Below are positions 1-64,000 of a stretch of 64,000 nucleotides of DNA, piece after piece. Position numbers and translations under genes: made by a program. How positions within the stretch are numbered: the stretch's first letter is position 1; every line of letters starts with the position of its first letter. The notes beneath the pieces were generated by a model. That model was not told the DNA's origin. It did no database searches and saw only the letters and a program-made list of their open reading frames with translations. The stretch lies in the IMG/VR virus record IMGVR_UViG_3300002835_000007, positions 1 through 64,000 of that record; one strand, written 5' to 3'.

Positions 1-282
1 GAAACTGGAAGAGAGGTAGTTTTCTACCCAGAAACTGGAAAAAAATATTACATTGAGTACATCGAACCAAGAAGTTGGAGAACATCTTGGGGTGACATCG
101 ACCCAGCATCAAAAACTGTTACTGGTAGCTATGGTGATAAGTACAGAGGTGCAGTAAAAGCGGAAGAGTCTGTAATAACAAAAGAAAATGGATTTGAAGA
201 AATTGTTGAAGGTGGGGGAAGTCCTTACCACACTATTAATCAAATGCATGATAAATGGAAAAAAGAAAATGGTTATGCTTAA
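1..282 (+). CDS. 5'-truncated phage hypothetical protein
   Basis: Open frame 1 from window start (ETGREVVFYPETGKKYYIEYIEPRSWRTSWGDIDP...) to TAA at 280-282. Confidence 0.7.
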   Translation, partial: ETGREVVFYPETGKKYYIEYIEPRSWRTSWGDIDPASKTVTGSYGDKYRGAVKAEESVITKENGFEEIVEGGGSPYHTINQMHDKWKKENGYA

Positions 283-556
283 TGAAACACAAGTAAAGAA
301 AGACTTATTCAAGTCTAAAGCAATGGCTGTATTCAGTCATTATATGGGTGGTAATTTATATTATCAAGTTGATTTAGCAGATGGTGTATATCAATTTCCT
401 ATTGCAACTATTGAATCAGCTAATGATGGACAATTAAATATTCAATTATCATCAGATTTGGGTACAACAACATTCCCAGCTGAAATAAGAGGTTCTGAAT
501 TAGCAAGATGGATAAGCAAAGCCATAAAGAATGAAACATTTATAAAGCTAGGGTAA
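275..556 (+). CDS. hypothetical protein
   Basis: ATG 275 overlaps upstream stop; in frame with track ORF 188..556. Confidence 0.65.
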   Translation: MLNETQVKKDLFKSKAMAVFSHYMGGNLYYQVDLADGVYQFPIATIESANDGQLNIQLSSDLGTTTFPAEIRGSELARWISKAIKNETFIKLG

Positions 557-568
557 AACCTAGCATAT

Positions 569-640
569 TGGACTGTAACTCAGAGGCAGAGTGCTGATTT
601 TACATGTCAGAAGTCGGGATTTCGAAATTCCCCAGTCCAA
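569..640 (+). tRNA. tRNA-Val(TAC)
   Basis: TGGACTG/CAGTCCA acceptor; CTGAT-TTTACAT-GTCAG anticodon arm; TTCGAAA T loop. Confidence 0.85.
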
Positions 641-654
641 CAAAAATTAAGAAC

Positions 655-834
655 ATGGAAAACTTAGGTCATTCAATATCAGACAATATTGAACATATGA
701 AAAACATACGTGAAGAAATAATTCAGAAATGGATTGATAGTGGGTTACTGGATAATCTAAATGTAACTGGAAAGAAAAACATAGCAGAACTATATGAGGG
801 TTGTGCAACAAGTATGATTAAAGATAAAAAATAG
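655..834 (+). CDS. small protein resembling the N-terminus of gp23-type major capsid proteins
   Basis: ATG 655 after tRNA; KWIDSGLLDNL...NIAELYE pattern recalled from large-phage MCP N-termini. Confidence 0.5.
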   Translation: MENLGHSISDNIEHMKNIREEIIQKWIDSGLLDNLNVTGKKNIAELYEGCATSMIKDKK

Positions 835-905
835 GGGTATAGCTCAGCGGTAGCAGCAATTGCCTTACATGCAATAGGTCGGGGGTTCGAATCCCTCTAC
901 CCCTA
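833..905 (+). tRNA. tRNA-Val(TAC)
   Basis: AGGGGTA/TACCCCT; ATTGC-CTTACAT-GCAAT; GGTTCGAATCC. Confidence 0.93.
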
Positions 906-1034
906 CAGCAGACACACATACCTCTCGAAGAAGTACAAATTGTGTTAATTAAGAATTGATTGACGAATGCATGAACTAGTCAATGATTAATTACGGTGAC
1001 GGGATAGACCACACGGTCAAATGTCTATCCAAAT

Positions 1035-1116
1035 GCCGAGGTGGTGGAATGGTAGACACGAGGGACTTAAAATCCCTTGCCCGTAGGGCGTGAGGGTTCG
1101 AGTCCCTCTCTCGGTA
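1035..1116 (+). tRNA. tRNA-Leu(TAA)
   Basis: GCCGAGG/TCTCGGT; AGGGA-CTTAAAA-TCCCT; long variable arm. Confidence 0.95.
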
Positions 1117-1124
1117 CAACATAT

Positions 1125-1207
1125 GCGGATATGGGGGAATGGTAGACCCGTTGGTCTTAGAAACCAATGCTGAAATATGCGTGTCAGTTCGAGTCTGACT
1201 ATCCGTA
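1125..1207 (+). tRNA. tRNA-Leu(TAG)
   Basis: GCGGATA/TATCCGT; TTGGT-CTTAGAA-ACCAA; long variable arm. Confidence 0.95.
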
Positions 1208-1246
1208 CAAAAAAGTTTTTTTAATAGTGTTACTATATTTATAAGT

Positions 1247-1750
1247 ATGAAAAAACGTATAAAACAATTATTAAGAGAAAATCTAGATAATATTAATGAA
1301 ATTGGTGATTTAAGTTATTATCCACCTTATATTAAAGAAGGAGGTTTTAATATAATAAAGTATGGTGATGATTATGAGATTTCATTTGATGAAGAATCTG
1401 GATATGACGTTAAAATAGATTTTATTGACTTAGTATCAAATAAAAAAACTTATGTTTTAGCGTTTTCTGTTGGTAATAATATGATTCAAAAATTTAAAAC
1501 AACACCTAAAGCGTATTTTAAAATTTTATCTACTGTTGGTGAAGCTTTATTACAATTTTTATCAGAATACGAACCTTTCTTAATTATCATTAATGGTCAA
1601 GATAAGGAAGGTTCAAAAGGTCAAAAAGATTTTATATATAAAAACATTGTAGAAAATAATAAATCTAGACTTAATGAAAAAGGTTACGCATTTGAGGTAG
1701 GGCCTACAAGTGTTAAAATATTTAAAGAAGAAAAAAACGATAATTTATAA
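1247..1750 (+). CDS. hypothetical protein with N-terminal IKQLLRE motif
   Basis: ORF track; preceded by ATATTTAT at 1235-1242. Confidence 0.75.
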   Translation: MKKRIKQLLRENLDNINEIGDLSYYPPYIKEGGFNIIKYGDDYEISFDEESGYDVKIDFIDLVSNKKTYVLAFSVGNNMIQKFKTTPKAYFKILSTVGEALLQFLSEYEPFLIIINGQDKEGSKGQKDFIYKNIVENNKSRLNEKGYAFEVGPTSVKIFKEEKNDNL

Positions 1751-1767
1751 AAAAAAAATAAAAAAAC

Positions 1768-1796
1768 TTGACAATTAAACGAACTTTTAGTATATT
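1768..1796 (+). promoter_or_regulatory. promoter upstream of leader peptide 1
   Basis: TTGACA-N17-TATATT. Confidence 0.7.
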
Positions 1797-1825
1797 AGTG
1801 TATATTTAATTAATAAAGATAAAAA

Positions 1826-1915
1826 ATGAGAACAATTAATAACATATTTGAGTTTGACTTCTTCGCAGCCGAGGCCGATTTTAGCCTAGGGAGGTCAACC
1901 TATGTATGTAGTTAA
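1826..1915 (+). CDS. attenuator leader peptide 1 (MRTINNIFEFDFFAAEADFSLGRSTYVCS)
   Basis: 29-codon ORF with A-rich start; 12 consecutive F/E/D/A codons; overlaps antiterminator strand AGGTCAACCT 1892-1901. Confidence 0.8.
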   Translation: MRTINNIFEFDFFAAEADFSLGRSTYVCS

Positions 1916-1939
1916 TTGTAAGTAACTATACTATATTTG

Positions 1940-1970
1940 AAAGGTTGACCTAAACAGTCAACCTTTTTTT
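1940..1970 (+). terminator. intrinsic terminator of attenuator 1
   Basis: AAAGGTTGAC-CTAAACA-GTCAACCTTT then T-run; 5' arm also perfectly complementary to 1892-1901. Confidence 0.85.
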
Positions 1971-2007
1971 GTTTATATAGGTTTGAAAAAAAAAAATATT
2001 ACAAAAA

Positions 2008-2128
2008 GTTTGGAAGTTTAAAAAATAGTTCATACATTTGTAAAACAAAATTAAAGAAAACGTTCTTTGAAAGATTAAAAAAAAAAATAAAAAACATTTG
2101 CAAATTAAAAATATTATTTATACATTTG
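2008..2128 (+). promoter_or_regulatory. tandem Bacteroidota-type promoters with boxA-like element
   Basis: TTTG...TACATTTG at 2033-2040 and 2121-2128; GTTCTTTGAAAG at 2062-2073. Confidence 0.7.
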
Positions 2129-2142
2129 TAATATCAAAATAA

Positions 2143-2215
2143 GGACAGATAGCTCAGTTGGTAGAGCATCGCACTGAAGATGCGAGTGTCGGGGGTTCGA
2201 TTCCCTCTCTGTCCA
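2143..2215 (+). tRNA. tRNA-Phe(GAA)
   Basis: GGACAGA/TCTGTCC; TCGCA-CTGAAGA-TGCGA. Confidence 0.96.
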
Positions 2216-2223
2216 CAAAACAA

Positions 2224-2297
2224 CGCCCGTTGGACAAGCGGTTTAAGTCGTCTCCCTTTCACGGAGAAGAGCATGGGTTCGAATCCCATACGGGTGA
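2224..2297 (+). tRNA. tRNA-Glu(TTC)
   Basis: CGCCCGT/ACGGGTG; TCTCC-CTTTCAC-GGAGA. Confidence 0.95.
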
Positions 2298-2346
2298 CCT
2301 TGACTTTTTTGTACCTTGTCGTATATTTATTGTAAAAGATAGATAT

Positions 2347-2988
2347 ATGGCAAGAGCAGAAAAGAAAATACATTACCTATATAAAACTACTTGTTTCATA
2401 ACTGGTAGATGGTATATAGGAATGCACAGCACACATAACTTAGAAGATGGTTATATGGGTAGTGGAAAACGATTAAGGTATTCTATACGTAAGTATGGAG
2501 TTGATAATCATAAAAAAGAGATTTTAGAGTTCTTTGAGAGTAGGGAATTATTAATTGAAGCTGAAATAAAAGCAATCACTGAAGATATGGTTACAGATAA
2601 AAACTGTATGAATCTTAAATTAGGTGGCCAAGGAGGTTTTATTAATGAAGAACATAAACAAAAATTCATAAATTCAGATGGACCTAAAAATTTTGCTAAA
2701 AGGTTGATTGAGGATGAAGAATTTAGATTAAAACATTTTGCGATTATATCTGAAAGGATGAAGAAAACACATGCAAATGGTAAAATTAAATATGATACAT
2801 TCAAAGGTAAACAACATTCAGATGAAACTAAACAAAAAATGAGTGAATCATCTAAAGGTAAAGGTATTGGTGAATCAAATAGTCAATACGGTACTTGTTG
2901 GATAACCAAAGAGAGTGTTAATAAAAAAATTAAAAAAGAAGACCTTGACACATACCTAATTGAAGGATGGGTTAAAGGTAGAAGATAA
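2347..2988 (+). CDS. GIY-YIG homing endonuclease (Seg-like) with NUMOD3 motif
   Basis: YLYKTT...WYIGMHST...YMGSG; FKGKQHSDETKQKMSES; true start ATG 2347. Confidence 0.9.
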   Translation: MARAEKKIHYLYKTTCFITGRWYIGMHSTHNLEDGYMGSGKRLRYSIRKYGVDNHKKEILEFFESRELLIEAEIKAITEDMVTDKNCMNLKLGGQGGFINEEHKQKFINSDGPKNFAKRLIEDEEFRLKHFAIISERMKKTHANGKIKYDTFKGKQHSDETKQKMSESSKGKGIGESNSQYGTCWITKESVNKKIKKEDLDTYLIEGWVKGRR

Positions 2989-3056
2989 ACGCTCGCACTG
3001 ATAGTTACGTATCGGTGGAGAGGATGAGTATGACAATCTGGAAAGACAGATATTAC

Positions 3057-3131
3057 GGTCTATTGGTCCAATGGCTAGGATACGGCACTGTCTATGCTGT
3101 GGTGAGAGTTCAATTCTCTCATAGACCGCCA
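3057..3131 (+). tRNA. tRNA-Asp(GTC)
   Basis: GGTCTAT/ATAGACC-G-CCA; CGGCA-CTGTCTA-TGCTG. Confidence 0.9.
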
Positions 3132-3216
3132 ATTGTAAATACCCAGTGGTTTGGTGGGTATGGATACTAAAAGCTATTAAGAGGTTCGAAACTTGAAAAT
3201 AGTTACCAAACCATAT

Positions 3217-3290
3217 GGGGCAGCATGTACCAAGGCTGGCGTTTCTCCCTTGCAAGGAGAGAGTGGAGAGTTCGATTCTCTTCTGCTCCA
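3217..3290 (+). tRNA. tRNA-Ala(TGC), atypical D arm
   Basis: GGGGCAG/CTGCTCC with G3:U70; TCTCC-CTTGCAA-GGAGA. Confidence 0.8.
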
Positions 3291-3291
3291 C

Positions 3292-3480
3292 ATGGAAAAA
3301 TTTAGTTTTGAGGAAGGTATAGATTATTACCTAGAAAAAGGGAAGATAGTTTATACTGAACGCTATCTAAAAAAAAGAGGGACTTGCTGCGGCTCTGGTT
3401 GCAGACATTGTGTTTTCGACCCACCTTATACGAAAGGTAACAAAGTTTTAAAAGAAAACACAAACAAAAATTTGGATTAA
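3292..3480 (+). CDS. DUF5522-like Cys-rich protein
   Basis: YLKKRGTCCGSGCRHC motif; ATG 3292. Confidence 0.8.
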   Translation: MEKFSFEEGIDYYLEKGKIVYTERYLKKRGTCCGSGCRHCVFDPPYTKGNKVLKENTNKNLD

Positions 3481-3744
3481 TCAATAATTTAATGTACATT
3501 TGTAATATGAAAAAAGAAACTAAAATAAAAGTGTTACAGTTAATCGCTAACTATATAGTTAGCATGTTAGAAAATTCACGTAGTGAAGGTATGTTCTATT
3601 ATTATTTTGAAATTGGTGCAATGGTTAATGCATATGCAATTGAATACCACGACATTTATTTAGATTAAAAAAAAAATTAAAAAACATTTGGATTATTAAA
3701 ATATTATCCATACATTTGTAGTATAAATTTAAAAAGTAAATAAA

Positions 3745-4071
3745 ATGAGTAAGTTTGTAAAAACGTTATCAGCATCTAACGCTGAAATCAAAGAAGCAAG
3801 AGCTAAGATGTTAGCTGACACTACTGTATTAGAAGTAGAATCTTTCGTTCAAGCATTGAAGAAAGAAAAATTAGAGTTGCAAAACAAGTTGGCTAACCTA
3901 ACTGACTTAGCACCAGACAACACGTATAGCTTACGTCCAGGTTCAAAAGATTTTGACGCTAAATTATGGGTACGTGAATTACATTCAACTAGAATGGAAA
4001 TCACTCTTAAAGAAATGGAGTTGGAAGAAGCTCAATCAATCTTCAACGAGTGGTTTGGTGAAGAAAAGTAA
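3745..4071 (+). CDS. coiled-coil hypothetical protein
   Basis: ORF track; promoter TACATTTG 3711-3718. Confidence 0.75.
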   Translation: MSKFVKTLSASNAEIKEARAKMLADTTVLEVESFVQALKKEKLELQNKLANLTDLAPDNTYSLRPGSKDFDAKLWVRELHSTRMEITLKEMELEEAQSIFNEWFGEEK

Positions 4072-4074
4072 TCA

Positions 4075-4710
4075 ATGTATTTTAAATTAGATAAATCTAA
4101 AAAAATGAAAAGAGTTTACATTGCAAAGTCCAATAAGGCGAACCCTAACTTAGTTTCAAGAGTTCGCCAAACTCTTTCCGTGTTTGATGTTCAAATCGTT
4201 GAGTTCACTGGTGGTACTTATTCACATGACTTATTATTATCGTGTGATGAGTTGTATGTCATCCCAGATTTAAGTGGTTCTTTTGATGATGATTATACTA
4301 ATATTTGGTCTGTGTCTATCGGTAAAGGTCTGTATGAACAGATACATGCGTTTCACAATAAAACATCAAATAATGATATTTTTATTGTGACCGATTTTGA
4401 TAACAATGTGGGTGTTGGTGGTTTTTATTATGAAGAAAATGATGATGATTTCTATTCAATTTATATAGAAAATGAAAATGACTATGTTGATTATGCGTAT
4501 CTAACAATTAATACAGAAAACGCAACAATAAATCCATGGGACTTATACCATTTTGTTTTAGAATCAAATGAACTTAAAGATGAATCATGGGTATCAAATG
4601 CATTGAATGAATCAATTGCTGAACATAAAACGTGGAAAGAAAAAGCAGCAAATAAAAAATTTTTATATATTGTTGCAAAAAAACTTGCAAAGTTAAAATA
4701 TAGTTTGTAA
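4075..4710 (+). CDS. hypothetical protein
   Basis: ORF track. Confidence 0.7.
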   Translation: MYFKLDKSKKMKRVYIAKSNKANPNLVSRVRQTLSVFDVQIVEFTGGTYSHDLLLSCDELYVIPDLSGSFDDDYTNIWSVSIGKGLYEQIHAFHNKTSNNDIFIVTDFDNNVGVGGFYYEENDDDFYSIYIENENDYVDYAYLTINTENATINPWDLYHFVLESNELKDESWVSNALNESIAEHKTWKEKAANKKFLYIVAKKLAKLKYSL

Positions 4711-4729
4711 ATTTGTAAAAAAAGTAAAT

Positions 4730-5695
4730 ATGAATAATGAAAGTAAAACAGTCGATATCGATATCGACAAACAAAAATTTGAAGAGTTAATTGATTTGTT
4801 AGATGCGTACACAACTATCGGGTCAAAAGTTGGTCGTGATGTAATTGACGGTCATGAGTGTGAAGTAAGGTTTGTTTTAGTAACCCCAGATTTAGCGGCT
4901 GAAATACTAGAAAATTACAATAGCGAAAATAGACCTTTTTCACAAAGTAATGTTGCTAAATTAGTTAAAGAAATTAATTCTGGTAATTGGTCATTCAATG
5001 GAGAACCAATATCTTTCAACAGTAAAGCTAATGTGTCAAATGGTCAACACAGATTACAAGCAATTGTTTTAACTGGTATTGCATTGAGATTTTTAGTTAC
5101 AACTGGTCTTGACCCTAAAAGTTTTGCTACTATGGATAACGGTAGAAAAAGAACTGGTTCTGATGTTTTAGCTATTGCTGGTGTTGGTAATTATACAACT
5201 GCTGCATCTGTTTGTAAATTTGTTTACTCTTTTAAAAACGGAAATTTTGGTTCTGTTTATAGAGCATCAGAAAGTAGAACTTTGACAAATACTCAAATTG
5301 AAAGTTACTACACAACATTAACAAATGTTGATGAGAGCATTAAATTTGGTGCTGCTATGTCGAAAAAAAGTAATGGGTTATTGAAAGCAACTATTTTAGG
5401 TGGGTTTCATTATTTGTTATCTGAGATTGATGAAGTTTTAGCTGATGAGTTTTTAACTAAACTATCAACTGGTATCGATTTAAAACAAGGTTCACCAATT
5501 ATTTCATTAAGAAATAGATTACTTAAATCTACAACTGATGATAATTACAGAATCACTAGTGAAACTTTAATGAAATTAATCGCATATAGTTGGGAGAAAT
5601 TCGTTAAAAACGAAACTGTTAAGAATCTTAAATTACCAGAAAACTATGAAATTAATCTTTATGGTTCATCAAACCAAAAAACATTAAATTTCTAA
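4730..5695 (+). CDS. ParB/Srx-like N-terminal domain protein
   Basis: VTPDLA..NRP..W.FNGEPI..NGQHRL. Confidence 0.7.
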   Translation: MNNESKTVDIDIDKQKFEELIDLLDAYTTIGSKVGRDVIDGHECEVRFVLVTPDLAAEILENYNSENRPFSQSNVAKLVKEINSGNWSFNGEPISFNSKANVSNGQHRLQAIVLTGIALRFLVTTGLDPKSFATMDNGRKRTGSDVLAIAGVGNYTTAASVCKFVYSFKNGNFGSVYRASESRTLTNTQIESYYTTLTNVDESIKFGAAMSKKSNGLLKATILGGFHYLLSEIDEVLADEFLTKLSTGIDLKQGSPIISLRNRLLKSTTDDNYRITSETLMKLIAYSWEKFVKNETVKNLKLPENYEINLYGSSNQKTLNF

Positions 5696-5731
5696 AAAAA
5701 CGTAACCGAAGATAGTTTTTCGGTTACACTT

Positions 5732-5805
5732 GGACCTCTAGCTCATTCGGTTAGAGCAACTGACTCATAATCAGTAGGTGCTTGGTTCGATTCCAAGGTG
5801 GTCCA
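5732..5805 (+). tRNA. tRNA-CAT, probably Ile2 (lysidine type)
   Basis: GGACC.../...GGTCC-A acceptor typical of Ile2; ACTGA-CTCATAA-TCAGT. Confidence 0.85.
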
Positions 5806-5932
5806 CATTTAGGTGATTCTCAGTAATGGAGATAGTAGAATCTTTAGAGTATTGAACATGAAAAGGCTGGCAAACCGTTAAATTATTTCTCAGTAGTGCC
5901 TCACATAACCACTATGATACTCACTAAATTAC

Positions 5933-6006
5933 GGTTCCGTAGCTCAGCTGGATAGAGCCACGCACTTCTAATGCGTAGGTCACACGTTCGAATCGTGTCG
6001 GAATCA
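5933..6006 (+). tRNA. tRNA-Arg(TCT)
   Basis: GGTTCCG/CGGAATC; ACGCA-CTTCTAA-TGCGT. Confidence 0.95.
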
Positions 6007-6012
6007 CAATAA

Positions 6013-6138
6013 TGGAAGGTAGCCCAATTGGTAGAGGCAGCGGAATGCAAAAAGATTAATCTGTTTTAAAGATTAAGTTCAGCAATTTAAACGCTATTTA
6101 GGAACCGAAAAGTGTTAGTTCGAATCTAACCCTTCCGA
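6013..6138 (+). ncRNA. tRNA body with ~50-nt CAGCAA module inserted in the anticodon arm
   Basis: TGGAAGG/CCTTCCG acceptor, D arm, GTTAG-TTCGAAT-CTAAC T arm; insert TTAATCT/AGATTAA hairpin + GTTCAGCAA. Confidence 0.75.
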
Positions 6139-6446
6139 CAAAAGAAGAGTGAGCAGCATTAGCCAAGTTGGAACGAGTACCAGCGTGAAGGTCAAAAATA
6201 CTCGGCTCATGACTTCTGAAAAAAAGTTTGAAAAAAACTTGCAAATGTAAAATAAAGTTAGTACATTTGTAGTATAGAAAAAGTTCTTTGAAAAGTATTA
6301 GAAATGAGGGTGTTACATTCTTAAATTTCTTTAAAAAAGTTACTAAAAAACTTGACATTTGCTTAAAAATGTCGTATATTAGTAACATAAAAATTGGATT
6401 AATTATCATAAAATAAAAAAGTAAAAAAAAAAAGAAAAAAAAGAGT

Positions 6447-7082
6447 ATGGCAACACCAAAAAGTACACCAGCAAGAAAAGCTTCTGCAAATACAGAAGTA
6501 GTTTTAGGACAAGCAGCAGCACAAATCGCTAAGGCTGTTAACGAATTAAAAGCAGCAACTGCAACAGTTTCTACTTTATCTGACCAGTCAGAGCAATTAA
6601 CTATGTTAGTAGCTAACAAAGAGGAGTCAATCGCTTCATTAGAAGTAGAGTACGCTGAGAAACGTAGACAATATGACGTTGAGTTAGAATTGTCTTTCAA
6701 AGCTAACCAAGAAAGAGTTGTAAATGAGTGGTTACGTTCAAACGGATACACATCTATTTCAACAGCTGACTTAACAACTTTACGTTCTGATTTAGAAACT
6801 TCTAGAACAAACACTGAAGCAACAGTTAAGAAAGAAGTAGCTACTGTAGCTGCAACTTTAAAATCTCAGTACGAGAATGAAATTAAATTAATTCACTCTG
6901 AGAACAAAGCTGTTGCTGCTGAAAACGCTGCAAAAATTGGTACGTTAGCAACACAAAACTCGTTCTTACAAGAACAAGTTACTAAGTTGTACGAACAATT
7001 AGATGCTGAGCGTTCTGCTGGTATCGAAAGAGCGAAAGCTGGGTCAGTAGGTTCAATTAACGTTGCACCAGCTGGTAAGTAA
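6447..7082 (+). CDS. coiled-coil hypothetical protein
   Basis: ORF track; Ala/Glu/Lys-rich heptads. Confidence 0.8.
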   Translation: MATPKSTPARKASANTEVVLGQAAAQIAKAVNELKAATATVSTLSDQSEQLTMLVANKEESIASLEVEYAEKRRQYDVELELSFKANQERVVNEWLRSNGYTSISTADLTTLRSDLETSRTNTEATVKKEVATVAATLKSQYENEIKLIHSENKAVAAENAAKIGTLATQNSFLQEQVTKLYEQLDAERSAGIERAKAGSVGSINVAPAGK

Positions 7083-7126
7083 TTAGCAATGATATTCTAC
7101 GTGGGGAACTGCGTAGAATGTTACAA

Positions 7127-7267
7127 GGGTAAAAAGATTATTTCAGCAACCAAAAATTCAAGCCTTGTTAATGCCGTGGTCGTGGGTTCGAATCCCACAC
7201 TGTCCATGATAATGGGCGGTTAGCTCAGCTGGTTAGAGCACGTATGAAAAAAAGTTAATCTTGTCCC
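7127..7267 (+). ncRNA. circularly permuted tRNA-like RNA (T arm-acceptor-D arm) closed by CAGCAA stem
   Basis: AAGATTA(7134)/TAATCTT(7256); T arm 7182-7198; ACTGTCC(7199)/GGGCGGT(7214); D arm GCTC/GAGC. Confidence 0.8.
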
Positions 7268-7296
7268 CCAAATTGGAGTCCTCTGCTCCTTAAACA

Positions 7297-7437
7297 GAGT
7301 AATTAAAAGATTGTTTCAGCAATTAAACTCAAAAATTGTATGGATAACAAGCGGTCTGGGTTCGAATCCCAGCATGTCCTAACAGAGGTGTGGGCGTGTG
7401 GTGTAATGGTAGCACAAAAAGAGCAATCTTGATACTC
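7297..7437 (+). ncRNA. second circularly permuted tRNA-like RNA closed by CAGCAA stem
   Basis: AAGATTG(7307)/CAATCTT(7424); T arm 7356-7372; CATGTCC(7373)/GGGCGTG(7392); D arm GTG-TAATGGTAG-CAC. Confidence 0.8.
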
Positions 7438-7441
7438 AAAT

Positions 7442-7519
7442 ATGGCGTTAGCTCAGCTGGTAGAGCACTGTTGGTTTTAACTGGCAGATGGGTCGTAGGT
7501 TTGAATCCTACACGCTGTA
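7442..7519 (+). pseudogene. aberrant tRNA (Lys-like loop, 7-bp anticodon stem)
   Basis: Normal D arm and GTAGG-TTTGAAT-CCTAC T arm; CTGTTGG-TTTTAA-CTGGCAG arm; weak acceptor. Confidence 0.6.
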
Positions 7520-7681
7520 CAATGTTTCTTTGTTTTATAAAACAAAGTGGTGGTAGTCTGGGGTGTTAAAACTCTCGGTCCCAAAAAAATAAGGTTGGTA
7601 ATTTACTGTAAAGCTATGGCTTCCTTCAAAAAAGTGGCACTATCGTTTGGTAGTGTCATTTTTTATTTGTACCTTTGTCAA

Positions 7682-8164
7682 ATGAAAACAAAAAGAATTA
7701 GTTTAAATTATCAATTAGGTATGATGGTAGGTGAATACATCGTAGCACTACATTTACCAACACTTAGCACAGATATGCTAAAATCTAGAACAATTATCCA
7801 AGTATCTGAAGAAGAAACTGCTGAATGGGAAACCTTAGAGAAAAAGGAAGAACCATATTGGTTTAACGACAAAAAAAGGGAAGAAGATGAAGAAGGTTAT
7901 TTGAAATCTTTTTATGATAATCGTAAATGGTATCATAAATTGGAAGAAAAATATCTACCAGAAACAATCAAAGTTCCAGTACCTAGAGTAGTACCAACCA
8001 ATATTAATAGATTTGCTGAAGGTATCAAAGATACTTTGTGGAATTGTGATATGTCACATTATAGAATTCAAGAAGGGTTTTTTGAGCAAACAGAAGACAT
8101 TGCATGGTGTTCTTATATTATTTTAACAAGACACATAGAAAAAATTCCAGAAAAGTTTGCATAA
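7682..8164 (+). CDS. hypothetical protein
   Basis: ATG 7682 after TACCTTTG promoter-like site. Confidence 0.7.
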   Translation: MKTKRISLNYQLGMMVGEYIVALHLPTLSTDMLKSRTIIQVSEEETAEWETLEKKEEPYWFNDKKREEDEEGYLKSFYDNRKWYHKLEEKYLPETIKVPVPRVVPTNINRFAEGIKDTLWNCDMSHYRIQEGFFEQTEDIAWCSYIILTRHIEKIPEKFA

Positions 8165-8210
8165 TTGAAATATTATGTATACATTTGTATCAACATTAAA
8201 AATTTAAGAA

Positions 8211-8930
8211 ATGGGATTAAGAGATTTATTCATTGTTAGTGATGAAAACGCTAACGAACAACCAAAACAAGTGGAAACCGTAAAACCAACTAATACGGCT
8301 GCGACTACAAAGTTTCCATCATCTACTCCTCAAGTAGAAGAAAGTGGAGGGTTATTTAGTGCGTTTGGTTTTGGTAAAACAGAAACACCAACAACTAATA
8401 TACCAACACAAGTGTCTAATGAGCATTTAGAGAAAGCATTTGATTTGTACCAAAATGGTTTTGATTCATTAAACCAACCTGGGTATGACTTCTATGAGTT
8501 TTATCAAGCAGTAATGCAAGCTGGACCAACAAATCCACAAATCTATGTTATGGCATTGACTATGGCTAGTGCTATGGACAAGTCTATATCGAAAGATAAG
8601 TTGGTGCAACAATCAGAGTTTTATATTGCTGAAATTAACAAAGTTTACCAAGAATATAACTCAAAAGGTTTATCTAAGAAACAAGACTTAACAACTCAAA
8701 AACAAAATGAGAATGAATCTCTTGTAGGTGAATTATCTTTGTTAAGACAACAACTAGAAGCAATCCAAACTCAGATTGCTGACAGAGAAAACAAATTATC
8801 AGTTATCGATGTGAAGTATGCACCGATGATGAGTGAAGTAGATAGCAAATTGTCAGCAAATGACATGGCTAAAAACAAAATCGTTCAATCTATTGAACAA
8901 GTTAAAAATGGAATTATTAACAATTTATAA
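8211..8930 (+). CDS. coiled-coil protein, first gene of ABC/OmpA operon
   Basis: ORF track; LNQPGYDFYEF motif; C-terminal coiled coil. Confidence 0.75.
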   Translation: MGLRDLFIVSDENANEQPKQVETVKPTNTAATTKFPSSTPQVEESGGLFSAFGFGKTETPTTNIPTQVSNEHLEKAFDLYQNGFDSLNQPGYDFYEFYQAVMQAGPTNPQIYVMALTMASAMDKSISKDKLVQQSEFYIAEINKVYQEYNSKGLSKKQDLTTQKQNENESLVGELSLLRQQLEAIQTQIADRENKLSVIDVKYAPMMSEVDSKLSANDMAKNKIVQSIEQVKNGIINNL

Positions 8931-8941
8931 AAAGTAGAAAA

Positions 8942-10069
8942 ATGCAAACTAAAACTGAAACAGCAACATCATTTAAAGCGAATTTATCTGAGTTGCCAAT
9001 TTTAAAACACTTTGACCAAAACGAAATCTCTGCAAAGGTAGACAGTTTCCGTAAAGGTGAAAAAGGAATGTTCTGGTTCTTTAAATTAGCAGCACTTATT
9101 GGTGTGGGTTATTTAACATGGACTTATGTATTACCACCAGTTTTCCAAGCAATTGGACAATTCTTAGCTGTAGCAGCAACTGGTGTTTTGATTATAGCTG
9201 GAGTTATTATGGCACCAGTGATTGTGAAAGGGATTCGTTTATTTACACGTTCTTTACACAAAGCACTTATCAAATATGACCCATTTGCTCAGTTGGAAAT
9301 CGAAAGACAAAAAATGCTTGAAAATCAACGTACTTTCAGAACAGCTAAAGGTAACATCGCTTCATTAAAAACTGAGATGGAAGTAGAAGCTGATAAATCT
9401 GAGAAAGAAGCTGAATCTGGTCAAACACGTATCATCTCTTTACAAGGTAAAGCTGAAAAGATTAAGCATGAAATGGATGCTATGGTTCAAAAGATGGGTA
9501 TTGATGCTAAATCAGAAGATGATTATGTAAACAGAGCATCTGAATTACAAAAGATTTTGGCTGAAGCACAACGTGTAGCTAACAAATTAAACCAATCTAA
9601 AGACTTTGTTCAAAAGTATGGTTCACGTGCCGCTATCATGAAGAAAATGGGTCAAAAACTTACAATGGTTGAAACCGTTATGGATATTAAAATTCAAGAC
9701 TTTGATGCAACTATAGATATGTTGAAGAAAGACTATGAGTTCGGTCAAAAATCTAATGCTGCGACTAGTGCTGCTAAATCAGCAATGGGTTTCACAAAAG
9801 GATGGGAATTCGACTATGCATTGGATGTTGTAACATCAACTATTGCTAATGATATCGCAATTACTGCTGGTAACTTGAGAGATATCGAAACACTTACAAG
9901 TAACTACTCATTAGATTCTGATGAATTGTATGCAAACTTGAATGCTGTGGCTGATAAAATCAAAGTTGGTCAAGATATCATACCACAAGCAAAACAATAT
10001 TCAAACCCAGAATATACTCTTTCTCAATCAGATAAAGTTAAATCTGGAGGATTTGGAGAATTATTTTAA
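8942..10069 (+). CDS. membrane-anchored long coiled-coil protein (PspA-like architecture)
   Basis: Two N-terminal hydrophobic helices then ~250 aa coiled coil. Confidence 0.65.
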   Translation: MQTKTETATSFKANLSELPILKHFDQNEISAKVDSFRKGEKGMFWFFKLAALIGVGYLTWTYVLPPVFQAIGQFLAVAATGVLIIAGVIMAPVIVKGIRLFTRSLHKALIKYDPFAQLEIERQKMLENQRTFRTAKGNIASLKTEMEVEADKSEKEAESGQTRIISLQGKAEKIKHEMDAMVQKMGIDAKSEDDYVNRASELQKILAEAQRVANKLNQSKDFVQKYGSRAAIMKKMGQKLTMVETVMDIKIQDFDATIDMLKKDYEFGQKSNAATSAAKSAMGFTKGWEFDYALDVVTSTIANDIAITAGNLRDIETLTSNYSLDSDELYANLNAVADKIKVGQDIIPQAKQYSNPEYTLSQSDKVKSGGFGELF

Positions 10070-10283
10070 AAAAAGTTGCAAAATGTTTGGAGAATTAAAA
10101 TATTCTCCATACATTTGTAATATCAAATTAAATGTTTAACTAAAAAAAAAAGAAAATGTCAAAAACATCGAATCACGTAAAAATCTCTTGTTTGTTAGAG
10201 TGGATTAAATCTATTAAAAAATACAGATTTTAATCTTAGAAACAAAAATAAATTATTAAAGTAAAAAACGAAAAAAGAAAAAA

Positions 10284-12122
10284 ATGGAAAATGTTAATGG
10301 AGTACAAGGTGGTTTAGCGGCAAAATGGAATCGTTTGACCAAATTAAGTAAAATGTTAATTATGGGTGTTGGTTTAGCAATTGTTTTAGCAGTTGTGTAT
10401 ATGGCCGCACCAGGTTTAAGAGTTGCAGTGTCAAAAGAAATGAAAGCGTTAGCAATCAATTCTGACGATTTAAACAACGTAACTAAAGGTGCTGAATTAC
10501 CTTTACCATCTACGGAAGTGTCTAGTAACTTTGACGAAAGTAAGTTGATTAGAATAGCTGAGTACGCATGGAATGGTAACTCTGGTATGATTGTAGCAAA
10601 TGGTGGACCAAGAACAACTGAAGGGTCTCTTATGGAGGCTGCTGATGTAAACTTGGAAATCGTGCGACAAGATATGGTTGGTGGTTTACGTGATATGCAA
10701 ATAAAATTTGTTGATGAATTTAGCAAAGGTGTTGCTTATCCAAAATCACAAAAGTCAGCGTTTGCTGTATCTATCATGGGTGATGGTGTGCCTTTTTACA
10801 TTACAACTACTCAAAAAGCGTTAGATGAGAAGTTTGGTAAAGGTAAATATCACGTAGTTAATATCGGTGCAATCGGTTTATCATATGGGGAGGACAAATT
10901 AATTGGTCCAAAAGTATGGCAAGATAACCCACAAACACTTAGAGGTGCGGTTGTATCATCAGTAATCGGTGATGGTGACTGGGTAGTAGCTGTAAACTAT
11001 GCATCTGCGAATGGTATTCCAGTTAATCCAGACCCAACAACTTTTGATGCTAATGCATTGAACTTTGTACCGTCACAAGATGATGACTTTATCAACTCTG
11101 TAAAAGAATTGATTAAATCACAAAACACTGGATTTACTGTACCTTTGAAAGAAGTTAAAGATGGTAAATTGACTGGTAAGACAATCAACCATAAAATTGA
11201 TGGTGCAACAACATGGACTCCAGGTGATAAAATGGCTTTTGATGCGTTGACTGGGTTTACTGATGTTGTTACAACAAAAGATTTCGTTAACCAAATGGCT
11301 ACATCAATTATCGTAGTGAAAGAATGGGCGATACAACATGAAAAAGAAGTAACGAATATTTTGAAACAAACATATACTGCTTGTAACCAAATTAAACAAT
11401 ACGATAGATGGGCCCGTAAGGCTGCTGAATGTGTTGCAAAAACATACAACTTTGAAACTGCTGATTATTGGTACAAAATGTTCAAAGGACAAAAAGGTAC
11501 TAAAGGTGGTTTAGATTACAATATTGGTGGTACACGTGTATTTAACTATGCTGATGCTATGCAATACTACGGAATCACGGATGGTAATAACAGATATAAA
11601 GCGGTTTACAATCAAGTATCTATGTACTTAACTGACTTGAACCCATGTGGTTTCAACGAAACATGTAAAGATGGTGTTGTGCAATACGAAGATGCTGTTA
11701 ACTTATACTTCTTGAAATCTATTAGTGATGTTGATGCTGGAACTACTCAAAAGTTCAACTATGTTGAGAATAAAACTAAAGTGATGGCAGATGGACAATG
11801 GAACATTAGCTTTGCTACTGCAAGTACAACTATCCAAGGTTCTGAGAAAACGTTAGAGACTATCTACAACTTGTTAATTCAAGCTGAACAAACTAAATTG
11901 AAAGTGATTGGTCATACAGATAATGTTGGTAATCCACAATCTAATATGGTATTGTCTAGAGGTCGTGCTAACTCAGTTGTTGATTATTTGGTTAATCGTG
12001 GGATTCCTAAAGCACGTATTCAATTTGTGGATGGTTTAGGTGATACTAATCCAGTAGCTACAAATGCAACTGCGGCTGGTAAATCGAAAAACAGACGTGT
12101 AGAGATTACATTGTTACAATAA
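10284..12122 (+). CDS. ABC substrate-binding-like protein fused to OmpA C-terminal peptidoglycan-binding domain
   Basis: N-terminal TM; C-terminal GHTDNVG..N..LS..RA..V..YL...NRRVEI. Confidence 0.85.
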   Translation: MENVNGVQGGLAAKWNRLTKLSKMLIMGVGLAIVLAVVYMAAPGLRVAVSKEMKALAINSDDLNNVTKGAELPLPSTEVSSNFDESKLIRIAEYAWNGNSGMIVANGGPRTTEGSLMEAADVNLEIVRQDMVGGLRDMQIKFVDEFSKGVAYPKSQKSAFAVSIMGDGVPFYITTTQKALDEKFGKGKYHVVNIGAIGLSYGEDKLIGPKVWQDNPQTLRGAVVSSVIGDGDWVVAVNYASANGIPVNPDPTTFDANALNFVPSQDDDFINSVKELIKSQNTGFTVPLKEVKDGKLTGKTINHKIDGATTWTPGDKMAFDALTGFTDVVTTKDFVNQMATSIIVVKEWAIQHEKEVTNILKQTYTACNQIKQYDRWARKAAECVAKTYNFETADYWYKMFKGQKGTKGGLDYNIGGTRVFNYADAMQYYGITDGNNRYKAVYNQVSMYLTDLNPCGFNETCKDGVVQYEDAVNLYFLKSISDVDAGTTQKFNYVENKTKVMADGQWNISFATASTTIQGSEKTLETIYNLLIQAEQTKLKVIGHTDNVGNPQSNMVLSRGRANSVVDYLVNRGIPKARIQFVDGLGDTNPVATNATAAGKSKNRRVEITLLQ

Positions 12123-12139
12123 ACTAACATTATTTAATT

Positions 12140-12170
12140 AAAGTCCCTAACTTTGTTAGGGATTTTTTTT
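12140..12170 (+). terminator. intrinsic terminator
   Basis: AAAGTCCCTAAC-TTT-GTTAGGGATTTTTTTT. Confidence 0.75.
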
Positions 12171-12190
12171 GAACTTTAAAAAATAAAAAT

Positions 12191-12961
12191 ATGAAAAATT
12201 TAATTAAACCATTTCAAGAACTTAAAAGTACGTCAAGAGGTACAATCATGTTAGGTTGGTTAGTAGCTATACTTACATTTTGGACCTTGAATATGTTTGG
12301 AACATCACATATGTTTCCAACACCAACACAAGTTATCCATGGATTTGGTGACTTATGGGCTGAAGGATTAGTTGTTCACATAGTTAGTTCAATTGCGTTA
12401 TGTGCACATGCTGTATTCTTATCAGTGATTATATCATTGGTTATCGCATATTCAACAGCAATTCCAATTATGAAGCCAGTAGGTACATTTATATCTAAAT
12501 TAAGATATCTTCCATTGACTGGTATTGCTTTTTATTTAGCTATCATTATTAACGATGCTAGAAGTCTTCAAGTATGGGTGCTTGTAGTGTTCATGACAAC
12601 GTTTCTAACGACTTCTCTTATTCAAATGATACAAGATATCCCCAAAGAAGAATTGGACCACGCAAAAACGCTAGGATGCAATCGTTGGGAGATTTTATGG
12701 GAAGTAGTTATCAAAGGTAGATTAGATTACGTGTTAGAGTTGGTAAGACAAAACTTAGCAATTGTATGGATGATGCTTGTAACGGTTGAGTCTATATTAG
12801 CAGCAGCTGGTGGTATGGGATTCTTAATCAAAAATAGTGACAAGTTAGGTGACAATGGTAGAGTAATTGCATTACAAATTATAATTGTAGTTGTAGGGTT
12901 ATCATTGGACTTTATCATCACTAAATTACGTAAATTAATATTCAGATATTCAAATTATTAA
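12191..12961 (+). CDS. ABC transporter permease (TauC/SsuC-like)
   Basis: FPTP..V; EAA-loop-like DHAKTLGCNRW; WMMLVTVE...GMGFLI. Confidence 0.88.
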   Translation: MKNLIKPFQELKSTSRGTIMLGWLVAILTFWTLNMFGTSHMFPTPTQVIHGFGDLWAEGLVVHIVSSIALCAHAVFLSVIISLVIAYSTAIPIMKPVGTFISKLRYLPLTGIAFYLAIIINDARSLQVWVLVVFMTTFLTTSLIQMIQDIPKEELDHAKTLGCNRWEILWEVVIKGRLDYVLELVRQNLAIVWMMLVTVESILAAAGGMGFLIKNSDKLGDNGRVIALQIIIVVVGLSLDFIITKLRKLIFRYSNY

Positions 12962-12964
12962 GAC

Positions 12965-13786
12965 ATGAGTTATAGAGAATTAGATACAATATTATACGTT
13001 GATAAGATTAGCGTTGGGTATGAAGGAAAAACAATTCTTAAAGATATTTCAATCATTGAGAAAAATATAGTAAGAGATGGTCACGATTCCACTGGACAAA
13101 CAATTGCGGTGTTAGGTCGTTCTGGTAGAGGTAAATCTACATTGTTCAAAGCGTTGACTGGATTGGTTAAACCAATGTCTGGCCAGATTTTGATAAGTGA
13201 TATGGCTACAGAAGTTGCAGATGATGCAAAAATATTGGCTGAAGGTGATGTAGGGTTTGTTGACCAAAAATACACTTTGTTCAGACATAAAACAGTATAT
13301 CAGATTTGTCAATATGCATTAAGAAAAAGTAAAACGACAAAACAAGAGAAAGATAAGTTGATTACTGAGTTTTTAACTGAATGGGGTTTATTAGAACACA
13401 AAGATAAATACTCATGTGAGTTATCTGGTGGTCAAAGACAAAGAACTGCAATCATTGAGCAAATGTTATCATCTAAACATTTTATGATTTTGGATGAACC
13501 ATTCTCTGGATTGGACGTTGGAAACATTGAGAAAGTTAAAACATCTTTCCAAAAGATTTTGGATGCTGACGAATATAACACAATCATATTTTCAACACAC
13601 GATATCAGATTGGCTGCTGAATTGGCTGATAGTATTTATATTATTGGTAACCCAGAGGGTACAACTGAATATTCAACAGTCTTAAAACACTATGATTTAA
13701 AGAAAATGGGATTAGCTTGGACACCATATGGTGAGGGTCATAGAAAAGTGGTTGCTGACATAAAAGAAATATTATTAAAATCGTAA
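12965..13786 (+). CDS. ABC transporter ATPase (TauB/SsuB-like)
   Basis: GRSGRGKST, LSGGQRQR, ILDEPFSGLD, STHD. Confidence 0.93.
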   Translation: MSYRELDTILYVDKISVGYEGKTILKDISIIEKNIVRDGHDSTGQTIAVLGRSGRGKSTLFKALTGLVKPMSGQILISDMATEVADDAKILAEGDVGFVDQKYTLFRHKTVYQICQYALRKSKTTKQEKDKLITEFLTEWGLLEHKDKYSCELSGGQRQRTAIIEQMLSSKHFMILDEPFSGLDVGNIEKVKTSFQKILDADEYNTIIFSTHDIRLAAELADSIYIIGNPEGTTEYSTVLKHYDLKKMGLAWTPYGEGHRKVVADIKEILLKS

Positions 13787-14023
13787 CAATGATAAATTTT
13801 TTTGGTAAATTAGGTCTAATTGCACATGGTCAATTAAGATTGTTTAAAAATCTCTTCTATGAGATACAGTTGTTTGGTCGTATTAGAGATTTTAAAGATG
13901 GTATTACATTCTTTGAGTTTAAATGTAATTTAGACAGATATAAGAGTGAACATTCACCATCTTTTCAATTAGAATTAACAATATTAAACTTATATAATCA
14001 TATATGGGTTTATCAAAACAATT

Positions 14024-14350
14024 TTGAAGATGATAATAGTAAGTGATAGGTTTTTAAGGTTCTTGACATTCTTTTTAGGTGGTGGTCAATTACCAGCAGC
14101 TATGGCGTTCTACCCTTTTGTTATATTGAATAGCAAAGTGGTAGCAACGCCAGAGTTGATAAACCATGAAAGGATTCACCTAAGACAACAAATCGAAATG
14201 TTAATTATACCATTCTATATTTGGTATCTTATTGAGTATTATAGAAAGGGGTATTATAATGTTTCTTTTGAAAAAGAAGCGTATGCTAACGATAAAAACT
14301 TTAATTATCTTAAAAAAAGACGTATATTTAGTTTTATTAGATATTTATAA
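14024..14350 (+). CDS. HExxH-motif hypothetical protein
   Basis: LINHERIHLRQQ...FEKEAY. Confidence 0.7.
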   Translation: MKMIIVSDRFLRFLTFFLGGGQLPAAMAFYPFVILNSKVVATPELINHERIHLRQQIEMLIIPFYIWYLIEYYRKGYYNVSFEKEAYANDKNFNYLKKRRIFSFIRYL

Positions 14351-14468
14351 TAAAGACTTTGTTCATAAGAACAACTTTTAAGCAGAGTTAAGGTTGTTGT
14401 TTTTAATTAAAAAAAAATGGATAGTGAATGTAACAGTAAGCAGAAAAGTTGTGGGGACAGTTTGCCTC

Positions 14469-15272
14469 ATGATAGCGACTTTTCTGAACCCTTTAGGGTT
14501 CGACATACTGGTTTTCAAACTGATGCAGTTAACCAACGATTATTGGAATACAATGTACATTCTATATGGATTGGCATTTGTGTTCTTATTGCTGTCGCAC
14601 TTATTTTTTAGATTAAAAAAAAGAGTTTTAGGAAACTTATTTGTAACAATAGCATTATTTGTTAATCCATTGGGTTATGATGTTGTTGTTTACTGTATTA
14701 CGTTATTAACAAAAAATTATTGGATGACTATGGCGATTATGTATGCGTTAGCATTTGTTTTTTTTGGATTTTTTATGTACCTTTACAAAATGAATCCAAT
14801 CAAACTCATTAAAGACAAGATTATTGGGTTACATGAAAAATTTTTAAAAAAAAAAGTAAAAATGAAAACATTTGATGAACTATTTGACGAATTCTTTAAT
14901 AAAAAGAATTCTGAAGAACCAAAAAAGAAATCTAAACCTTCAAGAGAAGAATTTAGTGACGGATTATCTAAATTAATAAACATTTTATCTAGTGCTAAGC
15001 AAATAGATGATGAAGATGAAAAATTTAAAATAGACAATGAATATGGTGAACCATCTAGAGTTGAGTATTTCAATGAGGATGAATTGTATTTTAAAAAAAC
15101 AATATGGGAAGTTGAAGATGGTGAAATTGTTAAATTAGAAGTGTCAGATGCACCATTTGATGAAGACGAACACAAATCTTTAGAAGAATTATTAGAAGAA
15201 GCTATTGCTGCTGAAGAGTACGAAAAAGCTGCTGAAATAAGAGATGAATTAAATAAAATTAAAAATAATTAA
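14469..15272 (+). CDS. duplicated membrane domain in frame with a UVR-domain protein (possibly two genes; second ATG 14862)
   Basis: Two NPLG(F/Y)D...YW..M..Y.LAFVF repeats; C-terminal LEEAIAAEEYEKAAEIRDEL. Confidence 0.65.
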   Translation: MIATFLNPLGFDILVFKLMQLTNDYWNTMYILYGLAFVFLLLSHLFFRLKKRVLGNLFVTIALFVNPLGYDVVVYCITLLTKNYWMTMAIMYALAFVFFGFFMYLYKMNPIKLIKDKIIGLHEKFLKKKVKMKTFDELFDEFFNKKNSEEPKKKSKPSREEFSDGLSKLINILSSAKQIDDEDEKFKIDNEYGEPSRVEYFNEDELYFKKTIWEVEDGEIVKLEVSDAPFDEDEHKSLEELLEEAIAAEEYEKAAEIRDELNKIKNN

Positions 15273-15291
15273 AAAAAAAATTACAAAAAAC

Positions 15292-15322
15292 TTGACAAAT
15301 GTAAAAAAAGTTCGTACATTTG
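15292..15322 (+). promoter_or_regulatory. promoter upstream of leader peptide 2
   Basis: TTGACA-N17-TACATTTG. Confidence 0.75.
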
Positions 15323-15378
15323 TAGTATAATTTTGAATTTTAAAAAAAAACGATATATTTAATTAATACAAAAGCGAA

Positions 15379-15474
15379 ATGAAAACAACAGTTACTACAT
15401 ATCAACCGAAACAAACGCAAGGCGGAAAGCCTAGTGTATCGGGTATGTTATATCTGTTGAGTAACGAAGAATAA
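15379..15474 (+). CDS. attenuator leader peptide 2 (MKTTVTTYQPKQTQGGKPSVSGMLYLLSNEE)
   Basis: 31-codon ORF; K/T/Y/Q/P/G block; overlaps antiterminator strand ATCGGGT 15438-15444. Confidence 0.8.
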   Translation: MKTTVTTYQPKQTQGGKPSVSGMLYLLSNEE

Positions 15475-15498
15475 AGATTCTAAATTACAAGATATTCC

Positions 15499-15531
15499 AA
15501 ACCCGATTTCAGAAATGACATCGGGTTTTTT
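15499..15531 (+). terminator. intrinsic terminator of attenuator 2
   Basis: AAACCCGAT-T-TCA-GAAA-TGA-C-ATCGGGTTT then T-run. Confidence 0.85.
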
Positions 15532-15627
15532 GTTTTAGGTACCTATGCCTCTTAAAAAATAGGAACGTTATTTGACATGTTGGTTTATTTTGGGTTGTAC
15601 ATATACAATAGTAGGAATGTAAATTAT

Positions 15628-15701
15628 CGAGTAGTATAGGAGTGGTTTATCTAGCGGCATTTGGAATGCCGAGCACGTTGGTTCGAATCCAACCTATTCG
15701 A
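15628..15701 (+). tRNA. tRNA-Pro(TGG)
   Basis: CGAGTAG/CTATTCG; CGGCA-TTTGGAA-TGCCG. Confidence 0.92.
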
Positions 15702-15751
15702 CCCTAATGGTTTCCCATAAGCCATTAAAAAAACAAGTTATGGGAAGTTAT

Positions 15752-15825
15752 TTTCCGATAGACAAACTGGCAAAGTCACTCGCCTTTGAAGTGAGAATTT
15801 GGGGGTTCGAAGCCCTCTCGGAAAT
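15752..15825 (+). tRNA. tRNA-Gln(TTG)
   Basis: TTTCCGA/TCGGAAA; CTCGC-CTTTGAA-GTGAG. Confidence 0.9.
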
Positions 15826-15883
15826 CAAAAAAAATAAAAAAACTTGCATATGTTAAAAATAGTTCATACATTTGTAAAAGAAA

Positions 15884-15957
15884 AATAAAAGATAGCTTCA
15901 GCAATTTCACAACTATCAAACTTTTAATTTGAATCAGAAAATGCTATCTTGATTTAT
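15884..15957 (+). ncRNA. CAGCAA-stem RNA displaying a lone Lys(UUU) anticodon hairpin
   Basis: AAGATAGC(15889)/GCTATCTT(15943), TTCAGCAA, TCAAA-CTTTTAA-TTTGA 15916-15932; own promoter TACATTTG 15867. Confidence 0.7.
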
Positions 15958-16043
15958 TGGAGGGTGGCCGAGTGGTTAAAGGCGGCAGACTGTAAATCTG
16001 TTCTCGTAAGGGTACGGGGGTTCGAATCCCTCCCCTCCAACCA
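15958..16043 (+). tRNA. tRNA-Tyr(GTA)
   Basis: GCAGA-CTGTAAA-TCTGT; long variable arm; ACCA end. Confidence 0.96.
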
Positions 16044-16051
16044 AAAATTAT

Positions 16052-16124
16052 GCCTTTGTAGCACAGCTGGTAGTGCACTTCACTTGTAATGAAGGGGTCG
16101 TAGGTTCGAATCCTATCAAAGGCT
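16052..16124 (+). tRNA. tRNA-Thr(TGT)
   Basis: GCCTTTG/CAAAGGC; CTTCA-CTTGTAA-TGAAG. Confidence 0.96.
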
Positions 16125-16216
16125 CACGTGTTAACTAGGGTCGAGCCACATTTTGCCTCGGTTAACAATAGAAGAAAGAACCTAGAGGTGGCCGTGACTG
16201 TCTTTCTTCGAAATTT

Positions 16217-16289
16217 GCAGATATCGTATAATGGTTTATTATATTAGCCTTCCAAGCCTAGGATTTCAGTTCGATTCTGAATATCTGCT
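16217..16289 (+). tRNA. tRNA-Gly(TCC), imperfect anticodon stem
   Basis: GCAGATA/TATCTGC-T; loop CTTCCAA. Confidence 0.8.
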
Positions 16290-16348
16290 CAAAAAGAGGA
16301 ATAACAAGTGTGGATGCCTCAAGGTACAGCTGACCTACCACACTCTAT

Positions 16349-16420
16349 GCGAGAGTAGCTCAGTGGTAGAGCATCTGGTTACCAACCAGAGGGTCGTGGG
16401 TTCGAATCCCATCTCTCGCT
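16349..16420 (+). tRNA. tRNA-Gly(ACC)
   Basis: GCGAGAG/CTCTCGC-T Gly-type body; TCTGG-TTACCAA-CCAGA. Confidence 0.9.
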
Positions 16421-16428
16421 CAAAATAT

Positions 16429-16555
16429 GGGGGTGTTGAAATGTTAGATAAATCACATTCTGCCTTTTAGATTAAAGAATGTTTGCAGCAAAATCAAAAT
16501 TATTCACGCAAACTGTAAATTTGATAAAACGTTGGTGCAATTCCAGCCGCCCCCA
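16429..16555 (+). ncRNA. tRNA-like ends enclosing CAGCAA module and Tyr(GUA) anticodon hairpin
   Basis: GGGGGTG/CGCCCCC-A; ACATTCT/AGAATGT + TTGCAGCAA; CAAA-CTGTAAA-TTTG; GTTGG-TGCAATT-CCAGC. Confidence 0.7.
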
Positions 16556-16678
16556 CTAAAATAAAATTATAAAAAACTTAAAAAATAAAAACTATGAAAA
16601 ATTCTATCAACATTAAGCGAAAGATAAAACGATAAGGCACTCGGCCAAGCTGGTTACGAGTGTCAATGGAAAAAACAC

Positions 16679-16752
16679 GCCTTCGTAGCTCAGCTGGATA
16701 GAGCACTCCACTTTTAATGGAGGGGTCATGGGTTCGAGTCCCATCGGGGGTA
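16679..16752 (+). tRNA. tRNA-Lys(TTT)
   Basis: CTCCA-CTTTTAA-TGGAG; full cloverleaf. Confidence 0.94.
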
Positions 16753-16757
16753 CATAT

Positions 16758-16830
16758 GTACTCGTAGCTTAGTTGGTAGAGCACTCCGCTTTTAACGGAG
16801 GGGTCAAGAGTTCGAATCTCTTCGGGTACA
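16758..16830 (+). tRNA. tRNA-Lys(TTT)
   Basis: GTACTCG/CGGGTAC; CTCCG-CTTTTAA-CGGAG. Confidence 0.94.
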
Positions 16831-16861
16831 CAACTATTAATAAACCAACATGTAACGTATT

Positions 16862-17230
16862 ATGAAACCAGAACAATATAATAAATTGACTGAACTTATT
16901 GGCAAAGATAAAGCTGATGAAGTAAGAGAAAATCTAATCAAGCATAAAGAGGAAAAGAAAGTTCAGAAACAAAAAGATGCTGCTGAATTAGAAGAAATGG
17001 TTGATAGGATGATACCAAAAACAGATTTAAAAGGTGGTGTTTATTACAATGGTCATAGATGGAGAGGAAAACATGTTGCCATGTGGGATGCTGAAAAGGA
17101 AACGTTTTTAACTATCAACTATACTATGGGTAATTTCTTCTTAGAAGAATTGCAGCATTACGAAGATGTTGCTGAAACAAGAATAGATGGTTTCATACCG
17201 TTTATTGAGATAGAAAAGTTTACTTTATAA
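16862..17230 (+). CDS. hypothetical protein
   Basis: ORF track. Confidence 0.7.
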   Translation: MKPEQYNKLTELIGKDKADEVRENLIKHKEEKKVQKQKDAAELEEMVDRMIPKTDLKGGVYYNGHRWRGKHVAMWDAEKETFLTINYTMGNFFLEELQHYEDVAETRIDGFIPFIEIEKFTL

Positions 17231-17263
17231 TGTTTTTTGATATTTATAACTAAAATAGATATC

Positions 17264-18271
17264 ATGATTAAAAAACTATTAAGAGAAGGTATAATAAAAA
17301 CAAATTTAACTGAAGACTCAATTAAATTATTTGAAACAGTTAAAGATTATTATGATTTTTCTGGTGACTTACAAGAAAATATTGACGCATTAAATGAATT
17401 GACAGTTTATTTAAAAGAAGAAGAGGATTTTGACCCATATGGTCATGGAGATAAACCATCAGAACCAACGACAGATGAAAATGTGTGTTTATTAAAGTTT
17501 TCAAAATCTAACACAAAATTAGACTGGCCTTCATTATCATTACCAGCTGGTTTTACATGTCCAGCAGCAACAGCGTGTAAAAATTTTCCAGCTAAAATGG
17601 GTAAAAGATTTTCAGATGGTTCAGCTGTTAAAAAAGCTAGTGAAAAAACTAAATTTCAATGTTATGCTGCTAGAGAACAAGGTCAATATCCTTCATTAAA
17701 TAAAAATGTTTTTAGTAACTTAAATTTATTGAAGGATGCTAATAAAACTGGTGGTGTTGATGGCATGGCTAACTTAATAATTGAATCATTAGAAAATGCT
17801 AATTTTACTTCTAAAATTTTTAGAATTCATGAAGGTGGTGATTTCTTTTCTAATTCTTATTTCCAAGCTTGGATTAAAGTTTGTCAAAAATTTCCAGAAA
17901 TAACATTTTATACACATACAACATCATTAACTTTTTGGATTAATAATAAATCATCTGTACCTAACAATATGAATTTAATTGCTTCTATGGATGAAGAAAA
18001 TTATAACACAATTGTAGATAATGGGTTAAGATATTCTAAAGTTGTGTTTAGTGAAGAAGAAGCAATTAATGAAAGATTACCTATTGATTATGATGATTCA
18101 TTAGCTTGTTGTACTAACAAAAATTTTGCATTATTATTACATGGACAACAACCAGCTGGTTCAGAAGCGTCAAAAGCAGTTTCAAAAACTAAAAAACAAG
18201 GTATTCCAGATAAATTAAAAGGTTTACATAAAGCAAACAAATCAAAAAGAAAAGAATTAATGAGAAAATAA
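17264..18271 (+). CDS. GP88-like (radical-SAM-related) phage protein
   Basis: SLPAGFTCP...C...CYA...RIHEGGDFFS; N-terminal IKKLLRE. Confidence 0.7.
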   Translation: MIKKLLREGIIKTNLTEDSIKLFETVKDYYDFSGDLQENIDALNELTVYLKEEEDFDPYGHGDKPSEPTTDENVCLLKFSKSNTKLDWPSLSLPAGFTCPAATACKNFPAKMGKRFSDGSAVKKASEKTKFQCYAAREQGQYPSLNKNVFSNLNLLKDANKTGGVDGMANLIIESLENANFTSKIFRIHEGGDFFSNSYFQAWIKVCQKFPEITFYTHTTSLTFWINNKSSVPNNMNLIASMDEENYNTIVDNGLRYSKVVFSEEEAINERLPIDYDDSLACCTNKNFALLLHGQQPAGSEASKAVSKTKKQGIPDKLKGLHKANKSKRKELMRK

Positions 18272-18297
18272 AAAAAGGAGCTATTAGCTCCTTTTTT
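18271..18297. terminator. bidirectional intrinsic terminator
   Basis: AAAAAAGGAGCTA-T-TAGCTCCTTTTTT between convergent genes. Confidence 0.85.
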
Positions 18298-18301
18298 GTT
18301 T

Positions 18302-18442
18302 TTAACCTTGTCCTACGCTTTTCTTTTTATAGTTTTTAGCGTTTTTAGATACTGAAGTTTTACATTTAGAATGAACTCCTGGTCTTTTCTTTTTACCTTT
18401 ACTAATTTTAGTAGAAGATACTGTTTTAACTGCTTTTGCCAT
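18302..18442 (-). CDS. 46-aa basic protein (MAKAVKTVSS...KNYKKKSVGQG)
   Basis: Minus-strand ORF with TATTTATA upstream, ending at bidirectional terminator. Confidence 0.7.
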   Translation of the reverse strand: MAKAVKTVSSTKISKGKKKRPGVHSKCKTSVSKNAKNYKKKSVGQG

Positions 18443-18781
18443 AATATTAAGTTTTACATATATAAATACTTGATAAACCCATTTTTTATTTGTATATTTA
18501 GTAAAAAATTATTATGAAGAATCTTATTACTATTGACGTAGACACAGAAAGAGAGCAACCAATACTGATTGGTAAAGGTGCTGAAATTCCATCACCAACA
18601 AATAAAGATGAAGCACGTGAAATGATTGTAAATGACATAAAATGTGTTTGTGAAACATTATGCATTTTAATTGACGTTGCTGACCAAAATAAATACGCAT
18701 TAAAAAGCGAATTGATTACTGAATCAATCAAGCAATTAACAAAAATGCTTTAATATAACATTTAAAATAAAATAATATGAA

Positions 18782-19291
18782 ATGATTGAAATTGATATTA
18801 CTGACGACCAAAAACAAAGAGCAAAAGAATTATATGAGTTTAATGTTTTGAAAGGGTCAGTGACTGAAGGCAAAGGCAACGAAGTTGGTGCATTAGGTGA
18901 AGTGATTGTTTGGGACCAATTTAAAAAGATAACAAAATATGTTGGTTCATATGATTATGATATGATAATCAGAGGTAAAAAAGTCGATGTTAAAACAAAA
19001 TTACAAAACTTTGAACCAAAACCATATCACAGAGCTAACATATTCGCTTACAACATAAGACAGAAATGTGATTACTATTGTTTTGTTGCTATTTTATCTG
19101 ATTTATCAAAAGGTTGGATTATTGGGTGGAAAGAAAAAGATAAATTTTTCGAAGAAGCGATATTTAAGAAAAAAGGGGAAGTGGATAACGTTGGAACAAA
19201 CGAAGGTTGGGTTTTCAAAGGTGACTGCTACTGTTTAAATAATGACCAATTAGATAATAAGGTGAAAGAAAGGTCAACTAGTATTAATTAA
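18782..19291 (+). CDS. PD-(D/E)XK nuclease-like protein
   Basis: GALGE...YDMIIRGKKVDVKTK. Confidence 0.6.
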   Translation: MIEIDITDDQKQRAKELYEFNVLKGSVTEGKGNEVGALGEVIVWDQFKKITKYVGSYDYDMIIRGKKVDVKTKLQNFEPKPYHRANIFAYNIRQKCDYYCFVAILSDLSKGWIIGWKEKDKFFEEAIFKKKGEVDNVGTNEGWVFKGDCYCLNNDQLDNKVKERSTSIN

Positions 19292-19317
19292 TTAATTAAT
19301 TCGTGAAACAAGAAAAT

Positions 19318-19785
19318 ATGGAATTAGTAACAACCTATTTATGCAAGACCAGTGATGTCGGTGTACATTCAAATGTATTCGGTGGTAGGTTAATATCAAT
19401 TATTGATGAAAGCAGTGCAGCGTATGTAGCACAAATATGTGATACCCCAAGAGTTGTAACAGTTAAAATTGATGACTTGATATTTGATAAACCAGTAAAG
19501 GTAAATAACATAATTAAATTATATGCAAAAGTTTTGAATTTTGGAAAAACTTCTATAACTTTGTATGTAGAATTAAGAAAACATGATGTTTATACTGGCG
19601 ACCAAGAAATCGCAATAAAAACAAACATAAAGTTTGTTAGGATTAATGATGAAGGTAAACCAATTCCAATAACTGAAGAAGTTAAAAAAAGGTATTACGA
19701 AAGAATTGAGAAATATGGTAAAGGACTTTTAAGCACTGAGGAAAAAGAAATTGCTATAAAAAATGAAACCAAAAATCTCAATTAG
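19318..19785 (+). CDS. acyl-CoA thioesterase (HotDog, YciA-like)
   Basis: NVFGGRLISIIDE; FDKPVKV; GKTSI; FVRINDEGKP. Confidence 0.88.
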   Translation: MELVTTYLCKTSDVGVHSNVFGGRLISIIDESSAAYVAQICDTPRVVTVKIDDLIFDKPVKVNNIIKLYAKVLNFGKTSITLYVELRKHDVYTGDQEIAIKTNIKFVRINDEGKPIPITEEVKKRYYERIEKYGKGLLSTEEKEIAIKNETKNLN

Positions 19786-20056
19786 CTTTGGTGAACCAGT
19801 TGCTTTATGTAATCGTTGTGATGCTGTTATGTGTTATGTTCACTGTAAATTCGAAAAATGTAAAGTTCTTGAAGTAAGAACAAATAATGGTGTTCCTTAT
19901 ATTAACACACCAATAGGTGACGAAGCACCATTATATTGTTTAAATTGTGAATTATTAACTAATTTAAAATTAAATTAATATGAATTATAACGAAAATAAC
20001 ATTAAGTTCCTAGCTGAATACATATTCAGTTATGTGATTAGATACCCAAATTAAGA

Positions 20057-20305
20057 ATGGATTTTTATATGGAAATTTTGGCATATTTTGCCTCAGTAAT
20101 AGTATTAATATCTTTTATTGTTAAAGACATAGTATTGTTAAGATTATTGAATGTGATAGGTTGCATTTTATTTATAACGTATTCACATTATCACGGCAGA
20201 TACCCATTGGTTTTTTTAAACTTTATGGTTATCATAGTTAATTTAGTTTATATTTACAAACCAATAGTTTCATTATGGAAGGGACGTTTAAAAAAGAGAT
20301 ATTAG
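20057..20305 (+). CDS. small inner-membrane protein (YgjV-like)
   Basis: LISF...LRLLNVIGCILFITY...N. Confidence 0.65.
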   Translation: MDFYMEILAYFASVIVLISFIVKDIVLLRLLNVIGCILFITYSHYHGRYPLVFLNFMVIIVNLVYIYKPIVSLWKGRLKKRY

Positions 20306-20462
20306 GTAACGAATTGTACCTATTTAACGCAAAAGGTGAATTAATCTTTAAGCGTTGGTTGAATCAAGGTTATTCAAAAGTTTTTACACCATTTGCTTAT
20401 GGTAAGAATGATACGTATGTATCAATTACAGAACAAGATGGTAAAATAATACGCAAAGAGAA

Positions 20463-20969
20463 ATGATTAGTATTATAGTTGCTGCGTCTACCAATATGGT
20501 TATTGGTAAAGATAATCAATTGCCATGGCATATCCCAGACGATTTAAAGAACTTTAAATCACTTACTGATGGAAAGCGTGTCTACATGGGTAGAAAGTGT
20601 TGGGAATCGCTTCCAGAGAAGTTTAGACCTCTACCTAATAGAGATAATATTATTATTACCAGAGATACCACATACAAAGCAGAAGGTGCCACAGTATTGA
20701 ATGATATCGACCTTATCAAAAGAGGTTATGAATTATCATCAATTAATTTTGGTCTTACAGAACATTTTGTTATTGGTGGTGCAGAAATATATAAAGAATT
20801 ATTTCCAATCGCTCAAAAATTATATCTTACAGAAGTGTTGGCTGAAGTTGAAGGTGACACTTACCTACAAGGTTTTAACCCAGATGAATGGGTGTTGATA
20901 GATGAAAGTGCCATTTATGAAGAAAATGGTTTTAAATATCGTTTCAAATATTTTCAAAGAAAACAATAA
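20463..20969 (+). CDS. folA: dihydrofolate reductase
   Basis: VIGKDNQLPWHIPDDLKNFK, MGRKCWES, RPLPNR, IGGAEIY, GDT. Confidence 0.96.
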   Translation: MISIIVAASTNMVIGKDNQLPWHIPDDLKNFKSLTDGKRVYMGRKCWESLPEKFRPLPNRDNIIITRDTTYKAEGATVLNDIDLIKRGYELSSINFGLTEHFVIGGAEIYKELFPIAQKLYLTEVLAEVEGDTYLQGFNPDEWVLIDESAIYEENGFKYRFKYFQRKQ

Positions 20970-21344
20970 AAAAAATTTGTTTAATCAGTTTTTTGTTTGT
21001 ACATTTGTCCTATAATTAAATTATGGCACAAGAACGTAAAAAAGCTGAACCAAAACCTATTGTTAAACTTGAACCTAAGAAAAGGGTTCAAACTGCTGTT
21101 GAGGAAAAACCTAAAAAAGAGGTTAAAGTTGAACCAATAGTTGAACCAATAGTTGAAGAACAAGCTGAGGCTAAAGTTAAACGAAGTGAAAACAAATATG
21201 TTAGACTATCGTTAGAGGCTAAGGCTGATGAAAAACTTCCTTTTTTAGAAAAGGTAAAAAGTGGTGAGTTAAAATATGCGTTCTATGCTATAGATGGTGA
21301 TAAGGGTTATCACTATTATTTAGTAACTAAAAAACAAAAATAAA

Positions 21345-21740
21345 ATGAGTTTAAAAGAAAGAATCAACACAGATTTCATGGCAGCTTTTAAAGCTAAAGA
21401 AATGGAAAAGAAAAACTTTTTAGGTGTTGTAAAGGGTGAAATACAAAATGAATCTGGTCGCTCTGGTAAAGACGATGATGAAACAGTTATGGGTATTTTA
21501 AAGAAAATTGAAAAGTCTTTGAAACAAACCAATACTGCTGAATCATTAGCAGAGTTAGAATACATCAAACCATACTTACCAAAGTTAATGGATGAAATTA
21601 GTATTCGTTCAATCATCAGAACATTTAAAAAAGATGGTATTGATGATGTTGGTAAAATGATGGGTGCGTTCAATAAAGTGTATAAAGGTCAAGCAGATAA
21701 TGCAGTAGTATCTAAAATAGTTAAAGAAGTGTTAGCATGA
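21345..21740 (+). CDS. GatB/YqeY domain protein
   Basis: MSLKERINTDFMAAFKAKE...E...YLPK...GKMMG. Confidence 0.85.
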   Translation: MSLKERINTDFMAAFKAKEMEKKNFLGVVKGEIQNESGRSGKDDDETVMGILKKIEKSLKQTNTAESLAELEYIKPYLPKLMDEISIRSIIRTFKKDGIDDVGKMMGAFNKVYKGQADNAVVSKIVKEVLA

Positions 21741-22114
21741 TTTGGTATATTTTATTTATATTAGTAGTACATTGGTTTGCGGATTTTATTTTACAGACCC
21801 ATCACATGAGCACTAGAAAAAGTAGCAGTAACTACTATCTTACATTACACGTATCTGTATATACATTTGCAACAATTGTTTTATGGGCTTTTGTTTTTCC
21901 TTTTACATCTATTCATGTTACTAGTTTAGGTATTTGGACATCATTTACTTCGATATTTGCTAGTCATTGGGTTACAGATTATTTTACGAGTAGATTAACT
22001 AGTAAATTATACAAAGAAGAAAAGTATCATAACTTTTTTGTTGTGATTGGATTAGACCAAGTGCTGCATTACACACAATTATTATTAACATTTAATTATT
22101 TATTACAATTATGA
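21737..22114 (+). CDS. DUF3307-like membrane protein
   Basis: HWFADFILQ...H...SHWVTDY...GLDQVLH. Confidence 0.8.
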   Translation: MIWYILFILVVHWFADFILQTHHMSTRKSSSNYYLTLHVSVYTFATIVLWAFVFPFTSIHVTSLGIWTSFTSIFASHWVTDYFTSRLTSKLYKEEKYHNFFVVIGLDQVLHYTQLLLTFNYLLQL

Positions 22115-22707
22115 AATTAAAATTAGACCATCAACGTATTTGGTTTGCATCAGATTATCATTTTTGCCACGCAAATGTGATTAAATACGATGGAAGACCA
22201 TATAAAAATGTTGATGAGATGCATGAAGCTTTGATTGAAAACTGGAATCATTACATTGCAGAAGACGATGTGGTGTTTTATTTGGGTGATTTATCTTTTG
22301 ATAAGAATGGTAAACAAACACAAGAGTTAGTTAACCAATTAAAAGGTAAAATTCATTACATATTGGGTAACCATGACAAAGAAAAAGACATTAGAAAACT
22401 AAATCGTTTTGAAACTGTTAGTGATTATATCAATTTATCGGTAATGGATGAAGATAACCCTAGAAAATGGCAAGAGATTATGATGATGCACTACCCAATA
22501 CTATCTTGGGATAAGGCACACCATGGTGCTTGGCACTTACATGGTCATTGTCATGGGTCATTGATGAAAGATTCCAACTATGATTGGTATTATAATAAAA
22601 AAGTAATGGATGTGGGTTGCTGCATGACAGATTATCACCCACTACATTATACCGATGTGAAACAAATCATGTCACAGAAAGAAGTAGAAAAAGTAGGACA
22701 CCACTAA
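22111..22707 (+). CDS. calcineurin-like metallophosphoesterase
   Basis: SDYHFCH, LGD, GNHD, HYP, HGHCH. Confidence 0.9.
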   Translation: MKLKLDHQRIWFASDYHFCHANVIKYDGRPYKNVDEMHEALIENWNHYIAEDDVVFYLGDLSFDKNGKQTQELVNQLKGKIHYILGNHDKEKDIRKLNRFETVSDYINLSVMDEDNPRKWQEIMMMHYPILSWDKAHHGAWHLHGHCHGSLMKDSNYDWYYNKKVMDVGCCMTDYHPLHYTDVKQIMSQKEVEKVGHH

Positions 22708-22719
22708 AATTAAATTAAA

Positions 22720-24048
22720 ATGGGAAGTAAAAAGAAAGTTAAAGAGGTTGAAATTTCATTAGATGAAATTATAAAAATGACGAAAAGACGTAATCCATTA
22801 TTGGGGGAAATTGATATTAATTTACCACCTCGTGGGTTTAATATTTCTGATTTAGAATCTGATGATGATGAAGATGATGACGATGATGATAACACGTACA
22901 CTAGTCTTTCATTAGAAAGTACATTTGTTGAAATGGCGTTGATAAATAGTTATCTATATGATTGTTTTAAACGAAAACAAAAAGATGTTACAGTTACATC
23001 ATATGGTTCAACAGATTCTTTAGGTAGACTATATTTGAATGGAAGTTTTGATAATACTGCTTCTTTTTGGTATGAATGTAATATGCCAGATAATGATAAT
23101 AAATTCTTTTTTCAAACAAAAAGTTTTGTTGATAATAGAAATGAAGTACAAGTGCAGCTTCACATTACAATTCAAAATGGAGTGTCAAACGACAAGTTAC
23201 ATGAAATCATTGAGAAAATTAAACATCTTTCGTTTAATAACTCAGAATACAAAGGTAAATGTATCAAAGTTAAGTTAAGAGATGGTAGATTTAAAGGTAT
23301 TGAAATAATTGATATCGAAGAGTCATCAAATGAATTAATTTTGAATGATATTCAAATGAAATTTATTGAACATTTTATCTCACGTGTAAAGAGAGGTGGG
23401 AACGCTAGATACTTGTTAAATGGAGAACCAGGAACGGGTAAGACAGAATCTATACGTGAAATAGCTAGAAAATTGATACCTAATGTAACATTTGTTATTC
23501 CAGAATTTCTTTCAACAAATGATTTGACCATGATTATGGAAGGTTGTGAAATTTTTGATAACGCTGTAATCATTATGGATGACATCGATTTATTCTTAGG
23601 TTCACGTGATAATGGAAGTTACACATCATTGTTAGGCCAATTCTTATCATTCTTTGATGGTGTTAAGAAACGTAAAATTAGTTTATTAGCATCAACAAAT
23701 GACAAAGGGTTGGTTGATAAAGCTGCCGAAAGACCAGGTCGTTTTAACTTTACATTAGATTATAGTTTCTTAGATGAAGACCAAATAATTAAAGTTTGTA
23801 ACATTCATTTACCAGAACAATGGAGAGTTAAAGAAGTGTATGATGCACTTACTGAGAATATAAATGGTAAAAAACCAAACATCACTGGTGCATTTATTGC
23901 TAACTTATCTGATAATATTAAAGAAATGTCTGAAGATGATGAAAAATGGTCATTATCCGATACTGTTTCGTTAATCAAAGAATCTTATAAAGGATTCTAC
24001 TCAAGCCAAGTTGAGAAAGAAAAATCAACCATGGGGTTTATTAGATAA
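22720..24048 (+). CDS. AAA+ ATPase
   Basis: GEPGTGKT, IIMDDID, STN, RPGRF. Confidence 0.9.
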   Translation: MGSKKKVKEVEISLDEIIKMTKRRNPLLGEIDINLPPRGFNISDLESDDDEDDDDDDNTYTSLSLESTFVEMALINSYLYDCFKRKQKDVTVTSYGSTDSLGRLYLNGSFDNTASFWYECNMPDNDNKFFFQTKSFVDNRNEVQVQLHITIQNGVSNDKLHEIIEKIKHLSFNNSEYKGKCIKVKLRDGRFKGIEIIDIEESSNELILNDIQMKFIEHFISRVKRGGNARYLLNGEPGTGKTESIREIARKLIPNVTFVIPEFLSTNDLTMIMEGCEIFDNAVIIMDDIDLFLGSRDNGSYTSLLGQFLSFFDGVKKRKISLLASTNDKGLVDKAAERPGRFNFTLDYSFLDEDQIIKVCNIHLPEQWRVKEVYDALTENINGKKPNITGAFIANLSDNIKEMSEDDEKWSLSDTVSLIKESYKGFYSSQVEKEKSTMGFIR

Positions 24049-24113
24049 AAAAGAATCCGAATAAGTTGCTTATTCGGATTTTCTTTTGTACATTTGTATT
24101 ATAAAATTAAAAT

Positions 24114-25103
24114 ATGGAAGCAAAATCAAATATTAACCCATCCGATTATGAAATCGGTGTAGTGGTTGCTAGATTCCAAGTGCATAAATTGCATGAAGGA
24201 CAAAGAAATTTACTTAACATGGTTTATAAAAACCACAAGAAAGTAATTATATTTTTAGGTGTTTCAGTAATATCTGGAACTAAGAATAATCCATTAGACT
24301 TTGCATCACGCAAAGCAATGATACAAGAAGCTTATCCTAAAGCAGTTGTATTACCACTTAAAGACAATCGCTCAGATGCTAAATGGTCACAAGTGCTTGA
24401 TGCTGAAATCAAAACACCTTATGGTGATTTATCAGCGGTATTGTATGGTAGTCGTGACTCTTTTATTCCTTATTATAGTGGTAAAAATCCAGTAATTGAA
24501 TACACAACAGATGTATTTTATTCTGGTACTGAAGTGCGTAAAGAAGTGTCAAGAGAAATATTGGCATCAGAAGACTTTAGAGCTGGTGTAATCCACGCAA
24601 CTTATGCTGCTAGACCAGTAACATATCCAACAGTAGATATCACCGTATACAACGACAAAGGACAAATCCTTATGGCTAAAAAACCAAACGAAGAGTTTTA
24701 TCGTTTTATTGGTGGGTTTGTTGATAGAACTGATGAGTCTTGGGAACAAGCAGCTAAACGTGAGTTTAAAGAAGAAACTGGTGGAAACGCTGAAATTGAC
24801 GATATTAGATATGTTTGTAGTGCTGCTATAAATGATTGGCGTTATGGTAAAACAGAGTCTGGTATTATGACAACACTTTTCATTGGTAAGTTCTTATGGG
24901 GACGTATTGAACCATCTGATGATATTGCATCATTGCATTGGATAAACCCATCTGACGTTTATAGTAGTGAAATCATGCCAGAACACCAAGAGTTATTTGA
25001 ATCTTTGACACGTTTTTTACATAGAACTGAATTAATCAGTAAAAACACTGGTGAAGGTAAAATAAAAGAAGCAAAAGCTAAATACGGAGAAAGTATCGCA
25101 TGA
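24114..25103 (+). CDS. nadM: bifunctional NMN adenylyltransferase / Nudix ADP-ribose pyrophosphatase
   Basis: ARFQVHKLHEGQ, NPLDF..R, SGTEVR; Nudix box GGFVD...AAKREFKEETG. Confidence 0.92.
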   Translation: MEAKSNINPSDYEIGVVVARFQVHKLHEGQRNLLNMVYKNHKKVIIFLGVSVISGTKNNPLDFASRKAMIQEAYPKAVVLPLKDNRSDAKWSQVLDAEIKTPYGDLSAVLYGSRDSFIPYYSGKNPVIEYTTDVFYSGTEVRKEVSREILASEDFRAGVIHATYAARPVTYPTVDITVYNDKGQILMAKKPNEEFYRFIGGFVDRTDESWEQAAKREFKEETGGNAEIDDIRYVCSAAINDWRYGKTESGIMTTLFIGKFLWGRIEPSDDIASLHWINPSDVYSSEIMPEHQELFESLTRFLHRTELISKNTGEGKIKEAKAKYGESIA

Positions 25104-25438
25104 AATTAGCAGTAATTGGTAGCAGAGGTTTTAATGACTATGAGTTGGTTAAAGAAACTTTAAAACATCATACAATAACATTATTGGTTAGTGGTGGTGC
25201 GAAAGGTGCTGATTCATTGGGTGAAAGATATGCAAATGAAAATAACATTCAAACACTTATCTTTAAACCAGATTGGAAGAAACATGGACCAGCAGCTGGT
25301 CCACTTAGAAATACCGATATTGTTAACAATGCCGATACTATCATAGCATTTTGGGATGGTGAAAGTAAAGGAACCAAAGATAGTATCACAAAAGCTGAAA
25401 AATTAGGAAAAAATATAATAATAATAAATACAAAATAG
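25100..25438 (+). CDS. SLOG-family protein (DUF2493/YspA-like)
   Basis: IGSRGF, VSGGAKGAD, AGPLRN, AFWDGESKGT. Confidence 0.88.
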   Translation: MKLAVIGSRGFNDYELVKETLKHHTITLLVSGGAKGADSLGERYANENNIQTLIFKPDWKKHGPAAGPLRNTDIVNNADTIIAFWDGESKGTKDSITKAEKLGKNIIIINTK

Positions 25439-25439
25439 T

Positions 25440-27059
25440 ATGCAATCAGAAACTAGAAGATTAAAAAGAAGTTTAGCACTTAAAGAAGTGATTAAAACTA
25501 GATTGGCAGAAGCAATTAAAAACAAAGATTGGTCTTCAATCGAAACATTAGAAGGTCTTATCACAAAAGTATTGGATAAACCTAACAACCTTGTACTTAT
25601 GGGTGATGCGTATAAATACTCACACCATAAATTCTATGAGGATAACACAACAACAGTTTATTCATACATGGAGTCACGTGGTGGTCGTTTCCAAGAAACT
25701 GTATGGTATGGTCTTGAAATGTTCATTAAAGAATATTTAGAAGGTGTTGCAATCACACAAGAAGAATTAGATGAAGCATATGAGTACTTAGGTACTAAAC
25801 ATGGTGTATTTGGTCGTGATGATGTGTTTGATAAATCTAAATTCCAATACATTATAGATGTTCATGGTGGTAAACTACCAGTACGTATTAAAGCAGTACA
25901 AGAAGGTACAGTTGTAGGTGTTAAAAACGTTCTTATGACTATTGAGAACACTGACCCTAATTGTTATTGGTTAACTAACTTTTTAGAAACAATCATGATG
26001 CAATTATGGTATCCAATTACGGTTGCAACATTGTCACGTGAAGTTAAGAAAATTGTTATCGAATACTACCAAAAAACATCTGCGTTACCACAACACATTA
26101 TGGATACAGTTATTGAGTTCGTATTAAACGATTTCGGTTTTAGAGGTGTATCATCAGTACAATCAGCTGGTTACGGTGGTTCAGCACACTTAATTAATTT
26201 TATGGGTTCTGACACAACAGTTGCATCAAAACGTATCTGTGAATACTATAATACTGACACAATATTTGGTTTATCAGTTCCAGCAACTGAACACTCTATC
26301 ATGACAATGAAAGGTGAAGAAGGTGAAGTTGAAATGATGAGAAGAACACTTGAGAAATACCCTACTGGAATTGTAGCGTGTGTATCTGACTCTTACCACA
26401 TCTTACGTGCATGTTCTGAGAAATGGGGAACTGAGTTACGTGATTTGATTTTATCAAGACCATCAGAACCTGGAAATCAACTGGTTATTCGTCCAGATAG
26501 TGGTCACGTTGTCAACACATTAAAAGAAGTGTTTGCTATATTGTTTGATAAATTTGGTTACACTGTGAATGATAAAGGGTTCAAATTGTTACCACCACAA
26601 GTTCGTGTAATTCAAGGTGATGGTGTAAACATCAATTCAATTCGTGAGATTTACGAAGAATTATACAGATTAGGTATTTCTGCTGAGAACATCGTGTTTG
26701 GTATGGGTGGTAAATTGTTACAAGCTGATATTAATAGAGATACACAAAACTTTGCAACTAAAGCATGTTTCGCTGTCGTAAATGGTGAACAACGTGATTT
26801 GGTTAAATCACCAACAGAAGTTGATGAAAATGGTGAATTAAAACCATCATTCAAGAAATCTAAACAAGGTCGTTTGAAGTTGGTTAAACACTATACAAAT
26901 GGTCAATACTACACTGTAACATCATTGGAAGATGGATATGAATCTGCACATGATGAATTGAGAACTATTTTTGAAGATGGTAAACTATTGGTTGAAACGA
27001 AGTTTGAAGATATTCGTAGTAGAGCTAAAATTTTTAAATTAAACGTAGAATTAGTATAA
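25440..27059 (+). CDS. nadV: nicotinamide phosphoribosyltransferase
   Basis: DAYKYSH, DFGFRG, SVPATEHS, VSDSY, IRPDSG, IQGDG, FGMGG. Confidence 0.95.
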   Translation: MQSETRRLKRSLALKEVIKTRLAEAIKNKDWSSIETLEGLITKVLDKPNNLVLMGDAYKYSHHKFYEDNTTTVYSYMESRGGRFQETVWYGLEMFIKEYLEGVAITQEELDEAYEYLGTKHGVFGRDDVFDKSKFQYIIDVHGGKLPVRIKAVQEGTVVGVKNVLMTIENTDPNCYWLTNFLETIMMQLWYPITVATLSREVKKIVIEYYQKTSALPQHIMDTVIEFVLNDFGFRGVSSVQSAGYGGSAHLINFMGSDTTVASKRICEYYNTDTIFGLSVPATEHSIMTMKGEEGEVEMMRRTLEKYPTGIVACVSDSYHILRACSEKWGTELRDLILSRPSEPGNQLVIRPDSGHVVNTLKEVFAILFDKFGYTVNDKGFKLLPPQVRVIQGDGVNINSIREIYEELYRLGISAENIVFGMGGKLLQADINRDTQNFATKACFAVVNGEQRDLVKSPTEVDENGELKPSFKKSKQGRLKLVKHYTNGQYYTVTSLEDGYESAHDELRTIFEDGKLLVETKFEDIRSRAKIFKLNVELV

Positions 27060-27547
27060 TGACAACAGATAAATTTATATTCTTTTGGGGAGGGACATAC
27101 AGTCAATGGTGTCCTTCCACATTTGAAATCGGAGGTGTAAAATATAATTGCTGCGAGCAATATATGATGGCACAAAAAGCATTATTATTCAATGACATAG
27201 AAAGTCACAAGATGATTATGTATGCTACTAGTCCACGTGACCAAAAAGCATTTGGACGTAGAGTAAAAGGGTTTGACAAAGACAAATGGGAAGCTGTTTG
27301 TAGAGAAATCGTTTACGATGCAAACTATGCCAAGTTTACTCAAAACCCATCTATGATGGCTGAGTTACTGGCAACTGGTGATAGAGAAATTGTAGAAGCT
27401 AGTCCAGAGGATAAAATCTGGGGAATTGGATTGCATGAAAACGATGCTAGAGTTCACGACAAGTCAAAATGGCAAGGAACCAATTGGTTAGGTGAAGCTA
27501 TCATGCAAGTAAGAGAAAAATTAAGAACTATTAAAATAGAAATGTAA
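27059..27547 (+). CDS. NADAR (YbiA-like) protein
   Basis: SQW, EQYMMAQKA, KFTQN, EASPEDKIWGIG, GTNWLG. Confidence 0.93.
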   Translation: MTTDKFIFFWGGTYSQWCPSTFEIGGVKYNCCEQYMMAQKALLFNDIESHKMIMYATSPRDQKAFGRRVKGFDKDKWEAVCREIVYDANYAKFTQNPSMMAELLATGDREIVEASPEDKIWGIGLHENDARVHDKSKWQGTNWLGEAIMQVREKLRTIKIEM

Positions 27548-28005
27548 TGATTAGATACGTAGAAGGCGATTTAGTGAAAATGGCCAAAGAAGGAGAATTC
27601 GATGTAATAGCACACGGTTGTAACTGTTTCTGTGCTATGGGTGCTGGTATTGCACCACAAATTAAAAATGCTTTTCCAGAAGCATATGAGGCTGATTGTG
27701 CAACAGTGGCTGGTGATGAATCAAAAATGGGTACTATTACTCATACGGTTAATTCTACACCGATAGTTGTAAACATTTATTCTCAATATGACACCAAAGG
27801 TAGACGTAGTGGTAACATGGATTTAGACTATGATGCTTTACGTTCTGGTTTAAAAGAGATGAAAGCTAAATTTTCTGGTAAAACAATTGGGTTACCGATG
27901 ATTGGTGCTGGATTGGCTGGTGGTGATTGGGATATCATTGAGAAAATAATTGAAGAAGAAATGATTGGTGAGTATGTAACAATCGTTCAATACGTTCCAT
28001 GGTAA
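27547..28005 (+). CDS. Macro domain protein
   Basis: GDL, HGCNCFCAMGAGIA, PMIGAGLAGGDW. Confidence 0.93.
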   Translation: MIRYVEGDLVKMAKEGEFDVIAHGCNCFCAMGAGIAPQIKNAFPEAYEADCATVAGDESKMGTITHTVNSTPIVVNIYSQYDTKGRRSGNMDLDYDALRSGLKEMKAKFSGKTIGLPMIGAGLAGGDWDIIEKIIEEEMIGEYVTIVQYVPW

Positions 28006-28586
28006 TAATCTTTGTTAATAATCCAATGCAAGATGCAAACACTCTTGAACCGCAATTAATTGATGGTAGAGTAGTTTATTGGACTGTGGTTAGTGAGTGT
28101 ATGAAATCAAATGAAACATTCAAAGAATGGTTGGTTAGAAAGGAAGAAAGAATCAATACACATCCTAATTATAGTTCCATTGAAGGTCTTTTAATCTATG
28201 ACATGCAACCAATTGTGTCTACCCCTTACGAAGGGGTGACACATGGTGGTATGATTATTAGGTATGCTTTTTTAAAGAAAAAAGAAGAAAACATTTGATT
28301 TTTAATTTATTTTTAGTACATTTGTAACATGAAAATAGTTTTTGAAAATTTAGAAGAAGCGTTAAAAATACCATCTTCAGCATACACAATTAGAACTGAA
28401 ACTCTTAAAGTTGAAGAGACTTTATTAGAGTGGATGAATAGAAAGAATGAAATGTTATTAAATGACCCTAGATACGCTAACGTTGAAGGTGTTATTTTAT
28501 ATGACGTTGAGTCGTATTTTGATTCACCATACAAAGATAAGGTACATAGTGGGTTAATCCTAAAATATAAGTATTTAAGAAAATGA
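27999..28586 (+). CDS. two tandem paralogous hypothetical proteins (27999-28298, 28329-28586)
   Basis: Shared ET..EW..RK......P.Y..(I/V)EG...YD......PY....H.G pattern. Confidence 0.7.
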
Positions 28587-29056
28587 AAGTAATATTTTTA
28601 GATATTGATGGAGTATTAGCAACAACATCTTGTTATGGTAAAGGAAAAAACAACAAGTGGGGTGCTTATATGTTTGACCAAAAAGCTGTTGTTTATCTCA
28701 ATTTTATACTTAGTGAGACTGGTGCTGAAATCATTTTATCATCTGATTGGCGAAATCAATATACTTTGCATGAAATGCGTGAAATTTTTTGTCATAACGG
28801 AGTGTTGAAAGGTCCGATAGGGTTTACACCATCGTTAAAAACATATAAGGGTGATAATCTTGAAGGTGGTCGTGCTGATGAAATAAATGCATGGTTAGAA
28901 ATTAACGCATGGAAGAATGATATCAAATGGGTTGCCATTGATGATTTGAATATGGATGAATGGTTGTACCCTAACTTTGTTCATTGTCCTAATGAACATG
29001 AAGGAATCAAAAAACAAAACATAAAAGATAAAATAATACAAATATTAAATGGATAA
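28583..29056 (+). CDS. HAD-family protein (Swiss-Army-Knife RNA repair-like)
   Basis: FLDIDGVL, LSSDWR, R..EI..WL, AIDD. Confidence 0.85.
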   Translation: MKVIFLDIDGVLATTSCYGKGKNNKWGAYMFDQKAVVYLNFILSETGAEIILSSDWRNQYTLHEMREIFCHNGVLKGPIGFTPSLKTYKGDNLEGGRADEINAWLEINAWKNDIKWVAIDDLNMDEWLYPNFVHCPNEHEGIKKQNIKDKIIQILNG

Positions 29057-29483
29057 TTGGGATAAGAAGTTCATCAAGTTGTGTCAACACATTGCTGAAT
29101 GGAGCAAGGATAAAAATAAAAAAGTTGGTGCTGTAATAGTTGATAATGACAATGTAGTTATATCAATGGGTTATAATGGAATACCAAGAGGTTGTGATGA
29201 TACTGAAGAGTGTCGTTATGAAAGACCAACAAAATATTTGTTCACAGAGCATGCTGAACGAAATGCAATATACCATGCAGCAAGACATGGTGTATCATTG
29301 AAAGATTGTAAAATGTATGTAACTTTGTTCCCATGTGCTGATTGTGCAAGAGCAATGATTCAATCTGGAATAACAAAAATAATAGCACCAGAACCAAATT
29401 TAGACCACGAAGTATGGGGTGTACACTTCAAGGCTGCGATTCAAATGATGGAGGAAGCTAATATCGAAATAATTTTAATTTAA
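29049..29483 (+). CDS. dCMP deaminase
   Basis: GYNG, HAERNAI, PCADC. Confidence 0.93.
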   Translation: MDNWDKKFIKLCQHIAEWSKDKNKKVGAVIVDNDNVVISMGYNGIPRGCDDTEECRYERPTKYLFTEHAERNAIYHAARHGVSLKDCKMYVTLFPCADCARAMIQSGITKIIAPEPNLDHEVWGVHFKAAIQMMEEANIEIILI

Positions 29484-29662
29484 TGGAAACAGTTAAAGTA
29501 GGCTTGGCCAATGTTGGTGAAAAATTAATGCCAGTTGATATTGTCATCAAATGGATGCCAACTGATATTGTATATGCTGGTGATACAGTGTTTTTTAAAA
29601 ATGAAAAGTCCTATTATTCAATGAATTATATGGACTTTATGAGAATATTTAATTTATAAAAT

Positions 29663-30106
29663 ATGAGTATAGTAAGGTCAATAAAAATTAATCATTATGA
29701 ACACATGGTTAATAGAAATTGGGATAAAACATATTGGGCGTTTGACATCCATGGTACAATCCTAAAACCAAATTACGAGTATGGAAACATACCTAAAGAG
29801 TTTTACCCATTTGCTAAAGAAACACTTCAGTTTATTAGCAAGATGGAAGATGTTGTAATGATTCTTTACACATGTTCACATCCACATGAGATTGAACAAT
29901 ATATTGAGTATTTCAAAGAGAATGATATTCATTTTGATTACATAAATGAAAACCCAGAGATAGCTACAAACCTAGAAGGTTATGGTAACTACGATAAAAA
30001 ACCTTACATGAATGTATTATTTGAAGACAAAGCTGGATTCGATGGTGACAGTGATTGGGATAGTGTTTTATGGTTATTAACTAGTAAAAATGGCGAGAAT
30101 ATCTGA
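29663..30106 (+). CDS. HAD-like hydrolase
   Basis: AFDIHGTI, LYTCS, INENPE, FEDKAG. Confidence 0.75.
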   Translation: MSIVRSIKINHYEHMVNRNWDKTYWAFDIHGTILKPNYEYGNIPKEFYPFAKETLQFISKMEDVVMILYTCSHPHEIEQYIEYFKENDIHFDYINENPEIATNLEGYGNYDKKPYMNVLFEDKAGFDGDSDWDSVLWLLTSKNGENI

Positions 30107-30448
30107 CATACAAAGATACAATAAAGGTAGAAAAGATTTAACTAGGGATAATGCCGATTTTGAAACATTAAGGTTTAAAAATGAAAATGGTGATGTTATG
30201 GTTATTAAACCACAAGAGGTTAGAGAAGTTTTACATGATTTTATTGATAGTGAGATAGGTTTTTTGGGTGATGCAATGAAAACTCAAATAAAAGAAAGAT
30301 TAGAGTTCAAAATTAAACAAGTTGAAAGAACTTTAATTGAACATTTAGATGATAAAATAAATAAAATTGCAGAATCAATATTAGAAAAAACTATTGATAG
30401 AATAGCAGAAGAAGAAATAAATAGAAGGGTTTTAGAAAAAATTAAAAA

Positions 30449-30766
30449 ATGTTTATGAAAAGAAGAAGAAGAATTGGTTTAATTATTTTTGCAATTGTAA
30501 TTGCAATATTTTTGTTAAGTAGTTGTGCCGACACATCACATGTTAAACAATGTTTACCACCAACAGAACACACTTATGGTTTCTGGGGTGGTACATGGCA
30601 TGGTATGATAACAGTTCCATCATTTATTGGTAGTCTTATTTGGGACGATGTTGCTGTATACGCAGTAAATAATAATGGTGGATGGTATGATTTTGGATTT
30701 GTAGGTGGATTATTTTTCATGCTAAAATTAGTTGGGATTGGTAATAAAAAAGTTAAAGAAAAATGA
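30449..30766 (+). CDS. putative lipoprotein/membrane protein
   Basis: LLSSC lipobox; GFWGGTWHG...NNGGWYDFGF. Confidence 0.7.
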   Translation: MFMKRRRRIGLIIFAIVIAIFLLSSCADTSHVKQCLPPTEHTYGFWGGTWHGMITVPSFIGSLIWDDVAVYAVNNNGGWYDFGFVGGLFFMLKLVGIGNKKVKEK

Positions 30767-31527
30767 AAAAGAAAGTAGTAGTATTTAGTGGTGCTGGATT
30801 AGATAGAGAATCTGGTATCTTAACGTTTCGTGACTCTAAAGATGGGTTATGGAACAATTATAAAGTTGATGAAGTTGCGACAAAAGAAGGATGGTCTAAA
30901 AACCGTGAAAAAGTTTTGGCGTTTTACAACGAAAGACGTAGAGAATTACCTAGTGTTGAACCAAACGATGCTCACAGAGCATTGGTGCGTTTAGAAGAAG
31001 GATATAGTGTATTAAACGTGACGCAAAACGTAACTGATTTGTTAGAACGTGCTGGTGCAAGTGATATTATTCATTTACATGGTGAGTTAACCAAAGCAAG
31101 AGGTTGCTTCCATAAATCAGAAGGTTTTGACACTAATTACATTGTTAAAGAAATTGGTTATAACGACATTAACATCGGTGATAAATGTGAACATACTGAT
31201 TCACAATTAAGACCACATGTTTGTTGGTTTGGTGAATGGCCTTATGACACAGATAGAGCTTATGATGAAGTTCCATTTGCAGACATTCTTATCATTGTTG
31301 GTACAAGTTTAGAGATAACTTATACGTTATCAATGTTAGGTCAATTAAGACATAAAGTTTTAAGTGGTGAATGTGAAGTTTATTATGTTGACCCAAATCC
31401 ATCAACTCACATGGAAGCTTATGGGATTAAACCTAATTACATTAGAAAAGTTGCTAGTGAAGGGTTAAATGAATTAGTTGACGAATTATTAAAAAGAGAA
31501 GAAAATCAAAAAAATATTGCTAATTAA
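30763..31527 (+). CDS. Sir2/CobB NAD-dependent deacylase
   Basis: SGAGL..ESG..TFR, TQNV.DL.ERAG, HLHG, LRPHV.WFGE, GTSL. Confidence 0.93.
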   Translation: MKKKVVVFSGAGLDRESGILTFRDSKDGLWNNYKVDEVATKEGWSKNREKVLAFYNERRRELPSVEPNDAHRALVRLEEGYSVLNVTQNVTDLLERAGASDIIHLHGELTKARGCFHKSEGFDTNYIVKEIGYNDINIGDKCEHTDSQLRPHVCWFGEWPYDTDRAYDEVPFADILIIVGTSLEITYTLSMLGQLRHKVLSGECEVYYVDPNPSTHMEAYGIKPNYIRKVASEGLNELVDELLKREENQKNIAN

Positions 31528-31569
31528 TAATTTATTTAGTATATTTGAATTAATAAAATAAAAATAGAT

Positions 31570-31941
31570 ATGGAATATTACACGTTTGAAGGAGTTATCA
31601 AAGAGATTTTTGATACTCAAGAATTTAAAAACAATTTCAAGAAAAGAGAAGTTGTATTAGAAACAGAAGAGGATTATCCTCAATTAATAAAATTTGAGTT
31701 TACCGATGAAAATGGTATTAACAAATTAGATGACCATGCTGCTGGTGAAAAAGTTAAGATTGCTTTCTTACTAAAAGGTAGTGAATGGCAAGGTAAATAT
31801 TTTACTAATTTAAGAGGTGTTGCAATTGCTTCATCAGAAGAACCAACTTCTACTGATAAACCTAAAAAAGACACTAAGAAAGATGTTTTGTCTTCAATGA
31901 CAAAAGTTAACAATAACGAAGAAGATGAATTACCATTCTAA
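31570..31941 (+). CDS. DUF3127 OB-fold protein (SSB-like)
   Basis: FKKREVVL..YPQ..FEF...G.EW.GKYF; acidic EDELPF tail. Confidence 0.85.
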   Translation: MEYYTFEGVIKEIFDTQEFKNNFKKREVVLETEEDYPQLIKFEFTDENGINKLDDHAAGEKVKIAFLLKGSEWQGKYFTNLRGVAIASSEEPTSTDKPKKDTKKDVLSSMTKVNNNEEDELPF

Positions 31942-32557
31942 TCATGAGTGTAGTTAAATTTGAATTGAAAGAAGAACACGTAAAGTTGTTAAAATATTTA
32001 CGTTGGAGTAAATCAAAAGAACTTATTGTTAATATTTCTGATGATGAAGATTCTGTTCCATTTGGTTTTGATACTATCTATGAAGCAATAGATACAATAT
32101 TAAACGGTAAACCAGAAGGGTTTGACCCATTTGAAGCAGATGATGTTATTGAATATAGTGATGAACAAAAAGCTGAATGGGATAAATTATATGATGAGTT
32201 GCCAACAGCATTAGATGTCATATTACATAATCAATCATTTGATTTGGGGCGTTATAAGACCAAGTATCATGACAGAAACTGGAAAAAGATGAATTAATTT
32301 TCATCTTTTTTTGTTTATATGAAATATTATTCATACATTTGTAGAAACTAAAAAATAAATAAATATGAAAAATGTAAAAAGTTACTGTATCATAAAGAAA
32401 GTGGTACAATCAAATGGGAAAACATTAAACGTGCTAATGTTAGATATTAACACTGAAGTATTGGAATTCGATAATTTACAAGATGCTGAAAAATTTGCTG
32501 CATTGATGACACAAAACTCTGACTCTGGTTGGGAATACATCGTAAAAGAAATATAAT

Positions 32558-33604
32558 ATGAATCAATCGTTATTATTTACCTTAGATGGTAAAACAGAAT
32601 TGGCTGAAGCCATTATTGACTCTGCTAATTTATTTAGCACGGAACATGAAATTAGTTTAGGTTATTTAAACAAACAAAAATTCTCCGATGGTGAGTTATG
32701 TGTTGATTTCACTGACTCAGTTAGAGGTAAATCAGTGTTTTTGTTATCTAGTCCAAACACATCAGATGCAATCATCAACTTAGCATTGGCTATTGATGCT
32801 GCAAAACGTGGTGGTGCTAAAGAGATTATACCTATCTTACCATATTTCCCATATGCTAGACAAGATAAGAAAGACCAAAGCAGAGGACCAATTGGTGCTA
32901 AGGTTATGGCTGAAATTATTGAACAACGTGGTGCAACATCAGTAATCACTTTTGATTTACACGCTGACCAGATACAAGGGTTCTTTAATATACCAGTTAC
33001 ACACATTGAAGGTAAGCATGTTTTCGACAGTTACATCAACGATACTATCAAAAACTTTACTGGTGGTGAAGTTGTATTGTGTGGACCAGATGCTGGTTCT
33101 GGTAAACGTGTTAAACGTATGCGTGACCAAATCAATAAAAGATATGGTGTTAACCTAAACATTGTCATGATTGACAAAACTAGGAAAAAAGCCAACGTGA
33201 TTGATGAAATGATTATTATTGGTGATGTTAAAGGTAAACATGTTATCATATTGGATGATATGGTTGATACTGCTGGTACGTTATGTAAAGCTGCTGAAGT
33301 ATTGAAAGATGCTGGTGCGTTGACTGTAAGGGCGATAATTGCACATGGTGTGTTATCTGGGCCAGCAGTTGAACGAATTGGTGAAAGTAAATTAGCTGAA
33401 TTAGTAATAAGTGATTCATTACCAATGAAAGATGCTAAAGAATTATGTCATAAAGAATTTAATGAAACAAAATGTCATCATATTATAAAAGGGTGCGAGA
33501 AAACAACTGTTATTAGTGTAGCACAACAAATTGGGATGGGAGTTTCTGCATCAATCAATAAACTAAGCTACGAAGCATTAAAATCAATTAAAGCAGTATA
33601 TTAA
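32558..33604 (+). CDS. prs: ribose-phosphate pyrophosphokinase
   Basis: FSDGE, PYFPYARQDK, DLHADQIQGFF, PDAG, DDMVDTAGT, HGVLSG. Confidence 0.93.
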   Translation: MNQSLLFTLDGKTELAEAIIDSANLFSTEHEISLGYLNKQKFSDGELCVDFTDSVRGKSVFLLSSPNTSDAIINLALAIDAAKRGGAKEIIPILPYFPYARQDKKDQSRGPIGAKVMAEIIEQRGATSVITFDLHADQIQGFFNIPVTHIEGKHVFDSYINDTIKNFTGGEVVLCGPDAGSGKRVKRMRDQINKRYGVNLNIVMIDKTRKKANVIDEMIIIGDVKGKHVIILDDMVDTAGTLCKAAEVLKDAGALTVRAIIAHGVLSGPAVERIGESKLAELVISDSLPMKDAKELCHKEFNETKCHHIIKGCEKTTVISVAQQIGMGVSASINKLSYEALKSIKAVY

Positions 33605-33743
33605 TGAGTAAAAATAATTTTGACAACACAACGCTATTACAAATAGCATTGGTTGGTGGTATTGTAACCCTAGCAGCATTGGGTGTGAATGGTTGGGGTT
33701 GGTTAGTTTTCGCACTAGTATTAACATTATAAAAAATAAAAAT

Positions 33744-34631
33744 ATGTCACATTTCGCAGTATTAGTTATCGGTGATAACGTTGAAGAACAATTGGCTAAA
33801 TACGATGAAAGCATTGAAATGCCAAGGTATGTTAAACATACAAAAGAAGAATTGATTGTTGAAGAAAAACAATCAATTGAAGAGTATAAGAATGGTACTT
33901 ATGCTCAATATTTAGCAGACCCAGTTAAGTATGCTGAGAATGTTAATAATGAAAATCATTTGAAGTATGTATCAGAAGAGTTTCCTAAGAAATTGGAAAT
34001 GAATGATGAGGAAATTTACCAACAAGCTATCAAATACTATGAAGAAGAATATTTAGGTCCAGATGGTGAAGTATATTCAACATATAACCCAGATTCTAAA
34101 TGGGATTGGTATGAAGTAGGTGGTCGTTATGCTGGTCGTATTGCAGTGAAAGATGGTGTTGAAATTGATGAACCTAATTTCTCATGGGGTTGGCAAGAAG
34201 AAGATAAAGAAAAAGTAATTGCTGAAGGTTATAAAACTGATTCAGCATACGTTGGAGATATTGATTTCTCTAAAATGCACAGAACTGAAGAAGATTACAA
34301 TGAAGCTTTGCGTTATTGGGAACTAATTGTTGAAGGTGCTAAACCTAAAAACGAAGATGAAACAAACCAAGTTAAATGGAATTGGTATAAACCAGAGTAT
34401 TACACTGAAAGATACAAAGATAAAGAAACGTATGCTAAATGTAATTCTTCATTCTCTATGTGGGCTGTTGTGAAAGATGGTGTGTGGTATGAGAAAGGTC
34501 AAATGGGTTGGTGGGCTATGTCCAATGAAACGCATGATGAAGCTTTGGATTGGGAAATGAATTTCTATGATAGATTCATCAAAGATTTACCAGAAGATAC
34601 ATTAATCACAGTTGTTGATTGTCACATTTAA
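33744..34631 (+). CDS. conserved phage hypothetical protein
   Basis: MSHFAVLV...NPDSKWDWYEVGGR...VVDCHI. Confidence 0.75.
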   Translation: MSHFAVLVIGDNVEEQLAKYDESIEMPRYVKHTKEELIVEEKQSIEEYKNGTYAQYLADPVKYAENVNNENHLKYVSEEFPKKLEMNDEEIYQQAIKYYEEEYLGPDGEVYSTYNPDSKWDWYEVGGRYAGRIAVKDGVEIDEPNFSWGWQEEDKEKVIAEGYKTDSAYVGDIDFSKMHRTEEDYNEALRYWELIVEGAKPKNEDETNQVKWNWYKPEYYTERYKDKETYAKCNSSFSMWAVVKDGVWYEKGQMGWWAMSNETHDEALDWEMNFYDRFIKDLPEDTLITVVDCHI

Positions 34632-34876
34632 AAAAAAAACATTATGAGTGAAGAAAAAGAATATAAAGACGAAACATTCGTTTTGAGTGCTGCACAACAC
34701 AAAAAGTACGATGAATGGAGGAAAGAAAAGAATGAAAAGGATGGGGAAGTATATGTAGGTGCCATTGGTGGTGCCTACTCCTTTTGTTTCACACCAACTG
34801 GATTGGGTGATATGGTAGTTGTTAAGTGTGCTGATGGTACACAATTAGATTTAACAGAATACGAATATTGGTGATT

Positions 34877-35419
34877 ATGAATGATAATGAATTATTTTGT
34901 GCTTGTGTAAAAGGTAATACACAAGCACAAGGTTTATTATATGAAAAATATAATAAACATCTATTTAACATTTGTTTAAGATACCTAGGTAATGAATATG
35001 ACGCTGATGATTGTCTTCAAGATGGGTTTTTACATATTTTAAACAAGTTAACTAAAATGGATGCCACAACTAATATTAAATTAAATGGTTGGTTAAGTGT
35101 GGTAATGAAAAACTATACATTAGATGTGTTAAGAAAGAAAAAGAATGAAATGTCATTTGAATCAGTTGAATATTTTACAACTGAAGTAGTTGATGAAGAG
35201 GAGTTTATGGTTTCTATTTCGCAAAATACATTATTAGAATTAATAAATAATTTATCACCACAATTTAAGAAAGTGTTTGAAATGTATGCTATTGATGAAT
35301 TACCACATAAAGATATTGCAAAAGAATTAGGTATTAGTGAGAGTACATCTAAGACTAATTACCATAGAGCAAGAAAAAAATTAAAAAAAGCTTTATTTCA
35401 TTTGGATATTATAAATTAA
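34877..35419 (+). CDS. ECF RNA polymerase sigma factor
   Basis: LYEKY...DADDCLQDGF...GWL..N...D; region 4 HKDIAKELGISESTSK..YHRAR. Confidence 0.9.
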   Translation: MNDNELFCACVKGNTQAQGLLYEKYNKHLFNICLRYLGNEYDADDCLQDGFLHILNKLTKMDATTNIKLNGWLSVVMKNYTLDVLRKKKNEMSFESVEYFTTEVVDEEEFMVSISQNTLLELINNLSPQFKKVFEMYAIDELPHKDIAKELGISESTSKTNYHRARKKLKKALFHLDIIN

Positions 35420-35448
35420 ATTAGTATTTTAGGGTAAAATATTTAATT

Positions 35449-37029
35449 ATGAAATTTAAAGAATTAACGGATGAAGTAATCGAAAAAGCAAGACAAATCT
35501 ACACTGATAAAAGTATCAGTTGGGACAATAGAATGTCACTGTTAACAAATTTACTTGGTCGTTCAGAAAGAACTGTTCGCAAATGGTGTTCAGAGAAACT
35601 AGGGTTTAAAGAAAAAGCTGAAGTAGAACCAGAACAATACACCCAAGCAAAAAGCAAAGTGTTTGATAAAGAAAAGAAAAGATTTATCATTACATGGGCC
35701 CAAAACAACACTCCAATACATGCTAAATTTCTTAAAAACATTGAGAAATATGCTGAATTTATTGAAGCTGACATTCATGTTATTGCTGGACGATATAAAA
35801 ACCCTACTAGTGTATGGTCTGCTGAACAAGAAAATGAAGAGTTTTGGGATGAAAGAGTTGTAAAATACTTAGATGCTAACAGACATGATATACACAAATA
35901 TTTGTCTATATTATCTGATATTAAAATACCACCTACAGCGGTTAACCCTATGACTGGTATGCAAGCATTAAGTGGTGTCAATTCATGTGTTTTTGGTAGC
36001 CCTAAAGTGCAAATGGAGATGATTCCAGTGTTAGATGGTAACGCACCTAAAATGATGTTAACAACTGGTGCTGTAACGATGCAAAACTATACTGATTCAA
36101 AATCTGGTAAAGTTGGTGAGTTCCACCATACATTTGGGTTTGTTGTTGTTGAAATCAAAGATAATGAAATTTTCTTTGTTAGACAAGTAACTGCTGATGA
36201 TAAGAATGGTAACTTTTCAGACCTATATTATAGAGTTGAAAATGGGTTAATCAAACCTATTAAAACAATGGAAGCCATCATATTAGGTGATTTACATTGT
36301 GGTCATCATGACATAGATGTGTTGAACACAACAATTAATATGATGTATAAAATATTACCTAAACACGTAATATTACATGACGTATTTGATGGAGATTCTA
36401 TTAGTCATCACCAAATGAAAGACCCATTTGTTCAATATGGTAAAGAAGTGCAAGGTACTAATGATTTAGGTAAGGAAATCGATGATATGATGGTTATATT
36501 AGATAACTTTAAAGAGTTTGAAAATGTAGTTATTGTTCGTTCAAACCATGATGACTTTGTTGACCGATGGTTAAAGAATGAAGATTGGAAAAAACAACCT
36601 ACATTTAAAAACGCACCATTGTATATGGACTTGAGTGCTAGACTTTTAAGACAATATGCAACTGGTGATGAAGTGATTGGTGTTATTCCAGAATTAATCA
36701 AAGAAAGATTCCCTAAGTTTAAAACATTGGGTAGAAGTGCTTCTTATAGAGTTAAAGATTGGGAGTTGGGACAGCATGGTGATATTGGTTCTAACGGAAG
36801 TAGAGGTTCTTTGTTACAGTTTAGAAAATTGAACACAAAGATTGTAGTTGGACATTACCATTCTCCAGGTCGTAAAGATGGTGCATTAGCAGTAGGAACT
36901 ACGACAAGACTTAGAGTTGGGTACAATAATGGACCTAGTACATGGTTACAAAGTCACGTTATTATACACAATGATGGTAGAGCACAACATATTAATTTTA
37001 TTAATGGTGAATTTACAACATTTGGGTAA
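35449..37029 (+). CDS. N-terminal HTH + calcineurin-like phosphoesterase
   Basis: GRSERTVRKW; GDLHCG, HDVFDG, SNHD, QHGD, GHYHS. Confidence 0.8.
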   Translation: MKFKELTDEVIEKARQIYTDKSISWDNRMSLLTNLLGRSERTVRKWCSEKLGFKEKAEVEPEQYTQAKSKVFDKEKKRFIITWAQNNTPIHAKFLKNIEKYAEFIEADIHVIAGRYKNPTSVWSAEQENEEFWDERVVKYLDANRHDIHKYLSILSDIKIPPTAVNPMTGMQALSGVNSCVFGSPKVQMEMIPVLDGNAPKMMLTTGAVTMQNYTDSKSGKVGEFHHTFGFVVVEIKDNEIFFVRQVTADDKNGNFSDLYYRVENGLIKPIKTMEAIILGDLHCGHHDIDVLNTTINMMYKILPKHVILHDVFDGDSISHHQMKDPFVQYGKEVQGTNDLGKEIDDMMVILDNFKEFENVVIVRSNHDDFVDRWLKNEDWKKQPTFKNAPLYMDLSARLLRQYATGDEVIGVIPELIKERFPKFKTLGRSASYRVKDWELGQHGDIGSNGSRGSLLQFRKLNTKIVVGHYHSPGRKDGALAVGTTTRLRVGYNNGPSTWLQSHVIIHNDGRAQHINFINGEFTTFG

Positions 37030-37434
37030 TGAAAAAGAAATTTAAGAAGTATACAGAACTTACTAACATTAGAAAAAAAGAGTTAAATAAGTTGTTTAAA
37101 TCTAAAATTGAATTATATGAATGGCAGCATCCAATTAGATGGTGCCATAAGTATAGTGTTTCAAAAGAAGAGTGTAAGTTATGGTTGGCAGAATTAATTG
37201 CCAACCATGCTAAAACTCCAAAGAACACATTAGATTACGTACAATACTGTTTAGGTGCTTGGGGTAAACATTTTGAAATGACTACTCAACAATTCGATGT
37301 GATTAAAGAATGTATTGATACTGGTGATGACGCTAAACAAATAGCTTTCAATGTCTTAAACACCGTTAAGTTTGACCAAATAGAATTAATTAGTACTGAT
37401 GAACATTATTTTTTAGCTAAAGAATTAAAATAAT

Positions 37435-37887
37435 ATGATTAAAACAATAGCAGCTGGTGTATTTATTATTAATAAAAATAATAAAGTATTGATTTGTCAC
37501 CCAACAAATCATAAACCAAATACATGGAGCATACCAAAAGGTAAGATTGAAGCATTAGAAACTTTTGCTGAAGCTTGTATAAGAGAAACTTTTGAAGAAA
37601 CAAACATAGATTTATCAGATTATAAAGATAAATTGATTATGTTGGATAGTGTGAACTATTCACATAAAAAGAAAATGTTAATTCCTTTTGTTTTATTTGA
37701 GAATGATTGTGAGTTATTAGATTTAACTATGGTAACTTTACAATGTAACTCAAATGTTCCAGAAGATAGAGGTGGATTTCCAGAAATGGATGGTTATGAT
37801 TGGGTTACAATTGATGAAGCAAGAAAACTATTACATCCAACACAAGTTGCATGTTTAGATAAGGTTAAACAATTATTTTCAAGATGA
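37435..37887 (+). CDS. Nudix hydrolase
   Basis: WSIPKG...ACIRETFEETN; FPEMD. Confidence 0.9.
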   Translation: MIKTIAAGVFIINKNNKVLICHPTNHKPNTWSIPKGKIEALETFAEACIRETFEETNIDLSDYKDKLIMLDSVNYSHKKKMLIPFVLFENDCELLDLTMVTLQCNSNVPEDRGGFPEMDGYDWVTIDEARKLLHPTQVACLDKVKQLFSR

Positions 37888-38102
37888 TGAGATTAGATTT
37901 ACATGGGGTTAAACACCACGAAGTTTCCAGAAAAGTAGATGAATTTATCTGGGAAACTATTCAGAAGAAGAAGACACAAGCTGTTATTATAACTGGCAAG
38001 TCTACACCAATGAAACAATTAGTTAAAGATTGTTTAAAAGATTATGACGCTAAATGTTTTGATTTGTTTGATGGTGGAAGTTTAGTTGTAGATTTATTTT
38101 AA
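37884..38102 (+). CDS. stand-alone Smr domain protein
   Basis: LDLHGV...IITGKS. Confidence 0.8.
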   Translation: MMRLDLHGVKHHEVSRKVDEFIWETIQKKKTQAVIITGKSTPMKQLVKDCLKDYDAKCFDLFDGGSLVVDLF

Positions 38103-38164
38103 AATAAATTTGCAAAATAGAAAAAAAGTTAGTACATTTGAGTATATAATTAAAAAGTAAATAA

Positions 38165-39406
38165 ATGAGTGATGTAAAAAAAGTATGGAATGAAGATGAT
38201 AGTAGATTATATCTTTCTTTTCCATCAAAAGAATTTGACCTATTAGATAATGGTGCTGTTTACAGTATTGGTATTGATGAAATGGGCCGTTTCTTCTTAA
38301 CGAAGAAAAGTGATGGTTATAAGTTTGATTACAAACTTTATGGTTTGGAAACAGATTTTGTTAACCGAGTTATTAAAACATACGGTAAAACACAAGGAAA
38401 CTTGGGTATTTTATTGAATGGTATCAAAGGTACTGGTAAAACAGTTAGTTCTAAATTGATTGCAACAAAAATCAATTTGCCAATTATCGTAGTTGATAGA
38501 AAAATAGATGGTGTTCATACTTTCTTAAACACTATCACACAAGACATCACAGTTTTTATTGATGAGTATGAAAAGATTTATGGTGAATCTTCTCAAATGT
38601 TAACCATTATGGATGGTGCGTTAAACTCAACATACAGACGTTTGTTTTTGTTAACTACCAACGAGTTATATGTTGATAGAAACATCATTGAACGTCCAAG
38701 TCGTGTACGTTATTTGAAAGTGTTTGGTAATCTTAAACCAGATGTAGTTGAAGAAATTGTTGATGATATTTTAGAATACACACAATTCAAAAAAGAATGC
38801 ATTTCATTTATTTCTAGTCTTGAAACAATTACAATTGATATTGTAAAAGCAGTATTGAATGAAGTAAACATCCATGAAGAAGCTCCGTCTGCATTTGAAA
38901 ACGTGTTCAACGTTAAGAAAATCAAAGGTAACTACAATGTTAACCTTGTTGAAGATGGAAGTTTAAGCAAATTGGCTAAAAACGTTAGAGTTTATCCAAA
39001 ACCAACTTATGCTGATAATTCAATCGGTTACCACTTTGAAATTGATGGTCAATCAATCGGTATGATTACTAGAATCATTAACTGGACAACTATCGAGGTG
39101 TCACCATACACTGATAGAAAAGGTAAACTAGTAGGTTTTGATGAACCAATTATCTTAAAAATTGAAGATGCTGATACTGTTAACTACGCATACAGCTATG
39201 GTTCATTTGATGAGTTTGGTATTCCAACAAATGCAGCAGCAGTATCTACAACAAAAGAAGTTTCACCAATTGCTAATAGAATTTTAAAAGCAATTGAAAA
39301 ATCTGATGAAGAAGAAGATGAATCAGACAATGATGTTGTTGAAATGAAAGTATCATCTATACCATTAGTTGATGATAGTTTTGAATCTAAAACAATATGT
39401 GAATAA
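38165..39406 (+). CDS. AAA+ ATPase
   Basis: GIKGTGKT, FIDEYEK, TTN, RPSR. Confidence 0.9.
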   Translation: MSDVKKVWNEDDSRLYLSFPSKEFDLLDNGAVYSIGIDEMGRFFLTKKSDGYKFDYKLYGLETDFVNRVIKTYGKTQGNLGILLNGIKGTGKTVSSKLIATKINLPIIVVDRKIDGVHTFLNTITQDITVFIDEYEKIYGESSQMLTIMDGALNSTYRRLFLLTTNELYVDRNIIERPSRVRYLKVFGNLKPDVVEEIVDDILEYTQFKKECISFISSLETITIDIVKAVLNEVNIHEEAPSAFENVFNVKKIKGNYNVNLVEDGSLSKLAKNVRVYPKPTYADNSIGYHFEIDGQSIGMITRIINWTTIEVSPYTDRKGKLVGFDEPIILKIEDADTVNYAYSYGSFDEFGIPTNAAAVSTTKEVSPIANRILKAIEKSDEEEDESDNDVVEMKVSSIPLVDDSFESKTICE

Positions 39407-39451
39407 AAAATAAATAAGGGGACAATTGTCCCCTTATAAATTTAAAATTAA

Positions 39452-39832
39452 ATGACTAATAAAGTTAAAATAAAATTAAAAGACATAGTTCAATCTAAAA
39501 AACAGATTCATTGGTCCAAAAAACAATTAAATATGATTGATGGGATTTCTGATAATTATGATGAGGATATAAGTTTAATATGGGTCACAAAATTTAACGA
39601 AATTATTGATGGACATCATAGATATGAAATATTGATTAATAAATTTGGTGGTGAACATGAGATAACGGTAAGACAATTTAATGTGTCAAAAAAAATATTT
39701 AAAACAATAGTTTATATTTTTTTACCATTATCTTTAATTATTTTATTACCTTTGTATTTAATTATTGAACGTTTTAAATTTAAAAAATGGCAAAGAAAAA
39801 AAGAGAACATAGAATTAATGATGAAATCATAG
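39452..39832 (+). CDS. ParB/Srx-like domain with C-terminal TM helix
   Basis: IIDGHHRY. Confidence 0.55.
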   Translation: MTNKVKIKLKDIVQSKKQIHWSKKQLNMIDGISDNYDEDISLIWVTKFNEIIDGHHRYEILINKFGGEHEITVRQFNVSKKIFKTIVYIFLPLSLIILLPLYLIIERFKFKKWQRKKENIELMMKS

Positions 39833-40284
39833 CAAGAACTGTAAGAGTTGATGGTGTTATTATGTCTATTCAAGAAGCATTACATAAAGCTGAACAATCT
39901 GAAATGGATTTGGTTTTAATTAATGATAATGCTGAACCTAAAATATGTCGCATATTAAACTATCAAAAGTTTTTATACGAACAAAAAAGAAAAGACAAAG
40001 AAAAGAGTAAATCACTTGAACTTAAAGAAATAAAGTTAGGACCAAACACATCTGAAAATGATTTATCTTATCGTTCTAAACACATTATTGAGTTTTTGGA
40101 TAAAGGACATAAAGTAAAACTTACTATGCAGTTCAGAGGTCGTGAAATGGCCTTTGTTTCCAAAGGTGAGTTGATTATGTTAAAATTGATTGATTCGATT
40201 TCAGAACATGGGTTGCCAGAAAGTATGCCAAAGATGGAGGGTAAAAGAATGCAATGTCTTCTAAAACCAAAAGTTAAGAAATAA
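39787..40284 (+). CDS. infC: translation initiation factor IF-3
   Basis: INDEI, DLVLI..A.P.ICRI.NY.KF.YE, KEIKL, GHKVK..FRGRE. Confidence 0.93.
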   Translation: MAKKKREHRINDEIIARTVRVDGVIMSIQEALHKAEQSEMDLVLINDNAEPKICRILNYQKFLYEQKRKDKEKSKSLELKEIKLGPNTSENDLSYRSKHIIEFLDKGHKVKLTMQFRGREMAFVSKGELIMLKLIDSISEHGLPESMPKMEGKRMQCLLKPKVKK

Positions 40285-40320
40285 CCTTGACACTTTAAGA
40301 AAAAATACTTATTGTTGTGT

Positions 40321-40959
40321 ATGATTTTATTTATACAACAATATTTGTCGGAATACTACTATATTAAAACCAGTGAAGTTGGTAATGATGGAATTTATTC
40401 CATTATTGATGAAAGACGTATTCCGATACCATTCAATGGTGGCAAACTCATAAAAGAGATTGTTACCATTTTTGGTTTAGAAGAAGATGTTTTAAAATCA
40501 TATATAGAAAGTTGGGCTGTTTCAATAAAACCAGATGTAGATTTGGAATTTTATTGGAAAACAACAGAAGACTTATTTGGTTTTCCAATTGCACACCAAA
40601 TAGCAGCAACCACTATTGCTATGGATTTGGTTGCAGTACAACCGATGGACGGACCAAGAGGTGAGTTATTATATATGGATTTCCAATATGGTGTTGACAC
40701 AGCAACTGGTGATTCACAAACAGTTACAGCAACAACTAGAAATGGTCGTGTTTATAATGAAGAAATATATAGACAGAGTTGGGGTGATATGGTAGCACAA
40801 TTATCTGAAAACCAACAAAATCATATATTTGGAGAATTAGACCACCCAACACCAGCTATAAACATAACTGTAAATGATAGAGATGATTCGATAGTGTATA
40901 GTGCATTAAATAAATGGAAAGATATTATTGGGATATCTAGTAGAAAATTTGGAGAATAG
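40321..40959 (+). CDS. chimeric protein: paralog N-domain + Gol-like capsid segment + prohead-protease-like segment
   Basis: IAMDLVAVQPMDGPRG; RNGRVY...GELDHP. Confidence 0.7.
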   Translation: MILFIQQYLSEYYYIKTSEVGNDGIYSIIDERRIPIPFNGGKLIKEIVTIFGLEEDVLKSYIESWAVSIKPDVDLEFYWKTTEDLFGFPIAHQIAATTIAMDLVAVQPMDGPRGELLYMDFQYGVDTATGDSQTVTATTRNGRVYNEEIYRQSWGDMVAQLSENQQNHIFGELDHPTPAINITVNDRDDSIVYSALNKWKDIIGISSRKFGE

Positions 40960-41323
40960 AAAAGTTTTGTGTACATTTGTAGATATTTACTAATATGAAC
41001 GTTATGAATATGTTTAAAAGTAGGAAAGGTAAGATAAAAAGTGTTTTAGAATATAAACTTGGTAATAAGTTAGATGATAATGATATCAATGACATATTAG
41101 AAGTTTTTGATGTGTATCAAAAAGATAATTTAGATAGCATTGATAAATTAAAGCGAGATAAAGTTTACGAAACAAAAAGAATTAGTGGTGCATTGAAACA
41201 AACAATCAATGCTCATGGACCAATTACTAAACAATTCATTGGTTCAGCAACCAAAAGGGTTTATGGGTCATTGTTAAACAACGAAAAGAAAGAAAGTTTT
41301 ATAATAAGATTATGGAAAAAGAT

Positions 41324-41842
41324 ATGGAAAAAACAAAAATAGCAATATTTGATTTTGATGGGACATTGGTTAACACACCGATGCCAGATGAAGGTAAAGA
41401 TTTATACAAAGAAAAGACTGGCAAAGAATGGCCGCATAAAGGTTGGTGGTCTAAACCAGAATCATTAGACTTAGATGTTTTTGAAATGCCTACAGTTGAT
41501 GATGTAATTGTTGATTACGTATTAGAAGCAGCAACAAAAGATACAATCATTGTTATGTTGACTGGTCGTATGCAAAACTTATCAGATAGTGTTAAAAAAA
41601 TATTAGATGCACATGGTCTTATGTTTCACGAATACCATTTCAACAGAGGTGGCAGCACTGAATATGCTAAAATGAATACTATGGATGATTTACTTAATAA
41701 ATACCCATCAGTTAGAGAAATAAAAATGTGGGATGATAGAGATGAACACATTCCAATCTTCAAAGAATGGGGAGATAAAAAAGTATCATCTGGTAGATTA
41801 GACAAGTTTAAAATTAAACATGTTATTCAAAATAGACATTGA
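41324..41842 (+). CDS. HAD-family protein (RNA repair-like)
   Basis: FDFDGTLVNTP, GWWS, LTGR, WDDR. Confidence 0.8.
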   Translation: MEKTKIAIFDFDGTLVNTPMPDEGKDLYKEKTGKEWPHKGWWSKPESLDLDVFEMPTVDDVIVDYVLEAATKDTIIVMLTGRMQNLSDSVKKILDAHGLMFHEYHFNRGGSTEYAKMNTMDDLLNKYPSVREIKMWDDRDEHIPIFKEWGDKKVSSGRLDKFKIKHVIQNRH

Positions 41843-41929
41843 AAATGAACCCACTAAGAAATTAGTGGGTTTTTTATTTGTAATTTAAGAATATTATACA
41901 TACATTTGTAATAATTAATAATAAGAGTT

Positions 41930-42487
41930 ATGTTAAAAGAAAATTTTAAAAATAAGTTAATAGAAAGTTTCAATGATAATCAACATGATAATTTAAACGT
42001 TGGTGGGTTAATTTCATTTATGGAAAATTCAGATGTTAATTATTATATGGCTGATTTGAATGGCCCTATGGGTATGGCAACTATTAATGGTGTTTATATA
42101 GATATTAACAATATATTATCTAAATTTGGGTTCCCAATTGGAACAAACACTATGCTGCTTTATTTTATCATACTACACGAGACAGCTCATATGAAAAGAA
42201 TAATTAAATTAGGTAAGGATAAAGTGTTAGAGAAATTATCATTAACAGACTTTAATGATTTTTTTGAACATATTATTAATGAAGAATTAATTGCTGATAA
42301 TTATGGTTGTTTAATTTATTATCTTTTAAACAAAAAGAAATATCCTTCTTATTACACACAGAATTTAGGTGACGCAAAAAATAAAGAAAGATACAAACAA
42401 ACTGCCAGAGGTTTTTACGGGCAAATACAAAATGATGAGACAAAATATAACAAACTTGTCAATAGATTTATAAAAAAAATATATTAA
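41930..42487 (+). CDS. HExxH metallopeptidase-like protein
   Basis: ILHETAH...EELIAD. Confidence 0.6.
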   Translation: MLKENFKNKLIESFNDNQHDNLNVGGLISFMENSDVNYYMADLNGPMGMATINGVYIDINNILSKFGFPIGTNTMLLYFIILHETAHMKRIIKLGKDKVLEKLSLTDFNDFFEHIINEELIADNYGCLIYYLLNKKKYPSYYTQNLGDAKNKERYKQTARGFYGQIQNDETKYNKLVNRFIKKIY

Positions 42488-44473
42488 ATGATTAAAATAA
42501 ATGATATAATAGAAGGGAAGTTAAGTATGAACGCAAGTGGTTCTGCTTATTTGGTGAGTGAGAATATACCAAAAGATATTTACATACACAAATCTAAAAC
42601 AAACAAAGCGTTACATTTAGATAAAGTTAAAATAGAGGTAATCCATGGACAAGGACGTTCTATAGAAGGTAAAGTAATTGAAATTGTAGAACGATTTAGA
42701 ACAGAATTTGTAGGTACAATACAAATAAGTGAGAAGTTCGCTTTCTTTGTACCAGATTCAAATAAAATAATAATTGATTTCTTTATACCTTTGAATAAAT
42801 TAAATGGTGCTATACATGGTCAAAAGGTTGTTGCAGCATTGACTGAATGGAAAGAAGACGCTAAGAACCCTAATGGTAAAATAGTTAGAGTTATTGGTAA
42901 TTCTGGTGAACACGAAACGGAAATACATTCAATCTTAGAAGAATACGGATTACCTTATGATTTCCCAGATGATGTAATAGCAGAGTCTGAAGCAATATCA
43001 GAAGAAATACTACAATCTGAAATAGAGAAACGTATAGATATGCGTGATGTGTTGACATTTACCATTGACCCACATGATGCAAAAGATTTTGATGATGCGT
43101 TGAGTGTTAGATGGGTTGATGGAGTATTGGAAGTTGGTGTTCATATCGCTGATGTGGCACACTACATGCGACCAGAAACTGAATTGGATAGAGAAGCGTT
43201 TGCTAGAGGAACTAGTGTTTACCTAGTGGATAGATGCGTGCCAATGATACCAGAGAAGCTTTCTAACGGACTTTGTTCACTAAGACCACACGAAGATAAG
43301 CTTTGCTTTTCAGTGGTGTTTAAAATCGACCAAAATGGACGTGTGATGGATGAGTGGTTTGGTAGAACAGTAATACATTCTGACCATAGATTTACATATG
43401 AAGAAGCACAATCGATAATTGAGGTAGGTAAACTACCTAAAGATGCTATCGCTGAAGGTGAAACCTTAATATTTGAAAAATCTGGGTTAGGTTCTGTTGT
43501 TGGATGGGATAAAGCAACCAATTTAGGTAATGCTATATTGGTGTTGGATAAATACGCTAAGAAAATGCGTAAGGTAAGATTTAGCAAAGGTTCTATTTCA
43601 TTTGACAAACATGAAGTTAGGTTCAAGTTAGATGAAAACAACAAACCAATTGATATTATATTCAAGATTGGTAAGGATTCCAACAAATTGATTGAAGAAT
43701 ACATGTTATTGGCTAACAGACATGTTGCTCAGTTTATTAATCAAAAAGGTTTACCAATGGTTAACAGAGCTCATGATAAGCCAGATGAAGCTAAATTAGA
43801 AAGTCTTAAAGATTTCATTCATCAATTTGGTTATGAGATTAAAGTTGACACACCAGAAGAAACAACTAAATCTTTGAATAAGTTGCTGCGTGATGTAAGA
43901 GGTACTAGTGAAGAAGAAATGATTACTAATCTTGTAGTTAGAACAATGCAGAAAGCTGATTATAGAACAAAGAATATTGGTCACTATGGTTTAGGTTTCA
44001 AACATTATGCTCACTTTACAAGTCCAATCAGACGTTATCCAGATGTTATTGTACATAGATTGTTAGCGTTGTATTTAGATGATACTAGAAAGACTAACCC
44101 TAACATTGCTAAATTAGATGGTAAGTGTACACATTTATCTGAAAGAGAGAAGAAAGCACAAAAAGCTGAACGTGATAGCATTAAGTTCATGCAATGTGTT
44201 TATATGTCAGATAAGGTAGGTAAAGTTTACAAAGGTATGGTAACTAGTGTTGCTGAATTTGGGTTGTTTATTACTATCGAAGAGAATGGTTGTGATGGGT
44301 TAGTTAAATTATCTGACATAATGGGTGACACATTTGTTGCGGATACTGAAAATTACCGAGTTAAAGGTACTAAAACTGGTGCTTATTTACGTTTGGGGGA
44401 TGAAGTTCATGTAGTCGTAACGTCTGTTGATATTGAAAAAAAGAACATTAATTTATCATTAATTAACCTATAG
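42488..44473 (+). CDS. rnr: ribonuclease R
   Basis: TIDPHDAKDFDDA, RGTSVYL, IEEYMLLAN, HFTSPIRRYPD, C-terminal S1. Confidence 0.95.
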   Translation: MIKINDIIEGKLSMNASGSAYLVSENIPKDIYIHKSKTNKALHLDKVKIEVIHGQGRSIEGKVIEIVERFRTEFVGTIQISEKFAFFVPDSNKIIIDFFIPLNKLNGAIHGQKVVAALTEWKEDAKNPNGKIVRVIGNSGEHETEIHSILEEYGLPYDFPDDVIAESEAISEEILQSEIEKRIDMRDVLTFTIDPHDAKDFDDALSVRWVDGVLEVGVHIADVAHYMRPETELDREAFARGTSVYLVDRCVPMIPEKLSNGLCSLRPHEDKLCFSVVFKIDQNGRVMDEWFGRTVIHSDHRFTYEEAQSIIEVGKLPKDAIAEGETLIFEKSGLGSVVGWDKATNLGNAILVLDKYAKKMRKVRFSKGSISFDKHEVRFKLDENNKPIDIIFKIGKDSNKLIEEYMLLANRHVAQFINQKGLPMVNRAHDKPDEAKLESLKDFIHQFGYEIKVDTPEETTKSLNKLLRDVRGTSEEEMITNLVVRTMQKADYRTKNIGHYGLGFKHYAHFTSPIRRYPDVIVHRLLALYLDDTRKTNPNIAKLDGKCTHLSEREKKAQKAERDSIKFMQCVYMSDKVGKVYKGMVTSVAEFGLFITIEENGCDGLVKLSDIMGDTFVADTENYRVKGTKTGAYLRLGDEVHVVVTSVDIEKKNINLSLINL

Positions 44474-44511
44474 ACTTTATTTTTTAAGTTTTATTTAGTA
44501 TATTAGGGATT

Positions 44512-45315
44512 ATGAATGATGTTATATTTATTAATCAATATTTAGATAAAAACTATACTGTTATTACTGGCAACCTTGATTATTTAATCAAGGATACTAT
44601 AGATGATAAATCTATGGGGTTTTTAGATTTTAAAAAAGTTTTTATAAAAATATTTGGTGATTTTAAGTCAAGTGAAGAATCATCAACATCTATTATCATT
44701 TTAAATTCATGGTTTAATAATAAAAAAAGAATTTTAAATAAAAAACTATTTGATTTATTTGATGAAGTTGATGATGGTAGTCTGAAAAGTCTTTTCCTAT
44801 TAAATAAAATAAAAACTGTTTGTGATTCAGATTATAAATATGAATTTCACCATGATTTTATCACAAATGTGTTTATTGAATATTATAAAGATAAATACAT
44901 GTTGCATAAATTAGAGAATTATGTTAAGACATTCAATACTGATTTTGGAAGTGTTAAAATGATGAACGATTTTCAAGATGATTTTATTTTAGAACATGAA
45001 AAAATAATATCATTCGCAAAAGAATATCTAAATAATTGGTATAGTGAAACTGTTATTGGTAGTAAAGTTAAAGATTTACTATCACAATTAGTATTGACAC
45101 TAGGTTCTAGAAACTGGGTAGTGACTTGGATTGGTCATGGACCATTCAGCAAAAAAAGATTATTAGAAAAATTCATAAACGAAAGTACATATCATCATGA
45201 TTACATATTAAATATGTATGACAAATGGTATGGAGATGCAGTTATTGACGCATCTGAAAGAGTCATGGGAAGAAATCTAGGTATCTTTTCAAGTGGCAGA
45301 ATAACATTACAATAA
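44512..45315 (+). CDS. hypothetical protein (paralog family with 40321 and 53718)
   Basis: FINQYLDKNY...KIFG. Confidence 0.65.
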   Translation: MNDVIFINQYLDKNYTVITGNLDYLIKDTIDDKSMGFLDFKKVFIKIFGDFKSSEESSTSIIILNSWFNNKKRILNKKLFDLFDEVDDGSLKSLFLLNKIKTVCDSDYKYEFHHDFITNVFIEYYKDKYMLHKLENYVKTFNTDFGSVKMMNDFQDDFILEHEKIISFAKEYLNNWYSETVIGSKVKDLLSQLVLTLGSRNWVVTWIGHGPFSKKRLLEKFINESTYHHDYILNMYDKWYGDAVIDASERVMGRNLGIFSSGRITLQ

Positions 45316-45324
45316 AACTAAAAT

Positions 45325-45657
45325 ATGAAAACTATTATTAAAAAATTATTAATTATAACCTTATCAATAGCATTACTATCATTTGATAATAAATCTGAAC
45401 ATCATTGCAAAGCAACGTGGTATGACACAGCACCACATCCAAGAGTACATAGAAGCTATTCAACAGCAGCATTTAACATTTATCCAAGAGGAACATATTT
45501 ATCAGTAACCAATAAAACCAATGGTAAAGTTGATACTGTTATGATAACTGATATTCATGGTAAAGGTATTAACCACATTGATTTAAGTTTGAATTCATTT
45601 AAAAAGATTGCAAACCCAAAGGTTGGTGTAATAAACGTTGTAGTTAAAAAGTTATAA
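45325..45657 (+). CDS. RlpA-like DPBB protein
   Basis: ATWY, TAA...P.GT...VTN..NGK...ITD, IDLS..SF..IA. Confidence 0.8.
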   Translation: MKTIIKKLLIITLSIALLSFDNKSEHHCKATWYDTAPHPRVHRSYSTAAFNIYPRGTYLSVTNKTNGKVDTVMITDIHGKGINHIDLSLNSFKKIANPKVGVINVVVKKL

Positions 45658-45658
45658 A

Positions 45659-46024
45659 ATGAAACATTTTCTAATCGATATCGATGGAACTATATGTGAT
45701 GATATAAAGAATGAAGATTCACATTTATACATAATAGCAAAGCCGATAGAAGGTTCTATTGAACAAATAAATAAATGGTATGATGAAGGTCATACCATTA
45801 CTTTTTTCACTGCACGTGAAGAAAAAGATAGAGGTCTGACAACATTTTGGTTAGATAAATATAAAATTAAATACCATGGTCTTATAATGGACAAACCTAG
45901 ATGCGTCAACGATGATGATGAATACGTTTGGATTGACAACAGACCAGTTAGAGGTATTACCTATAAAGGTATCTGGGGTAATCTTAAAGAAGTTGTAAAA
46001 AAGATTTTAACTTTTGGTGATTAA
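45659..46024 (+). CDS. HAD phosphatase
   Basis: DIDGTIC, FFTAR, T..WL, KP, WIDN. Confidence 0.8.
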   Translation: MKHFLIDIDGTICDDIKNEDSHLYIIAKPIEGSIEQINKWYDEGHTITFFTAREEKDRGLTTFWLDKYKIKYHGLIMDKPRCVNDDDEYVWIDNRPVRGITYKGIWGNLKEVVKKILTFGD

Positions 46025-46628
46025 AAATTGTTTTATTAAAAATTTATTCATACATTTGTAGAAACTAAATTATATTATATGAAGTATTCAATTAGAATTA
46101 GCGGATATGGTTCTGAGATAACCATAGGTGCCGTTTCAGAAGAAGAAAAAGCAATCCTTTCAAATACAGAAAAGGACTTACAAGAACTTGTATTTGAAGA
46201 CCTAGAAGAAGTTTGTGGTTGGAGTGAGATTGATGACCAATTCCATTGCTTTGGTGCAACAACACCTTTTACAATTACAATTGAAGATGAAGAAGGTAAA
46301 GAGTTATATAAAATAGATGAAGAAAATATCTATGAATATGACACAGAAGAATTCTCATTGGTTGAGAATGAGTATCCAGAAATCGATGCAACACAAGACT
46401 TATTGATTTGTTACAGTGGTGAGAAAGGTTCTTTCTTCCTAGGGTATGTTGAATTAGAAGGTGAGTTTGACATAACAAAATTAAAAATAGTTTTCTCCGA
46501 TGTTGAAGTTGGTGATTTTTTCTATTTTGGCGATATCATTTCCAACGTTCTTTACGATGGTGAGGAATTAGATAACTGGGGTGGTGATACTAGTGGTAAA
46601 TCATTTGACGTTCTTAAAAATTTTTAAC

Positions 46629-47888
46629 ATGAGTTTATTAGATAGTTTTAAAAATACTTTTTTGTATTGTGATAAATACAAAACACATTCAGAAGCAGTA
46701 ATTATTGCTTGTTATTTTAACCCACAAGGTAATCCTTATAGGAAAATAGCGTTCAATAAGTTTTATGAATCAATTAAACATTTGAACCATAGAATAATTG
46801 AGTGCGTGATTGGTGATGCTGAAGCAGAATTACCAGAGAACAAATACATAAGTAGAGTTCATACATCTAATTTACTTTGGCATAAAGAATCTTTATTGAA
46901 TAAAATCATATCTGAATTACCTAAGAAGTTTAAATACGTATTTTGGTTAGACACTGATGTATTGTTCACAAACAAAAAATGGTTAGTTGAAAGTGTTGAA
47001 TCATTAAAAACTAACAAAATATTACAACCATTTGAATATTGTGTTCATTTAGAAAAAGATTTGTATCAACCATTGTTTGATGTGGAAAAAGAAAAGAAAT
47101 TTGTGGGTAATCCTACAACTAGACATCCAAAGATGTGGAGAAGTTTCTGTGCAAACCACAATACATCAAAATATATTTCATGTGACACAAACTATGACAA
47201 ACATGGTCATGTTGGTTTTGCGTGGGGTGCTAGACGTGAAGTGTTAGATGAAATGCCATTATACGATAAAGCACTTATAGGTGGTGCTGACCATATTATG
47301 GCACATGCTGCCGCTGGACAAATTGGTCACTCATGTATTACAAAAGCATTTACTGATGACATTAAAGCAATTAATGATTGGTCTGTGTTGTTTTATAATG
47401 TAATCAATGGTGAGATTGGTTATGTTAAAGGTGAGTTGTACCATATTTGGCACGGTGATTTGGGTAAAAGACAATATTTAAAACGTATTCAAGACTTTAC
47501 ATCAAAAGCTAAAACTATTACTGAACGTGATGAAAATGGTTTGTTTATCACAAAGAATGGTGATGATGAATATGTAAAACAATATTTTAATCATCGTGAA
47601 GATACAACTGAAGAAACATTAGTTGATGACGAAAGTAAGAATAAAATAAGAGAAGAAGTACGCAAAAAACAAGCTCGTAATGTTCTTAGACAACAATACC
47701 CAGATGCTGATAATTCATTTATCGAATCTATGATTGTTGGTTATTTGAGTGATTCAACAATGTTGGGTACAGCAATAGGTGGTGATTTAACTGGTGCTAT
47801 TATAGGAGACATGTTAAATTCCAATGATGATACTGATAAGTACAGCGGTGGTGATTTAAGTGAACATAACGAAGAAAACTTTTCATAA
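46629..47888 (+). CDS. glycosyltransferase-like protein
   Basis: WHKESLLN, WLDTD (DxD), GFAWG, GGAD, HIWHG. Confidence 0.6.
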   Translation: MSLLDSFKNTFLYCDKYKTHSEAVIIACYFNPQGNPYRKIAFNKFYESIKHLNHRIIECVIGDAEAELPENKYISRVHTSNLLWHKESLLNKIISELPKKFKYVFWLDTDVLFTNKKWLVESVESLKTNKILQPFEYCVHLEKDLYQPLFDVEKEKKFVGNPTTRHPKMWRSFCANHNTSKYISCDTNYDKHGHVGFAWGARREVLDEMPLYDKALIGGADHIMAHAAAGQIGHSCITKAFTDDIKAINDWSVLFYNVINGEIGYVKGELYHIWHGDLGKRQYLKRIQDFTSKAKTITERDENGLFITKNGDDEYVKQYFNHREDTTEETLVDDESKNKIREEVRKKQARNVLRQQYPDADNSFIESMIVGYLSDSTMLGTAIGGDLTGAIIGDMLNSNDDTDKYSGGDLSEHNEENFS

Positions 47889-47891
47889 TAA

Positions 47892-48578
47892 ATGAATATA
47901 ACATTCATAAGCGATACGCACAATCAACATAATCTTATCCCCAAAGACTATTTGTCTGGTGGGGATATGATTATTCATGCTGGTGACATGACATCAAGAG
48001 GTGGTGAACATGAAATCGTAGCATTTTTAAATTGGTATAACGAATTACCATATACATATAAAATACTGATAGCTGGTAATCATGATTTCTTTTTTGAAAG
48101 ACCAGATAAAAAGATGATAACAAAACTATTATCCAAATACCCAAACATTACTTATCTAAATGATAGTGGTGTTGAGATTGAAGGTATAAAGATTTGGGGT
48201 AGTCCAGTGCAACCTTATTTTGGTGGTTGGGCTTTTAATAGAGTTGGTGAAGAGATAAAGAAACATTGGGATTTGATTCCAAAAGACACAAACATCATTG
48301 TAACACATGGACCAATCTTTGGTTATTTGGATATGACGTTGGAAGGTGTTAGGACTGGTTGCGAGTATCTAAGAGAAATGTTACCAACGTTCACTGATTT
48401 AAAAATACATGTGTGTGGTCACATACATGAGCATTATGGTAGACATGAGTTTGCTGATGGTCAGTTGTTTCTTAACGCTAGTGTATTAAACAGACGTTAT
48501 GAGATGCAGAATAGACCAATATTTTTAGAATATGGAAATAATTCTTCGTTAGAACTTGGTTATATTAAAAAAAATTAA
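47892..48578 (+). CDS. metallophosphoesterase
   Basis: SDTH, HAGD, AGNHD, THGP, GHIHE. Confidence 0.9.
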   Translation: MNITFISDTHNQHNLIPKDYLSGGDMIIHAGDMTSRGGEHEIVAFLNWYNELPYTYKILIAGNHDFFFERPDKKMITKLLSKYPNITYLNDSGVEIEGIKIWGSPVQPYFGGWAFNRVGEEIKKHWDLIPKDTNIIVTHGPIFGYLDMTLEGVRTGCEYLREMLPTFTDLKIHVCGHIHEHYGRHEFADGQLFLNASVLNRRYEMQNRPIFLEYGNNSSLELGYIKKN

Positions 48579-50247
48579 TACATTTGTAAAAATAAATTAT
48601 TATGATGAATAACAAATACAAAGGGTTGCCTAGTGTTGTTCTATTGAACTCTGAAGGTGACATACTAAAAGCATTTAAAACCGAACAAGGGTTTATGATT
48701 ATGGACGAATATAAAGAAATCATTGCAACATTGAATCAAGATGAGTTGTTTGATTTTACACGTGGTAAATTAACACTTACAAACTCTAAGGATGAGTTCT
48801 TTGACTATACAACATTTTCTGGTGACATGAAACCAAATTTAAAGATGTTAGACGAGTTCATAGGAATAGATACTAATGGTTTAACTTATTAAAAATAGAA
48901 TAATGAAACAAAGAAGAAAAGCAATTGAAGGAAAATTGATAGGTGAGAGCAAGACCTCGCCTGGTTATTTTAAATACCAATTCACTATCTTAGAGTTAGA
49001 TGGTACTACACATGAAATACCAGCATATGGTAAAGATATGGAAGATGCATTAGAACGTCTTGTATGGGTAGAAAGAACTGAAAAGAAACCATTCAACATT
49101 ATGGTTATCACAGCATTGCTAACTATTATAGTCGTACCATCAATCATTGCAGCGTTGACAAGTAATCCAGTTTGGGTATTGGGTGCATTAGGGTTGGCAA
49201 TACTTTATGGTATTGTTATGGTAAGAGTTGATAAATACTTTAATAAGAAATAATATGTTTGACGGGTTAGCTACTTTACTTTTCGTAGGATTGGTATCCT
49301 TTGGTTTGTTGCTTATGGTAGGAGGGTATTTTTTGATTAATTATTTTTTTATAGAAGACACATATGAAGTATCAACACCCATAAAACCACAAATAAAATT
49401 GGTAACAGACGGAAAGACCGTTGACACCGTTTACGTATATAAATTTAATTAAGATGAAATTAAGTAATAAAGTTTCGATTTGGGTATATTTCCTTGCTAT
49501 GATTGCTGGTGTTTTTAATGCGTACCTATCTTATAAAGAAGGCAACGGTGATGCTGCATTCGCATGGATGGTATCAGCTGGTTTAGCTGGTGGTGCACTG
49601 GGTGCACATTTAGAAATTAAAGAAAATAAAGAAAACTATGACAAGTAGAGATTTTGCATTCTGGTTGCAAGGCTTCTTTGAAGTTGCAAACCCAAGTACT
49701 ATCGGCTCAAAAGAAACTGAATCGATTAAGAATCATTTAGCGTTAGTATTTAAACATGAAATAGACCCAAGCATGGGTGATGAAAAACATCAGCAAATAT
49801 TGAATGAAATTCATACTCCTAATAAATTTGATGGTTATTTAAGACCACCTAATGAAGATGGTGTAATGCGTTGCTAATATGGATAAGGTTGAAGTTATTG
49901 GATGTGAGGGTAAGATTTTTACACCTCACATCTTTTTAGATAGATTGGATACTAACATTACTAAAGGTGATTGGGTTGTATATTACGATGTTTTATATAA
50001 GTTTGATGATTCTTTCTTTTTGAGTAGACCAATAGTTGATTATAAACAATTAATTAAAGTTAAATATGAGTGAATTTCAAGTACACAATACTGCCGAATG
50101 TTCCGATGGACCAAAGTCTGGTGGTATAGTTTTAAAAGAATTTATCATACGTTGGGATTACAACGGTGATGGAAAGATATTAGTTACATTGAATAATGAA
50201 AATGATAAACTAATACAAAGTATTGAACATGTAAAATCAAAAGCATA

Positions 50248-51294
50248 ATGGGAATCTGGGGTTTAATTGGAATGATAAGCGGTGCATTGGTATCAATATG
50301 GGCTGCATTTAAATTTATTATTGGTCAAAGTTTTAGATTAGATGATAATCTTAGTAAGAATGTGCTGCCAATAGTACAAGGGTTAAAGTATAAGTTTGAG
50401 TTGAATAATGAAATTTCAATCAACAAAAGATACCCTAGCACATATAGTGCTTTTGCTTTCTTGGGTGGTATACCAATATACTTTACTAGAACTGAAAGGT
50501 TGTTAACTGCTGGTTGGCAATCAAAAGAATTAATTTCTGAAGTATATTATTTCAGATGGCATCGTAAAAAGATTGAGAAAGTAATCAAAGATATTGCTGT
50601 TAATAAGAAACACACAAACGTTATGGCACTTATGCCATGGGGTTCTGACAAGTTAGGTCAGATGACTAGGGAAAGTAACCCTAAAGTTTATATAGATGAT
50701 AAACAATACAAGGATATTGAAAAGGATATTGAAGGTATCTTGGAAAGAAAGTCTGGTAAAACAAGTGCTTTATTACACGGAAAACCTGGTACTGGTAAGA
50801 CAAGACTAATAAAATATCTGTCTTTGAAGTATGATTTACCTATATATTCAATATTTTTGAATCCAGAGTACAATAACTTTGATATTTTAAGTATGTTTGC
50901 TGATGTACCAGAGAGATGTATTGTATTATTTGAAGATTTTGATAACTATTTTAACAAAAGAGAATGCATAATGAAACATAATGAAGTTAAATTTACGTTC
51001 GATGTGTTACTTTCTGTGTTGGATGGCGTTTATAATGAATACAACCAAGTGTTTTTCGCTATGACATGCAACGATATTGAAAAAATAGATGATTCTTTGA
51101 AAGATAGACCATCAAGATTCAAGTTTGTAAGAGAAATTACTGGCCCATCATACGCAAAACGATTAGAAATATTAGATGGGGATATAGAATTAGCCGAATT
51201 AACTGAAGGTTTAACTACTGATAAGGTATTCTTCGCTAAATCAATGTCTGGTTTATATAAAAATACTGAAATATTAGATAAAATAAAGGTATGA
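50248..51294 (+). CDS. membrane-anchored AAA+ ATPase (BCS1-like)
   Basis: N-terminal TM; GKPGTGKT, FEDFD, LDG, RPSRF. Confidence 0.85.
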   Translation: MGIWGLIGMISGALVSIWAAFKFIIGQSFRLDDNLSKNVLPIVQGLKYKFELNNEISINKRYPSTYSAFAFLGGIPIYFTRTERLLTAGWQSKELISEVYYFRWHRKKIEKVIKDIAVNKKHTNVMALMPWGSDKLGQMTRESNPKVYIDDKQYKDIEKDIEGILERKSGKTSALLHGKPGTGKTRLIKYLSLKYDLPIYSIFLNPEYNNFDILSMFADVPERCIVLFEDFDNYFNKRECIMKHNEVKFTFDVLLSVLDGVYNEYNQVFFAMTCNDIEKIDDSLKDRPSRFKFVREITGPSYAKRLEILDGDIELAELTEGLTTDKVFFAKSMSGLYKNTEILDKIKV

Positions 51295-51465
51295 AGATAT
51301 TGAAAATAGAAGACCACAACTATAAAATCATCTATATAAACAATAATGAAGTTTATAATGTGTATAGAAGATTAAGCAGCACTGGATGGGAAAAGTTTTC
51401 AGTTAATAGAAACAAATGGTACGCTGTTGAAGATAAAACAGATGTACAAGAATTAGAAAAAGCAT

Positions 51466-52170
51466 ATGAAAATAGTAGCATTGGGTGATACCCACGGAAG
51501 AGATAAATGGAAAGATATTGTAGCGAAAGAACTAGAATCTAGTGATAGGATAGTTTTTATTGGTGATTACTTTGATACACATGATGACGTTACACCAGAA
51601 CAACAATTATCTAACTTCAATGAGATAATTGAATTCAAGAAAGCAAACATAGATAAGGTTATCCTTTTAATAGGTAACCATGACTTCCATTATTTAAGTG
51701 GCATTAACGAAAGTTATTCTGGTTTTCAGTATGGTTGGTCTAAACAATTTAATGAAGTTTTAGAGTCTGCATTAGCTGACGGGTTGATGCAGATGTGTTA
51801 TGTATATGATAAGTATGTATTCACGCATGCTGGTGTTACCAACACATGGTGTGTAACTTATAGTGTAAACAGATTACCTAACAAGATAGAAGATTCCATC
51901 AACAATTTGTTTAAAACTAATAAGTATGCGTTTTATTTCCAAATGGGTGAGAACTATAGTCAAAGTGGTAATGATGTAACGCAGTCACCTATATGGGTAA
52001 GAATTCCATCATTGTTCAGAGATGGAGTGGATGACTTTACGTTTGTAGTTGGTCATAGCACACTTAAAGAGCTGACTATCACTGATAGATTAATTGGTAT
52101 TGACACATTGGGTGTGACTGGAGAATACTTAGTTATTAACAACGAAAAAATTACGGCAGAAATGCCGTAA
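51466..52170 (+). CDS. metallophosphoesterase
   Basis: GDTHG, GDYFD, GNHD, THAG, VGHS. Confidence 0.9.
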   Translation: MKIVALGDTHGRDKWKDIVAKELESSDRIVFIGDYFDTHDDVTPEQQLSNFNEIIEFKKANIDKVILLIGNHDFHYLSGINESYSGFQYGWSKQFNEVLESALADGLMQMCYVYDKYVFTHAGVTNTWCVTYSVNRLPNKIEDSINNLFKTNKYAFYFQMGENYSQSGNDVTQSPIWVRIPSLFRDGVDDFTFVVGHSTLKELTITDRLIGIDTLGVTGEYLVINNEKITAEMP

Positions 52171-52394
52171 AAAATTTGTTTTAATCATTTTAATCTATTA
52201 CATTTGCACTATGGAAGAAAAAGATGAGATAGAATTATTACTAAAAACACAATCGTTAGATATTGAAACCTTACGTAGGTTAAAATGTAGGTGTTTAAGT
52301 TTACGTGAATATGAATTAGCAGCAAAAATAATATTTGAGGAACGAAGGCTAAATGTTAGTAGATTAGAGAAGTTAGGACTAAATATAAAATCAA

Positions 52395-52835
52395 ATGAAA
52401 ACGATAGTAAAAAATAAGCGTGGGTACTATGAGTACACCATATTGGAGAAGTATGTTGCTGGAATCAAATTACAAGGTTCAGAAGTTAAATCTATTCGTT
52501 CTGGAAAGGTATCGATAGTTGAAGCATATTGTTTTATTGCCAACGATGAAATCTTTATCAAAGGTATGCACATCGCAGAACACAAAGAGGGTGGTAAACA
52601 TAACAACCACATACCAATTAGGGATAGAAAACTCCTTATGAATAAGAAAGAAATTGTTAAATTAAAACAACAAATTTCACAAAAAGGCTTGACTATTGTA
52701 CCGTTAGAGGTTATATTAACTAATATTGGATTCATAAAGTTAGAGTTAGGTTTAGCCAAAGGTAAAAACTTACATGACAAAAGGGAGACAATAAAAGAAA
52801 AGGATTTAAAAAGAGAATTAGAACGTAATTTATAA
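52395..52835 (+). CDS. smpB: SsrA-binding protein
   Basis: AGIKLQGSEVKSIR, RKLLMNKKEI, GLTIVPL, AKGK..HDKR..IK. Confidence 0.95.
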   Translation: MKTIVKNKRGYYEYTILEKYVAGIKLQGSEVKSIRSGKVSIVEAYCFIANDEIFIKGMHIAEHKEGGKHNNHIPIRDRKLLMNKKEIVKLKQQISQKGLTIVPLEVILTNIGFIKLELGLAKGKNLHDKRETIKEKDLKRELERNL

Positions 52836-52857
52836 AAGTAAACTAAAAATAGAGAGT

Positions 52858-53718
52858 ATGAAACAAATTAAAATCGTAACAACAATTGCTAACATTGATG
52901 AAAATTCACTTAAATTTTATTTAAGAGATATCTATCAAGCAAAACCATTCACAGTTGAAGAAGAATATGAATGTGCGTTAAGAGCACATAATGGTGATGA
53001 AAACGCTAGAGCTGAATTAATTTACCGAAACCTAAGATTTGTTGTTACAGTTGCTAAACAATATTTAACTACAAATTTACATCTTGCTGATTTAATAAAT
53101 GAGGGTAACATTGGATTGATATTGGCTGCCGATAGATTCCAACCAGAAAGAAATCTAAAGTTTATCTCTTATGCTGTTTGGTGGGTTAGAAAACTTATCG
53201 TTGAGTATATTGGTAAGAACGGTAAAATGATTAGATTACCATTCAACAAAGTTCAATCAATGATTAAACTTAATAAAGTTTTATCTGAATTAGAACAAAA
53301 GAATGGTTACCATGTTAACGAATATGAAGCAGCAATCGAAACTAATGATGAATCATTTAAATTGTTAGGTGAAATCAATTCAGTTAGAATGTTATCAATG
53401 GATAATCCATTGAGTGATGATGGTGATGGTTTAACGTTACATGAACTAATTAATGACCCAACAGCACAAACAACAGATTATTTAACAGTTAACTCTGATT
53501 TTAAAAGAGAAGTTAGAGAAAGTTTAAATATACTTAAACCTAATGAGAAAATAATAATTGAAGCTTTATTTGGTTTAGATGGTGGTGAACCTAAAACCTT
53601 AAAAGAGGTTAGTGAAATTGTTTTATTAACAAGAGAAAGAGTTAGACAAATCAAAGAGAAATGTTTAATAAAACTCAGAGATAACAAAAAAATAATGGCA
53701 GCATATACTGATATTTAA
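52858..53718 (+). CDS. RpoD/SigA-family sigma factor (Bacteroidota-like)
   Basis: NLRFVVTVAKQY, DLINEGNIGL, KFISYAVWW, TRERVRQIKEK. Confidence 0.93.
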   Translation: MKQIKIVTTIANIDENSLKFYLRDIYQAKPFTVEEEYECALRAHNGDENARAELIYRNLRFVVTVAKQYLTTNLHLADLINEGNIGLILAADRFQPERNLKFISYAVWWVRKLIVEYIGKNGKMIRLPFNKVQSMIKLNKVLSELEQKNGYHVNEYEAAIETNDESFKLLGEINSVRMLSMDNPLSDDGDGLTLHELINDPTAQTTDYLTVNSDFKREVRESLNILKPNEKIIIEALFGLDGGEPKTLKEVSEIVLLTRERVRQIKEKCLIKLRDNKKIMAAYTDI

Positions 53719-54094
53719 TGAAACAAATTGTTTTAAAATACTTAAATGAAAATTATCTTATGACCCTTTCAACTTATGTTTCTTATAAGTTGAAGGACAA
53801 ACATAAGAACGAAGATGTTTCATTAAAAGAGGTTTTAATTCAAATAGAAACCATTTTCGCATTAAATGAAGAAGAGCAGCGAATAATATTTGATGAATGG
53901 GCTGATTCAAAATCAGTTGAGTTAAATAACATCATTGTTGAAATTCAAGAAAAAATATACAGATTAACTGGTAAAGAAATATCTATTAACCCATCAGAAA
54001 TGAATGGGTTAATAGATACACCAGATAATTTGGATAATTTCATTAGAAATTATATAGTTTTATAGTTTTTGTAATATTTATAATAAAAAGAACT

Positions 54095-54478
54095 ATGAAC
54101 AAGGAAGATATAAAAAAAATACTTAGAGAATCTATTTTTAGTTTAGGTGAAGCTGAAGAGCAATCACAAGGTGGTGATGATAAAGAAGTAGGACCTAAGA
54201 AAAAGAAAAAATTGGATGCTCAAGCTGTTGAGATTAAAAACAATGTCGGTCCAGGCAAGCCACTAAAATACACTCAAGTGTTAAGAGCTGCAAAGATTAT
54301 AAAACCTGGTGATAGTGAAACTGATGTTGATACAAAGGTTAGTTTATACAGAAAAAAAATATTAAATAAGAGTGAAAAAATTGAAGGTAGTAAAGTAACT
54401 AGAAGTTTAAATCCTAAAGAAGCTGATAGTATTTACAAGGTAATTAAAAACCCAACTGCATTTAAAACTGCTGGTTAA
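54095..54478 (+). CDS. hypothetical protein with IKKILRE motif
   Basis: ATATTTAT at 54074; terminator AAAACTGCTGGTTAA/TTAACCAGCAGTTTT. Confidence 0.7.
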   Translation: MNKEDIKKILRESIFSLGEAEEQSQGGDDKEVGPKKKKKLDAQAVEIKNNVGPGKPLKYTQVLRAAKIIKPGDSETDVDTKVSLYRKKILNKSEKIEGSKVTRSLNPKEADSIYKVIKNPTAFKTAG

Positions 54479-54577
54479 TTATTAACCAGCAGTTTTTTTG
54501 TAAAAAAAATTAAAAAATATTTGTTTTATTCTAGGTTTATCCATACATTTGTCATATAAATATTAAAACTAAAAGAT

Positions 54578-55231
54578 ATGGCAACTGAAATCAAGAAAAT
54601 AGCAGAATTAGATTTTTCATCAACAATAACATTAGGTGTTATTGATAGAGATGAAGTCCTAAAAGAAATCTTTACAGATGAAATCAAATTACCTTTCTCA
54701 GTTTTATATAAACTATCAGAAGAAGGTCAGTTAAATGAACGCACACTTGAATTACTAACTGAAATCTTTGAAGGGTTAATCCTAACCAAAAAAGATTTGA
54801 TTGACAAATACCTTAGAATCGCTAAAGCCAGCGACATAAATATTAGTTACCATAGAGAAGTCGAAATAGAGGTCGAAGAACCTAATTTAGAGGAAGAGGA
54901 AGAAGATAAAGTGGTTGTACCAACCATTGAGTCGCCAAAGCCAAAAAAGTCCGTTAAAAAGGAGAAAACTGGTAAAGAATTACCAAAGTGGTATGGTAAA
55001 GACAAAATCAACAAAGACATAGAAAGACAAGGTGGTAAACCAACCTCAGTGCAACGTGCAATGCTTAAATTAAACGATTTAAAGAACCTTTATTTTAATT
55101 TGAATACAAGGGGTATCAAAGATATGTTAGCTGATTCTAATACGTTATCTGATGAAGATTGTCGTAAGATTGCTGCTGCTGTCACTACATTTGAAAGACA
55201 AATGGAAGATATTTTAAAAAATAAAAAATAA
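54578..55231 (+). CDS. hypothetical protein
   Basis: ORF track; TACATTTG promoter 54544. Confidence 0.75.
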   Translation: MATEIKKIAELDFSSTITLGVIDRDEVLKEIFTDEIKLPFSVLYKLSEEGQLNERTLELLTEIFEGLILTKKDLIDKYLRIAKASDINISYHREVEIEVEEPNLEEEEEDKVVVPTIESPKPKKSVKKEKTGKELPKWYGKDKINKDIERQGGKPTSVQRAMLKLNDLKNLYFNLNTRGIKDMLADSNTLSDEDCRKIAAAVTTFERQMEDILKNKK

Positions 55232-56377
55232 TTTCATTGAAAGTTTGTATAATTAAAATATTATTTATACATTTGTAATATAAATTTAAAAACCAGGAAT
55301 TATGTCAAATTCATTAAAAACACCAAAAGAGATGACGAGTGATATTTTATCATCGTTAAGAGACGAAAACAACCCATTAGCTATATTGATTGAGAGCTAT
55401 TTGGAGAAATGCATCAAAGACCACGTTAGAGCTGCTAAAAACGAGTTAAAAGTTGGTATTTTACCTTTAATTGAAAACGAAAATGGTGAGTCTGTTATTT
55501 ACGATGTTAAAACATTAAGTGAATTACTTGATTAAAAAATTTGTTTTTGTCAAAAAAAATCCGTACCTTTATTAAAAATTAATTATAATGGATAAAATAA
55601 ATAAAAAATTATTTGATTTAAATCAAGTTTATATGAAATTTTCACATGGTGAAATTTGGAATAACTTAATCAAATTAAGAAACACTAGATTAGCATTTAA
55701 TGAAATAATTAATGAAACTAATGATATTTTAGAGAAAAAAATATTAAAAGAACAATTAATTTATGTTATTAAAAACATAAGAACATTTGAAGATGCATTA
55801 CTTTGTCATGAAACAAAGTTTACTGAAAAAAGAACATCGTTAGGTGAATTAGGAATATTCATATTAAATTAAATCAATCATGAAAGGAATAAATTTTGTG
55901 CTACTTAATATATTAGCATTTACTGGTGGAATTATTGTTTCATCTATTTTAATAACTAAATCAAATAGTTGGGTGTATACATCACCTATATTTTTAACAG
56001 CGTTAATTATTTTAATTATTAATTTAATTAAAACCAAACGTAGTGTTGCTAAAATAAACAACATAGAAAAAGTGAGAATTGAATATAATCAAAATGATGG
56101 TAATTTTCATTTCAATGATATAACTAATATTAAATTAGGTGTTGGTTATAAATTAGTATGTCCAAATGTTAACTTAGATAAAGCAATTGAGTTTACTCAT
56201 CATTTATCAAATAAGTTTGACGCATTCAACAGTGGTAATAAGCCTTACCCAACATATTCAACAGTTTTAAAAGAATTTAATGATTTTGTTAGAAAATAAT
56301 AGTTTATTAAAATTATCATTTAGTTAATTATTAACTTAAAAACAAAAATAATTTAATATTTATATATAAAAGAAACT

Positions 56378-56878
56378 ATGAGCGAAGATATAAGAAAAAT
56401 GATTGATAAAGTTAAGAACTTTAAACAATTTGTAAATGAAAATTTAGAATTAACAAAATTCATAAATCTAAGTGAAAATGACATTGAAACCATGATTGAT
56501 AAACATACAGAATTAGATGAATATCAATTTGATAATTCTAAAAATGCATTATTAAATTTACAAAAAGTTTTAAAAACAAATACTAATCTTAAATTATATA
56601 GAGTTTTATCTGTAGCAAATATAGATGATATTAATACTAATGAACTTGGTAATCACTACACATTATCGTTGGATAATTTAGATGATGTCACTTTATTTGA
56701 TATAGGTATTAATAAAGATGATAAATTATATTCTGTAGAAATAACTTCACCAATTAATAATATTGATGTTGAAGAAACTATAGATGCTAATATAAATTAT
56801 CCTTTTGAACAAGAAATTTTTTTAAAAAGTTATGATAATATTAAAATAATAACTGTATCACCATTTAAAAATGTTTAA
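56378..56878 (+). CDS. possible ADP-ribosyltransferase-fold protein
   Basis: LYRV...LGNHYT...EQEI; N-terminal FKQFVNE. Confidence 0.4.
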   Translation: MSEDIRKMIDKVKNFKQFVNENLELTKFINLSENDIETMIDKHTELDEYQFDNSKNALLNLQKVLKTNTNLKLYRVLSVANIDDINTNELGNHYTLSLDNLDDVTLFDIGINKDDKLYSVEITSPINNIDVEETIDANINYPFEQEIFLKSYDNIKIITVSPFKNV

Positions 56879-57365
56879 AAGTTAATGAATAATTTATTTT
56901 AGATAAAATTGAAATTTGTCCATTTTAAATTAGGAATATCTAAATAAGATTCTTACATTTGTCAAATCTAATTAAAACTTTATATCATGTCAAGAAAGAA
57001 AAAAACATTTGATGTATTAGCATTTAAAGAATACGTCAACATTCAACTAGCAAGAACTGATGAACATGCAACAGAAGACTTTAAATGTGGTTTGTCTGTC
57101 GCTTTGGGAGAAGTGTTGCATCGTACTGGTAACTATAATGGGTTTACCCATTTGTATTGGAACGAAATTGGTTGGCAAGAGTGGAGAACTATTGGTAAAG
57201 AAACCGAAGTTTGGGAAGAAAAGAAATTGTTTATCTACGGAACACCAGACAGCAAATATAAAGGAAGTAGATACGCTTTAAGATATTATTAATGATAATA
57301 GGGGACGCTGAAAACCTAGACAGAGTAGGCAAATAATAAAAGTTAAATAAAAAAAAAAGAAAAAA

Positions 57366-58148
57366 ATGAGAAAAGTTTTAGGATTAGTAATGTTAGTAGT
57401 TGTATTAGCATCATGTTCAAGAGTGGAACCAAATTATGAAGGTATCCTTATGGAAAATTATGGTAGAAATGGAAAGTCTGATTTCCATATTGTTACTGGT
57501 AAACAATGGACAATGGCTCCAGGTACGCAATTGTATCAAGTGCCTATGTTTGAGGCAAGTGGTGATGCAGAAGCTGTTAATATTAGTGCTTTGGATGCTG
57601 GTCAGTTCTCTGTAGACCCAGTTTATCAATACCAACCATTACGAGGAAAAGGTATTGACATCGTGTTCAACTATAAACACTTGGGTGTTGATGAACCAGA
57701 AGTTATGTTGAATAATGTTGAAGCAAGTATTTTAAATCGATTAGTAGTTAATGCATATAGAGAAGAAGCACGTAATTATACTACTGATAGTCTTATGACA
57801 AACTTGAATAAATTTGAAGCTCAAGTACAAGCAAGACTTAAACGTGAGTTTGCTGAGAAATATTTTGATTTGAATGAAGTTACATCTGGGTTAACACCTC
57901 CAGAGTCTATGAGAAAAGCTATCGAAACTCGTAACAACGCAATTCAAGAAGCTAACACAGTTCAGAATGAGTTAAGAGTATCTAAGATGAAGTTAGAGAA
58001 AGCAAAGATTGACGCTGAAGCAAACAAAATACGTTCAGTTGGTTTGACTAAGGAAGTGTTAACTAAACAATGGATTGAAGCAGTTCGTTATTCTAAGAAC
58101 AAAGTTATTATCACTGATGGTAAAACACCAATGATTTATAATAACTAA
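57366..58148 (+). CDS. SPFH/band 7 lipoprotein
   Basis: LASC lipobox; PPES..KAI; C-terminal coiled coil AEAN. Confidence 0.85.
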   Translation: MRKVLGLVMLVVVLASCSRVEPNYEGILMENYGRNGKSDFHIVTGKQWTMAPGTQLYQVPMFEASGDAEAVNISALDAGQFSVDPVYQYQPLRGKGIDIVFNYKHLGVDEPEVMLNNVEASILNRLVVNAYREEARNYTTDSLMTNLNKFEAQVQARLKREFAEKYFDLNEVTSGLTPPESMRKAIETRNNAIQEANTVQNELRVSKMKLEKAKIDAEANKIRSVGLTKEVLTKQWIEAVRYSKNKVIITDGKTPMIYNN

Positions 58149-58653
58149 TGAGAAATACCATAACAAAAATGCTAGGATTTATACTTATGAACCTAGCATT
58201 TGTTTGGATTCATAGAGTATGTTTCCAATTCGAACCAATCATGGCTTTAATAAGTGTATTAATACACATATTAATATTAATTTATTTCCCTTACAAAGGA
58301 TTAAAACCAAAAGAGGATTAATTTCCTCTTTTTTTTTTTACAAAAAGTTTGCATAATTAAAAAACATTAACTACATTTGTATTATAAATAAAAATAATAG
58401 TTATGGAAACAACATTTAACAACAGAGTATTGAATAATGACATTAGAGAACTTATGTCTAATTTAGAGAATTTTGAATTCTCAGTAGGTAAAGTTAGCGG
58501 CAACTCAATTGAAGTATACGATAAAAGTAATCAATCACAAGGTAGTTATGTTTATAATAAAAACATTAAACACAGAGATGAAGATTATAATACTTTATTA
58601 GAAGTTATCGAAAATAATTTGGTTAATTAAAAAATTTTACATACATTTGTACT

Positions 58654-59124
58654 ATGAATATATTTGTTTTAGATACCGACCCAAGAACATGTGCTGTTTA
58701 TCACAATGACAAGCACGTTGTTAAAATGATACTTGAGACAGCACAGTTATTATGTGGTGTACATCATGCGACTGATAGTCAATATGACATACCATACAAG
58801 TTATCACATAAAAATCATCCATGTGCTATTTGGGCTCGTGAGTGTTATGAGAATTACATTTGGTTATGTGATTTAGGTTTAGAATTGTGTGCTGAATACA
58901 CATATCGTTATGGTAAACGTCACAAATCAGAAGACATCATTGAATGGTGCTTGCTGCATAAACCAAACATACCAGAGAAAGGTGATATTACACCATTTGC
59001 ATTGGCAATGCCAGACGAATGCAAGGTAGGTGATGCAGTTGCATCATACAGAGCATACTATATGGTAGAGAAACGTGGGTTTGCTGTATGGAAGAATAGA
59101 GAAGTACCACAATGGTTTAATTAA
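58654..59124 (+). CDS. pyrimidine-dimer glycosylase-like protein (DenV-related)
   Basis: MNIFVLD...HVVKMILETAQLL...HKNHPC..W...EYTYRYGKRH. Confidence 0.8.
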   Translation: MNIFVLDTDPRTCAVYHNDKHVVKMILETAQLLCGVHHATDSQYDIPYKLSHKNHPCAIWARECYENYIWLCDLGLELCAEYTYRYGKRHKSEDIIEWCLLHKPNIPEKGDITPFALAMPDECKVGDAVASYRAYYMVEKRGFAVWKNREVPQWFN

Positions 59125-59368
59125 AAATAGAATAATGAATGATATATTTTACGTTATTTTTATTGCATTGTTCACATTATTGGGTGCTTGGTATGCACCT
59201 AAAATGACATTGGCAATGTATTTGTTTGGTATTGGTTTAACTCCAATAGCTATTGTTGTTATGATTATGAGTCTTATGACTGAAATAACAATAAAATTTG
59301 ATAAAAAAGATTTGGATAATCTAAATTAATTTTATACCTTTGTATTATAAATTTTAAAACTAAAAAAA

Positions 59369-59689
59369 ATGGAAGCGAAAATTTTTAAATTCGAAAAAGA
59401 AAAGAATAATAAATGGTACATTGTGTTACCAGAATGGCAAGGCGACAAAGAAGAACTAGAAATGGTTGCTGGTGCTGACAAATTGTTAGATATCTTATCT
59501 AACAAAACAAACGAAGTTGATGTTAAGTTTGGTGCAGAACCATTTGATGGTTGCAACACATTAACGCATGATAGCAACGGTAACTATTTGAACGATGCTG
59601 AACATGGACCTAACAAGGTTTGGTTATGCCACGTTACTAAGTTCGTTTTTGGTGATTACCCAGATAACATTTATTACTCTAAAAACTAA
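59369..59689 (+). CDS. conserved hypothetical protein
   Basis: WYIVLPEW..L.MVAGAD.LLD...WLC.VT.FVFG.YP. Confidence 0.7.
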   Translation: MEAKIFKFEKEKNNKWYIVLPEWQGDKEELEMVAGADKLLDILSNKTNEVDVKFGAEPFDGCNTLTHDSNGNYLNDAEHGPNKVWLCHVTKFVFGDYPDNIYYSKN

Positions 59690-59693
59690 AATT

Positions 59694-62600
59694 ATGAAAA
59701 AATATCTAATTAGTTCGTTTGTTTGGTACCTTATTTTATCTTTTGGTATGTTTGTAATCTGGTTGTTAACTGGTATAACTGGTCTTATTTTAATCAGAGT
59801 TATTGTGTCATTGATACTAGGTTATTTTAAACCAATACAAAATTTAAATTTACCTTTTAAATAAAATGGAAAAATATAGAATTATATCAGAGAATCCTAG
59901 TGATGTAACAAAAACTGAATGGTTCATTCAACGCAAAAAGTTTTGGGGTTGGAGAACTATTGAAGTAAATGAAAACAATAGGTCAACAGAATTATCTTTT
60001 GGTTCATTGGGTGAAGCTGAATTCTATATGTATAAAAATTATTTCAGAGATGGGTGGGTTTATCAACCAACACCTAACGAATATCGGTATGAACGTAACA
60101 CTTATTATGGTTATTAATTATGAAGACATTAAACGTAAACGGTAGAGAATTTCAATATGAAGTTGAAACTTATATGGGGGAGTTTGGTACTTTCGAAGAA
60201 ACTGTATTTTATGAGGGTTTTAAAACTTATAGTAGAAAGAGATATTTTTTATTTGGTGATATGATAACCATATCAAAACCAATATGGGTTTTTACTATCC
60301 ATTGTAATATTGAAAGTGAAGGATATACTAAATCTGAAATCAAAGAAAAAATAGATAGACAGATACAATTGTTGGAACGTAAAAAACAAATAGAAAATGG
60401 AGAAATCATTTAACTTTGAAACACTGGAAGAACGTTATTTAAAACAAATGGCTAACTCCATTACAGTTTCAGTGGAAGACTTAACAGACAACGAAAGAAC
60501 TCTTATAAGAGAATCTTTTGATTTGTTTGAAGCAAAATTGGAAGAGATTAAAACGCTGCAAGATGATGTTAAACGTTTGTCAATTGATTTAGCTAACATC
60601 AAAGTGATGCATGAGGATGCTTATAAACCTAGACATAAAGATGATTATGATGATAGTACATTTGATTCACACGACTTAGATTATAAATAATATGGAAAAT
60701 TTTAAAGAAGAAAATTTTTTTGAAAGAATATCTAATTCATTTAAAAAGAAATTAGTATTAAAAATAGGTCAATTAGGTGTTTATCACGATAAGTTAGCGT
60801 TTTACACTGAGAACGATGGGTCTGATGTCATTAAGCATAATATTTATGTAAAGATAAAGATTGTGGAGGTATACGACCAACTGGTTGAAATTGAAGTATT
60901 GGATTTTACTATATCAGATTCAGCTAGTCAAGACATAATAAACTTAGTTAAAAACAACATGCCTAAATATGTTAATCCAAGAATAGTTAGGTGGCAAAAA
61001 TTAGATTAATATGGTAGCAATTGGCATTATAACATTGATTGGTTTCTCATTGGTAGCATGGTGGATTATTGATGGTGAACGTAAACTTAGAAAAAATGAT
61101 TAACTGGGAACATTATGAATTCAATGATGAACAAGAAGTTCAGATTATTGATGGAGATAAAACTTTTACATTGAAAGTTAAACTAATCGAATATGAATGG
61201 TCGCTGCACAGAGAACCTTATCTTGCAGACTTAAAGGTTATTGATACTACCAATGAAGAAGAATATCCATTAGAAAGCATAATGCGTTTGCCAATAGAAA
61301 CAAAAGATTATGTTAATTTCTTATTGTTTGCACCAACTGATAAAGCACCTGGACGTGAGTTAAAAAGAAAAGGTAACATTACATTGTTAAACTTATGATT
61401 AAACAAGAAGCAACTTACTATGATAACTATAACATTAAAACATCTTCAGAATATAATGAAGGTGTTTTAGTTGCTTATGCAAAATACAACGAGAAAGGTA
61501 ATGTAATCTTAAATAATGTTATTGATGAATACGAAGAAAGATTTGAGTATGATAAGAAAAATAGATTGGTAAGATGGTCTTGTATTTATTCTACAAAAGA
61601 AAATTCATGGAAAACATTTTCTTATTCAAAAGATAAAATGACAATTCTACATAGAAGGATAGGAAACCCACCAGTTATACATAAAATGGTATTTGGACCA
61701 GAAGAAAACGGTATGCGAGATATGATTTCTGAAAAATTTCTATAATTTTATTTGGTGGATTAAAAAAGAATTTGTACATTTGTTAAAAATAAAACAATAT
61801 GAAAAAGGTTTCAATTAAAACTGGTATGTTAGCCACAGATTTAGGTTATCGTGACTCTAATGATATGTGGTTGTTTAAAACAGAAAAGGGTAGTTTGTAT
61901 GGTACTAACACTAGAGGTGGTATCAGTGGCAAAGAAAAGACATTCAAACAACCTACTCAAACTGAATTACAATCATGGTTAAGAAAGAAAGGTATCGATG
62001 TATATGCTATCCCAACAACTTATGAAGGTGATAAGACATATGCAGCAGTGTTGCATACTGGAGATAAAATGGAGTATGTTAAGACTGGTGTTAAATCATA
62101 TGAAAAAGCAATTGAGTTAGGTTTGAAGGACGCATTACTAATCTTAAAACAAAAGAAAAATGGATAATAGTAGAAGAATAGTATTTGTTGTGATTTTTAT
62201 AGTGGCAGTACTCACGTTACTTGGTATTGTTAGTAAATCACATAGACAGAATAATATTGTAATCAGAACAGCAACACAAGAATTTATTGTTAATGATTAT
62301 TATCAAGATGAAAATTGTATTGAGTTTAATTATGATGGTGAATTGAGAACCATTTGTGGTGACTACGAAATAATAGAATGAGTAGGTGTGATGAATGGAA
62401 TGGGACATATGGTCACATTGCTAATTACCTTATAGACAAAAAAGGTATGCCAGATAGAAAAGCATTTGCTGCCGCTAAAACATTGGTGTATAAATACACT
62501 GATTCAGTTAAGTTCAAAGGTTCTTTCAGCGACAGAGTTATGTATGTCAGAAAGAATTATAGTAGTTTTATGAATTATTTAAATAATAATTTGGTTGTTT

Positions 62601-64000
62601 AAATTATTATTAGTACATTTGTTTTATGAAAAGATTTATAATTTTATTGTTTTTAATTTCAACGAATTTTTCTTTTACTCAAGTATCAAAAGGAAAAATA
62701 ATTGACAGCGTATATTCTTATGTTAAAATAACAAAGATTGATGAAGGTAAGTATACTAAAATCGAAGGTATAGGAAAATACAAAGACAAAGATATCACAG
62801 TTTACAATAATTGGTATGAACCACTTTGGCCAATATACAGTTTAAGTGTAGGAATATATATTTATCGTAAGATTTATATTGTAAAAGAAACAAAAAATGG
62901 TAAAACGATAAAATTTGGAAGAACTAATTATATTGATTTTATAGTTCCAGCAGAATAATTAAAAATAAATTTTATGAAGTTAACATTATTAATGATATTA
63001 CTATCATTCACATTATTTGGTCAAGATTCTATTGAAGTTGTAGAAAGAACTTATTTAGATAAAAACACATTAACTTTTAGTGATTTTAAAGGTTGTGACT
63101 CTAATCAAACAATTAGAGTTGTTTATGATTATGATATATCAACTGCTGTTTCTTCTATTTTATCTGAAAGATATAAAAAATTTGAAGTCTTTCATGAAGA
63201 TATCGTTGAAGGTAACTATTATTTTATTAAACGAGCAGCAATTGATTCTAATAAAAATGTTTTAGCTATAAACATATTCTCAAATGGTCTTGAAGATTTT
63301 ATTCAATACGTTATATGTAATGTTGAAAGCGATAATGAAATCATGACTGATTTGCTAAGACGCAGAACAAAAAAGATTTATGTTAATTACTTTCAAGTGA
63401 TATCGAAAAACAATGAGCAAAGTGAGTTTGTTGCTGTTACTATTGAAAGAAGAATGTCAATAGAAAAGTATTTACTGTTTAATAAAAAAGAATGAATATG
63501 ATATTAGTTTGGACACTTAGAATTATAACTTTTATATTAGGTATAGTACCTCTTATATTAGCAATACCAGCTGGATTGTTATATGTAATCTCAGAAGGTT
63601 TAGAGGATTATCTTTACTTTAAGGAGATTAAAGATAAAGATAGATTTCAAAAAGAAATGTTAGATAACATAAAAGAAAAATCAAAAAACCTATGAAGTGG
63701 TTAATTGTGTTTTTATTATTGGTTAGTTTTAAAAGTGTTGGTCAGACTTATAATTTGAGCAACACTTTAGGTTTTAACTATACCGATAATCAAGTTAAAG
63801 CTTATTCTGGTTCTTTCATTTCATCTAATGGTTATGAAAAAAAATGGTTTTCTATTAATAATTCATTGAATGAAAACATTACATACGTAGGTAAAATAAC
63901 ACAACATGAATTCGCTAATAAACTAACGTTGGCTTTATCACAAGGAAAACATAGTGCGTTCATTAACTATCAGACAAACTATTCGTTGACCAGAAATTTA
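59694..64000 (+). other. run of small plus-strand hypothetical genes
   Basis: Tightly packed ORFs of 60-175 aa with no recognisable motifs; several TACATTTG promoters. Confidence 0.6.

What the first reader, a model, noticed from the sequence alone, without database searches (positions are those of the whole stretch)
16429..16555. Fifth family member: tRNA-like ends + CAGCAA module + Tyr(GUA) anticodon hairpin
Seen in sequence: a GGGGGTG/CGCCCCC-A acceptor and T-like arm with no D stem. Inside are ACATTCT/AGAATGT + TTGCAGCAA and CAAA-CTGTAAA-TTTG, whose loop is identical to that of tRNA-Tyr at 15958. The different stem sequence with retained pairing supports a real structural motif. Established knowledge: tRNA-Tyr is the target of the PtuAB effector of retron Ec78. 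Inference: the family presents assorted anticodon loops (Lys, Tyr, and Asn-like TTGTTAA at ~7165).
Basis: partly seen in the sequence, partly recalled or inferred. Interest (0 to 1): 0.7.

Follow-up and report, generated by a model that had tools for sequence, protein, structure and literature searches.

The report
Phage Y-RNA-like tRNA-Tyr mimic
A conserved 127-nt phage RNA is shaped like a tyrosine tRNA but carries an extra "hairpin + CAGCAA" handle. It belongs to a large, apparently undescribed family of tRNA mimics that travels with a divergent Ro60-like protein, so it is most likely a phage Y RNA.

Summary
Window 16429-16555 has a 7-bp acceptor stem, a 5-bp T arm, a 7-bp hairpin (P1) followed by UUGCAGCAA, and a 4-bp stem with a tRNA-Tyr loop (CUGUAAA); it has no D stem. 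In 15 distinct homologues 98.5% of pair cells are paired and 7 pairs show compensatory changes. RNAalifold returns the same 23 pairs. The loop is invariant.

It is one of five units in the window. These belong to a family found in at least 90 phage tRNA clusters. The shared signature is a P1 helix (57 different sequences) followed by (U)UCAGCAA. It is grafted onto tRNA-like bodies in circularly permuted, non-permuted and minimal gene layouts. Rfam has no model for it; the only resemblance is a sub-threshold YrlA hit.

The module co-occurs with a DUF2828/DUF7788 gene in 20 of 22 contigs that carry units. It sits in that gene's 5' leader in about 25 of 26 T4-like loci. A model of the protein matches Ro60 over its full length.

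Best reading: a phage Y-RNA-like tRNA-Tyr mimic for a divergent Ro60 homologue. Binding, the RNA's ends and its function are untested.

The parts
16429..16435 (+). Acceptor-stem 5' strand GGGGGTG. It starts 7 nt after tRNA-Gly(ACC).
   Evidence: It pairs with 16548-16554. Pair 6 covaries (U-G, A-U, U-A).
16436..16454 (+). Single-stranded D-loop-like stretch TTGAAATGTTAGATAAATC with no D stem. The conserved core is TTRAAATGKTA.
   Evidence: invariant columns. The L283 homologue has GG here together with a canonical T loop.
16455..16482 (+). P1 hairpin: ACATTCT (16455-16461), a loop of variable length (16462-16475), AGAATGT (16476-16482). It is the family's P1 helix closed by a loop. The G after the first strand is invariant.
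   Evidence: 4 of 7 pairs have double changes. One search gives the family consensus for P1 and its flanks.
16483..16491 (+). Conserved single-stranded motif TTGCAGCAA, the family signature (U)UCAGCAA. It is the candidate contact site for the Ro60-like protein.
16492..16508 (+). A-rich linker of variable sequence.
16509..16523 (+). Anticodon-like stem-loop CAAA / CTGTAAA / TTTG (U33, G34 U35 A36 = Tyr, A37).
   Evidence: The loop is invariant in 15 homologues. The stem covaries (A-U to U-A in 4 sequences, A-U to G-C in 1).
16524..16530 (+). Short variable region ATAAAAC. There is no long variable arm.
16531..16547 (+). T arm GTTGG / TGCAATT / CCAGC. The T loop has G at position 55.
   Evidence: The same T loop occurs in a canonical class II tRNA-Tyr in L402.
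16548..16555 (+). Acceptor-stem 3' strand CGCCCCC plus discriminator A. No CCA is encoded.
   Evidence: Metatranscriptome contigs end at about 16552-16560.
6013..6138 (+). Sister unit, non-permuted. It has an acceptor stem, a D arm, a P1 hairpin (TTAATCT 6056-6062 / AGATTAA 6070-6076), TTCAGCAA at 6078-6085 and a T arm. There is no clear anticodon loop.
   Evidence: Rfam tRNA, 34 bits, with a 61-nt insertion.
7134..7263 (+). Sister unit A, circularly permuted. Order: P1 5' strand AAGATTA, TTCAGCAA, Asn-like loop, T arm, acceptor hairpin ACTGTCC/GGGCGGT, D arm, P1 3' strand TAATCTT.
   Evidence: The acceptor hairpin covaries (CAGACT/AGTCTG in L019). YrlA hit at 39.3 bits.
7307..7431 (+). Sister unit B, circularly permuted. 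P1 is AAGATTG/CAATCTT and the acceptor hairpin is CATGTCC/GGGCGTG. The loop triplet varies among orthologues.
15889..15951 (+). Minimal sister unit in the leader of the tRNA-Tyr operon. P1 is AAGATAGC/GCTATCTT, followed by TTCAGCAA and a Lys-like stem-loop TCAAA/CTTTTAA/TTTGA.
   Evidence: The same minimal layout sits in the leaders of the Ro60-like gene.

Best explanation
Window 16429-16555 encodes a stable non-coding RNA of about 127 nt. It derives from a phage tRNA-Tyr and has become a Y-RNA-like tRNA mimic.

Shown:
- It has a conserved acceptor/T-arm minihelix and a conserved Tyr anticodon stem-loop.
- In place of the D arm it carries the family module: a 7-bp P1 helix followed by single-stranded UCAGCAA.
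- The same module is grafted onto tRNA-like bodies in many phages, in permuted, non-permuted and minimal gene layouts.
- The module travels with a gene for a divergent Ro60 (TROVE + vWA) homologue, annotated only as DUF2828/DUF7788, and often sits in that gene's 5' leader.

Inferred:
- The RNA is cut out of the tRNA-operon transcript by RNase P and 3'-end enzymes, because of its tRNA-like top half.
- P1 + UCAGCAA binds the outer face of the Ro60-like ring. It would play the role that the 5'/3' stem and the GNCGAA/CGAA motif play in YrlA and in the phiLo Yrl RNAs.
- The tRNA-Tyr-like half then brings a tRNA-recognising partner, or tRNA-like substrates, to the Ro60-like protein. The partner could be an exoribonuclease such as PNPase (as in RYPER complexes) or an enzyme or nuclease that reads the GUA anticodon loop. 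This would serve tRNA surveillance or counter-defence during infection.
For: Structure:
- 98.5% of cells paired, 7 pairs with compensatory changes, 0/500 shuffles.
- RNAalifold gives the same 23 pairs.
- The CUGUAAA loop is invariant in all 15 homologues.

Family:
- Of 130 matches to the pattern TTCAGCAA...GTTCGAATC, about 75 have a perfect 7-bp P1 partner, against about 4 expected by chance.
- There are 97 distinct permuted units with 57 different P1 helices. All four Watson-Crick pair types occur at the inner P1 positions.
- The acceptor hairpin covaries, which excludes a 'dimeric tRNA' reading.
- The only Rfam resemblance is YrlA at 39.3 bits, E 2e-7.

Partner protein:
- Units lie directly upstream of a DUF2828+DUF7788 gene. 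This holds in 20 of 26 T4-like loci by strict criteria and in about 25 of 26 when motif variants are counted, against 0 of 26 on the opposite strand. It also holds in G003 and L131.
- The gene is present in 20 of 22 viral contigs where a unit was seen. These include three complete genomes, two of which (G001, G002) are 362-kb relatives of this phage. It is present in only 2 of 12 large contigs where no unit was seen.
- An AlphaFold model of the protein matches Ro60 structures over both domains. The top 13 Foldseek hits are all Ro60 (E 1e-7 to 8e-4). The second aligner (VIA-align) gives Z 11.7-14.8 over 340-389 residues. A MIDAS motif DVSGSM is present.

Precedent: phage Ro60 genes with adjacent Y-RNA-like RNAs are known (PMC4201824, PMC12135203).

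Expression: contigs carrying this element occur in at least 5 lake metatranscriptome runs. In 3 of the 4 runs laid the downstream flank is not covered.
Against: - There is no direct evidence that the protein binds the RNA. The complex-prediction job was not folded.
- The window's own 206-kb record contains no DUF7788 or TROVE gene. It is only 58% complete. In the complete relative G002 the gene lies in the part this record lacks, so its presence here is inferred by synteny.
- In the lineage closest to this phage the protein gene has no unit in its leader (1 of 73). Adjacency is therefore lineage-specific.
- The Rsr-binding motif of YrlA (GNCGAAN0-1G) is absent. In this element P1 is an internal hairpin, not a stem formed by the RNA's 5' and 3' ends.
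- Co-occurrence could be partly phylogenetic, since large tRNA-rich phages may carry both. The negative contigs were examined only in the fetched pieces.
- The protein model has middling confidence (mean pLDDT 66).
- The RNA-seq support is low-depth assembled contigs, and DNA carry-over is not excluded.
Confidence: 0.62

Rival explanations
1. Stand-alone decoy for a host anticodon nuclease. The RNA would present a tRNA-Tyr anticodon arm on a tRNA-like body to soak up, or be cleaved instead of, tRNA-Tyr by a retron-PtuAB-like or colicin-E5-like nuclease. It would act independently of any Ro60-like protein.
For: - The GUA loop is invariant while its stem covaries.
- The phage and its complete relative also carry a canonical tRNA-Tyr, so this element duplicates rather than completes the tRNA set.
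- Other units show Lys (UUU), Asn (GUU), His (GUG) and Asp (GUC) loops, all known nuclease targets.
- Phage tRNA-Tyr and tRNA-Lys are proven counter-defences (PMC11555353, PMC11464382).
Against: - It does not explain the conserved P1 + UCAGCAA module, its occurrence without any tRNA body, or its tight link to the Ro60-like gene.
- In a large subgroup the loop triplet drifts freely.
- Known counter-defence works by supplying functional or resistant tRNAs, not decoys.
- No nuclease or host is known for this phage.
Confidence: 0.15
2. A working but structurally aberrant tRNA-Tyr. After RNase P and 3' processing and CCA addition it would be charged by TyrRS and used in translation, with the P1 hairpin standing in for the long variable arm of bacterial tRNA-Tyr.
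For: - It has free acceptor ends, G1-C72, A73, G34 U35 A36 A37 and a canonical 12-bp acceptor/T stack.
- Its T loop is shared with a canonical class II tRNA-Tyr in L402.
- Permuted relatives encode N-CCA right after the acceptor 3' strand (L402, L408, L207, L213 and others).
Against: - It has no D stem, only a 4-bp anticodon stem, and about 55 nt inserted between the acceptor stem and the anticodon arm.
- A canonical tRNA-Tyr is present in the same cluster and in the complete relative.
- Many family members have capped acceptor stems or no anticodon arm at all, so the family's common function cannot be decoding.
- The His-type member lacks the C73 expected of bacterial tRNA-His (the identity rule is from general knowledge).
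Confidence: 0.1
3. A cis-acting processing or stability element of the tRNA operon, or a decaying tRNA-Tyr pseudogene, with no function in trans.
For: - Minimal units lie between tRNAs, in operon leaders and before terminators.
- The element sits between tRNA-Gly and tRNA-Lys.
Against: - Conservation with compensatory changes runs across homologues down to 77% identity and in different genomic contexts.
- A pseudogene would not keep four helices and an invariant loop.
- A pure spacer role does not explain the embedded complete tRNA-like bodies or the link to the Ro60-like gene.
Confidence: 0.06

Closest known systems
YrlA-type bacterial and phage Y RNAs bound by Ro60/Rsr (Rfam RF02553; Chen et al. 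2014, PMC4201824)
   Same: - A tRNA-mimicking module (T arm, acceptor stem, D arm or D loop) is joined to a helix plus a short conserved single-stranded motif.
- The gene-level partner is a TROVE + vWA ring protein.
- The RNAs are often encoded just upstream of that gene.
- Units A and B in the window have exactly the YrlA permuted topology and give the only Rfam resemblance (39.3 bits).
   Different: - The motif is (U)UCAGCAA, not GNCGAAN0-1G.
- The partner is a DUF2828/DUF7788 protein that the Pfam TROVE model does not detect.
- The break in the tRNA body lies beside an intact anticodon arm (26/27 or 43/44), not within it.
- This element is not permuted: P1 is an internal hairpin and the acceptor ends are free.
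- The RNAs lie inside tRNA clusters and come in several copies per genome.
- Scores are far below the Rfam threshold.
Yrl1/Yrl2 and phiRo60 of Thermus phage phiLo (PMC12135203; PDB 9KOP, 9L5Y)
   Same: - A phage-encoded Ro60 homologue has two Y-RNA-like RNAs just upstream of its gene. The T4-like loci here show the same arrangement (two tandem units in the leader).
- phiRo60 is the best structural match of the DUF2828 protein model.
   Different: - The phiLo RNAs are stem-bulge-stem RNAs with a CGAA motif and are not described as carrying anticodon arms.
- Protein sequence identity is about 15%.
- Binding and PNPase recruitment were shown there and are only inferred here.
Phage T4 stable RNAs rnaC and rnaD (species 1 and 2 RNAs) in the T4 tRNA cluster
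   Same: - They are small stable RNAs of unknown function, co-located with phage tRNA genes.
- rnaC ends in a T arm plus an acceptor-like 3' strand.
- rnaD ends in ACCA.
   Different: - No P1 + CAGCAA module or anticodon-like arm is recognisable by eye. This was not tested with a model.
- T4 was not checked for a DUF2828 gene.
Phage tRNAs that defeat tRNA-cleaving defences (T5 tRNA-Tyr against retron Ec78 PtuAB, PMC11555353; T5 tRNA-Lys against PARIS, PMC11464382)
   Same: They are encoded in a phage tRNA cluster and have a Tyr (GUA) or Lys (UUU) anticodon arm.
   Different: Those are canonical, functional tRNAs that replace cleaved host tRNAs. This RNA lacks a D arm, carries the extra module, and duplicates a canonical phage tRNA-Tyr.
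Circularly permuted genes for tRNA-like RNAs (two-piece tmRNA; permuted tRNA genes of Cyanidioschyzon)
   Same: - The same RNA architecture is encoded in permuted and non-permuted gene orders.
- Some permuted units keep N-CCA followed by a short spacer before the 5' acceptor strand, as permuted tmRNA genes do.
   Different: - There is no tag reading frame and no G3-U70.
- There is no bulge-helix-bulge motif.
- No ligase or splicing endonuclease was found in this record.

Membership tests
Y RNA / YrlA (RF02553) | tRNA-like module with T arm, acceptor stem and D arm | tested here: inconclusive
   The element has an acceptor stem and a T arm but only a D-loop-like strand. Sister units A and B have all three and align to the YrlA core.
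Y RNA / YrlA (RF02553) | The RNA's 5' and 3' ends pair to form the Ro-binding stem (permuted tRNA topology) | tested here: not met
   In 16429-16555 the ends form the acceptor stem and P1 is an internal hairpin. The feature is met in units A and B and in 97 permuted relatives.
Y RNA / YrlA (RF02553) | Conserved Rsr-binding motif GNCGAAN0-1G near the 5' end (PMC4201824) | tested here: not met
   The motif is absent. The conserved motif next to the helix is (U)UCAGCAA.
Y RNA / YrlA (RF02553) | Score at or above the Rfam gathering threshold (69 bits) | tested here: not met
   The element gives no YrlA hit. Unit A scores 39.3 bits and unit B 18.1 bits. No YrlA hit appears at gathering threshold in 18 related loci.
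Y RNA / YrlA (RF02553) | Encoded with or near a Ro60 (TROVE) gene | tested here: inconclusive
   Pfam TROVE is absent from the own record and from 3 complete related or unit-bearing genomes. A structurally Ro60-like DUF2828/DUF7788 gene co-occurs in 20 of 22 contigs and is adjacent in several lineages. It was not found in the 58%-complete own record.
Y RNA / YrlA (RF02553) | Physical binding to Ro60 and tethering of an exoribonuclease | not testable with these tools
   The complex-prediction job was not folded.
Canonical tRNA (RF00005) | Cloverleaf with D arm; detectable by ARAGORN or the Rfam tRNA model | tested here: not met
   Neither tool calls it, and there is no D stem.
Canonical tRNA (RF00005) | 7-bp acceptor stem stacked on a 5-bp T stem with a 7-nt T loop; anticodon loop with U33 and a purine at 37 | tested here: met
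   The T loop is UGCAAUU rather than UUCRANY, and the anticodon stem has only 4 bp.
Canonical tRNA (RF00005) | Aminoacylation and use in decoding | not testable with these tools
   Indirect evidence only: a canonical tRNA-Tyr is already present.
tmRNA (RF00023) | G3-U70 in the acceptor stem, and a tag reading frame with a resume codon and a stop | tested here: not met
   The element has G3-C70. The frame starting at GCA runs through the T arm without a tag-like stop (read from the sequence). The tmRNA score is 9.7 bits against a threshold of 47.
Ro60 / TROVE proteins (for the inferred partner, DUF2828+DUF7788) | Helical-repeat TROVE domain followed by a vWA domain with a MIDAS motif | tested here: met
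   The AlphaFold model matches Ro60 structures over residues 13-476. The top 13 Foldseek hits are all Ro60, and the second aligner (VIA-align) gives Z 11.7-14.8. DVSGSM is present. Model pLDDT is only 66. The Pfam TROVE HMM does not hit.

The most novel reading that the evidence does not exclude
Large phages carry a modular Ro60-like ribonucleoprotein system. One divergent Ro60 homologue (DUF2828/DUF7788) is loaded, through a common P1-UCAGCAA handle, with a set of interchangeable tRNA-mimic adaptors. Each adaptor would imitate a particular tRNA in its acceptor stem and anticodon loop (Tyr here; Asn and Lys in other units of this window, His and Asp in relatives). That would let the phage recognise, protect, repair or destroy specific tRNAs, or trap the host nucleases that cut them. 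Some adaptors would mature from circularly permuted genes into two-piece tRNA-like RNAs with genuine CCA ends.
Probability: 0.2. Interest if true: 0.9.

Novelty: new variant of a known kind. Interest (0 to 1): 0.78.

Why it matters
- It gives a testable function to DUF2828/DUF7788, a very abundant phage protein family of unknown function. More than 8000 relatives were scored in one search. The proposal is that it is a Ro60 homologue with its own class of Y RNAs.
- It explains recurrent unannotated gaps in phage tRNA clusters that tRNA finders and Rfam miss.
- It is a natural case of one RNA architecture encoded in permuted, non-permuted and minimal forms.
- It links Ro60/Y-RNA biology to phage tRNA biology. 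tRNA cleavage and phage tRNAs are currently recognised as a major front of phage-host conflict.
- It suggests cultured systems for experiments. BLAST found a partial match to one unit in Synechococcus phage BUCT-ZZ01, and found Methylophilales phage Melnitz to be related to a unit-bearing contig.

Tried and rejected
- **tmRNA or mini-tmRNA.** There is no G3-U70 and no tag frame, and the scores are very low.
- **Dimeric tRNAs mis-scored as YrlA.** Rejected because the acceptor hairpin strands are complementary and covary.
- **Intron-containing or permuted pre-tRNA needing splicing.** No RtcB, RNA ligase or CCA-adding enzyme is in the record. Many acceptor hairpins carry conserved or tetraloop caps even in phages whose tRNAs all encode CCA.
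- **Units filling gaps in the phage tRNA set.** In the complete relative G002 they duplicate canonical Tyr and Phe tRNAs.
- **'Ser identity conserved' for unit B.** Withdrawn after more orthologues showed GUA as well.
- **Self-cleaving ribozyme, K-turn, boxA-like antiterminator, seed of a base-pairing sRNA.** All were considered from sequence only. TTGCTGAA sites in genes look like a codon-usage effect. None has support.
- **T4 rnaC/rnaD as members.** No module is visible by eye.
- **Literature.** Searches for the motif, for permuted phage tRNAs and for DUF2828 found nothing relevant.
- **Cultured phages.** BLAST of the element against 50,697 phage records gave no match.
- **Protein-RNA complex prediction.** The job was not folded and is not evidence either way.
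- **Single-sequence MFE fold.** It finds the acceptor stem and P1 but not the T arm or the anticodon arm (z = -2.2). The comparative structure is preferred.
Full report
**1. What is there**

The window is the left part of a 206-kb, 30% G+C fragment of a freshwater phage, estimated 58% complete. Complete 362-kb relatives exist (G001, G002).

The first 17 kb hold 19 tRNA genes. Between tRNA-Gly (16349-16421) and two tRNA-Lys genes lies 16429-16555. Reading the sequence gives, in order:

| Coordinates | Feature |
|---|---|
| 16429-16435 | acceptor 5' strand GGGGGTG |
| 16436-16454 | 19-nt D-loop-like strand, no D stem |
| 16455-16482 | P1 hairpin ACATTCT / loop / AGAATGT |
| 16483-16491 | TTGCAGCAA |
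| 16492-16508 | A-rich linker |
| 16509-16523 | CAAA / CTGTAAA / TTTG |
| 16524-16530 | ATAAAAC |
| 16531-16547 | T arm GTTGG / TGCAATT / CCAGC |
| 16548-16555 | acceptor 3' strand CGCCCCC, then A |

The CTGTAAA loop is identical to the anticodon loop of the canonical tRNA-Tyr at 15958-16043. ARAGORN and Rfam do not call the element.

**2. Is it more than chance?**

Pattern scans of viral and metagenome contigs recovered homologues. Fifteen distinct sequences, down to about 77% identity and in different flanking contexts, were aligned (A1).

- On the four-helix structure, 98.5% of cells are standard pairs, against 40-57% when the partners are slid.
- Seven pairs show changes on both sides: P1 ACATTCT/AGAATGT to ATATCTT/AAGATGT; anticodon stem CAAA/TTTG to CAAT/ATTG and TAGA/TCTG; acceptor pair 6 U-G to A-U.
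- No shuffle out of 500 reaches the observed values.
- RNAalifold, run without my structure, returns the same 23 pairs.
- The CTGTAAA loop, the G following the first P1 strand, and CAGC/AA are invariant or nearly so.

A single-sequence fold is only mildly better than shuffles (z = -2.2). The case therefore rests on the comparative evidence.

**3. The family**

The module 'helix + (T)TCAGCAA' occurs five times in the window and nowhere else in the 206 kb.

Units at 7134-7263 and 7307-7431 turned out to be circularly permuted tRNA-likes. Their order is: P1 5' strand, TTCAGCAA, linker, anticodon-like hairpin, variable loop, T arm, acceptor 3' strand, short loop, acceptor 5' strand, D arm, A-rich linker, P1 3' strand. 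Two observations establish this reading:
- The acceptor hairpin covaries between relatives (ACTGTCC/GGGCGGT against CAGACT/AGTCTG).
- P1 differs between the two units by a compensatory pair (AAGATTA/TAATCTT against AAGATTG/CAATCTT).

This is the topology of YrlA, and it gives the only Rfam resemblance (39.3 bits, E 2e-7, threshold 69).

The units at 6013-6138 and 16429-16555 are the non-permuted versions. In them P1 is closed by a loop and the acceptor ends are free. The unit at 15889-15951 is a minimal version (P1, TTCAGCAA, a Lys-like hairpin). It lies just after what looks like a Bacteroidota-type promoter. That promoter assignment rests on my knowledge of the TTG...TAnnTTTG consensus.

A scan for TTCAGCAA followed by a canonical T loop hit more than 120 viral contigs.
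- About 75 of 130 matches have a perfect 7-bp P1 partner roughly 100 nt downstream, against about 4 expected.
- A structural parser found 97 distinct permuted units with 57 different P1 helices.
- The three outer P1 pairs are mostly A-U, G-C, G-C.
- The four inner pairs use all Watson-Crick types with almost no mismatches.
- P1 is preceded on its 3' strand by an A-rich run and followed by G-U-U.

All 18 loci tested with Rfam are phage tRNA clusters, and only tRNA models reach threshold there.

Variants within the family:
- The break falls on the other side of the anticodon arm (43/44).
- Only a T arm is present.
- There is no tRNA part at all.
- N-CCA is encoded right after the acceptor 3' strand.
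- The acceptor is capped by a conserved loop (TTGGTC) even though all tRNAs of the same phage encode CCA.

**4. The anticodon-like loops**

The loops keep U33 and a purine at 37. In the lineage of the element studied, GUA is invariant. It is also kept in permuted Tyr-type relatives (L402, L408). GUU is kept in the unit-A lineage across very different P1 and acceptor sequences.

In the large 'AGGTTCT' subgroup, and in orthologues of unit B, the triplet changes freely while everything around it is constant. The subgroup shows GAA, UAG, GUA, GCG, ACG, AUG, GGA and GCA; unit B orthologues show GGA, AGA, GUA and UGA.

In the complete relative G002 the Tyr-type and a Phe-type unit coexist with canonical tRNA-Tyr and three tRNA-Phe genes. 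The units therefore do not complete the decoding set.

**5. The partner**

In T4-like contigs a T-arm-only unit lies immediately upstream of the ribosome-binding site of a 475-aa gene. That protein matches only Pfam DUF2828 and DUF7788. More than 8000 relatives were scored in one search.

*Adjacency.*
- Twenty of 26 loci of this lineage have a strict P1 + CAGCAA unit in the 400 nt upstream.
- Five of the six others (L534, L545, L541, L548, L559) have variants of the motif, and the sixth (L542) has a canonical motif with a partner too close for my filter. That gives about 25 of 26.
- The count is 0 of 26 on the opposite strand.
- Many loci have a second unit further upstream. This is the arrangement reported for Yrl1/Yrl2 and phiRo60 of Thermus phage phiLo (PMC12135203).
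- A unit also precedes the gene in G003 and in L131.
- It does not precede the gene in the lineage closest to this phage (1 of 73).

*Co-occurrence.*
- A DUF7788 gene is found in 20 of 22 viral contigs in which I saw a unit, including all complete ones.
- The two exceptions are fragments, 42% and 58% complete. The second is the window's own record.
- The gene is found in 2 of 12 large contigs in which the fetched piece showed no unit.
- In G002 the gene lies about 9 kb upstream of the first tRNA cluster. That region is missing from our record, whose start corresponds to about 38 kb further in.

*Fold.* An AlphaFold model (mean pLDDT 66) has a helical-repeat N-terminal domain and an alpha/beta C-terminal domain with the MIDAS motif DVSGSM.
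- Its top 13 Foldseek matches in the PDB are all Ro60 proteins over the full length: phiLo phiRo60, D. radiodurans Rsr, Xenopus and human Ro60 (E 1e-7 to 8e-4).
- The second aligner (VIA-align) gives Z 11.7-14.8 over 340-389 residues. Matches to the vWA domain alone score below that.
- The Pfam TROVE model does not detect these proteins. This is probably why the link has gone unnoticed.

**6. Expression**

Contigs from at least five lake or freshwater metatranscriptome runs contain the element or a near-identical relative at depth 2-5.
- In three of the four runs laid the conserved downstream flank is not covered.
- Contigs end at about 16552-16560.
- Upstream leader sequence is included.

This is weak support for a discrete RNA. 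These are assembled contigs, and DNA carry-over cannot be excluded.

**7. Interpretation**

The best-supported reading is that the element is a phage Y-RNA-like tRNA mimic. A tRNA-Tyr-derived body carries the family's P1-UCAGCAA handle, and the partner of that handle is a divergent Ro60 homologue.

*Shown:* the structure, the family, the three gene topologies, the genomic link to the protein, and the protein's Ro60-like fold.

*Inferred:*
- processing by RNase P and 3'-end enzymes;
- binding of the handle to the protein, by analogy with the stem and GNCGAA/CGAA motif of YrlA and the Yrl RNAs (PMC4201824, PMC12135203);
- the downstream function.

By analogy with Ro60-Y RNA-PNPase complexes, the tRNA-like half would recruit a tRNA-recognising factor or tRNA-like substrates. 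The invariant GUA loop argues that something specific for the tRNA-Tyr anticodon arm reads it.

tRNA-Tyr and tRNA-Lys are proven targets of defence nucleases (PMC11555353, PMC11464382). It has no direct support here, and on its own it does not explain the module or its link to the Ro60-like gene.

**8. Comparison and novelty**

The element works like a YrlA-type Y RNA but fails several membership tests:
- a different conserved motif;
- no Rfam-level score;
- a non-permuted topology in this copy;
- a partner outside Pfam TROVE.

I therefore file it as a new variant of a known kind (Ro60/Y-RNA systems with tRNA-mimicking RNAs), not as a YrlA member.

I found no description of the RNA family, or of DUF2828 as a Ro60 homologue, in the searchable literature. 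That library lacks most subscription-journal papers, so prior description cannot be excluded.

Noticed in passing
window 7442-7520: A tRNA-like gene with an 8-nt anticodon loop (ARAGORN 'anticodon' UUUA; Rfam tRNA 40.5 bits). Its homologue in L019 has UUAU, and L019 also carries a tRNA with anticodon UUA, which would read the stop codon UAA. This may point to frameshift or stop-codon suppressor tRNAs.
   Followed up: no
window 16126-16216: The spacer between tRNA-Thr and tRNA-Gly contains a long conserved hairpin (GAAGAAAGA...TCTTTCTTC). It is also present in the 63%-identity relative L125. No function is known.
   Followed up: no
window 16594-16635: Just downstream of the element lies a 13-codon, very basic micro-ORF (MKNSINIKRKIKR). 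It is kept in L122, and in L125 it reads MKNLNNKLKKKKR.
   Followed up: no
window 16640-16670 and 6150-6190: Similar D-arm-like hairpins (...GCCAAGCTGGTTACGAG... and ...GCCAAGTTGGAACGAG...) follow two of the units. They may be further small structured elements.
   Followed up: no
L216, L218, L233, L235, L130, L132, L187 and others (the 'AGGTTCT' units); window 7307-7431: Close relatives differ almost only in the acceptor-hairpin stem and in the three 'anticodon' bases. The D arm, T arm, anticodon stem and the capping loop TTGGTC stay constant. This could be neutral drift or diversifying selection on the two main tRNA identity sites.
   Followed up: partly
L402, L408, L435, L207, L213, L244, L269, L140, L149: Some permuted units encode N-CCA and a 4-20-nt spacer between the acceptor 3' and 5' strands, as permuted tmRNA genes do. 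They may mature into two-piece tRNA-like RNAs with a real CCA end.
   Followed up: partly
L450 (G002:C1:84475-88017): In the complete relative G002 the Ro60-like open frame is only about 357 aa, starting mid-protein. An opposite-strand 270-aa ORF lies immediately beyond its start. I guessed, from the sequence alone, that this ORF is a GIY-YIG-type homing endonuclease. The gene may be interrupted.
   Followed up: no
L402 (reverse strand, about 1040-1140): A canonical class II tRNA-Tyr there has the same unusual T loop (UGCAACU, G at position 55) as the element. This suggests the element descends from this kind of phage tRNA-Tyr.
   Followed up: no
window 57298-57331: An Rfam DUF805b RNA match sits just at the gathering score (35.8 against 35.6 bits).
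   Followed up: no
window 10284-13786: The phage carries an OmpA-domain protein plus an ABC-transporter permease and ATPase pair between the two tRNA clusters. These are auxiliary genes unusual for a phage.
   Followed up: no

What the first reader, a model, noticed from the sequence alone, without database searches (positions are those of the whole stretch)
24114..33604. Closed-loop NAD+ rebuilding pathway plus ADP-ribose erasers
Seen in sequence: NadM-Nudix, SLOG, NAMPT, NADAR and Macro are contiguous, with Sir2 and Prs nearby. Established chemistry: Nudix turns ADP-ribose into R5P, Prs makes PRPP, NAMPT makes NMN from nicotinamide, and NadM makes NAD+. Both products of defensive NADases (Thoeris, DSR, SIR2/TIR effectors) could therefore be recycled, extending the described NARP2 (Nampt+Nmnat) design. 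NADAR and Macro domains can reverse DarT-type DNA ADP-ribosylation. The anti-defence role here is inference.
Basis: partly seen in the sequence, partly recalled or inferred. Interest (0 to 1): 0.6.

Follow-up and report, generated by a model that had tools for sequence, protein, structure and literature searches.

The report
Jumbo-phage NAD+ salvage cluster with Prs
A roughly 355 kb freshwater phage carries the known two-enzyme NAD+ rebuilding pathway (NARP2) in a conserved gene block that also holds a genuine PRPP synthetase, a sirtuin and several ADP-ribose-processing enzymes, so it could recycle both halves of broken NAD+, but each part and the chemistry are already known and the anti-defence role is untested.

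Summary
All seven named genes are present, intact and co-directional at the stated coordinates. The block is conserved in related 200-370 kb phage contigs.

The core is a NARP2-type pair. Nampt groups with KVP40-like NadV, not Namat. NadM-Nudix matches the two solved bifunctional NMNAT/ADPR-pyrophosphatases.

Prs is a canonical ribose-phosphate diphosphokinase derived from Bacteroidota housekeeping Prs. It is not an Adps (NARP1) enzyme.

Three points change the interpretation:
- The ADPR to R5P to PRPP to NMN to NAD loop was published for bacteria in 2008.
- The Macro protein's nearest characterised relative is Adpp, the phage ADPR-1''-phosphate phosphatase (40% identity), not DarG.
- Sir2 is a CobB-like NAD+ consumer, so the loop may also serve the phage's own NAD+ use.

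NADAR keeps the catalytic residues of phage anti-DarT1 NADARs.

Prs lies within 10 kb of NadM-Nampt in 20 of 47 non-redundant relatives. The full gene set occurs in only 4.

Verdict: a new variant of a known kind (NARP2 plus a dedicated Prs and ADPR-derivative hydrolases). Interest is moderate. Function is inferred from sequence only.

The parts
24052..24082 (+). Terminator-like hairpin (14 pairs, then a T-rich tail) between the upstream AAA ATPase gene and NadM. It may mark the start of a separate transcription unit.
   Evidence: The next + strand terminator-like sites are at 34755-34933, and none lies between NadM and Prs. This is a consensus scan only.
24114..25103 (+). NadM-Nudix: bifunctional NMN adenylyltransferase (residues ~8-135) fused to a Nudix ADP-ribose pyrophosphatase (residues ~170-300).
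   Evidence: The best PDB matches are 2qjo and 2qjt, both bifunctional NMNAT/Nudix. The SxTxxR motif (S137, T139, R142) and the Nudix box (E211, R216, E217, E220, E221) are invariant in 16 homologues. The HxGH motif reads H27-E-G-Q30.
25100..25438 (+). SLOG protein of the YAcAr (YspA/cpYpsA-related) family, 112 aa. Its substrate is unknown; it is predicted to bind or process an ADPR-type nucleotide.
   Evidence: (PF10686, 60.6 bits). It sits between NadM and Nampt in relatives.
25440..27059 (+). Nicotinamide phosphoribosyltransferase (Nampt/NadV), NARP2 type.
   Evidence: and the tree. The equivalents of D219, H247, R311 and D313 of mammalian NAMPT are conserved. The protein groups with KVP40-like NadV and excludes Namat (SH-aLRT 99).
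27059..27547 (+). NADAR domain protein of the YbiA subfamily, a probable ADP-ribosyl N-glycohydrolase.
   Evidence: E33 and K40 correspond to T4 AdfN E36 and K43 (PMC11825919). E113 is the YbiA-type glutamate (PMC11125620).
27547..28005 (+). Stand-alone Macro domain protein, Adpp-like. Probably hydrolyses ADPR-1''-phosphate or another ADPR derivative.
   Evidence: It is 40% identical over its full length to Vibrio phage Gary Adpp (KNV71_gp137). Its fold class is BT1257/SCO6735/DarG/TARG1.
27999..28586 (+). Two small unknown ORFs (99 and 85 aa) that look like tandem paralogues.
   Evidence: No family match was found.
28583..29056 (+). HAD-type phosphatase of the HAD_SAK_2 family (Swiss-army-knife RNA-repair type), with canonical motif I (DIDGV).
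   Evidence: (93.8 bits). Conserved in relatives.
29049..29483 (+). dCMP/cytidine deaminase. This is nucleotide metabolism and probably not part of the NAD pathway.
29663..30106 (+). o147: a minimal HAD-like protein of the BT0820 family with a D-x-H variant of motif I. It is the most faithful companion of NadM-Nampt.
   Evidence: pLDDT 90.7; 2obb, E 7.7e-5. Present in 30 of 47 non-redundant loci.
30763..31527 (+). Sirtuin, CobB-like, with the catalytic His and NAD+ motifs intact and a degenerate zinc ribbon. It is a phage-encoded NAD+ consumer.
   Evidence: E. coli CobB 1s5p, 141 bits; no PADLOC defence-SIR2 match.
31944..32297 (+). o117: a conserved unknown ORF that co-occurs with Prs.
   Evidence: No family or fold match.
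32558..33604 (+). Ribose-phosphate diphosphokinase (canonical Prs): makes PRPP from R5P and ATP.
   Evidence: The RF loop, DLHA, KTRKKAN flexible loop and DDMVDTAGT R5P loop are all conserved. The C-terminal module is retained.

Best explanation
The region is a NARP2-type NAD+ salvage module of a freshwater jumbo phage of about 355 kb, probably one that infects Bacteroidota. It sits in a conserved, co-directional block that supplies its own PRPP.

**Core steps**
- Nampt condenses nicotinamide with PRPP to give NMN.
- The N-terminal domain of NadM adenylates NMN to NAD+.
- The fused Nudix domain splits ADP-ribose into AMP and ribose-5-phosphate.
- The canonical Prs, 5.5 kb downstream of Nampt, turns ribose-5-phosphate into PRPP.

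Both products of NAD+ glycohydrolysis can therefore be rebuilt into NAD+. The cost is ATP only, with no drain on the host PRPP pool.

**Sources of the broken NAD+**
- Host NADase defences.
- The phage's own CobB-like sirtuin.

**Accessory hydrolases**
- The Adpp-like Macro, the YbiA-type NADAR, the YAcAr SLOG and two HAD-type phosphatases most likely convert ADPR derivatives into free ADPR that the Nudix domain can use. Candidate substrates are ADPR-1''-phosphate from RES-type NADases, O-acyl-ADPR from the sirtuin, and base-linked ADPR.
- NADAR may in addition strip guanine-linked ADPR from phage DNA.

**Shown here**
- Family membership.
- Intact catalytic motifs.
- Conservation of the gene block.

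**Inferred**
- Every enzymatic activity.
- The coupling of Prs to the pathway.
- Any anti-defence effect.
For: **Core enzymes**
- Nampt scores above NCBI's curated cut-off (540 against 405) and scores 386-401 bits to solved NAMPTs.
- The equivalents of D219, H247, R311 and D313 are conserved.
- In the tree Nampt sits with KVP40-like NadV, and Namat lies outside (SH-aLRT 99).
- NadM-Nudix has as its only strong PDB relatives the two bifunctional NMNAT/ADPR pyrophosphatases 2qjo and 2qjt.
- The SxTxxR motif and the Nudix box are invariant.

**Prs**
- It scores above the cut-off of NF002320 (307 against 297) and TIGR01251 (268 against 113).
- All catalytic loops align with human PRPS1.
- It is 41-51% identical to Bacteroidota housekeeping Prs. 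It is only 23-34% identical, over a partial length, to Adps-type phage proteins.
- Adps lies across a branch of 2.6+2.6 substitutions per site.
- The C-terminal module and the DTAGT loop are kept, unlike in Adps (PMC13586617).

**Linkage**
- A 72%-identical relative has the identical gene order.
- The NadM+Nampt+Prs triad occurs in 19 of 47 non-redundant loci, down to 44% NadM identity.
- No terminator-like site lies between NadM and Prs.

**Accessory genes**
- Macro is 40% identical to the characterised Adpp (bioRxiv 10.64898/2026.01.28.702374).
- NADAR keeps its catalytic E, K and E residues (PMC11825919, PMC11125620).
- Sir2 is CobB-like.

**Chemistry and precedent**
- The recycling loop and prs-nadV operons are described in PMC2330246.
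- NARP2 and its PRPP cost are described in bioRxiv 10.1101/2024.02.11.579819.

**Expression**
- Contigs from an RNA library, from a close relative, cover NadM, Nampt and o147.
Against: - No activity has been measured.
- Prs is separated from Nampt by 12 ORFs, including unrelated functions (dCMP deaminase, a DUF3127 protein labelled ssDNA-binding by PHROGs). It lies in a general nucleotide-metabolism and host-takeover region (DHFR, deaminase, sigma factor, IF3). It may therefore simply feed nucleotide synthesis.
- Prs is absent within 10 kb in 27 of 47 relatives, and the full gene set occurs in only 4.
- The co-occurrence counts are confounded by shared ancestry.
- The last His of the NMNAT HxGH motif is Gln in this phage.
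- The closest bacterial Prs genes are not linked to nadV, so there is no inherited functional coupling.
- The RNA-library contigs may be DNA carry-over, and they do not cover SLOG, NADAR or Macro.
- Only 58% of the genome is held.
Confidence: 0.6

Rival explanations
1. The genes are independent auxiliary metabolic genes. Nampt + NadM form an ordinary NARP2/NAD+ salvage pair. Prs is there to boost PRPP for the nucleotide synthesis that a 355 kb genome needs, alongside DHFR and dCMP deaminase. There is no dedicated ADPR-to-NAD+ loop.
For: The region is a mixed metabolic and host-takeover block with DHFR, thioesterase, dCMP deaminase, ABC transporter, sigma factor, IF3 and RNase II/R. Prs is 5.5 kb from Nampt with 12 ORFs between them. 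Prs is missing near NadM-Nampt in 27 of 47 relatives. The nearest cellular Prs are housekeeping genes with no nadV linkage.
Against: PRPP made for any purpose is still available to Nampt, so the loop closes chemically regardless. The same order and strand are kept down to 44% NadM identity in 19 loci. No terminator-like site separates the genes. Dedicated prs-nadV pairing has bacterial precedent (PMC2330246).
Confidence: 0.3
2. Sir2, the HAD_SAK phosphatases, Macro, NADAR and Nudix form an NAD+-dependent RNA-end repair and clean-up system. In this model the sirtuin acts like KptA on 2'-phosphates and the hydrolases degrade ADPR>P and ADPR-1''P. The NAD+ salvage genes only supply the cofactor.
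For: Iyer et al. 2022 predict exactly this for a phage sirtuin clade linked to Swiss-army-knife HAD phosphatases (PMC9503650 section 3.7.3). HAD_SAK_2 (28583-29056) and HAD_SAK_1 (41312-41842) are present. Relatives carry a 2H/Acb1-like gene upstream.
Against: No RNA ligase, KptA or 2H/Acb1 gene was found in the 206 kb held, although that is only 58% of the genome and two of those four family searches also found nothing in any control genome. The sirtuin here is closest to the CobB deacylases. Sir2 and HAD_SAK_2 are not adjacent. The model itself is an untested prediction.
Confidence: 0.15
3. NADAR and Macro are orphan antitoxin-like enzymes that remove DarT-type ADP-ribose from phage DNA (NADAR for guanine/DarT1, Macro for thymine/DarT2), independently of NAD+ salvage.
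For: Orphan phage NADARs of several clades neutralise DarTG1 (PMC11825919). YbiA-family NADARs hydrolyse guanine-ADPR in vitro (PMC11125620). The window's NADAR keeps the catalytic residues. The Macro belongs to the BT1257/SCO6735/DarG/TARG1 class, and SCO6735 cleaves thymidine-ADPR (PMC9411070). The best PADLOC and NCBIfam names for the Macro are DarG.
Against: The Macro scores only 48 bits against the DarG model's cut-off of 250, lacks DarG's DarT-binding domain, and is far closer to Adpp. In vitro NADAR activity does not predict protection in vivo (PMC11125620). Iyer et al. argue that phage Macro and NADAR mainly target soluble ADPR derivatives. Tight linkage to NadM and Nampt fits a metabolite role.
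Confidence: 0.3
4. The Prs-like and Nampt-like genes are a NARP1 pair (Adps + Namat) that rebuild NAD+ directly through ADPR-PP.
For: The Pfam domains are the same as in NARP1 (PF14572, PF18127, PF04095).
Against: Prs is a canonical Prs by curated cut-offs, motifs, C-terminal module and tree. Nampt excludes Namat. The two genes are not adjacent, whereas 97% of Adps genes have Namat in the immediate vicinity. An NMNAT is present, as in NARP2.
Confidence: 0.03

Closest known systems
NARP2 (Vibrio phage KVP40 NadV + NatV; Lee et al. 2017; Osterman et al. 2024, bioRxiv 10.1101/2024.02.11.579819)
   Same: A Nampt of the same clade plus an NMNAT-Nudix fusion, adjacent and co-directional. The expected chemistry is the same: nicotinamide + PRPP to NMN to NAD+.
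   Different: NadM-Nudix is too diverged from the KVP40-type proteins to be found by tblastn at E 1e-5. The HxGH motif ends in Gln. A SLOG gene is inserted between the two genes. The block adds a genuine Prs, a sirtuin, NADAR, Macro and HAD phosphatases.
Bacterial non-deamidating NAD recycling and the NrtR regulon (prs-nadV, nadM-nadV operons; Rodionov et al. 2008, PMC2330246; Huang et al. 2008, PDB 2qjo/2qjt)
   Same: The same closed loop: ADPR to Rib-P (Nudix) to PRPP (Prs) to NMN (NadV) to NAD (NadM), with a Prs committed to NadV.
   Different: It is encoded by a phage. No NrtR regulator is present. The phage Prs descends from Bacteroidota housekeeping Prs, not from the gamma-proteobacterial nadV-linked paralogue.
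NARP1 and NARP1-AP (Adps + Namat, with or without Adpp; Osterman et al. 2024 and 2026)
   Same: The domain families are the same. The window's Macro is a 40%-identical homologue of Adpp, the ADPR-1''-phosphate phosphatase.
   Different: The Prs is not Adps and the Nampt is not Namat. The pathway goes through R5P, PRPP and NMN rather than ADPR-PP. The Macro accompanies NARP2-type genes rather than sitting inside a NARP1 operon.
Phage NAD+-ADPr gene neighbourhoods of Iyer, Burroughs, Anantharaman and Aravind 2022 (PMC9503650)
   Same: NADAR next to NadM/NadV. Co-occurrence of SLOG, Macro, NADAR and Nudix in jumbo phages. A sirtuin together with an HAD_SAK phosphatase.
   Different: That survey does not include Prs or PRPP supply (no mention of PRPP). 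Here all the elements lie in one 9.5 kb block.
AdfN, orphan phage NADARs that counter DarTG1 (PMC11825919)
   Same: A stand-alone phage NADAR with the catalytic Glu and Lys retained.
   Different: The window's NADAR is of the YbiA subfamily (Glu in the last strand), not the T4 gp30.3 type (His). It is linked to NAD+ salvage genes. Its activity is untested.

Membership tests
NARP2 | Nampt belongs to the KVP40-type Nampt clade rather than the Namat clade | tested here: met
   In the tree of 59 sequences, the window groups with the KVP40-like D490 NadV and the Namat sequences of phages allfine and ICP1 lie outside (SH-aLRT 99). tblastn identity is 39% to KVP40-like phages and 27-33% to phages of the kinds that carry NARP1, such as Felixounavirus and ICP1.
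NARP2 | An Nmnat (NatV-like NMNAT, here fused to Nudix) is encoded with the Nampt | tested here: met
   NadM-Nudix lies 337 bases upstream of Nampt. It matches NCBIfam bifunctional NMNAT/Nudix models and PDB 2qjo/2qjt. Pairing is found in 72 of 80 related loci.
NARP2 | Intact catalytic motifs of both enzymes | tested here: inconclusive
   Nampt: the equivalents of D219, H247, R311 and D313 are present. NMNAT: SxTxxR is invariant, but HxGH reads H-E-G-Q. The family consensus is H-E-G-H, and Gln recurs in several clades.
NARP2 | Makes NAD+ from nicotinamide, PRPP and ATP, and rescues phages from NAD+-depleting defences | not testable with these tools
   This requires enzyme assays and plaque assays.
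NARP1 (Adps + Namat) | The Prs-like enzyme belongs to the Adps clade: remodelled PP loop, no C-terminal alpha11-alpha12 module, degenerate allosteric sites | tested here: not met
   It scores above the curated Prs cut-offs. The loops are canonical. The C-terminal module is present and DTAGT is kept. Adps lies across a very long branch.
NARP1 (Adps + Namat) | Adps and Namat are immediate neighbours | tested here: not met
   Prs and Nampt are 5.5 kb apart with 12 ORFs between them. The Nampt is not Namat.
NARP1-AP Adpp (ADPR-1''-phosphate phosphatase) | Macro protein homologous to Vibrio phage Gary KNV71_gp137 | tested here: met
   40% identity, 59% positives, E 1e-37 over 156 residues.
NARP1-AP Adpp (ADPR-1''-phosphate phosphatase) | Located inside a NARP1 operon, and dephosphorylates ADPR-1''P | tested here: not met
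   There is no NARP1 here. The closest annotated homologues (50%) are stand-alone genes in Phapecoctavirus and Seunavirus. Activity cannot be tested with these tools.
NARP3 (PnuC + NadR) | PnuC-like transporter and NadR-like kinase/adenylyltransferase | tested here: not met
   No PF04973 match in the 206 kb record. The NMNAT is fused to Nudix, not to a kinase.
Class I ribose-phosphate diphosphokinase (Prs) | Curated family score, plus the RF loop, DLH motif, catalytic flexible loop (K-x-R-K-K-A-N) and R5P loop (DDxxDTxGT) | tested here: met
   NF002320 scores 307 against 297 and TIGR01251 scores 268 against 113. The alignment to human PRPS1 is and to E. coli and Bacteroidota Prs.
Class I ribose-phosphate diphosphokinase (Prs) | C-terminal allosteric Ser-x-Ser...Phe motif | tested here: not met
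   The window reads K-L-S-Y-E-A-L where bacteria have S-I-S-x-x-[FY]. There is an extra Cys/His-rich insertion upstream. Regulation may therefore differ. Catalysis is not affected by this test.
NADAR, YbiA subfamily | Catalytic Glu and Lys seven residues apart, and Glu in the last strand | tested here: met
   E33, K40 and E113 are present. PF08719 scores 183 bits and TIGR02464 scores 164 bits (PMC11825919, PMC11125620).
DarG (DarTG2 antitoxin) | Macro domain plus a C-terminal DarT-binding domain, with a curated equivalog score | tested here: not met
   The protein is 152 aa and matches only the first 146 positions of the 338-position model. It scores 48 bits against a cut-off of 250.
Sirtuin deacylase (CobB-like) | GAGxSxxSGIxxFR, QN and catalytic HG motifs | tested here: met
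   The sequence reads GAGLDRESGILTFR, TQNV and HLHGEL. E. coli CobB 1s5p scores 141 bits.
Sirtuin deacylase (CobB-like) | Four-cysteine zinc ribbon | tested here: not met
   Only C114 and C151 align with the zinc-ligand region. The NCBIfam scores are below the equivalog cut-offs.
Defence-type SIR2 NADase (ThsA, DSR, SIR2-HerA) | Match to PADLOC SIR2 effector models | tested here: not met
   No PADLOC family matches at E 1e-3.

The most novel reading that the evidence does not exclude
The block is a self-sufficient 'ADPR-derivative funnel'. The Adpp-like Macro, the YbiA-type NADAR, the YAcAr SLOG and two HAD-type phosphatases would convert whatever ADPR species host immunity produces into plain ADPR. 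Those species include ADPR, ADPR-1''-phosphate from RES enzymes, cyclic or base-linked ADPR, and O-acyl-ADPR. The Nudix, a dedicated Prs, Nampt and NadM would then rebuild NAD+ from that ADPR using ATP alone. This would be a generalist NARP2 that removes the pathway's published weakness, its drain on host PRPP, and covers non-canonical NADases. The unannotated HAD-like o147 would be a core third component.
Probability: 0.22. Interest if true: 0.65.

Novelty: new variant of a known kind. Interest (0 to 1): 0.42.

Why it matters
NARP2 is described as metabolically costly because it consumes host PRPP (Osterman et al. 2024). A phage lineage that pairs NARP2 with its own canonical Prs and an ADPR-splitting Nudix would avoid that cost. 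It would recycle both NADase products, which ports a bacterial recycling loop into a virus.

The finding that an Adpp-type Macro accompanies NARP2-type genes suggests that handling of ADPR-1''-phosphate is not restricted to NARP1-AP.

The cluster also gives a compact set of candidates for enzymology on poorly understood phage families: the YAcAr SLOG, the BT0820-like HAD with a D-x-H motif, and the YbiA-type NADAR.

None of this changes the current framework. It extends it, and it rests on sequence inference only.

Tried and rejected
- **Megablast:** a search of the 9.5 kb region against 50,697 phage records found nothing.
- **Prs as Adps (NARP1):** rejected.
- **Prs as a descendant of the bacterial nadV-linked prs paralogue:** rejected. 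None of the 80 closest cellular prs loci carries nadV, nadM or any other cluster gene except an occasional deaminase or sigma factor.
- **Macro as the in-operon Adpp of NARP1-AP:** only homology holds. The closest annotated homologues are stand-alone genes.
- **Other phage-encoded NAD+ consumers or RNA-repair partners in the 206 kb record:** I found no NAD-dependent ligase, ADPrib_exo_Tox ART, KptA, Acb1/2H, Rnl1, Rnl2 or PnuC. Three of these family searches (ART, Acb1, Rnl1) found nothing in any control genome either, so they are uninformative. In addition, 42% of the genome is missing.
- **o117:** it folded poorly (pLDDT 72) and has no structural match.
- **Primary papers:** Lee et al. 2017 (KVP40) and Huang et al. 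2008 (NadM-Nudix structures) are not held. Statements about the ADPR preference of those Nudix domains rest on their titles as cited in PMC9503650 and on my own knowledge.
- **Fisher tests of co-occurrence:** reported but not relied on, because the loci are phylogenetically related.
- **Promoter scan:** sigma-70-like sites were fewer than in shuffled sequence (77 against 92), so it is uninformative, as expected for a probable Bacteroidota phage.
- **Unused tools:** I did not use the exhaustive protein search or the complex predictor. Nothing hinged on absence of relatives or on a binding claim.

Full report
**1. What is there**

The window is AT-rich (about 31% G+C) and almost every gene lies on the + strand. 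It is the first 64 kb of a 205,931-base IMG/VR virus record that CheckV rates as 58% complete. That implies a genome near 355 kb. Relatives sit on contigs of 200-370 kb. The same DNA occurs in many lake and freshwater metagenomes.

- NadM-Nudix, 24114-25103
- YAcAr-type SLOG, 25100-25438
- Nampt, 25440-27059
- NADAR, 27059-27547
- Macro, 27547-28005
- Sir2, 30763-31527
- Prs, 32558-33604

The first five abut or overlap. Between Macro and Prs lie two small paralogous unknowns, an HAD_SAK_2 phosphatase, a dCMP deaminase, further unknowns, and a DUF3127 protein that PHROGs labels an ssDNA-binding protein.

A strong terminator-like hairpin precedes NadM (24052-24082). The next + strand ones follow at 34755-34933.

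**2. Is it more than chance**

A relative whose NadM is 72% identical has exactly the same order, from the upstream AAA ATPase to the downstream sigma factor. Relatives at 60-70% identity keep NadM, (SLOG), Nampt, NADAR, Macro, HAD and the deaminase. In them Sir2 and Prs come and go.

I ran tblastn of each window protein against 80 IMG/VR loci found with a NadM alignment. Restricted to 47 non-redundant loci with a full 10 kb downstream flank, the counts are:

| Gene | Loci (of 47) |
|---|---|
| Nampt-type | 42 |
| o147 (unannotated) | 30 |
| Prs | 20 |
| o117 | 19 |
| Sir2 | 16 |
| Macro | 16 |
| HAD_SAK_2 | 12 |
| Deaminase | 12 |
| NADAR | 10 |
| SLOG | 9 |

The NadM+Nampt+Prs triad occurs in 19 loci, down to 44% NadM identity. 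The complete set occurs in 4. These loci are related, so the counts show conserved synteny in a lineage, not independent associations.

**3. The core is NARP2-type**

- Nampt exceeds NCBI's curated cut-off (540 against 405 bits).
- It scores 386-401 bits to solved NAMPTs.
- It conserves the equivalents of D219, H247, R311 and D313.
- In a tree it sits with a KVP40-like NadV and excludes the Namat proteins of phages allfine and ICP1 (SH-aLRT 99).
- NadM-Nudix has as its only strong solved relatives the bifunctional NMNAT/ADP-ribose pyrophosphatases 2qjo and 2qjt.
- Across 16 homologues the SxTxxR motif and the Nudix box are invariant.
- The HxGH motif is H-E-G-H in the family consensus but H-E-G-Q in this phage and several other clades. 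The recurrence of Gln among otherwise conserved sequences suggests that it is tolerated. That needs an assay.

**4. Prs is a true Prs**

- It passes the curated cut-offs of two Prs models.
- It aligns with human PRPS1 through the RF loop (FPYARQDKKD), DLHA, the catalytic flexible loop (KTRKKAN) and the R5P loop (DDMVDTAGT).
- Adps-type phage proteins match it at only 23-34% identity over residues 93-298. They lie across a very long branch in the tree.
- According to PMC13586617, Adps lacks the C-terminal alpha11-alpha12 module. The window's enzyme keeps that module and the DTAGT loop, whereas both Adps sequences end early and read DGGRT or DGAAS.
- Its closest cellular relatives (41-51% identity) are almost all Bacteroidota housekeeping Prs. 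None of them sits beside nadV or nadM.

The phage lineage therefore took an ordinary Prs, probably from its host phylum. It did not take the nadV-linked paralogue of gamma-proteobacteria.

Differences from bacterial Prs are a Cys/His-rich insertion of about 20 residues and loss of the Ser-x-Ser allosteric motif. These hint at altered regulation.

**5. The accessory genes**

- **Macro.** It belongs to the BT1257/SCO6735/DarG/TARG1 class and to a family present in about 3,000 phage records. It is 40% identical over its full length (E 1e-37) to KNV71_gp137 of Vibrio phage Gary. That protein is Adpp, shown to dephosphorylate ADPR-1''-phosphate made by RES-type NADases (bioRxiv 10.64898/2026.01.28.702374). 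Against the DarG model it scores 48 bits where the cut-off is 250, and it lacks DarG's second domain.
- **NADAR.** It is of the YbiA subfamily. It retains the Glu and Lys mutated in T4 AdfN and the last-strand Glu (PMC11825919, PMC11125620). All tested NADARs remove guanine-linked but not thymine-linked ADPR. Protection in vivo is enzyme-specific.
- **Sir2.** It is closest to E. coli CobB (141 bits) and has intact NAD+ and catalytic motifs. It has only two of the four zinc cysteines. It matches no defence-type SIR2 model. It is the only phage-encoded NAD+ consumer I could find in the part of the genome held.
- **o147.** It folds confidently (pLDDT 90.7). It resembles BT_0820 and capless HAD phosphatases. 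Its invariant residues sit at the four HAD motifs, but motif I is D-x-H.
- **SLOG.** It remains a YAcAr protein of unknown substrate.

**6. Mechanism**

The best-supported reading is a NARP2 module with its own PRPP supply:
- nicotinamide + PRPP to NMN (Nampt)
- NMN to NAD+ (NadM)
- ADPR to AMP + R5P (Nudix)
- R5P to PRPP (Prs)

The accessory hydrolases probably turn ADPR derivatives into free ADPR. NADAR may also clean phage DNA.

The chemistry is established. Rodionov et al. 2008 describe this recycling route and dedicated prs-nadV operons in bacteria (PMC2330246). Osterman et al. 2024 note that NARP2 consumes PRPP at a metabolic cost, which a phage Prs would offset.

Family membership, motifs and synteny are shown here. 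All activities, the coupling of Prs to the pathway, and any anti-defence effect are inferred.

Contigs from a freshwater RNA library, from a close relative, cover NadM, Nampt and o147 but not SLOG, NADAR or Macro. DNA carry-over cannot be excluded.

**7. Rivals**

- Prs and the NAD genes may be independent auxiliary genes in a general metabolic block with DHFR, deaminase, sigma factor, IF3 and RNase II/R.
- Sir2 with the HAD_SAK phosphatases, Macro, NADAR and Nudix may be the NAD+-dependent RNA-repair system predicted by Iyer et al. 2022. No RNA ligase, KptA or 2H gene was found in the held sequence.
This is plausible for NADAR and weaker for Macro.
- A NARP1 reading is excluded by sequence.

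**8. Novelty**

- NARP2, the Nudix fusion, the NADAR/SLOG/Macro neighbourhoods (PMC9503650), Adpp and anti-DarT1 NADARs are all published.
- I could not find a description of a genuine Prs conserved with NARP2-type genes in a phage lineage, nor of an Adpp-type Macro beside NARP2-type genes. No paper in the searchable library combines the four terms. Absence from that library is not proof.
- The only cultured relative, Tunturiibacter phage Tunturi_5, has just the NadM-like/Nampt pair.
- I rate this a new variant of a known kind, of moderate interest.

Noticed in passing
window 29663-30106: The unannotated ORF o147 is a BT0820-family, capless HAD-like protein whose motif I is D28-x-H30 instead of DxD. 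It is the most faithful companion of NadM-Nampt (30 of 47 non-redundant loci), and RNA-library contigs cover it. Its substrate is unknown.
   Followed up: partly
L016:6326-8002, L027:10965-13598 and 12 other related loci: In 14 relatives the gene after NadM-Nudix is a very divergent Nampt-like PRTase of 545-880 aa. It is only 21-27% identical to the window's Nampt, with weak NAMPT_N and NAPRTase matches. It forms a third deep clade beside Nampt and Namat.
   Followed up: partly
L001:13114-13905, L002:15374-15904: Relatives at 60-70% NadM identity carry a small type-I phosphoribosyltransferase (176-263 aa, PF00156) between NADAR and Macro. It is absent from the window.
   Followed up: no
window about 33446-33505 (Prs residues ~297-316) and the Prs C-terminus: The Prs of this subclade has a Cys/His-rich insertion (CHKEFNETKCHHIIKGC), possibly a metal-binding knuckle. 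It also lacks the Ser-x-Ser allosteric motif of bacterial Prs.
   Followed up: partly
window 24192-24203 (NadM residues 27-30): The nucleotidyltransferase HxGH motif reads H-E-G-Q. His and Gln alternate at the fourth position among clades of this phage family.
   Followed up: partly
window 27999-28298 and 28329-28586: Two adjacent small ORFs (99 and 85 aa) share a C-terminal sequence pattern and cross-hit in tblastn, so they look like tandem paralogues. No family match was found.
   Followed up: no
window 37435-37887: A second, stand-alone Nudix hydrolase lies 3.8 kb downstream of Prs. Its weak best matches are MutT-like.
   Followed up: partly
window 12191-13786, 34868-35419, 39787-40284, 41312-41842, 42488-44473: The phage encodes an ABC-transporter permease and ATPase, an ECF-like sigma factor, a translation initiation factor IF3, a second Swiss-army-knife HAD (SAK_1) and an RNase II/R homologue.
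   Followed up: no
window 24114-30100 against run X24: In a freshwater metatranscriptome library, contigs 90-99% identical cover NadM (24172-24938), Nampt (25528-26786) and o147 (29687-30094). None cover SLOG, NADAR or Macro.
   Followed up: partly
window 32558-33604, 27547-28005, 29663-30106: Three independent best matches point to Bacteroidota: Prs to Prevotella, Bacteroidales and Flavobacteriaceae; Macro to BT1257; o147 to BT_0820. Together with about 31% G+C and the lake habitat, this suggests a Bacteroidota host.
   Followed up: partly

What the first reader, a model, noticed from the sequence alone, without database searches (positions are those of the whole stretch)
40321..40959. Chimeric protein carrying a Gol-like major-capsid segment and a prohead-protease fragment
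Seen in sequence: FPIAHQIAATTIAMDLVAVQPMDGPRGELLYMDFQY (40576-40689) and RNGRVY...GELDHP (40738-40848) occur in one 212-aa ORF, next to infC and far from any structural module. Established knowledge: the T4 gp23 Gol region (…RRAIPNLIAFDICGVQPMNSPTG) binds EF-Tu and triggers Lit protease, and NGR.Y...GELDHP is the conserved N-terminal part of gp21-type prohead proteases. Inference: a concatenated decoy of conserved virion-assembly epitopes that host sensors recognise, or an EF-Tu or assembly modulator.
Basis: partly seen in the sequence, partly recalled or inferred. Interest (0 to 1): 0.75.

Follow-up and report, generated by a model that had tools for sequence, protein, structure and literature searches.

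The report
Small phage protein displaying head-protein fragments
A huge freshwater phage encodes a small, conserved protein with a folded front domain and a floppy tail stitched together from the most conserved bits of its capsid protein and capsid-maturation protease; it belongs to a large, apparently undescribed family that probably works by mimicking unassembled head proteins.

Summary
Window 40321-40959 (+) is an intact 212-aa ORF just downstream of a phage IF3 gene and about 100 kb from the real head genes. Residues ~88-142 match the gp23 capsid family above Pfam's own cutoff and align on the T4 Gol region. Residues ~138-180 match the prohead protease, through its catalytic-His motif. It is neither unique nor decaying: 95 homologue clusters exist, and dN/dS is about 0.06-0.3 for the capsid block and 0.1-0.35 for the protease block. 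New here: the first ~84 residues form a confidently folded acidic domain that defines a virus-only superfamily of at least 245 clusters. Their tails are modular, sometimes non-collinear strings of four conserved capsid-protein blocks (propeptide, Gol/N-arm, spine helix, C-terminal strands). Some tails also carry protease motifs, and one carries a tail-tube piece. The window ORF's tail is predicted disordered. The gene has its own conserved sigma70-type promoter ending 5 nt before the ATG. Its Gol-like block evolves far faster than the same block in the phage's own capsid protein. Best reading (confidence 0.35): an independently promoted (probably early) molecular mimic that competes for a partner of nascent head proteins, most likely a host sensor. 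Function is untested.

The parts
40287..40315 (+). sigma70-type promoter-like element (TTGACA, 17 nt, TATTGT) ending 5 nt before the ATG; implies a leaderless or near-leaderless mRNA
   Evidence: Consensus scan, 10 of 12 matches. Both hexamers and their spacing are conserved in 11 of 12 homologous loci while the spacer diverges. Only 5 such promoter+start+ORF arrangements occur in the 206-kb record, against 0.2 in shuffles. The start site itself is inferred.
40321..40959 (+). The ORF (family 1 of the N-domain superfamily), 212 aa plus stop
   Evidence: RNA-library contigs lie inside it, which is weak evidence of transcription.
40321..40572 (+). N-domain, residues 1-84: folded, acidic (net charge -7), helix/beta-hairpin/three helices; weak winged-helix-like fold matches
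   Evidence: AF2 pLDDT ~86-93. VIA Z<=5.0 to winged-helix domains. Profile finds 245 clusters. hhalign to family 2 gives probability 88.7%, E 2.6e-6. Charge.
40582..40746 (+). MCP block A, residues ~88-142: homologue of the gp23 N-arm/E-loop base, i.e. the T4 Gol region (DLVxVQPM..P.G.L core)
   Evidence: Pfam Gp23 above cutoff. PHROG 138. BLASTP to own MCP residues 75-132. Alignment with RB32 gp23. dN/dS 0.06-0.3. AF2 pLDDT <50.
40732..40860 (+). Prohead-protease block, residues ~138-180: NGRVY strand, a helix, and the GELDHP motif that holds the catalytic His in real S77 proteases. The middle part (SW...AQLSENQ, residues 153-165) may instead be a collapsed MCP-propeptide block.
   Evidence: PHROG 207 E 1.9e-4. 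BLASTP to own protease residues 64-108, E 4e-5. dN/dS 0.1-0.35 in most pairs with dS>=0.3. The exact LYENQ of the own MCP propeptide occurs in 25 of 96 family members.
40924..40956 (+). C-terminal IIGISSRKFGE: tentative remnant of the protease catalytic-Ser motif (GVSSRG in the real protease)
   Evidence: Motif comparison only. BLAST does not align it. Found at the C-terminus of many members whatever the rest of the tail.
39787..40284 (+). Phage IF3 gene, constant upstream neighbour
   Evidence: Pfam IF3_N and IF3_C. The IF3 then family 1 order is conserved in all five genomes checked and on metagenome contigs.
40995..41342 (+). n115, a 115-aa gene of unknown function; constant downstream partner of family-1 genes, including the remodelled orthologue P0247
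   Evidence: No family, structure or atlas match.
41312..41842 (+). HAD_SAK_1 (RNA-repair type HAD) gene, part of the conserved block
   Evidence: Pfam. Synteny.
53718..54065 (+). Family 3 paralogue: N-domain plus a short tail of its own; its start overlaps the stop of the sigma70-family gene 52858-53718
   Evidence: N-domain profile E 1.4e-7. The sigma then family 3 order is conserved in all five genomes, with 1-3 tandem copies. Sigma gene from Pfam and PHROG.
44512..45315 (+). Weak candidate N-domain protein (267 aa) directly after the RNase R gene
   Evidence: N-domain profile E 3e-3 and 0.038. Not confirmed.

Best explanation
The ORF is a two-part mimic. A small, folded, acidic N-terminal domain, probably a protein-interaction module, carries an intrinsically disordered tail. 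The tail is an ordered string of short conserved motifs copied from head-morphogenesis proteins: the Gol/N-arm block of the gp23-type capsid protein, then the strands holding the protease's NGRVY and catalytic-His motifs and possibly the catalytic-Ser motif. It cannot be a capsid subunit or a protease. I propose it is made from its own promoter, independently of the late head genes and probably earlier. I propose it works by competition: the displayed motifs occupy a partner that would otherwise engage nascent or unassembled capsid protein and protease. The most likely partner is a host surveillance factor that reads linear motifs of phage structural proteins, such as Lit acting through EF-Tu, chaperone-type sensors, or CapRel, Thoeris or CBASS-type sensors. 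Shown: composition, conservation, purifying selection, modular family architecture, conserved promoter, predicted disorder. Inferred: early expression, competition, and the identity of the partner.
For: (1) The tail is built from the head proteins and nothing else. Among all ORFs of the genome, only the MCP and the protease resemble superfamily tails. Curated profiles agree: Gp23 in 66 of 142 representatives, protease in 6, tail tube in 1. (2) The blocks used (propeptide, A, B, C) coincide with 6 of the 7 most conserved 30-aa windows of the MCP. They occur in shuffled orders and combinations, as expected if each block is a separately useful binding motif. (3) Block A is the Gol region, a known 29-residue trigger that binds EF-Tu and is called the most conserved part of gp23 (PMC3014915). 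MCPs, vertex proteins and the prohead protease are documented triggers or escape loci of defences (PMC13728456). Sensors that read linear motifs co-translationally exist, and so does a phage competitor of a structural-protein sensor, DSAD1. (4) Both blocks are under purifying selection, yet block A changes at 13-24 of 36 positions between genomes whose real MCP block A differs at 0-2 of 36. It matches its own MCP at only 12-17 of 36. So it is not tied to the frozen capsid lattice; it keeps a generic motif while evolving fast. (5) It has its own conserved sigma70-type promoter. It sits among translation, RNA-repair and NUDIX genes, not head genes. (6) The tail is predicted disordered, which suits motif display.
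Against: No partner is identified and the host is unknown; no defence system was or could be tested. A copy of a trigger motif might activate a sensor and so harm the phage. The sister family 2 folds confidently (pLDDT 86). In one lineage a translationally coupled gene pair keeps all four MCP blocks together. That looks more like a split mini-capsid-protein with a structural role than like loose bait. The protease block is present only in a subclade, so it is not essential to the family. Promoter timing is inferred from sequence only, and the RNA evidence is thin. The N-domain has no informative fold match.
Confidence: 0.35

Rival explanations
1. It is an assembly-linked factor. The tail blocks dock on the phage's own unassembled MCP, scaffold or protease, so that the protein acts as a holdase, an assembly timer, or a pseudo-substrate/pseudo-enzyme brake on the prohead protease. 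Families 1 and 2 may pair to form a split mini-MCP (P-domain plus N-arm plus propeptide).
For: Blocks A, B, C and the propeptide are the parts of a gp23-type MCP that make inter-subunit and scaffold contacts (T4 review PMC9958956). Family 2 folds. A tandem, overlapping gene pair keeps all four blocks, and P0247 and P0252 join A, C and the propeptide in one chain. Giant phages are known to keep non-catalytic protease paralogues (SPN3US gp117).
Against: The gene is not in or near the head module. It has its own sigma70-type promoter. Block A diverges strongly while the proposed partner, the own MCP, is almost invariant. The protease motifs retained are buried catalytic-core strands, not surface contacts. 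One member carries a tail-tube piece instead.
Confidence: 0.22
2. It is a translation modulator. The Gol-like block binds host EF-Tu, as T4 gp23 does, and the protein works with the adjacent phage IF3 and the tRNA/RNA-repair gene set to retune or protect translation. That could include shielding EF-Tu from a Lit-type protease.
For: Block A aligns on the Gol region and keeps its VQPM..P.G core, while the phage's own MCP has VQAM. Gol binds EF-Tu domains II and III and was proposed to do so in all T4-related phages. Adjacency to IF3 is conserved in all genomes checked. The window also holds 19 tRNA genes, RNase R and an RNA-repair HAD.
Against: It does not explain the protease motifs, or the sister families that carry spine-helix, C-terminal, propeptide or tail-tube blocks on the same N-domain. 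The residues critical for Gol activity could not be checked here. In the P0247 lineage IF3 is not the upstream neighbour.
Confidence: 0.15
3. It is a weapon against rival phages. The fragments co-fold with or cap the nascent capsid protein and protease of co-infecting gp23-type phages and poison their assembly. The resident phage is spared because its own blocks have diverged.
For: Block A resembles MCPs of other huge-phage lineages (57% and 59% identity to LR756501 and LR756500 over 44 and 37 aa; compare LR745206) more than its own MCP (29% over 66 aa; 13 of 36). It has an independent, probably early, promoter.
Against: Other members carry blocks about 75% identical by eye to this clade's MCP type (block B, compared with the MCP). 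There is no evidence of co-infection dynamics, and dominant-negative action by such short pieces is unproven.
Confidence: 0.08
4. The tail is evolutionary debris. Only the N-domain is functional, and the tail consists of pieces of head genes captured by illegitimate recombination and carried along.
For: Tails are very variable, with whole blocks gained or lost and unrelated tails in some subclades. 64 of 258 members have no recognisable block. Patchy dS near 0 shows recombination inside the gene.
Against: dN/dS of block A (0.06-0.3) is lower than that of the N-domain (mostly 0.26-0.55). Block A persists in about two thirds of members down to ~30% N-domain identity. The same four MCP blocks recur with the same boundaries in different arrangements. 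Frames are intact everywhere.
Confidence: 0.08

Closest known systems
Gol region of T4 gp23 (trigger of the e14 Lit protease through EF-Tu)
   Same: Block A of the ORF is the sequence homologue of this 29-residue region and keeps the D..V(Q)PM..P.G core. Like Gol it would be available as a linear, unfolded peptide.
   Different: Here the block is cut out of the capsid protein, fused to an unrelated folded domain, given its own promoter, and encoded ~100 kb from the head genes. EF-Tu binding and Lit activation are untested.
T4 gp21-type prohead protease (Peptidase S77) and non-catalytic paralogues such as SPN3US gp117
   Same: It shares the NGRVY strand and the GELDHP motif that carries the catalytic His, and perhaps the Ser motif. 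Giant phages do keep degenerate protease paralogues.
   Different: Only ~45-75 residues of a ~200-residue fold are present. There is no segment for the catalytic Asp, it is predicted disordered, and Pfam S77 does not detect it. It is a set of motifs, not a pseudo-enzyme domain.
DSAD1 of SPbeta-like phages (competitor of the tail-tube trigger for the DSR2 sensor)
   Same: It works like the proposed mechanism: a small phage protein occupies the site of a sensor that would otherwise bind a structural protein.
   Different: DSAD1 is not reported to be built from pieces of the trigger. The present family is made of trigger-protein fragments, is modular, and has no demonstrated sensor.
Small T4 prohead-core proteins and protease regulator (gp67, gp68, Inh)
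   Same: They are small proteins that act with gp23, gp22 and gp21 during head assembly. From my own recollection, unverified here, old T4 literature noted short similarities of core proteins to gp23 and an inhibitor of gp21 (Inh).
   Different: The T4 core genes 67 and 68 lie in the head-gene cluster (my own recollection, not checked here), and their products are packaged and cleaved. No N-domain homologue was found in cultured phages. No sequence relation was detected.

Membership tests
Gp23-type major capsid protein (PF07068, HK97 fold) | Sequence match to the family profile above the curated cutoff | tested here: met
   29.5 bits against cutoff 24.4, E 6.6e-7, but only profile positions 10-61 of 376.
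Gp23-type major capsid protein (PF07068, HK97 fold) | Complete HK97 fold (A domain, P domain, E loop) able to form capsomers | tested here: not met
   Only ~55 residues match. The region is predicted disordered (pLDDT <50). The real 608-aa MCP lies elsewhere. It is not a capsid protein.
Gol peptide (Lit/EF-Tu trigger) | Homology to the 29-residue Gol region of gp23 with its conserved core | tested here: met
   Aligns on RB32 gp23 residues ~96-125. D110, V114, P116, P120 and G122 are invariant or nearly so across the ten aligned rows, and the window ORF reads VQPM. Gol definition from PMC3014915.
Gol peptide (Lit/EF-Tu trigger) | Binds EF-Tu domains II and III and licenses Lit cleavage | not testable with these tools
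   Needs binding and cleavage assays. The 13 critical residues from scanning mutagenesis were not available to compare.
Peptidase S77 (T4 gp21 prohead protease) | Profile match to the protease family | tested here: inconclusive
   PHROG 207 E 1.9e-4 and BLASTP to own protease E 4e-5. Pfam S77 finds only the real protease in the genome at E<=1.
Peptidase S77 (T4 gp21 prohead protease) | Catalytic triad His-Ser-Asp within the herpesvirus-protease-like fold | tested here: not met
   The His motif GELDHP is present. The Ser motif is only tentative (GISSRK against GVSSRG). The protein ends 5 residues later, so there is no Asp segment. The region is predicted disordered. Triad from PMC5694885.
N-domain superfamily (defined here) | N-terminal ~70-85-residue domain with the YL..Y...(G)...L..E....F........W (.DL.FYW) signature, followed by a variable tail | tested here: met
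   The ORF is a founding member. The profile finds 245 clusters, always N-terminal, and 3-4 paralogues per genome. hhalign to family 2 gives 88.7%, E 2.6e-6.
Phage anti-defence competitor or decoy (DSAD1-like in mode of action) | Binds a host sensor at the trigger site and prevents activation | not testable with these tools
   No sensor or host is known. PADLOC gives no hit for the ORF itself, as expected for a phage protein.

The most novel reading that the evidence does not exclude
Huge phages carry a dedicated 'epitope-string' system. It is a family of small proteins in which one carrier domain displays shuffled, selected copies of the invariant peptide blocks of virion proteins (four capsid blocks, protease catalytic strands, tail tube). 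The proteins would be made ahead of the real structural proteins to blind or pre-occupy the host factors that recognise those blocks. In effect this is a viral counter-measure aimed at the very motifs that bacterial immunity uses as phage signatures.
Probability: 0.3. Interest if true: 0.9.

Novelty: categorically new. Interest (0 to 1): 0.78.

Why it matters
Bacterial immune systems are increasingly found to recognise conserved phage structural proteins such as capsid, protease and tail tube. How phages cope when they cannot mutate those invariant parts is an open question. This family shows that a widespread group of uncultured huge phages keeps, under selection, separate small genes whose products consist of exactly those invariant parts attached to a common carrier domain. 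If they are decoys or competitors, they would be a new class of counter-defence. They would also be a ready-made map of which peptide blocks matter to sensors. If instead they are assembly factors, they would be a new principle for controlling very large capsids: fragment-based, in-trans pieces of the capsid protein. Either way the superfamily (at least 245 clusters, no Pfam family of its own and named only 'hypothetical protein' in the sources searched) gives testable constructs. It also explains many puzzling short 'Gp23' hits in metagenomes.

Tried and rejected
- Recent duplication or gene conversion from the phage's own head genes: rejected. Identity to the own MCP is 29% over 66 aa and to the own protease 35% over 48 aa, and the block does not track the own MCP.
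- The one tblastn hit covering both segments (LR745206.1) as evidence of a conserved fusion in cultured or INPHARED phages: rejected. It is that phage's real 560-aa MCP. The N-domain is absent from the phage collection and from ~185,000 prokaryote genomes.
- An active mini-protease: rejected, because the triad is incomplete and no fold is predicted.
- Frameshifted or truncated C-termini hiding protease pieces in short homologues: not seen. Downstream frames show only the next gene.
- N-domain identification: Foldseek against PDB and AFDB gave nothing. VIA gave only weak winged-helix-like matches, Z<=5.9. The PDB sequence profile gave nothing. The atlas returned only its own kind. An acidic pI ~5 argues against DNA binding.
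- Family 2 model against capsid structures: no capsid match found, so the 'mini P-domain' idea is unverified.
- Neighbours (n115, the 185-aa gene, family 2 neighbours): no Pfam or PADLOC assignment. My guess that a family-2 neighbour is a 2H phosphoesterase rests on motifs only.
- Donor search for family-3 tails: no donor found.
- RNA evidence: only a few short contigs and no 5' ends.
- A genome-contig scan with the N-domain alignment failed for lack of a conserved stretch; it was repeated with A1.

Full report
WHAT IS THERE. Window 40321-40959 (+) is an intact ORF of 212 codons. The window is the first 64 kb of a 205,931-bp IMG/VR record, estimated 58% complete, so it comes from a huge phage of roughly 350 kb. 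The window also holds 19 tRNA genes, IF3, RNase R, a NUDIX protein, an RNA-repair type HAD and a sigma70-family factor. The phage's real head genes lie about 100 kb away: an S77 protease of 240 aa, an acidic scaffold-like protein, and a 608-aa gp23-type MCP. That MCP is about 31-33% identical to T4-like capsid proteins over its C-terminal part. The same DNA is found nearly unchanged in at least 18 lake and freshwater metagenomes from 2016 to 2024.

Residues 89-142 match Pfam Gp23 above the curated cutoff (29.5 against 24.4 bits, E 6.6e-7, profile positions 10-61 of 376). They also match PHROG 138 major head protein (8.3e-7). Residues 138-180 match PHROG 207 head maturation protease (1.9e-4). 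They align with the phage's own protease across the NGRVY strand and the GELDHP motif (17 of 48 identical, E 4e-5). Pfam S77 itself does not detect the ORF, so the protease part is the weaker call. Aligned with a T4-type gp23 (RB32), the capsid segment falls exactly on the Gol region; D110, V114, P116, P120 and G122 are invariant or nearly so across the aligned rows, and the window ORF also keeps the VQPM core. A T4 review describes Gol as a 29-residue stretch that binds EF-Tu domains II and III. It calls Gol the most conserved part of gp23, proposed to contact EF-Tu in all T4-related phages (PMC3014915).

NOT UNIQUE, NOT DECAYING. A length-restricted search found 95 homologous clusters of 127-225 aa at 36-95% identity. 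Sixteen loci were found in IMG/VR. The gene always sits in the same block: IF3, this gene, a ~110-aa gene (n115), HAD_SAK_1, a ~180-aa gene, RNase R. Among seven close genes, Nei-Gojobori dN/dS is 0.06-0.3 for the capsid block. It is 0.1-0.35 for the protease block in most pairs with dS at least 0.3, mostly 0.26-0.55 for the N-terminal domain, and 0.36-0.55 (noisy) for the last 30 residues. Blocks of dS near 0 beside blocks of dS 0.5-0.8 in the same pair show recombination inside the gene.

ANATOMY. AlphaFold2 with 49 sequences gives a confident N-terminal domain: residues 1-83 at pLDDT about 90, with a helix, a beta-hairpin and three helices. The tail, residues 84-212, scores below 50 almost throughout. 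The family alignment shows three things. The N-domain is the constant part, with W65, L75 and W79 invariant. The capsid block is kept in nearly all members. The protease-like part is present only in the window's subclade, and other subclades have unrelated tails. Within the subclade the tail reads as an ordered string of short motifs: VQPM, NGRVY, (R/K)xSW, LYENQ, GELDHP, SSRK. Individual motifs are present or absent in different members. The stretch between NGRVY and GELDHP may be a collapsed copy of the MCP propeptide and not a protease helix. The exact LYENQ of the phage's own MCP propeptide occurs in 25 of 96 members, and the alignment places it under the propeptide block of other members. 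This assignment is ambiguous. The C-terminal IGISSRK resembles the protease Ser motif GVSSRG, but that rests on a 6-residue match only. The T4-type triad is His-Ser-Asp (PMC5694885), and no Asp segment can exist here. The ORF is therefore neither a capsid protein nor a protease.

Searching related genomes for Gp23 pieces revealed a second small-ORF family of 187-225 aa. Its N-terminal ~65 residues are homologous to the N-domain (hhalign probability 88.7%, E 2.6e-6). Its remainder matches two separate MCP stretches. One is the spine-helix region (MCP 374-426, 43% identity, E 8e-12). The other is the C-terminal strands (MCP 557-589, 42%, E 5e-6). The ~130 residues between them in the MCP are missing. 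A profile of the N-domain alone finds 3-4 paralogues per genome. These include a third family that lies directly downstream of the sigma70-family gene in all five genomes, abutting or overlapping it in three; in the window this is 53718-54065. In a library of 1.84 billion representatives the profile finds 245 clusters, always with the domain at the N-terminus of a 68-250-aa protein. No member occurs in the INPHARED phage collection or in ~185,000 prokaryote genomes.

I mapped all 258 sequences in hand on the phage's MCP and protease. The architectures were:
- N + block A: 127 members.
- N + A + protease: 39.
- N + spine helix, with or without the C-terminal block: 19.
- Members with the propeptide block: 7.
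- No recognised block: 64, many of them very short.

Some orders are not collinear with the MCP. P0247 and P0252 are N + A + C-terminal block + propeptide. P0247 occupies the same genomic slot as the window ORF, followed by the n115-like gene and HAD. Overlapping its start upstream is a 139-aa gene that is N-domain + spine-helix block. That coupled pair therefore displays all four MCP blocks, and the same pair is seen in L061. Among all ORFs of the genome only the MCP and the protease resemble any tail. Curated profiles add one tail-tube tail (PHROG 4542, 9e-12) and one DUF285 tail. The four MCP blocks coincide with 6 of the 7 most conserved 30-residue windows of the MCP, in a crude three-sequence measure that partly reflects detection bias.

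EXPRESSION SIGNAL. A TTGACA, 17 nt, TATTGT element ends 5 nt before the ATG. Both hexamers and their spacing are kept in 11 of 12 loci, including distant ones, while the spacer between them diverges. Only five such promoter-start-ORF arrangements exist in the record, against 0.2 expected. I infer a dedicated sigma70-type promoter and a leaderless or near-leaderless mRNA; neither is shown directly. Metatranscriptome contigs of 151 nt lie inside the ORF, one without mismatch. The tool warns that DNA carry-over is possible, and no 5' ends were obtained.

WHAT THE BLOCK DOES NOT DO. In four genomes whose MCPs are 80-86% identical, MCP block A is identical at 34-36 of 36 positions. Block A of the small protein is identical at only 12-23 of 36 between genomes, and matches its own MCP at 12-17 of 36. 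It keeps the canonical VQPM core where the phage's MCP has VQAM. It therefore does not co-vary with, or closely copy, the resident capsid protein. It preserves a generic family motif while evolving about as fast as the N-domain (42-60% identity).

INTERPRETATION. The shown facts point to mimicry by display: disorder, motif-string organisation, selection on the motifs, modular reuse of conserved virion-protein blocks on one carrier domain, independent promoter, and non-structural neighbourhood. The open question is the partner.

I favour a host factor that reads linear motifs of nascent structural proteins (0.35), for four reasons. Block A is a known trigger epitope. Capsid, vertex and protease proteins are documented triggers or escape loci (PMC13728456). 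Co-translational motif sensing and competitive blocking of a structural-protein sensor both have precedents. And the fast evolution against a frozen MCP fits a variable outside partner. The main objection is that a trigger copy could itself trigger.

The chief rival (0.22) is an assembly role. It is supported by the confidently folded family 2, by the coupled pair that keeps all four MCP blocks, and by the fact that these blocks are the N-arm, P-domain and scaffold-binding parts (PMC9958956). An EF-Tu/translation role (0.15) fits the IF3 neighbourhood but not the other blocks. Interference with rival phages (0.08) and debris (0.08) are less likely, for the reasons given in their entries.

The N-domain's fold gives no functional lead. 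Matches are winged-helix-like only at Z<=5.9, and the domain is acidic.

NOVELTY. The family has no Pfam model of its own. No PHROG with a function covers it, and it carries no name beyond 'hypothetical protein' in the sources searched. My literature searches found no description of small phage proteins assembled from fragments of capsid and protease genes. Those searches cover open-access text only. I rate the architecture as categorically new, with the function unproven.

Noticed in passing
window 52858-54065: A sigma70-family gene (regions 1.2, 2 and 4) is followed, with overlapping stop and start, by an N-domain paralogue (family 3). The pair is conserved in all five genomes, with 1-3 tandem copies of the small gene. 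This could be a sigma partner or anti-sigma.
   Followed up: partly
window 40287-40323: The conserved promoter leaves no room for a leader or Shine-Dalgarno sequence, so the mRNA would be leaderless. It lies directly after a phage IF3 gene. From my own knowledge, IF3 discriminates against leaderless mRNAs in E. coli. Only four other genes in the record share this arrangement (start codons at 157038, 152212, 148818 and 112621, minus strand).
   Followed up: partly
window 569-16831: There are nineteen tRNA genes in three clusters. One, at 7442-7520, is called with a four-base anticodon (ttta), which could be a frameshift-suppressor-like tRNA or a miscall.
   Followed up: no
window 37435-45315: This is a conserved non-structural block: NUDIX, AAA ATPase, a 126-aa gene, IF3, the ORF, n115, HAD_SAK_1 (RNA-repair type), a 185-aa protein with an HExxH-like HETAH motif (weak PADLOC PDC-M63A hit, 1.6e-3), RNase R, and a 267-aa weak N-domain candidate.
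   Followed up: partly
window 41847-41872: An 11-pair hairpin with T-runs on both strands lies right after the HAD gene. It is a likely bidirectional terminator that closes the IF3-to-HAD transcription unit.
   Followed up: no
L034 537-2329; L033 253-2311; L025 556-2977: Family 2 is flanked in three genomes by a 173-182-aa gene with two H-x-S motifs (GxHISF and GLHMSxGY) and by a 236-329-aa gene. The first is reminiscent of 2H phosphoesterases, the fold of anti-CBASS Acb1. Pfam and PADLOC give no hit.
   Followed up: partly
L005 1531-5419 (LR745206.1): In this 635-kb phage the prohead protease is fused to a long repeat-rich scaffold (707 aa, repeated YSEY(L/I)AEN(L/V)DKNI units) directly upstream of the MCP.
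   Followed up: no
G000 113290-113529 (-), 114626-114961 (+); window 61395-61745: These are further weak N-domain candidates (E 1e-3 to 2e-2 with a mixed profile). The superfamily may have more paralogues per genome than the 3-4 counted.
   Followed up: no
P0177, P0203, P0230, P0244 (metagenome proteins): These N-domain proteins have tails that look like a DUF285 repeat (4.9e-7), a YadA-head-like repeat (0.01), a tail-fibre-like GIGT motif, and the C-terminal half of a gp19 tail-tube protein (PHROG 4542, 9e-12). P0244 is known only from a 937-bp contig.
   Followed up: partly
L053 2035-2964: In the closest relative (92% identical ORF) a 309-aa gene is inserted between IF3 and the ORF, so the IF3 adjacency is not absolute.
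   Followed up: no
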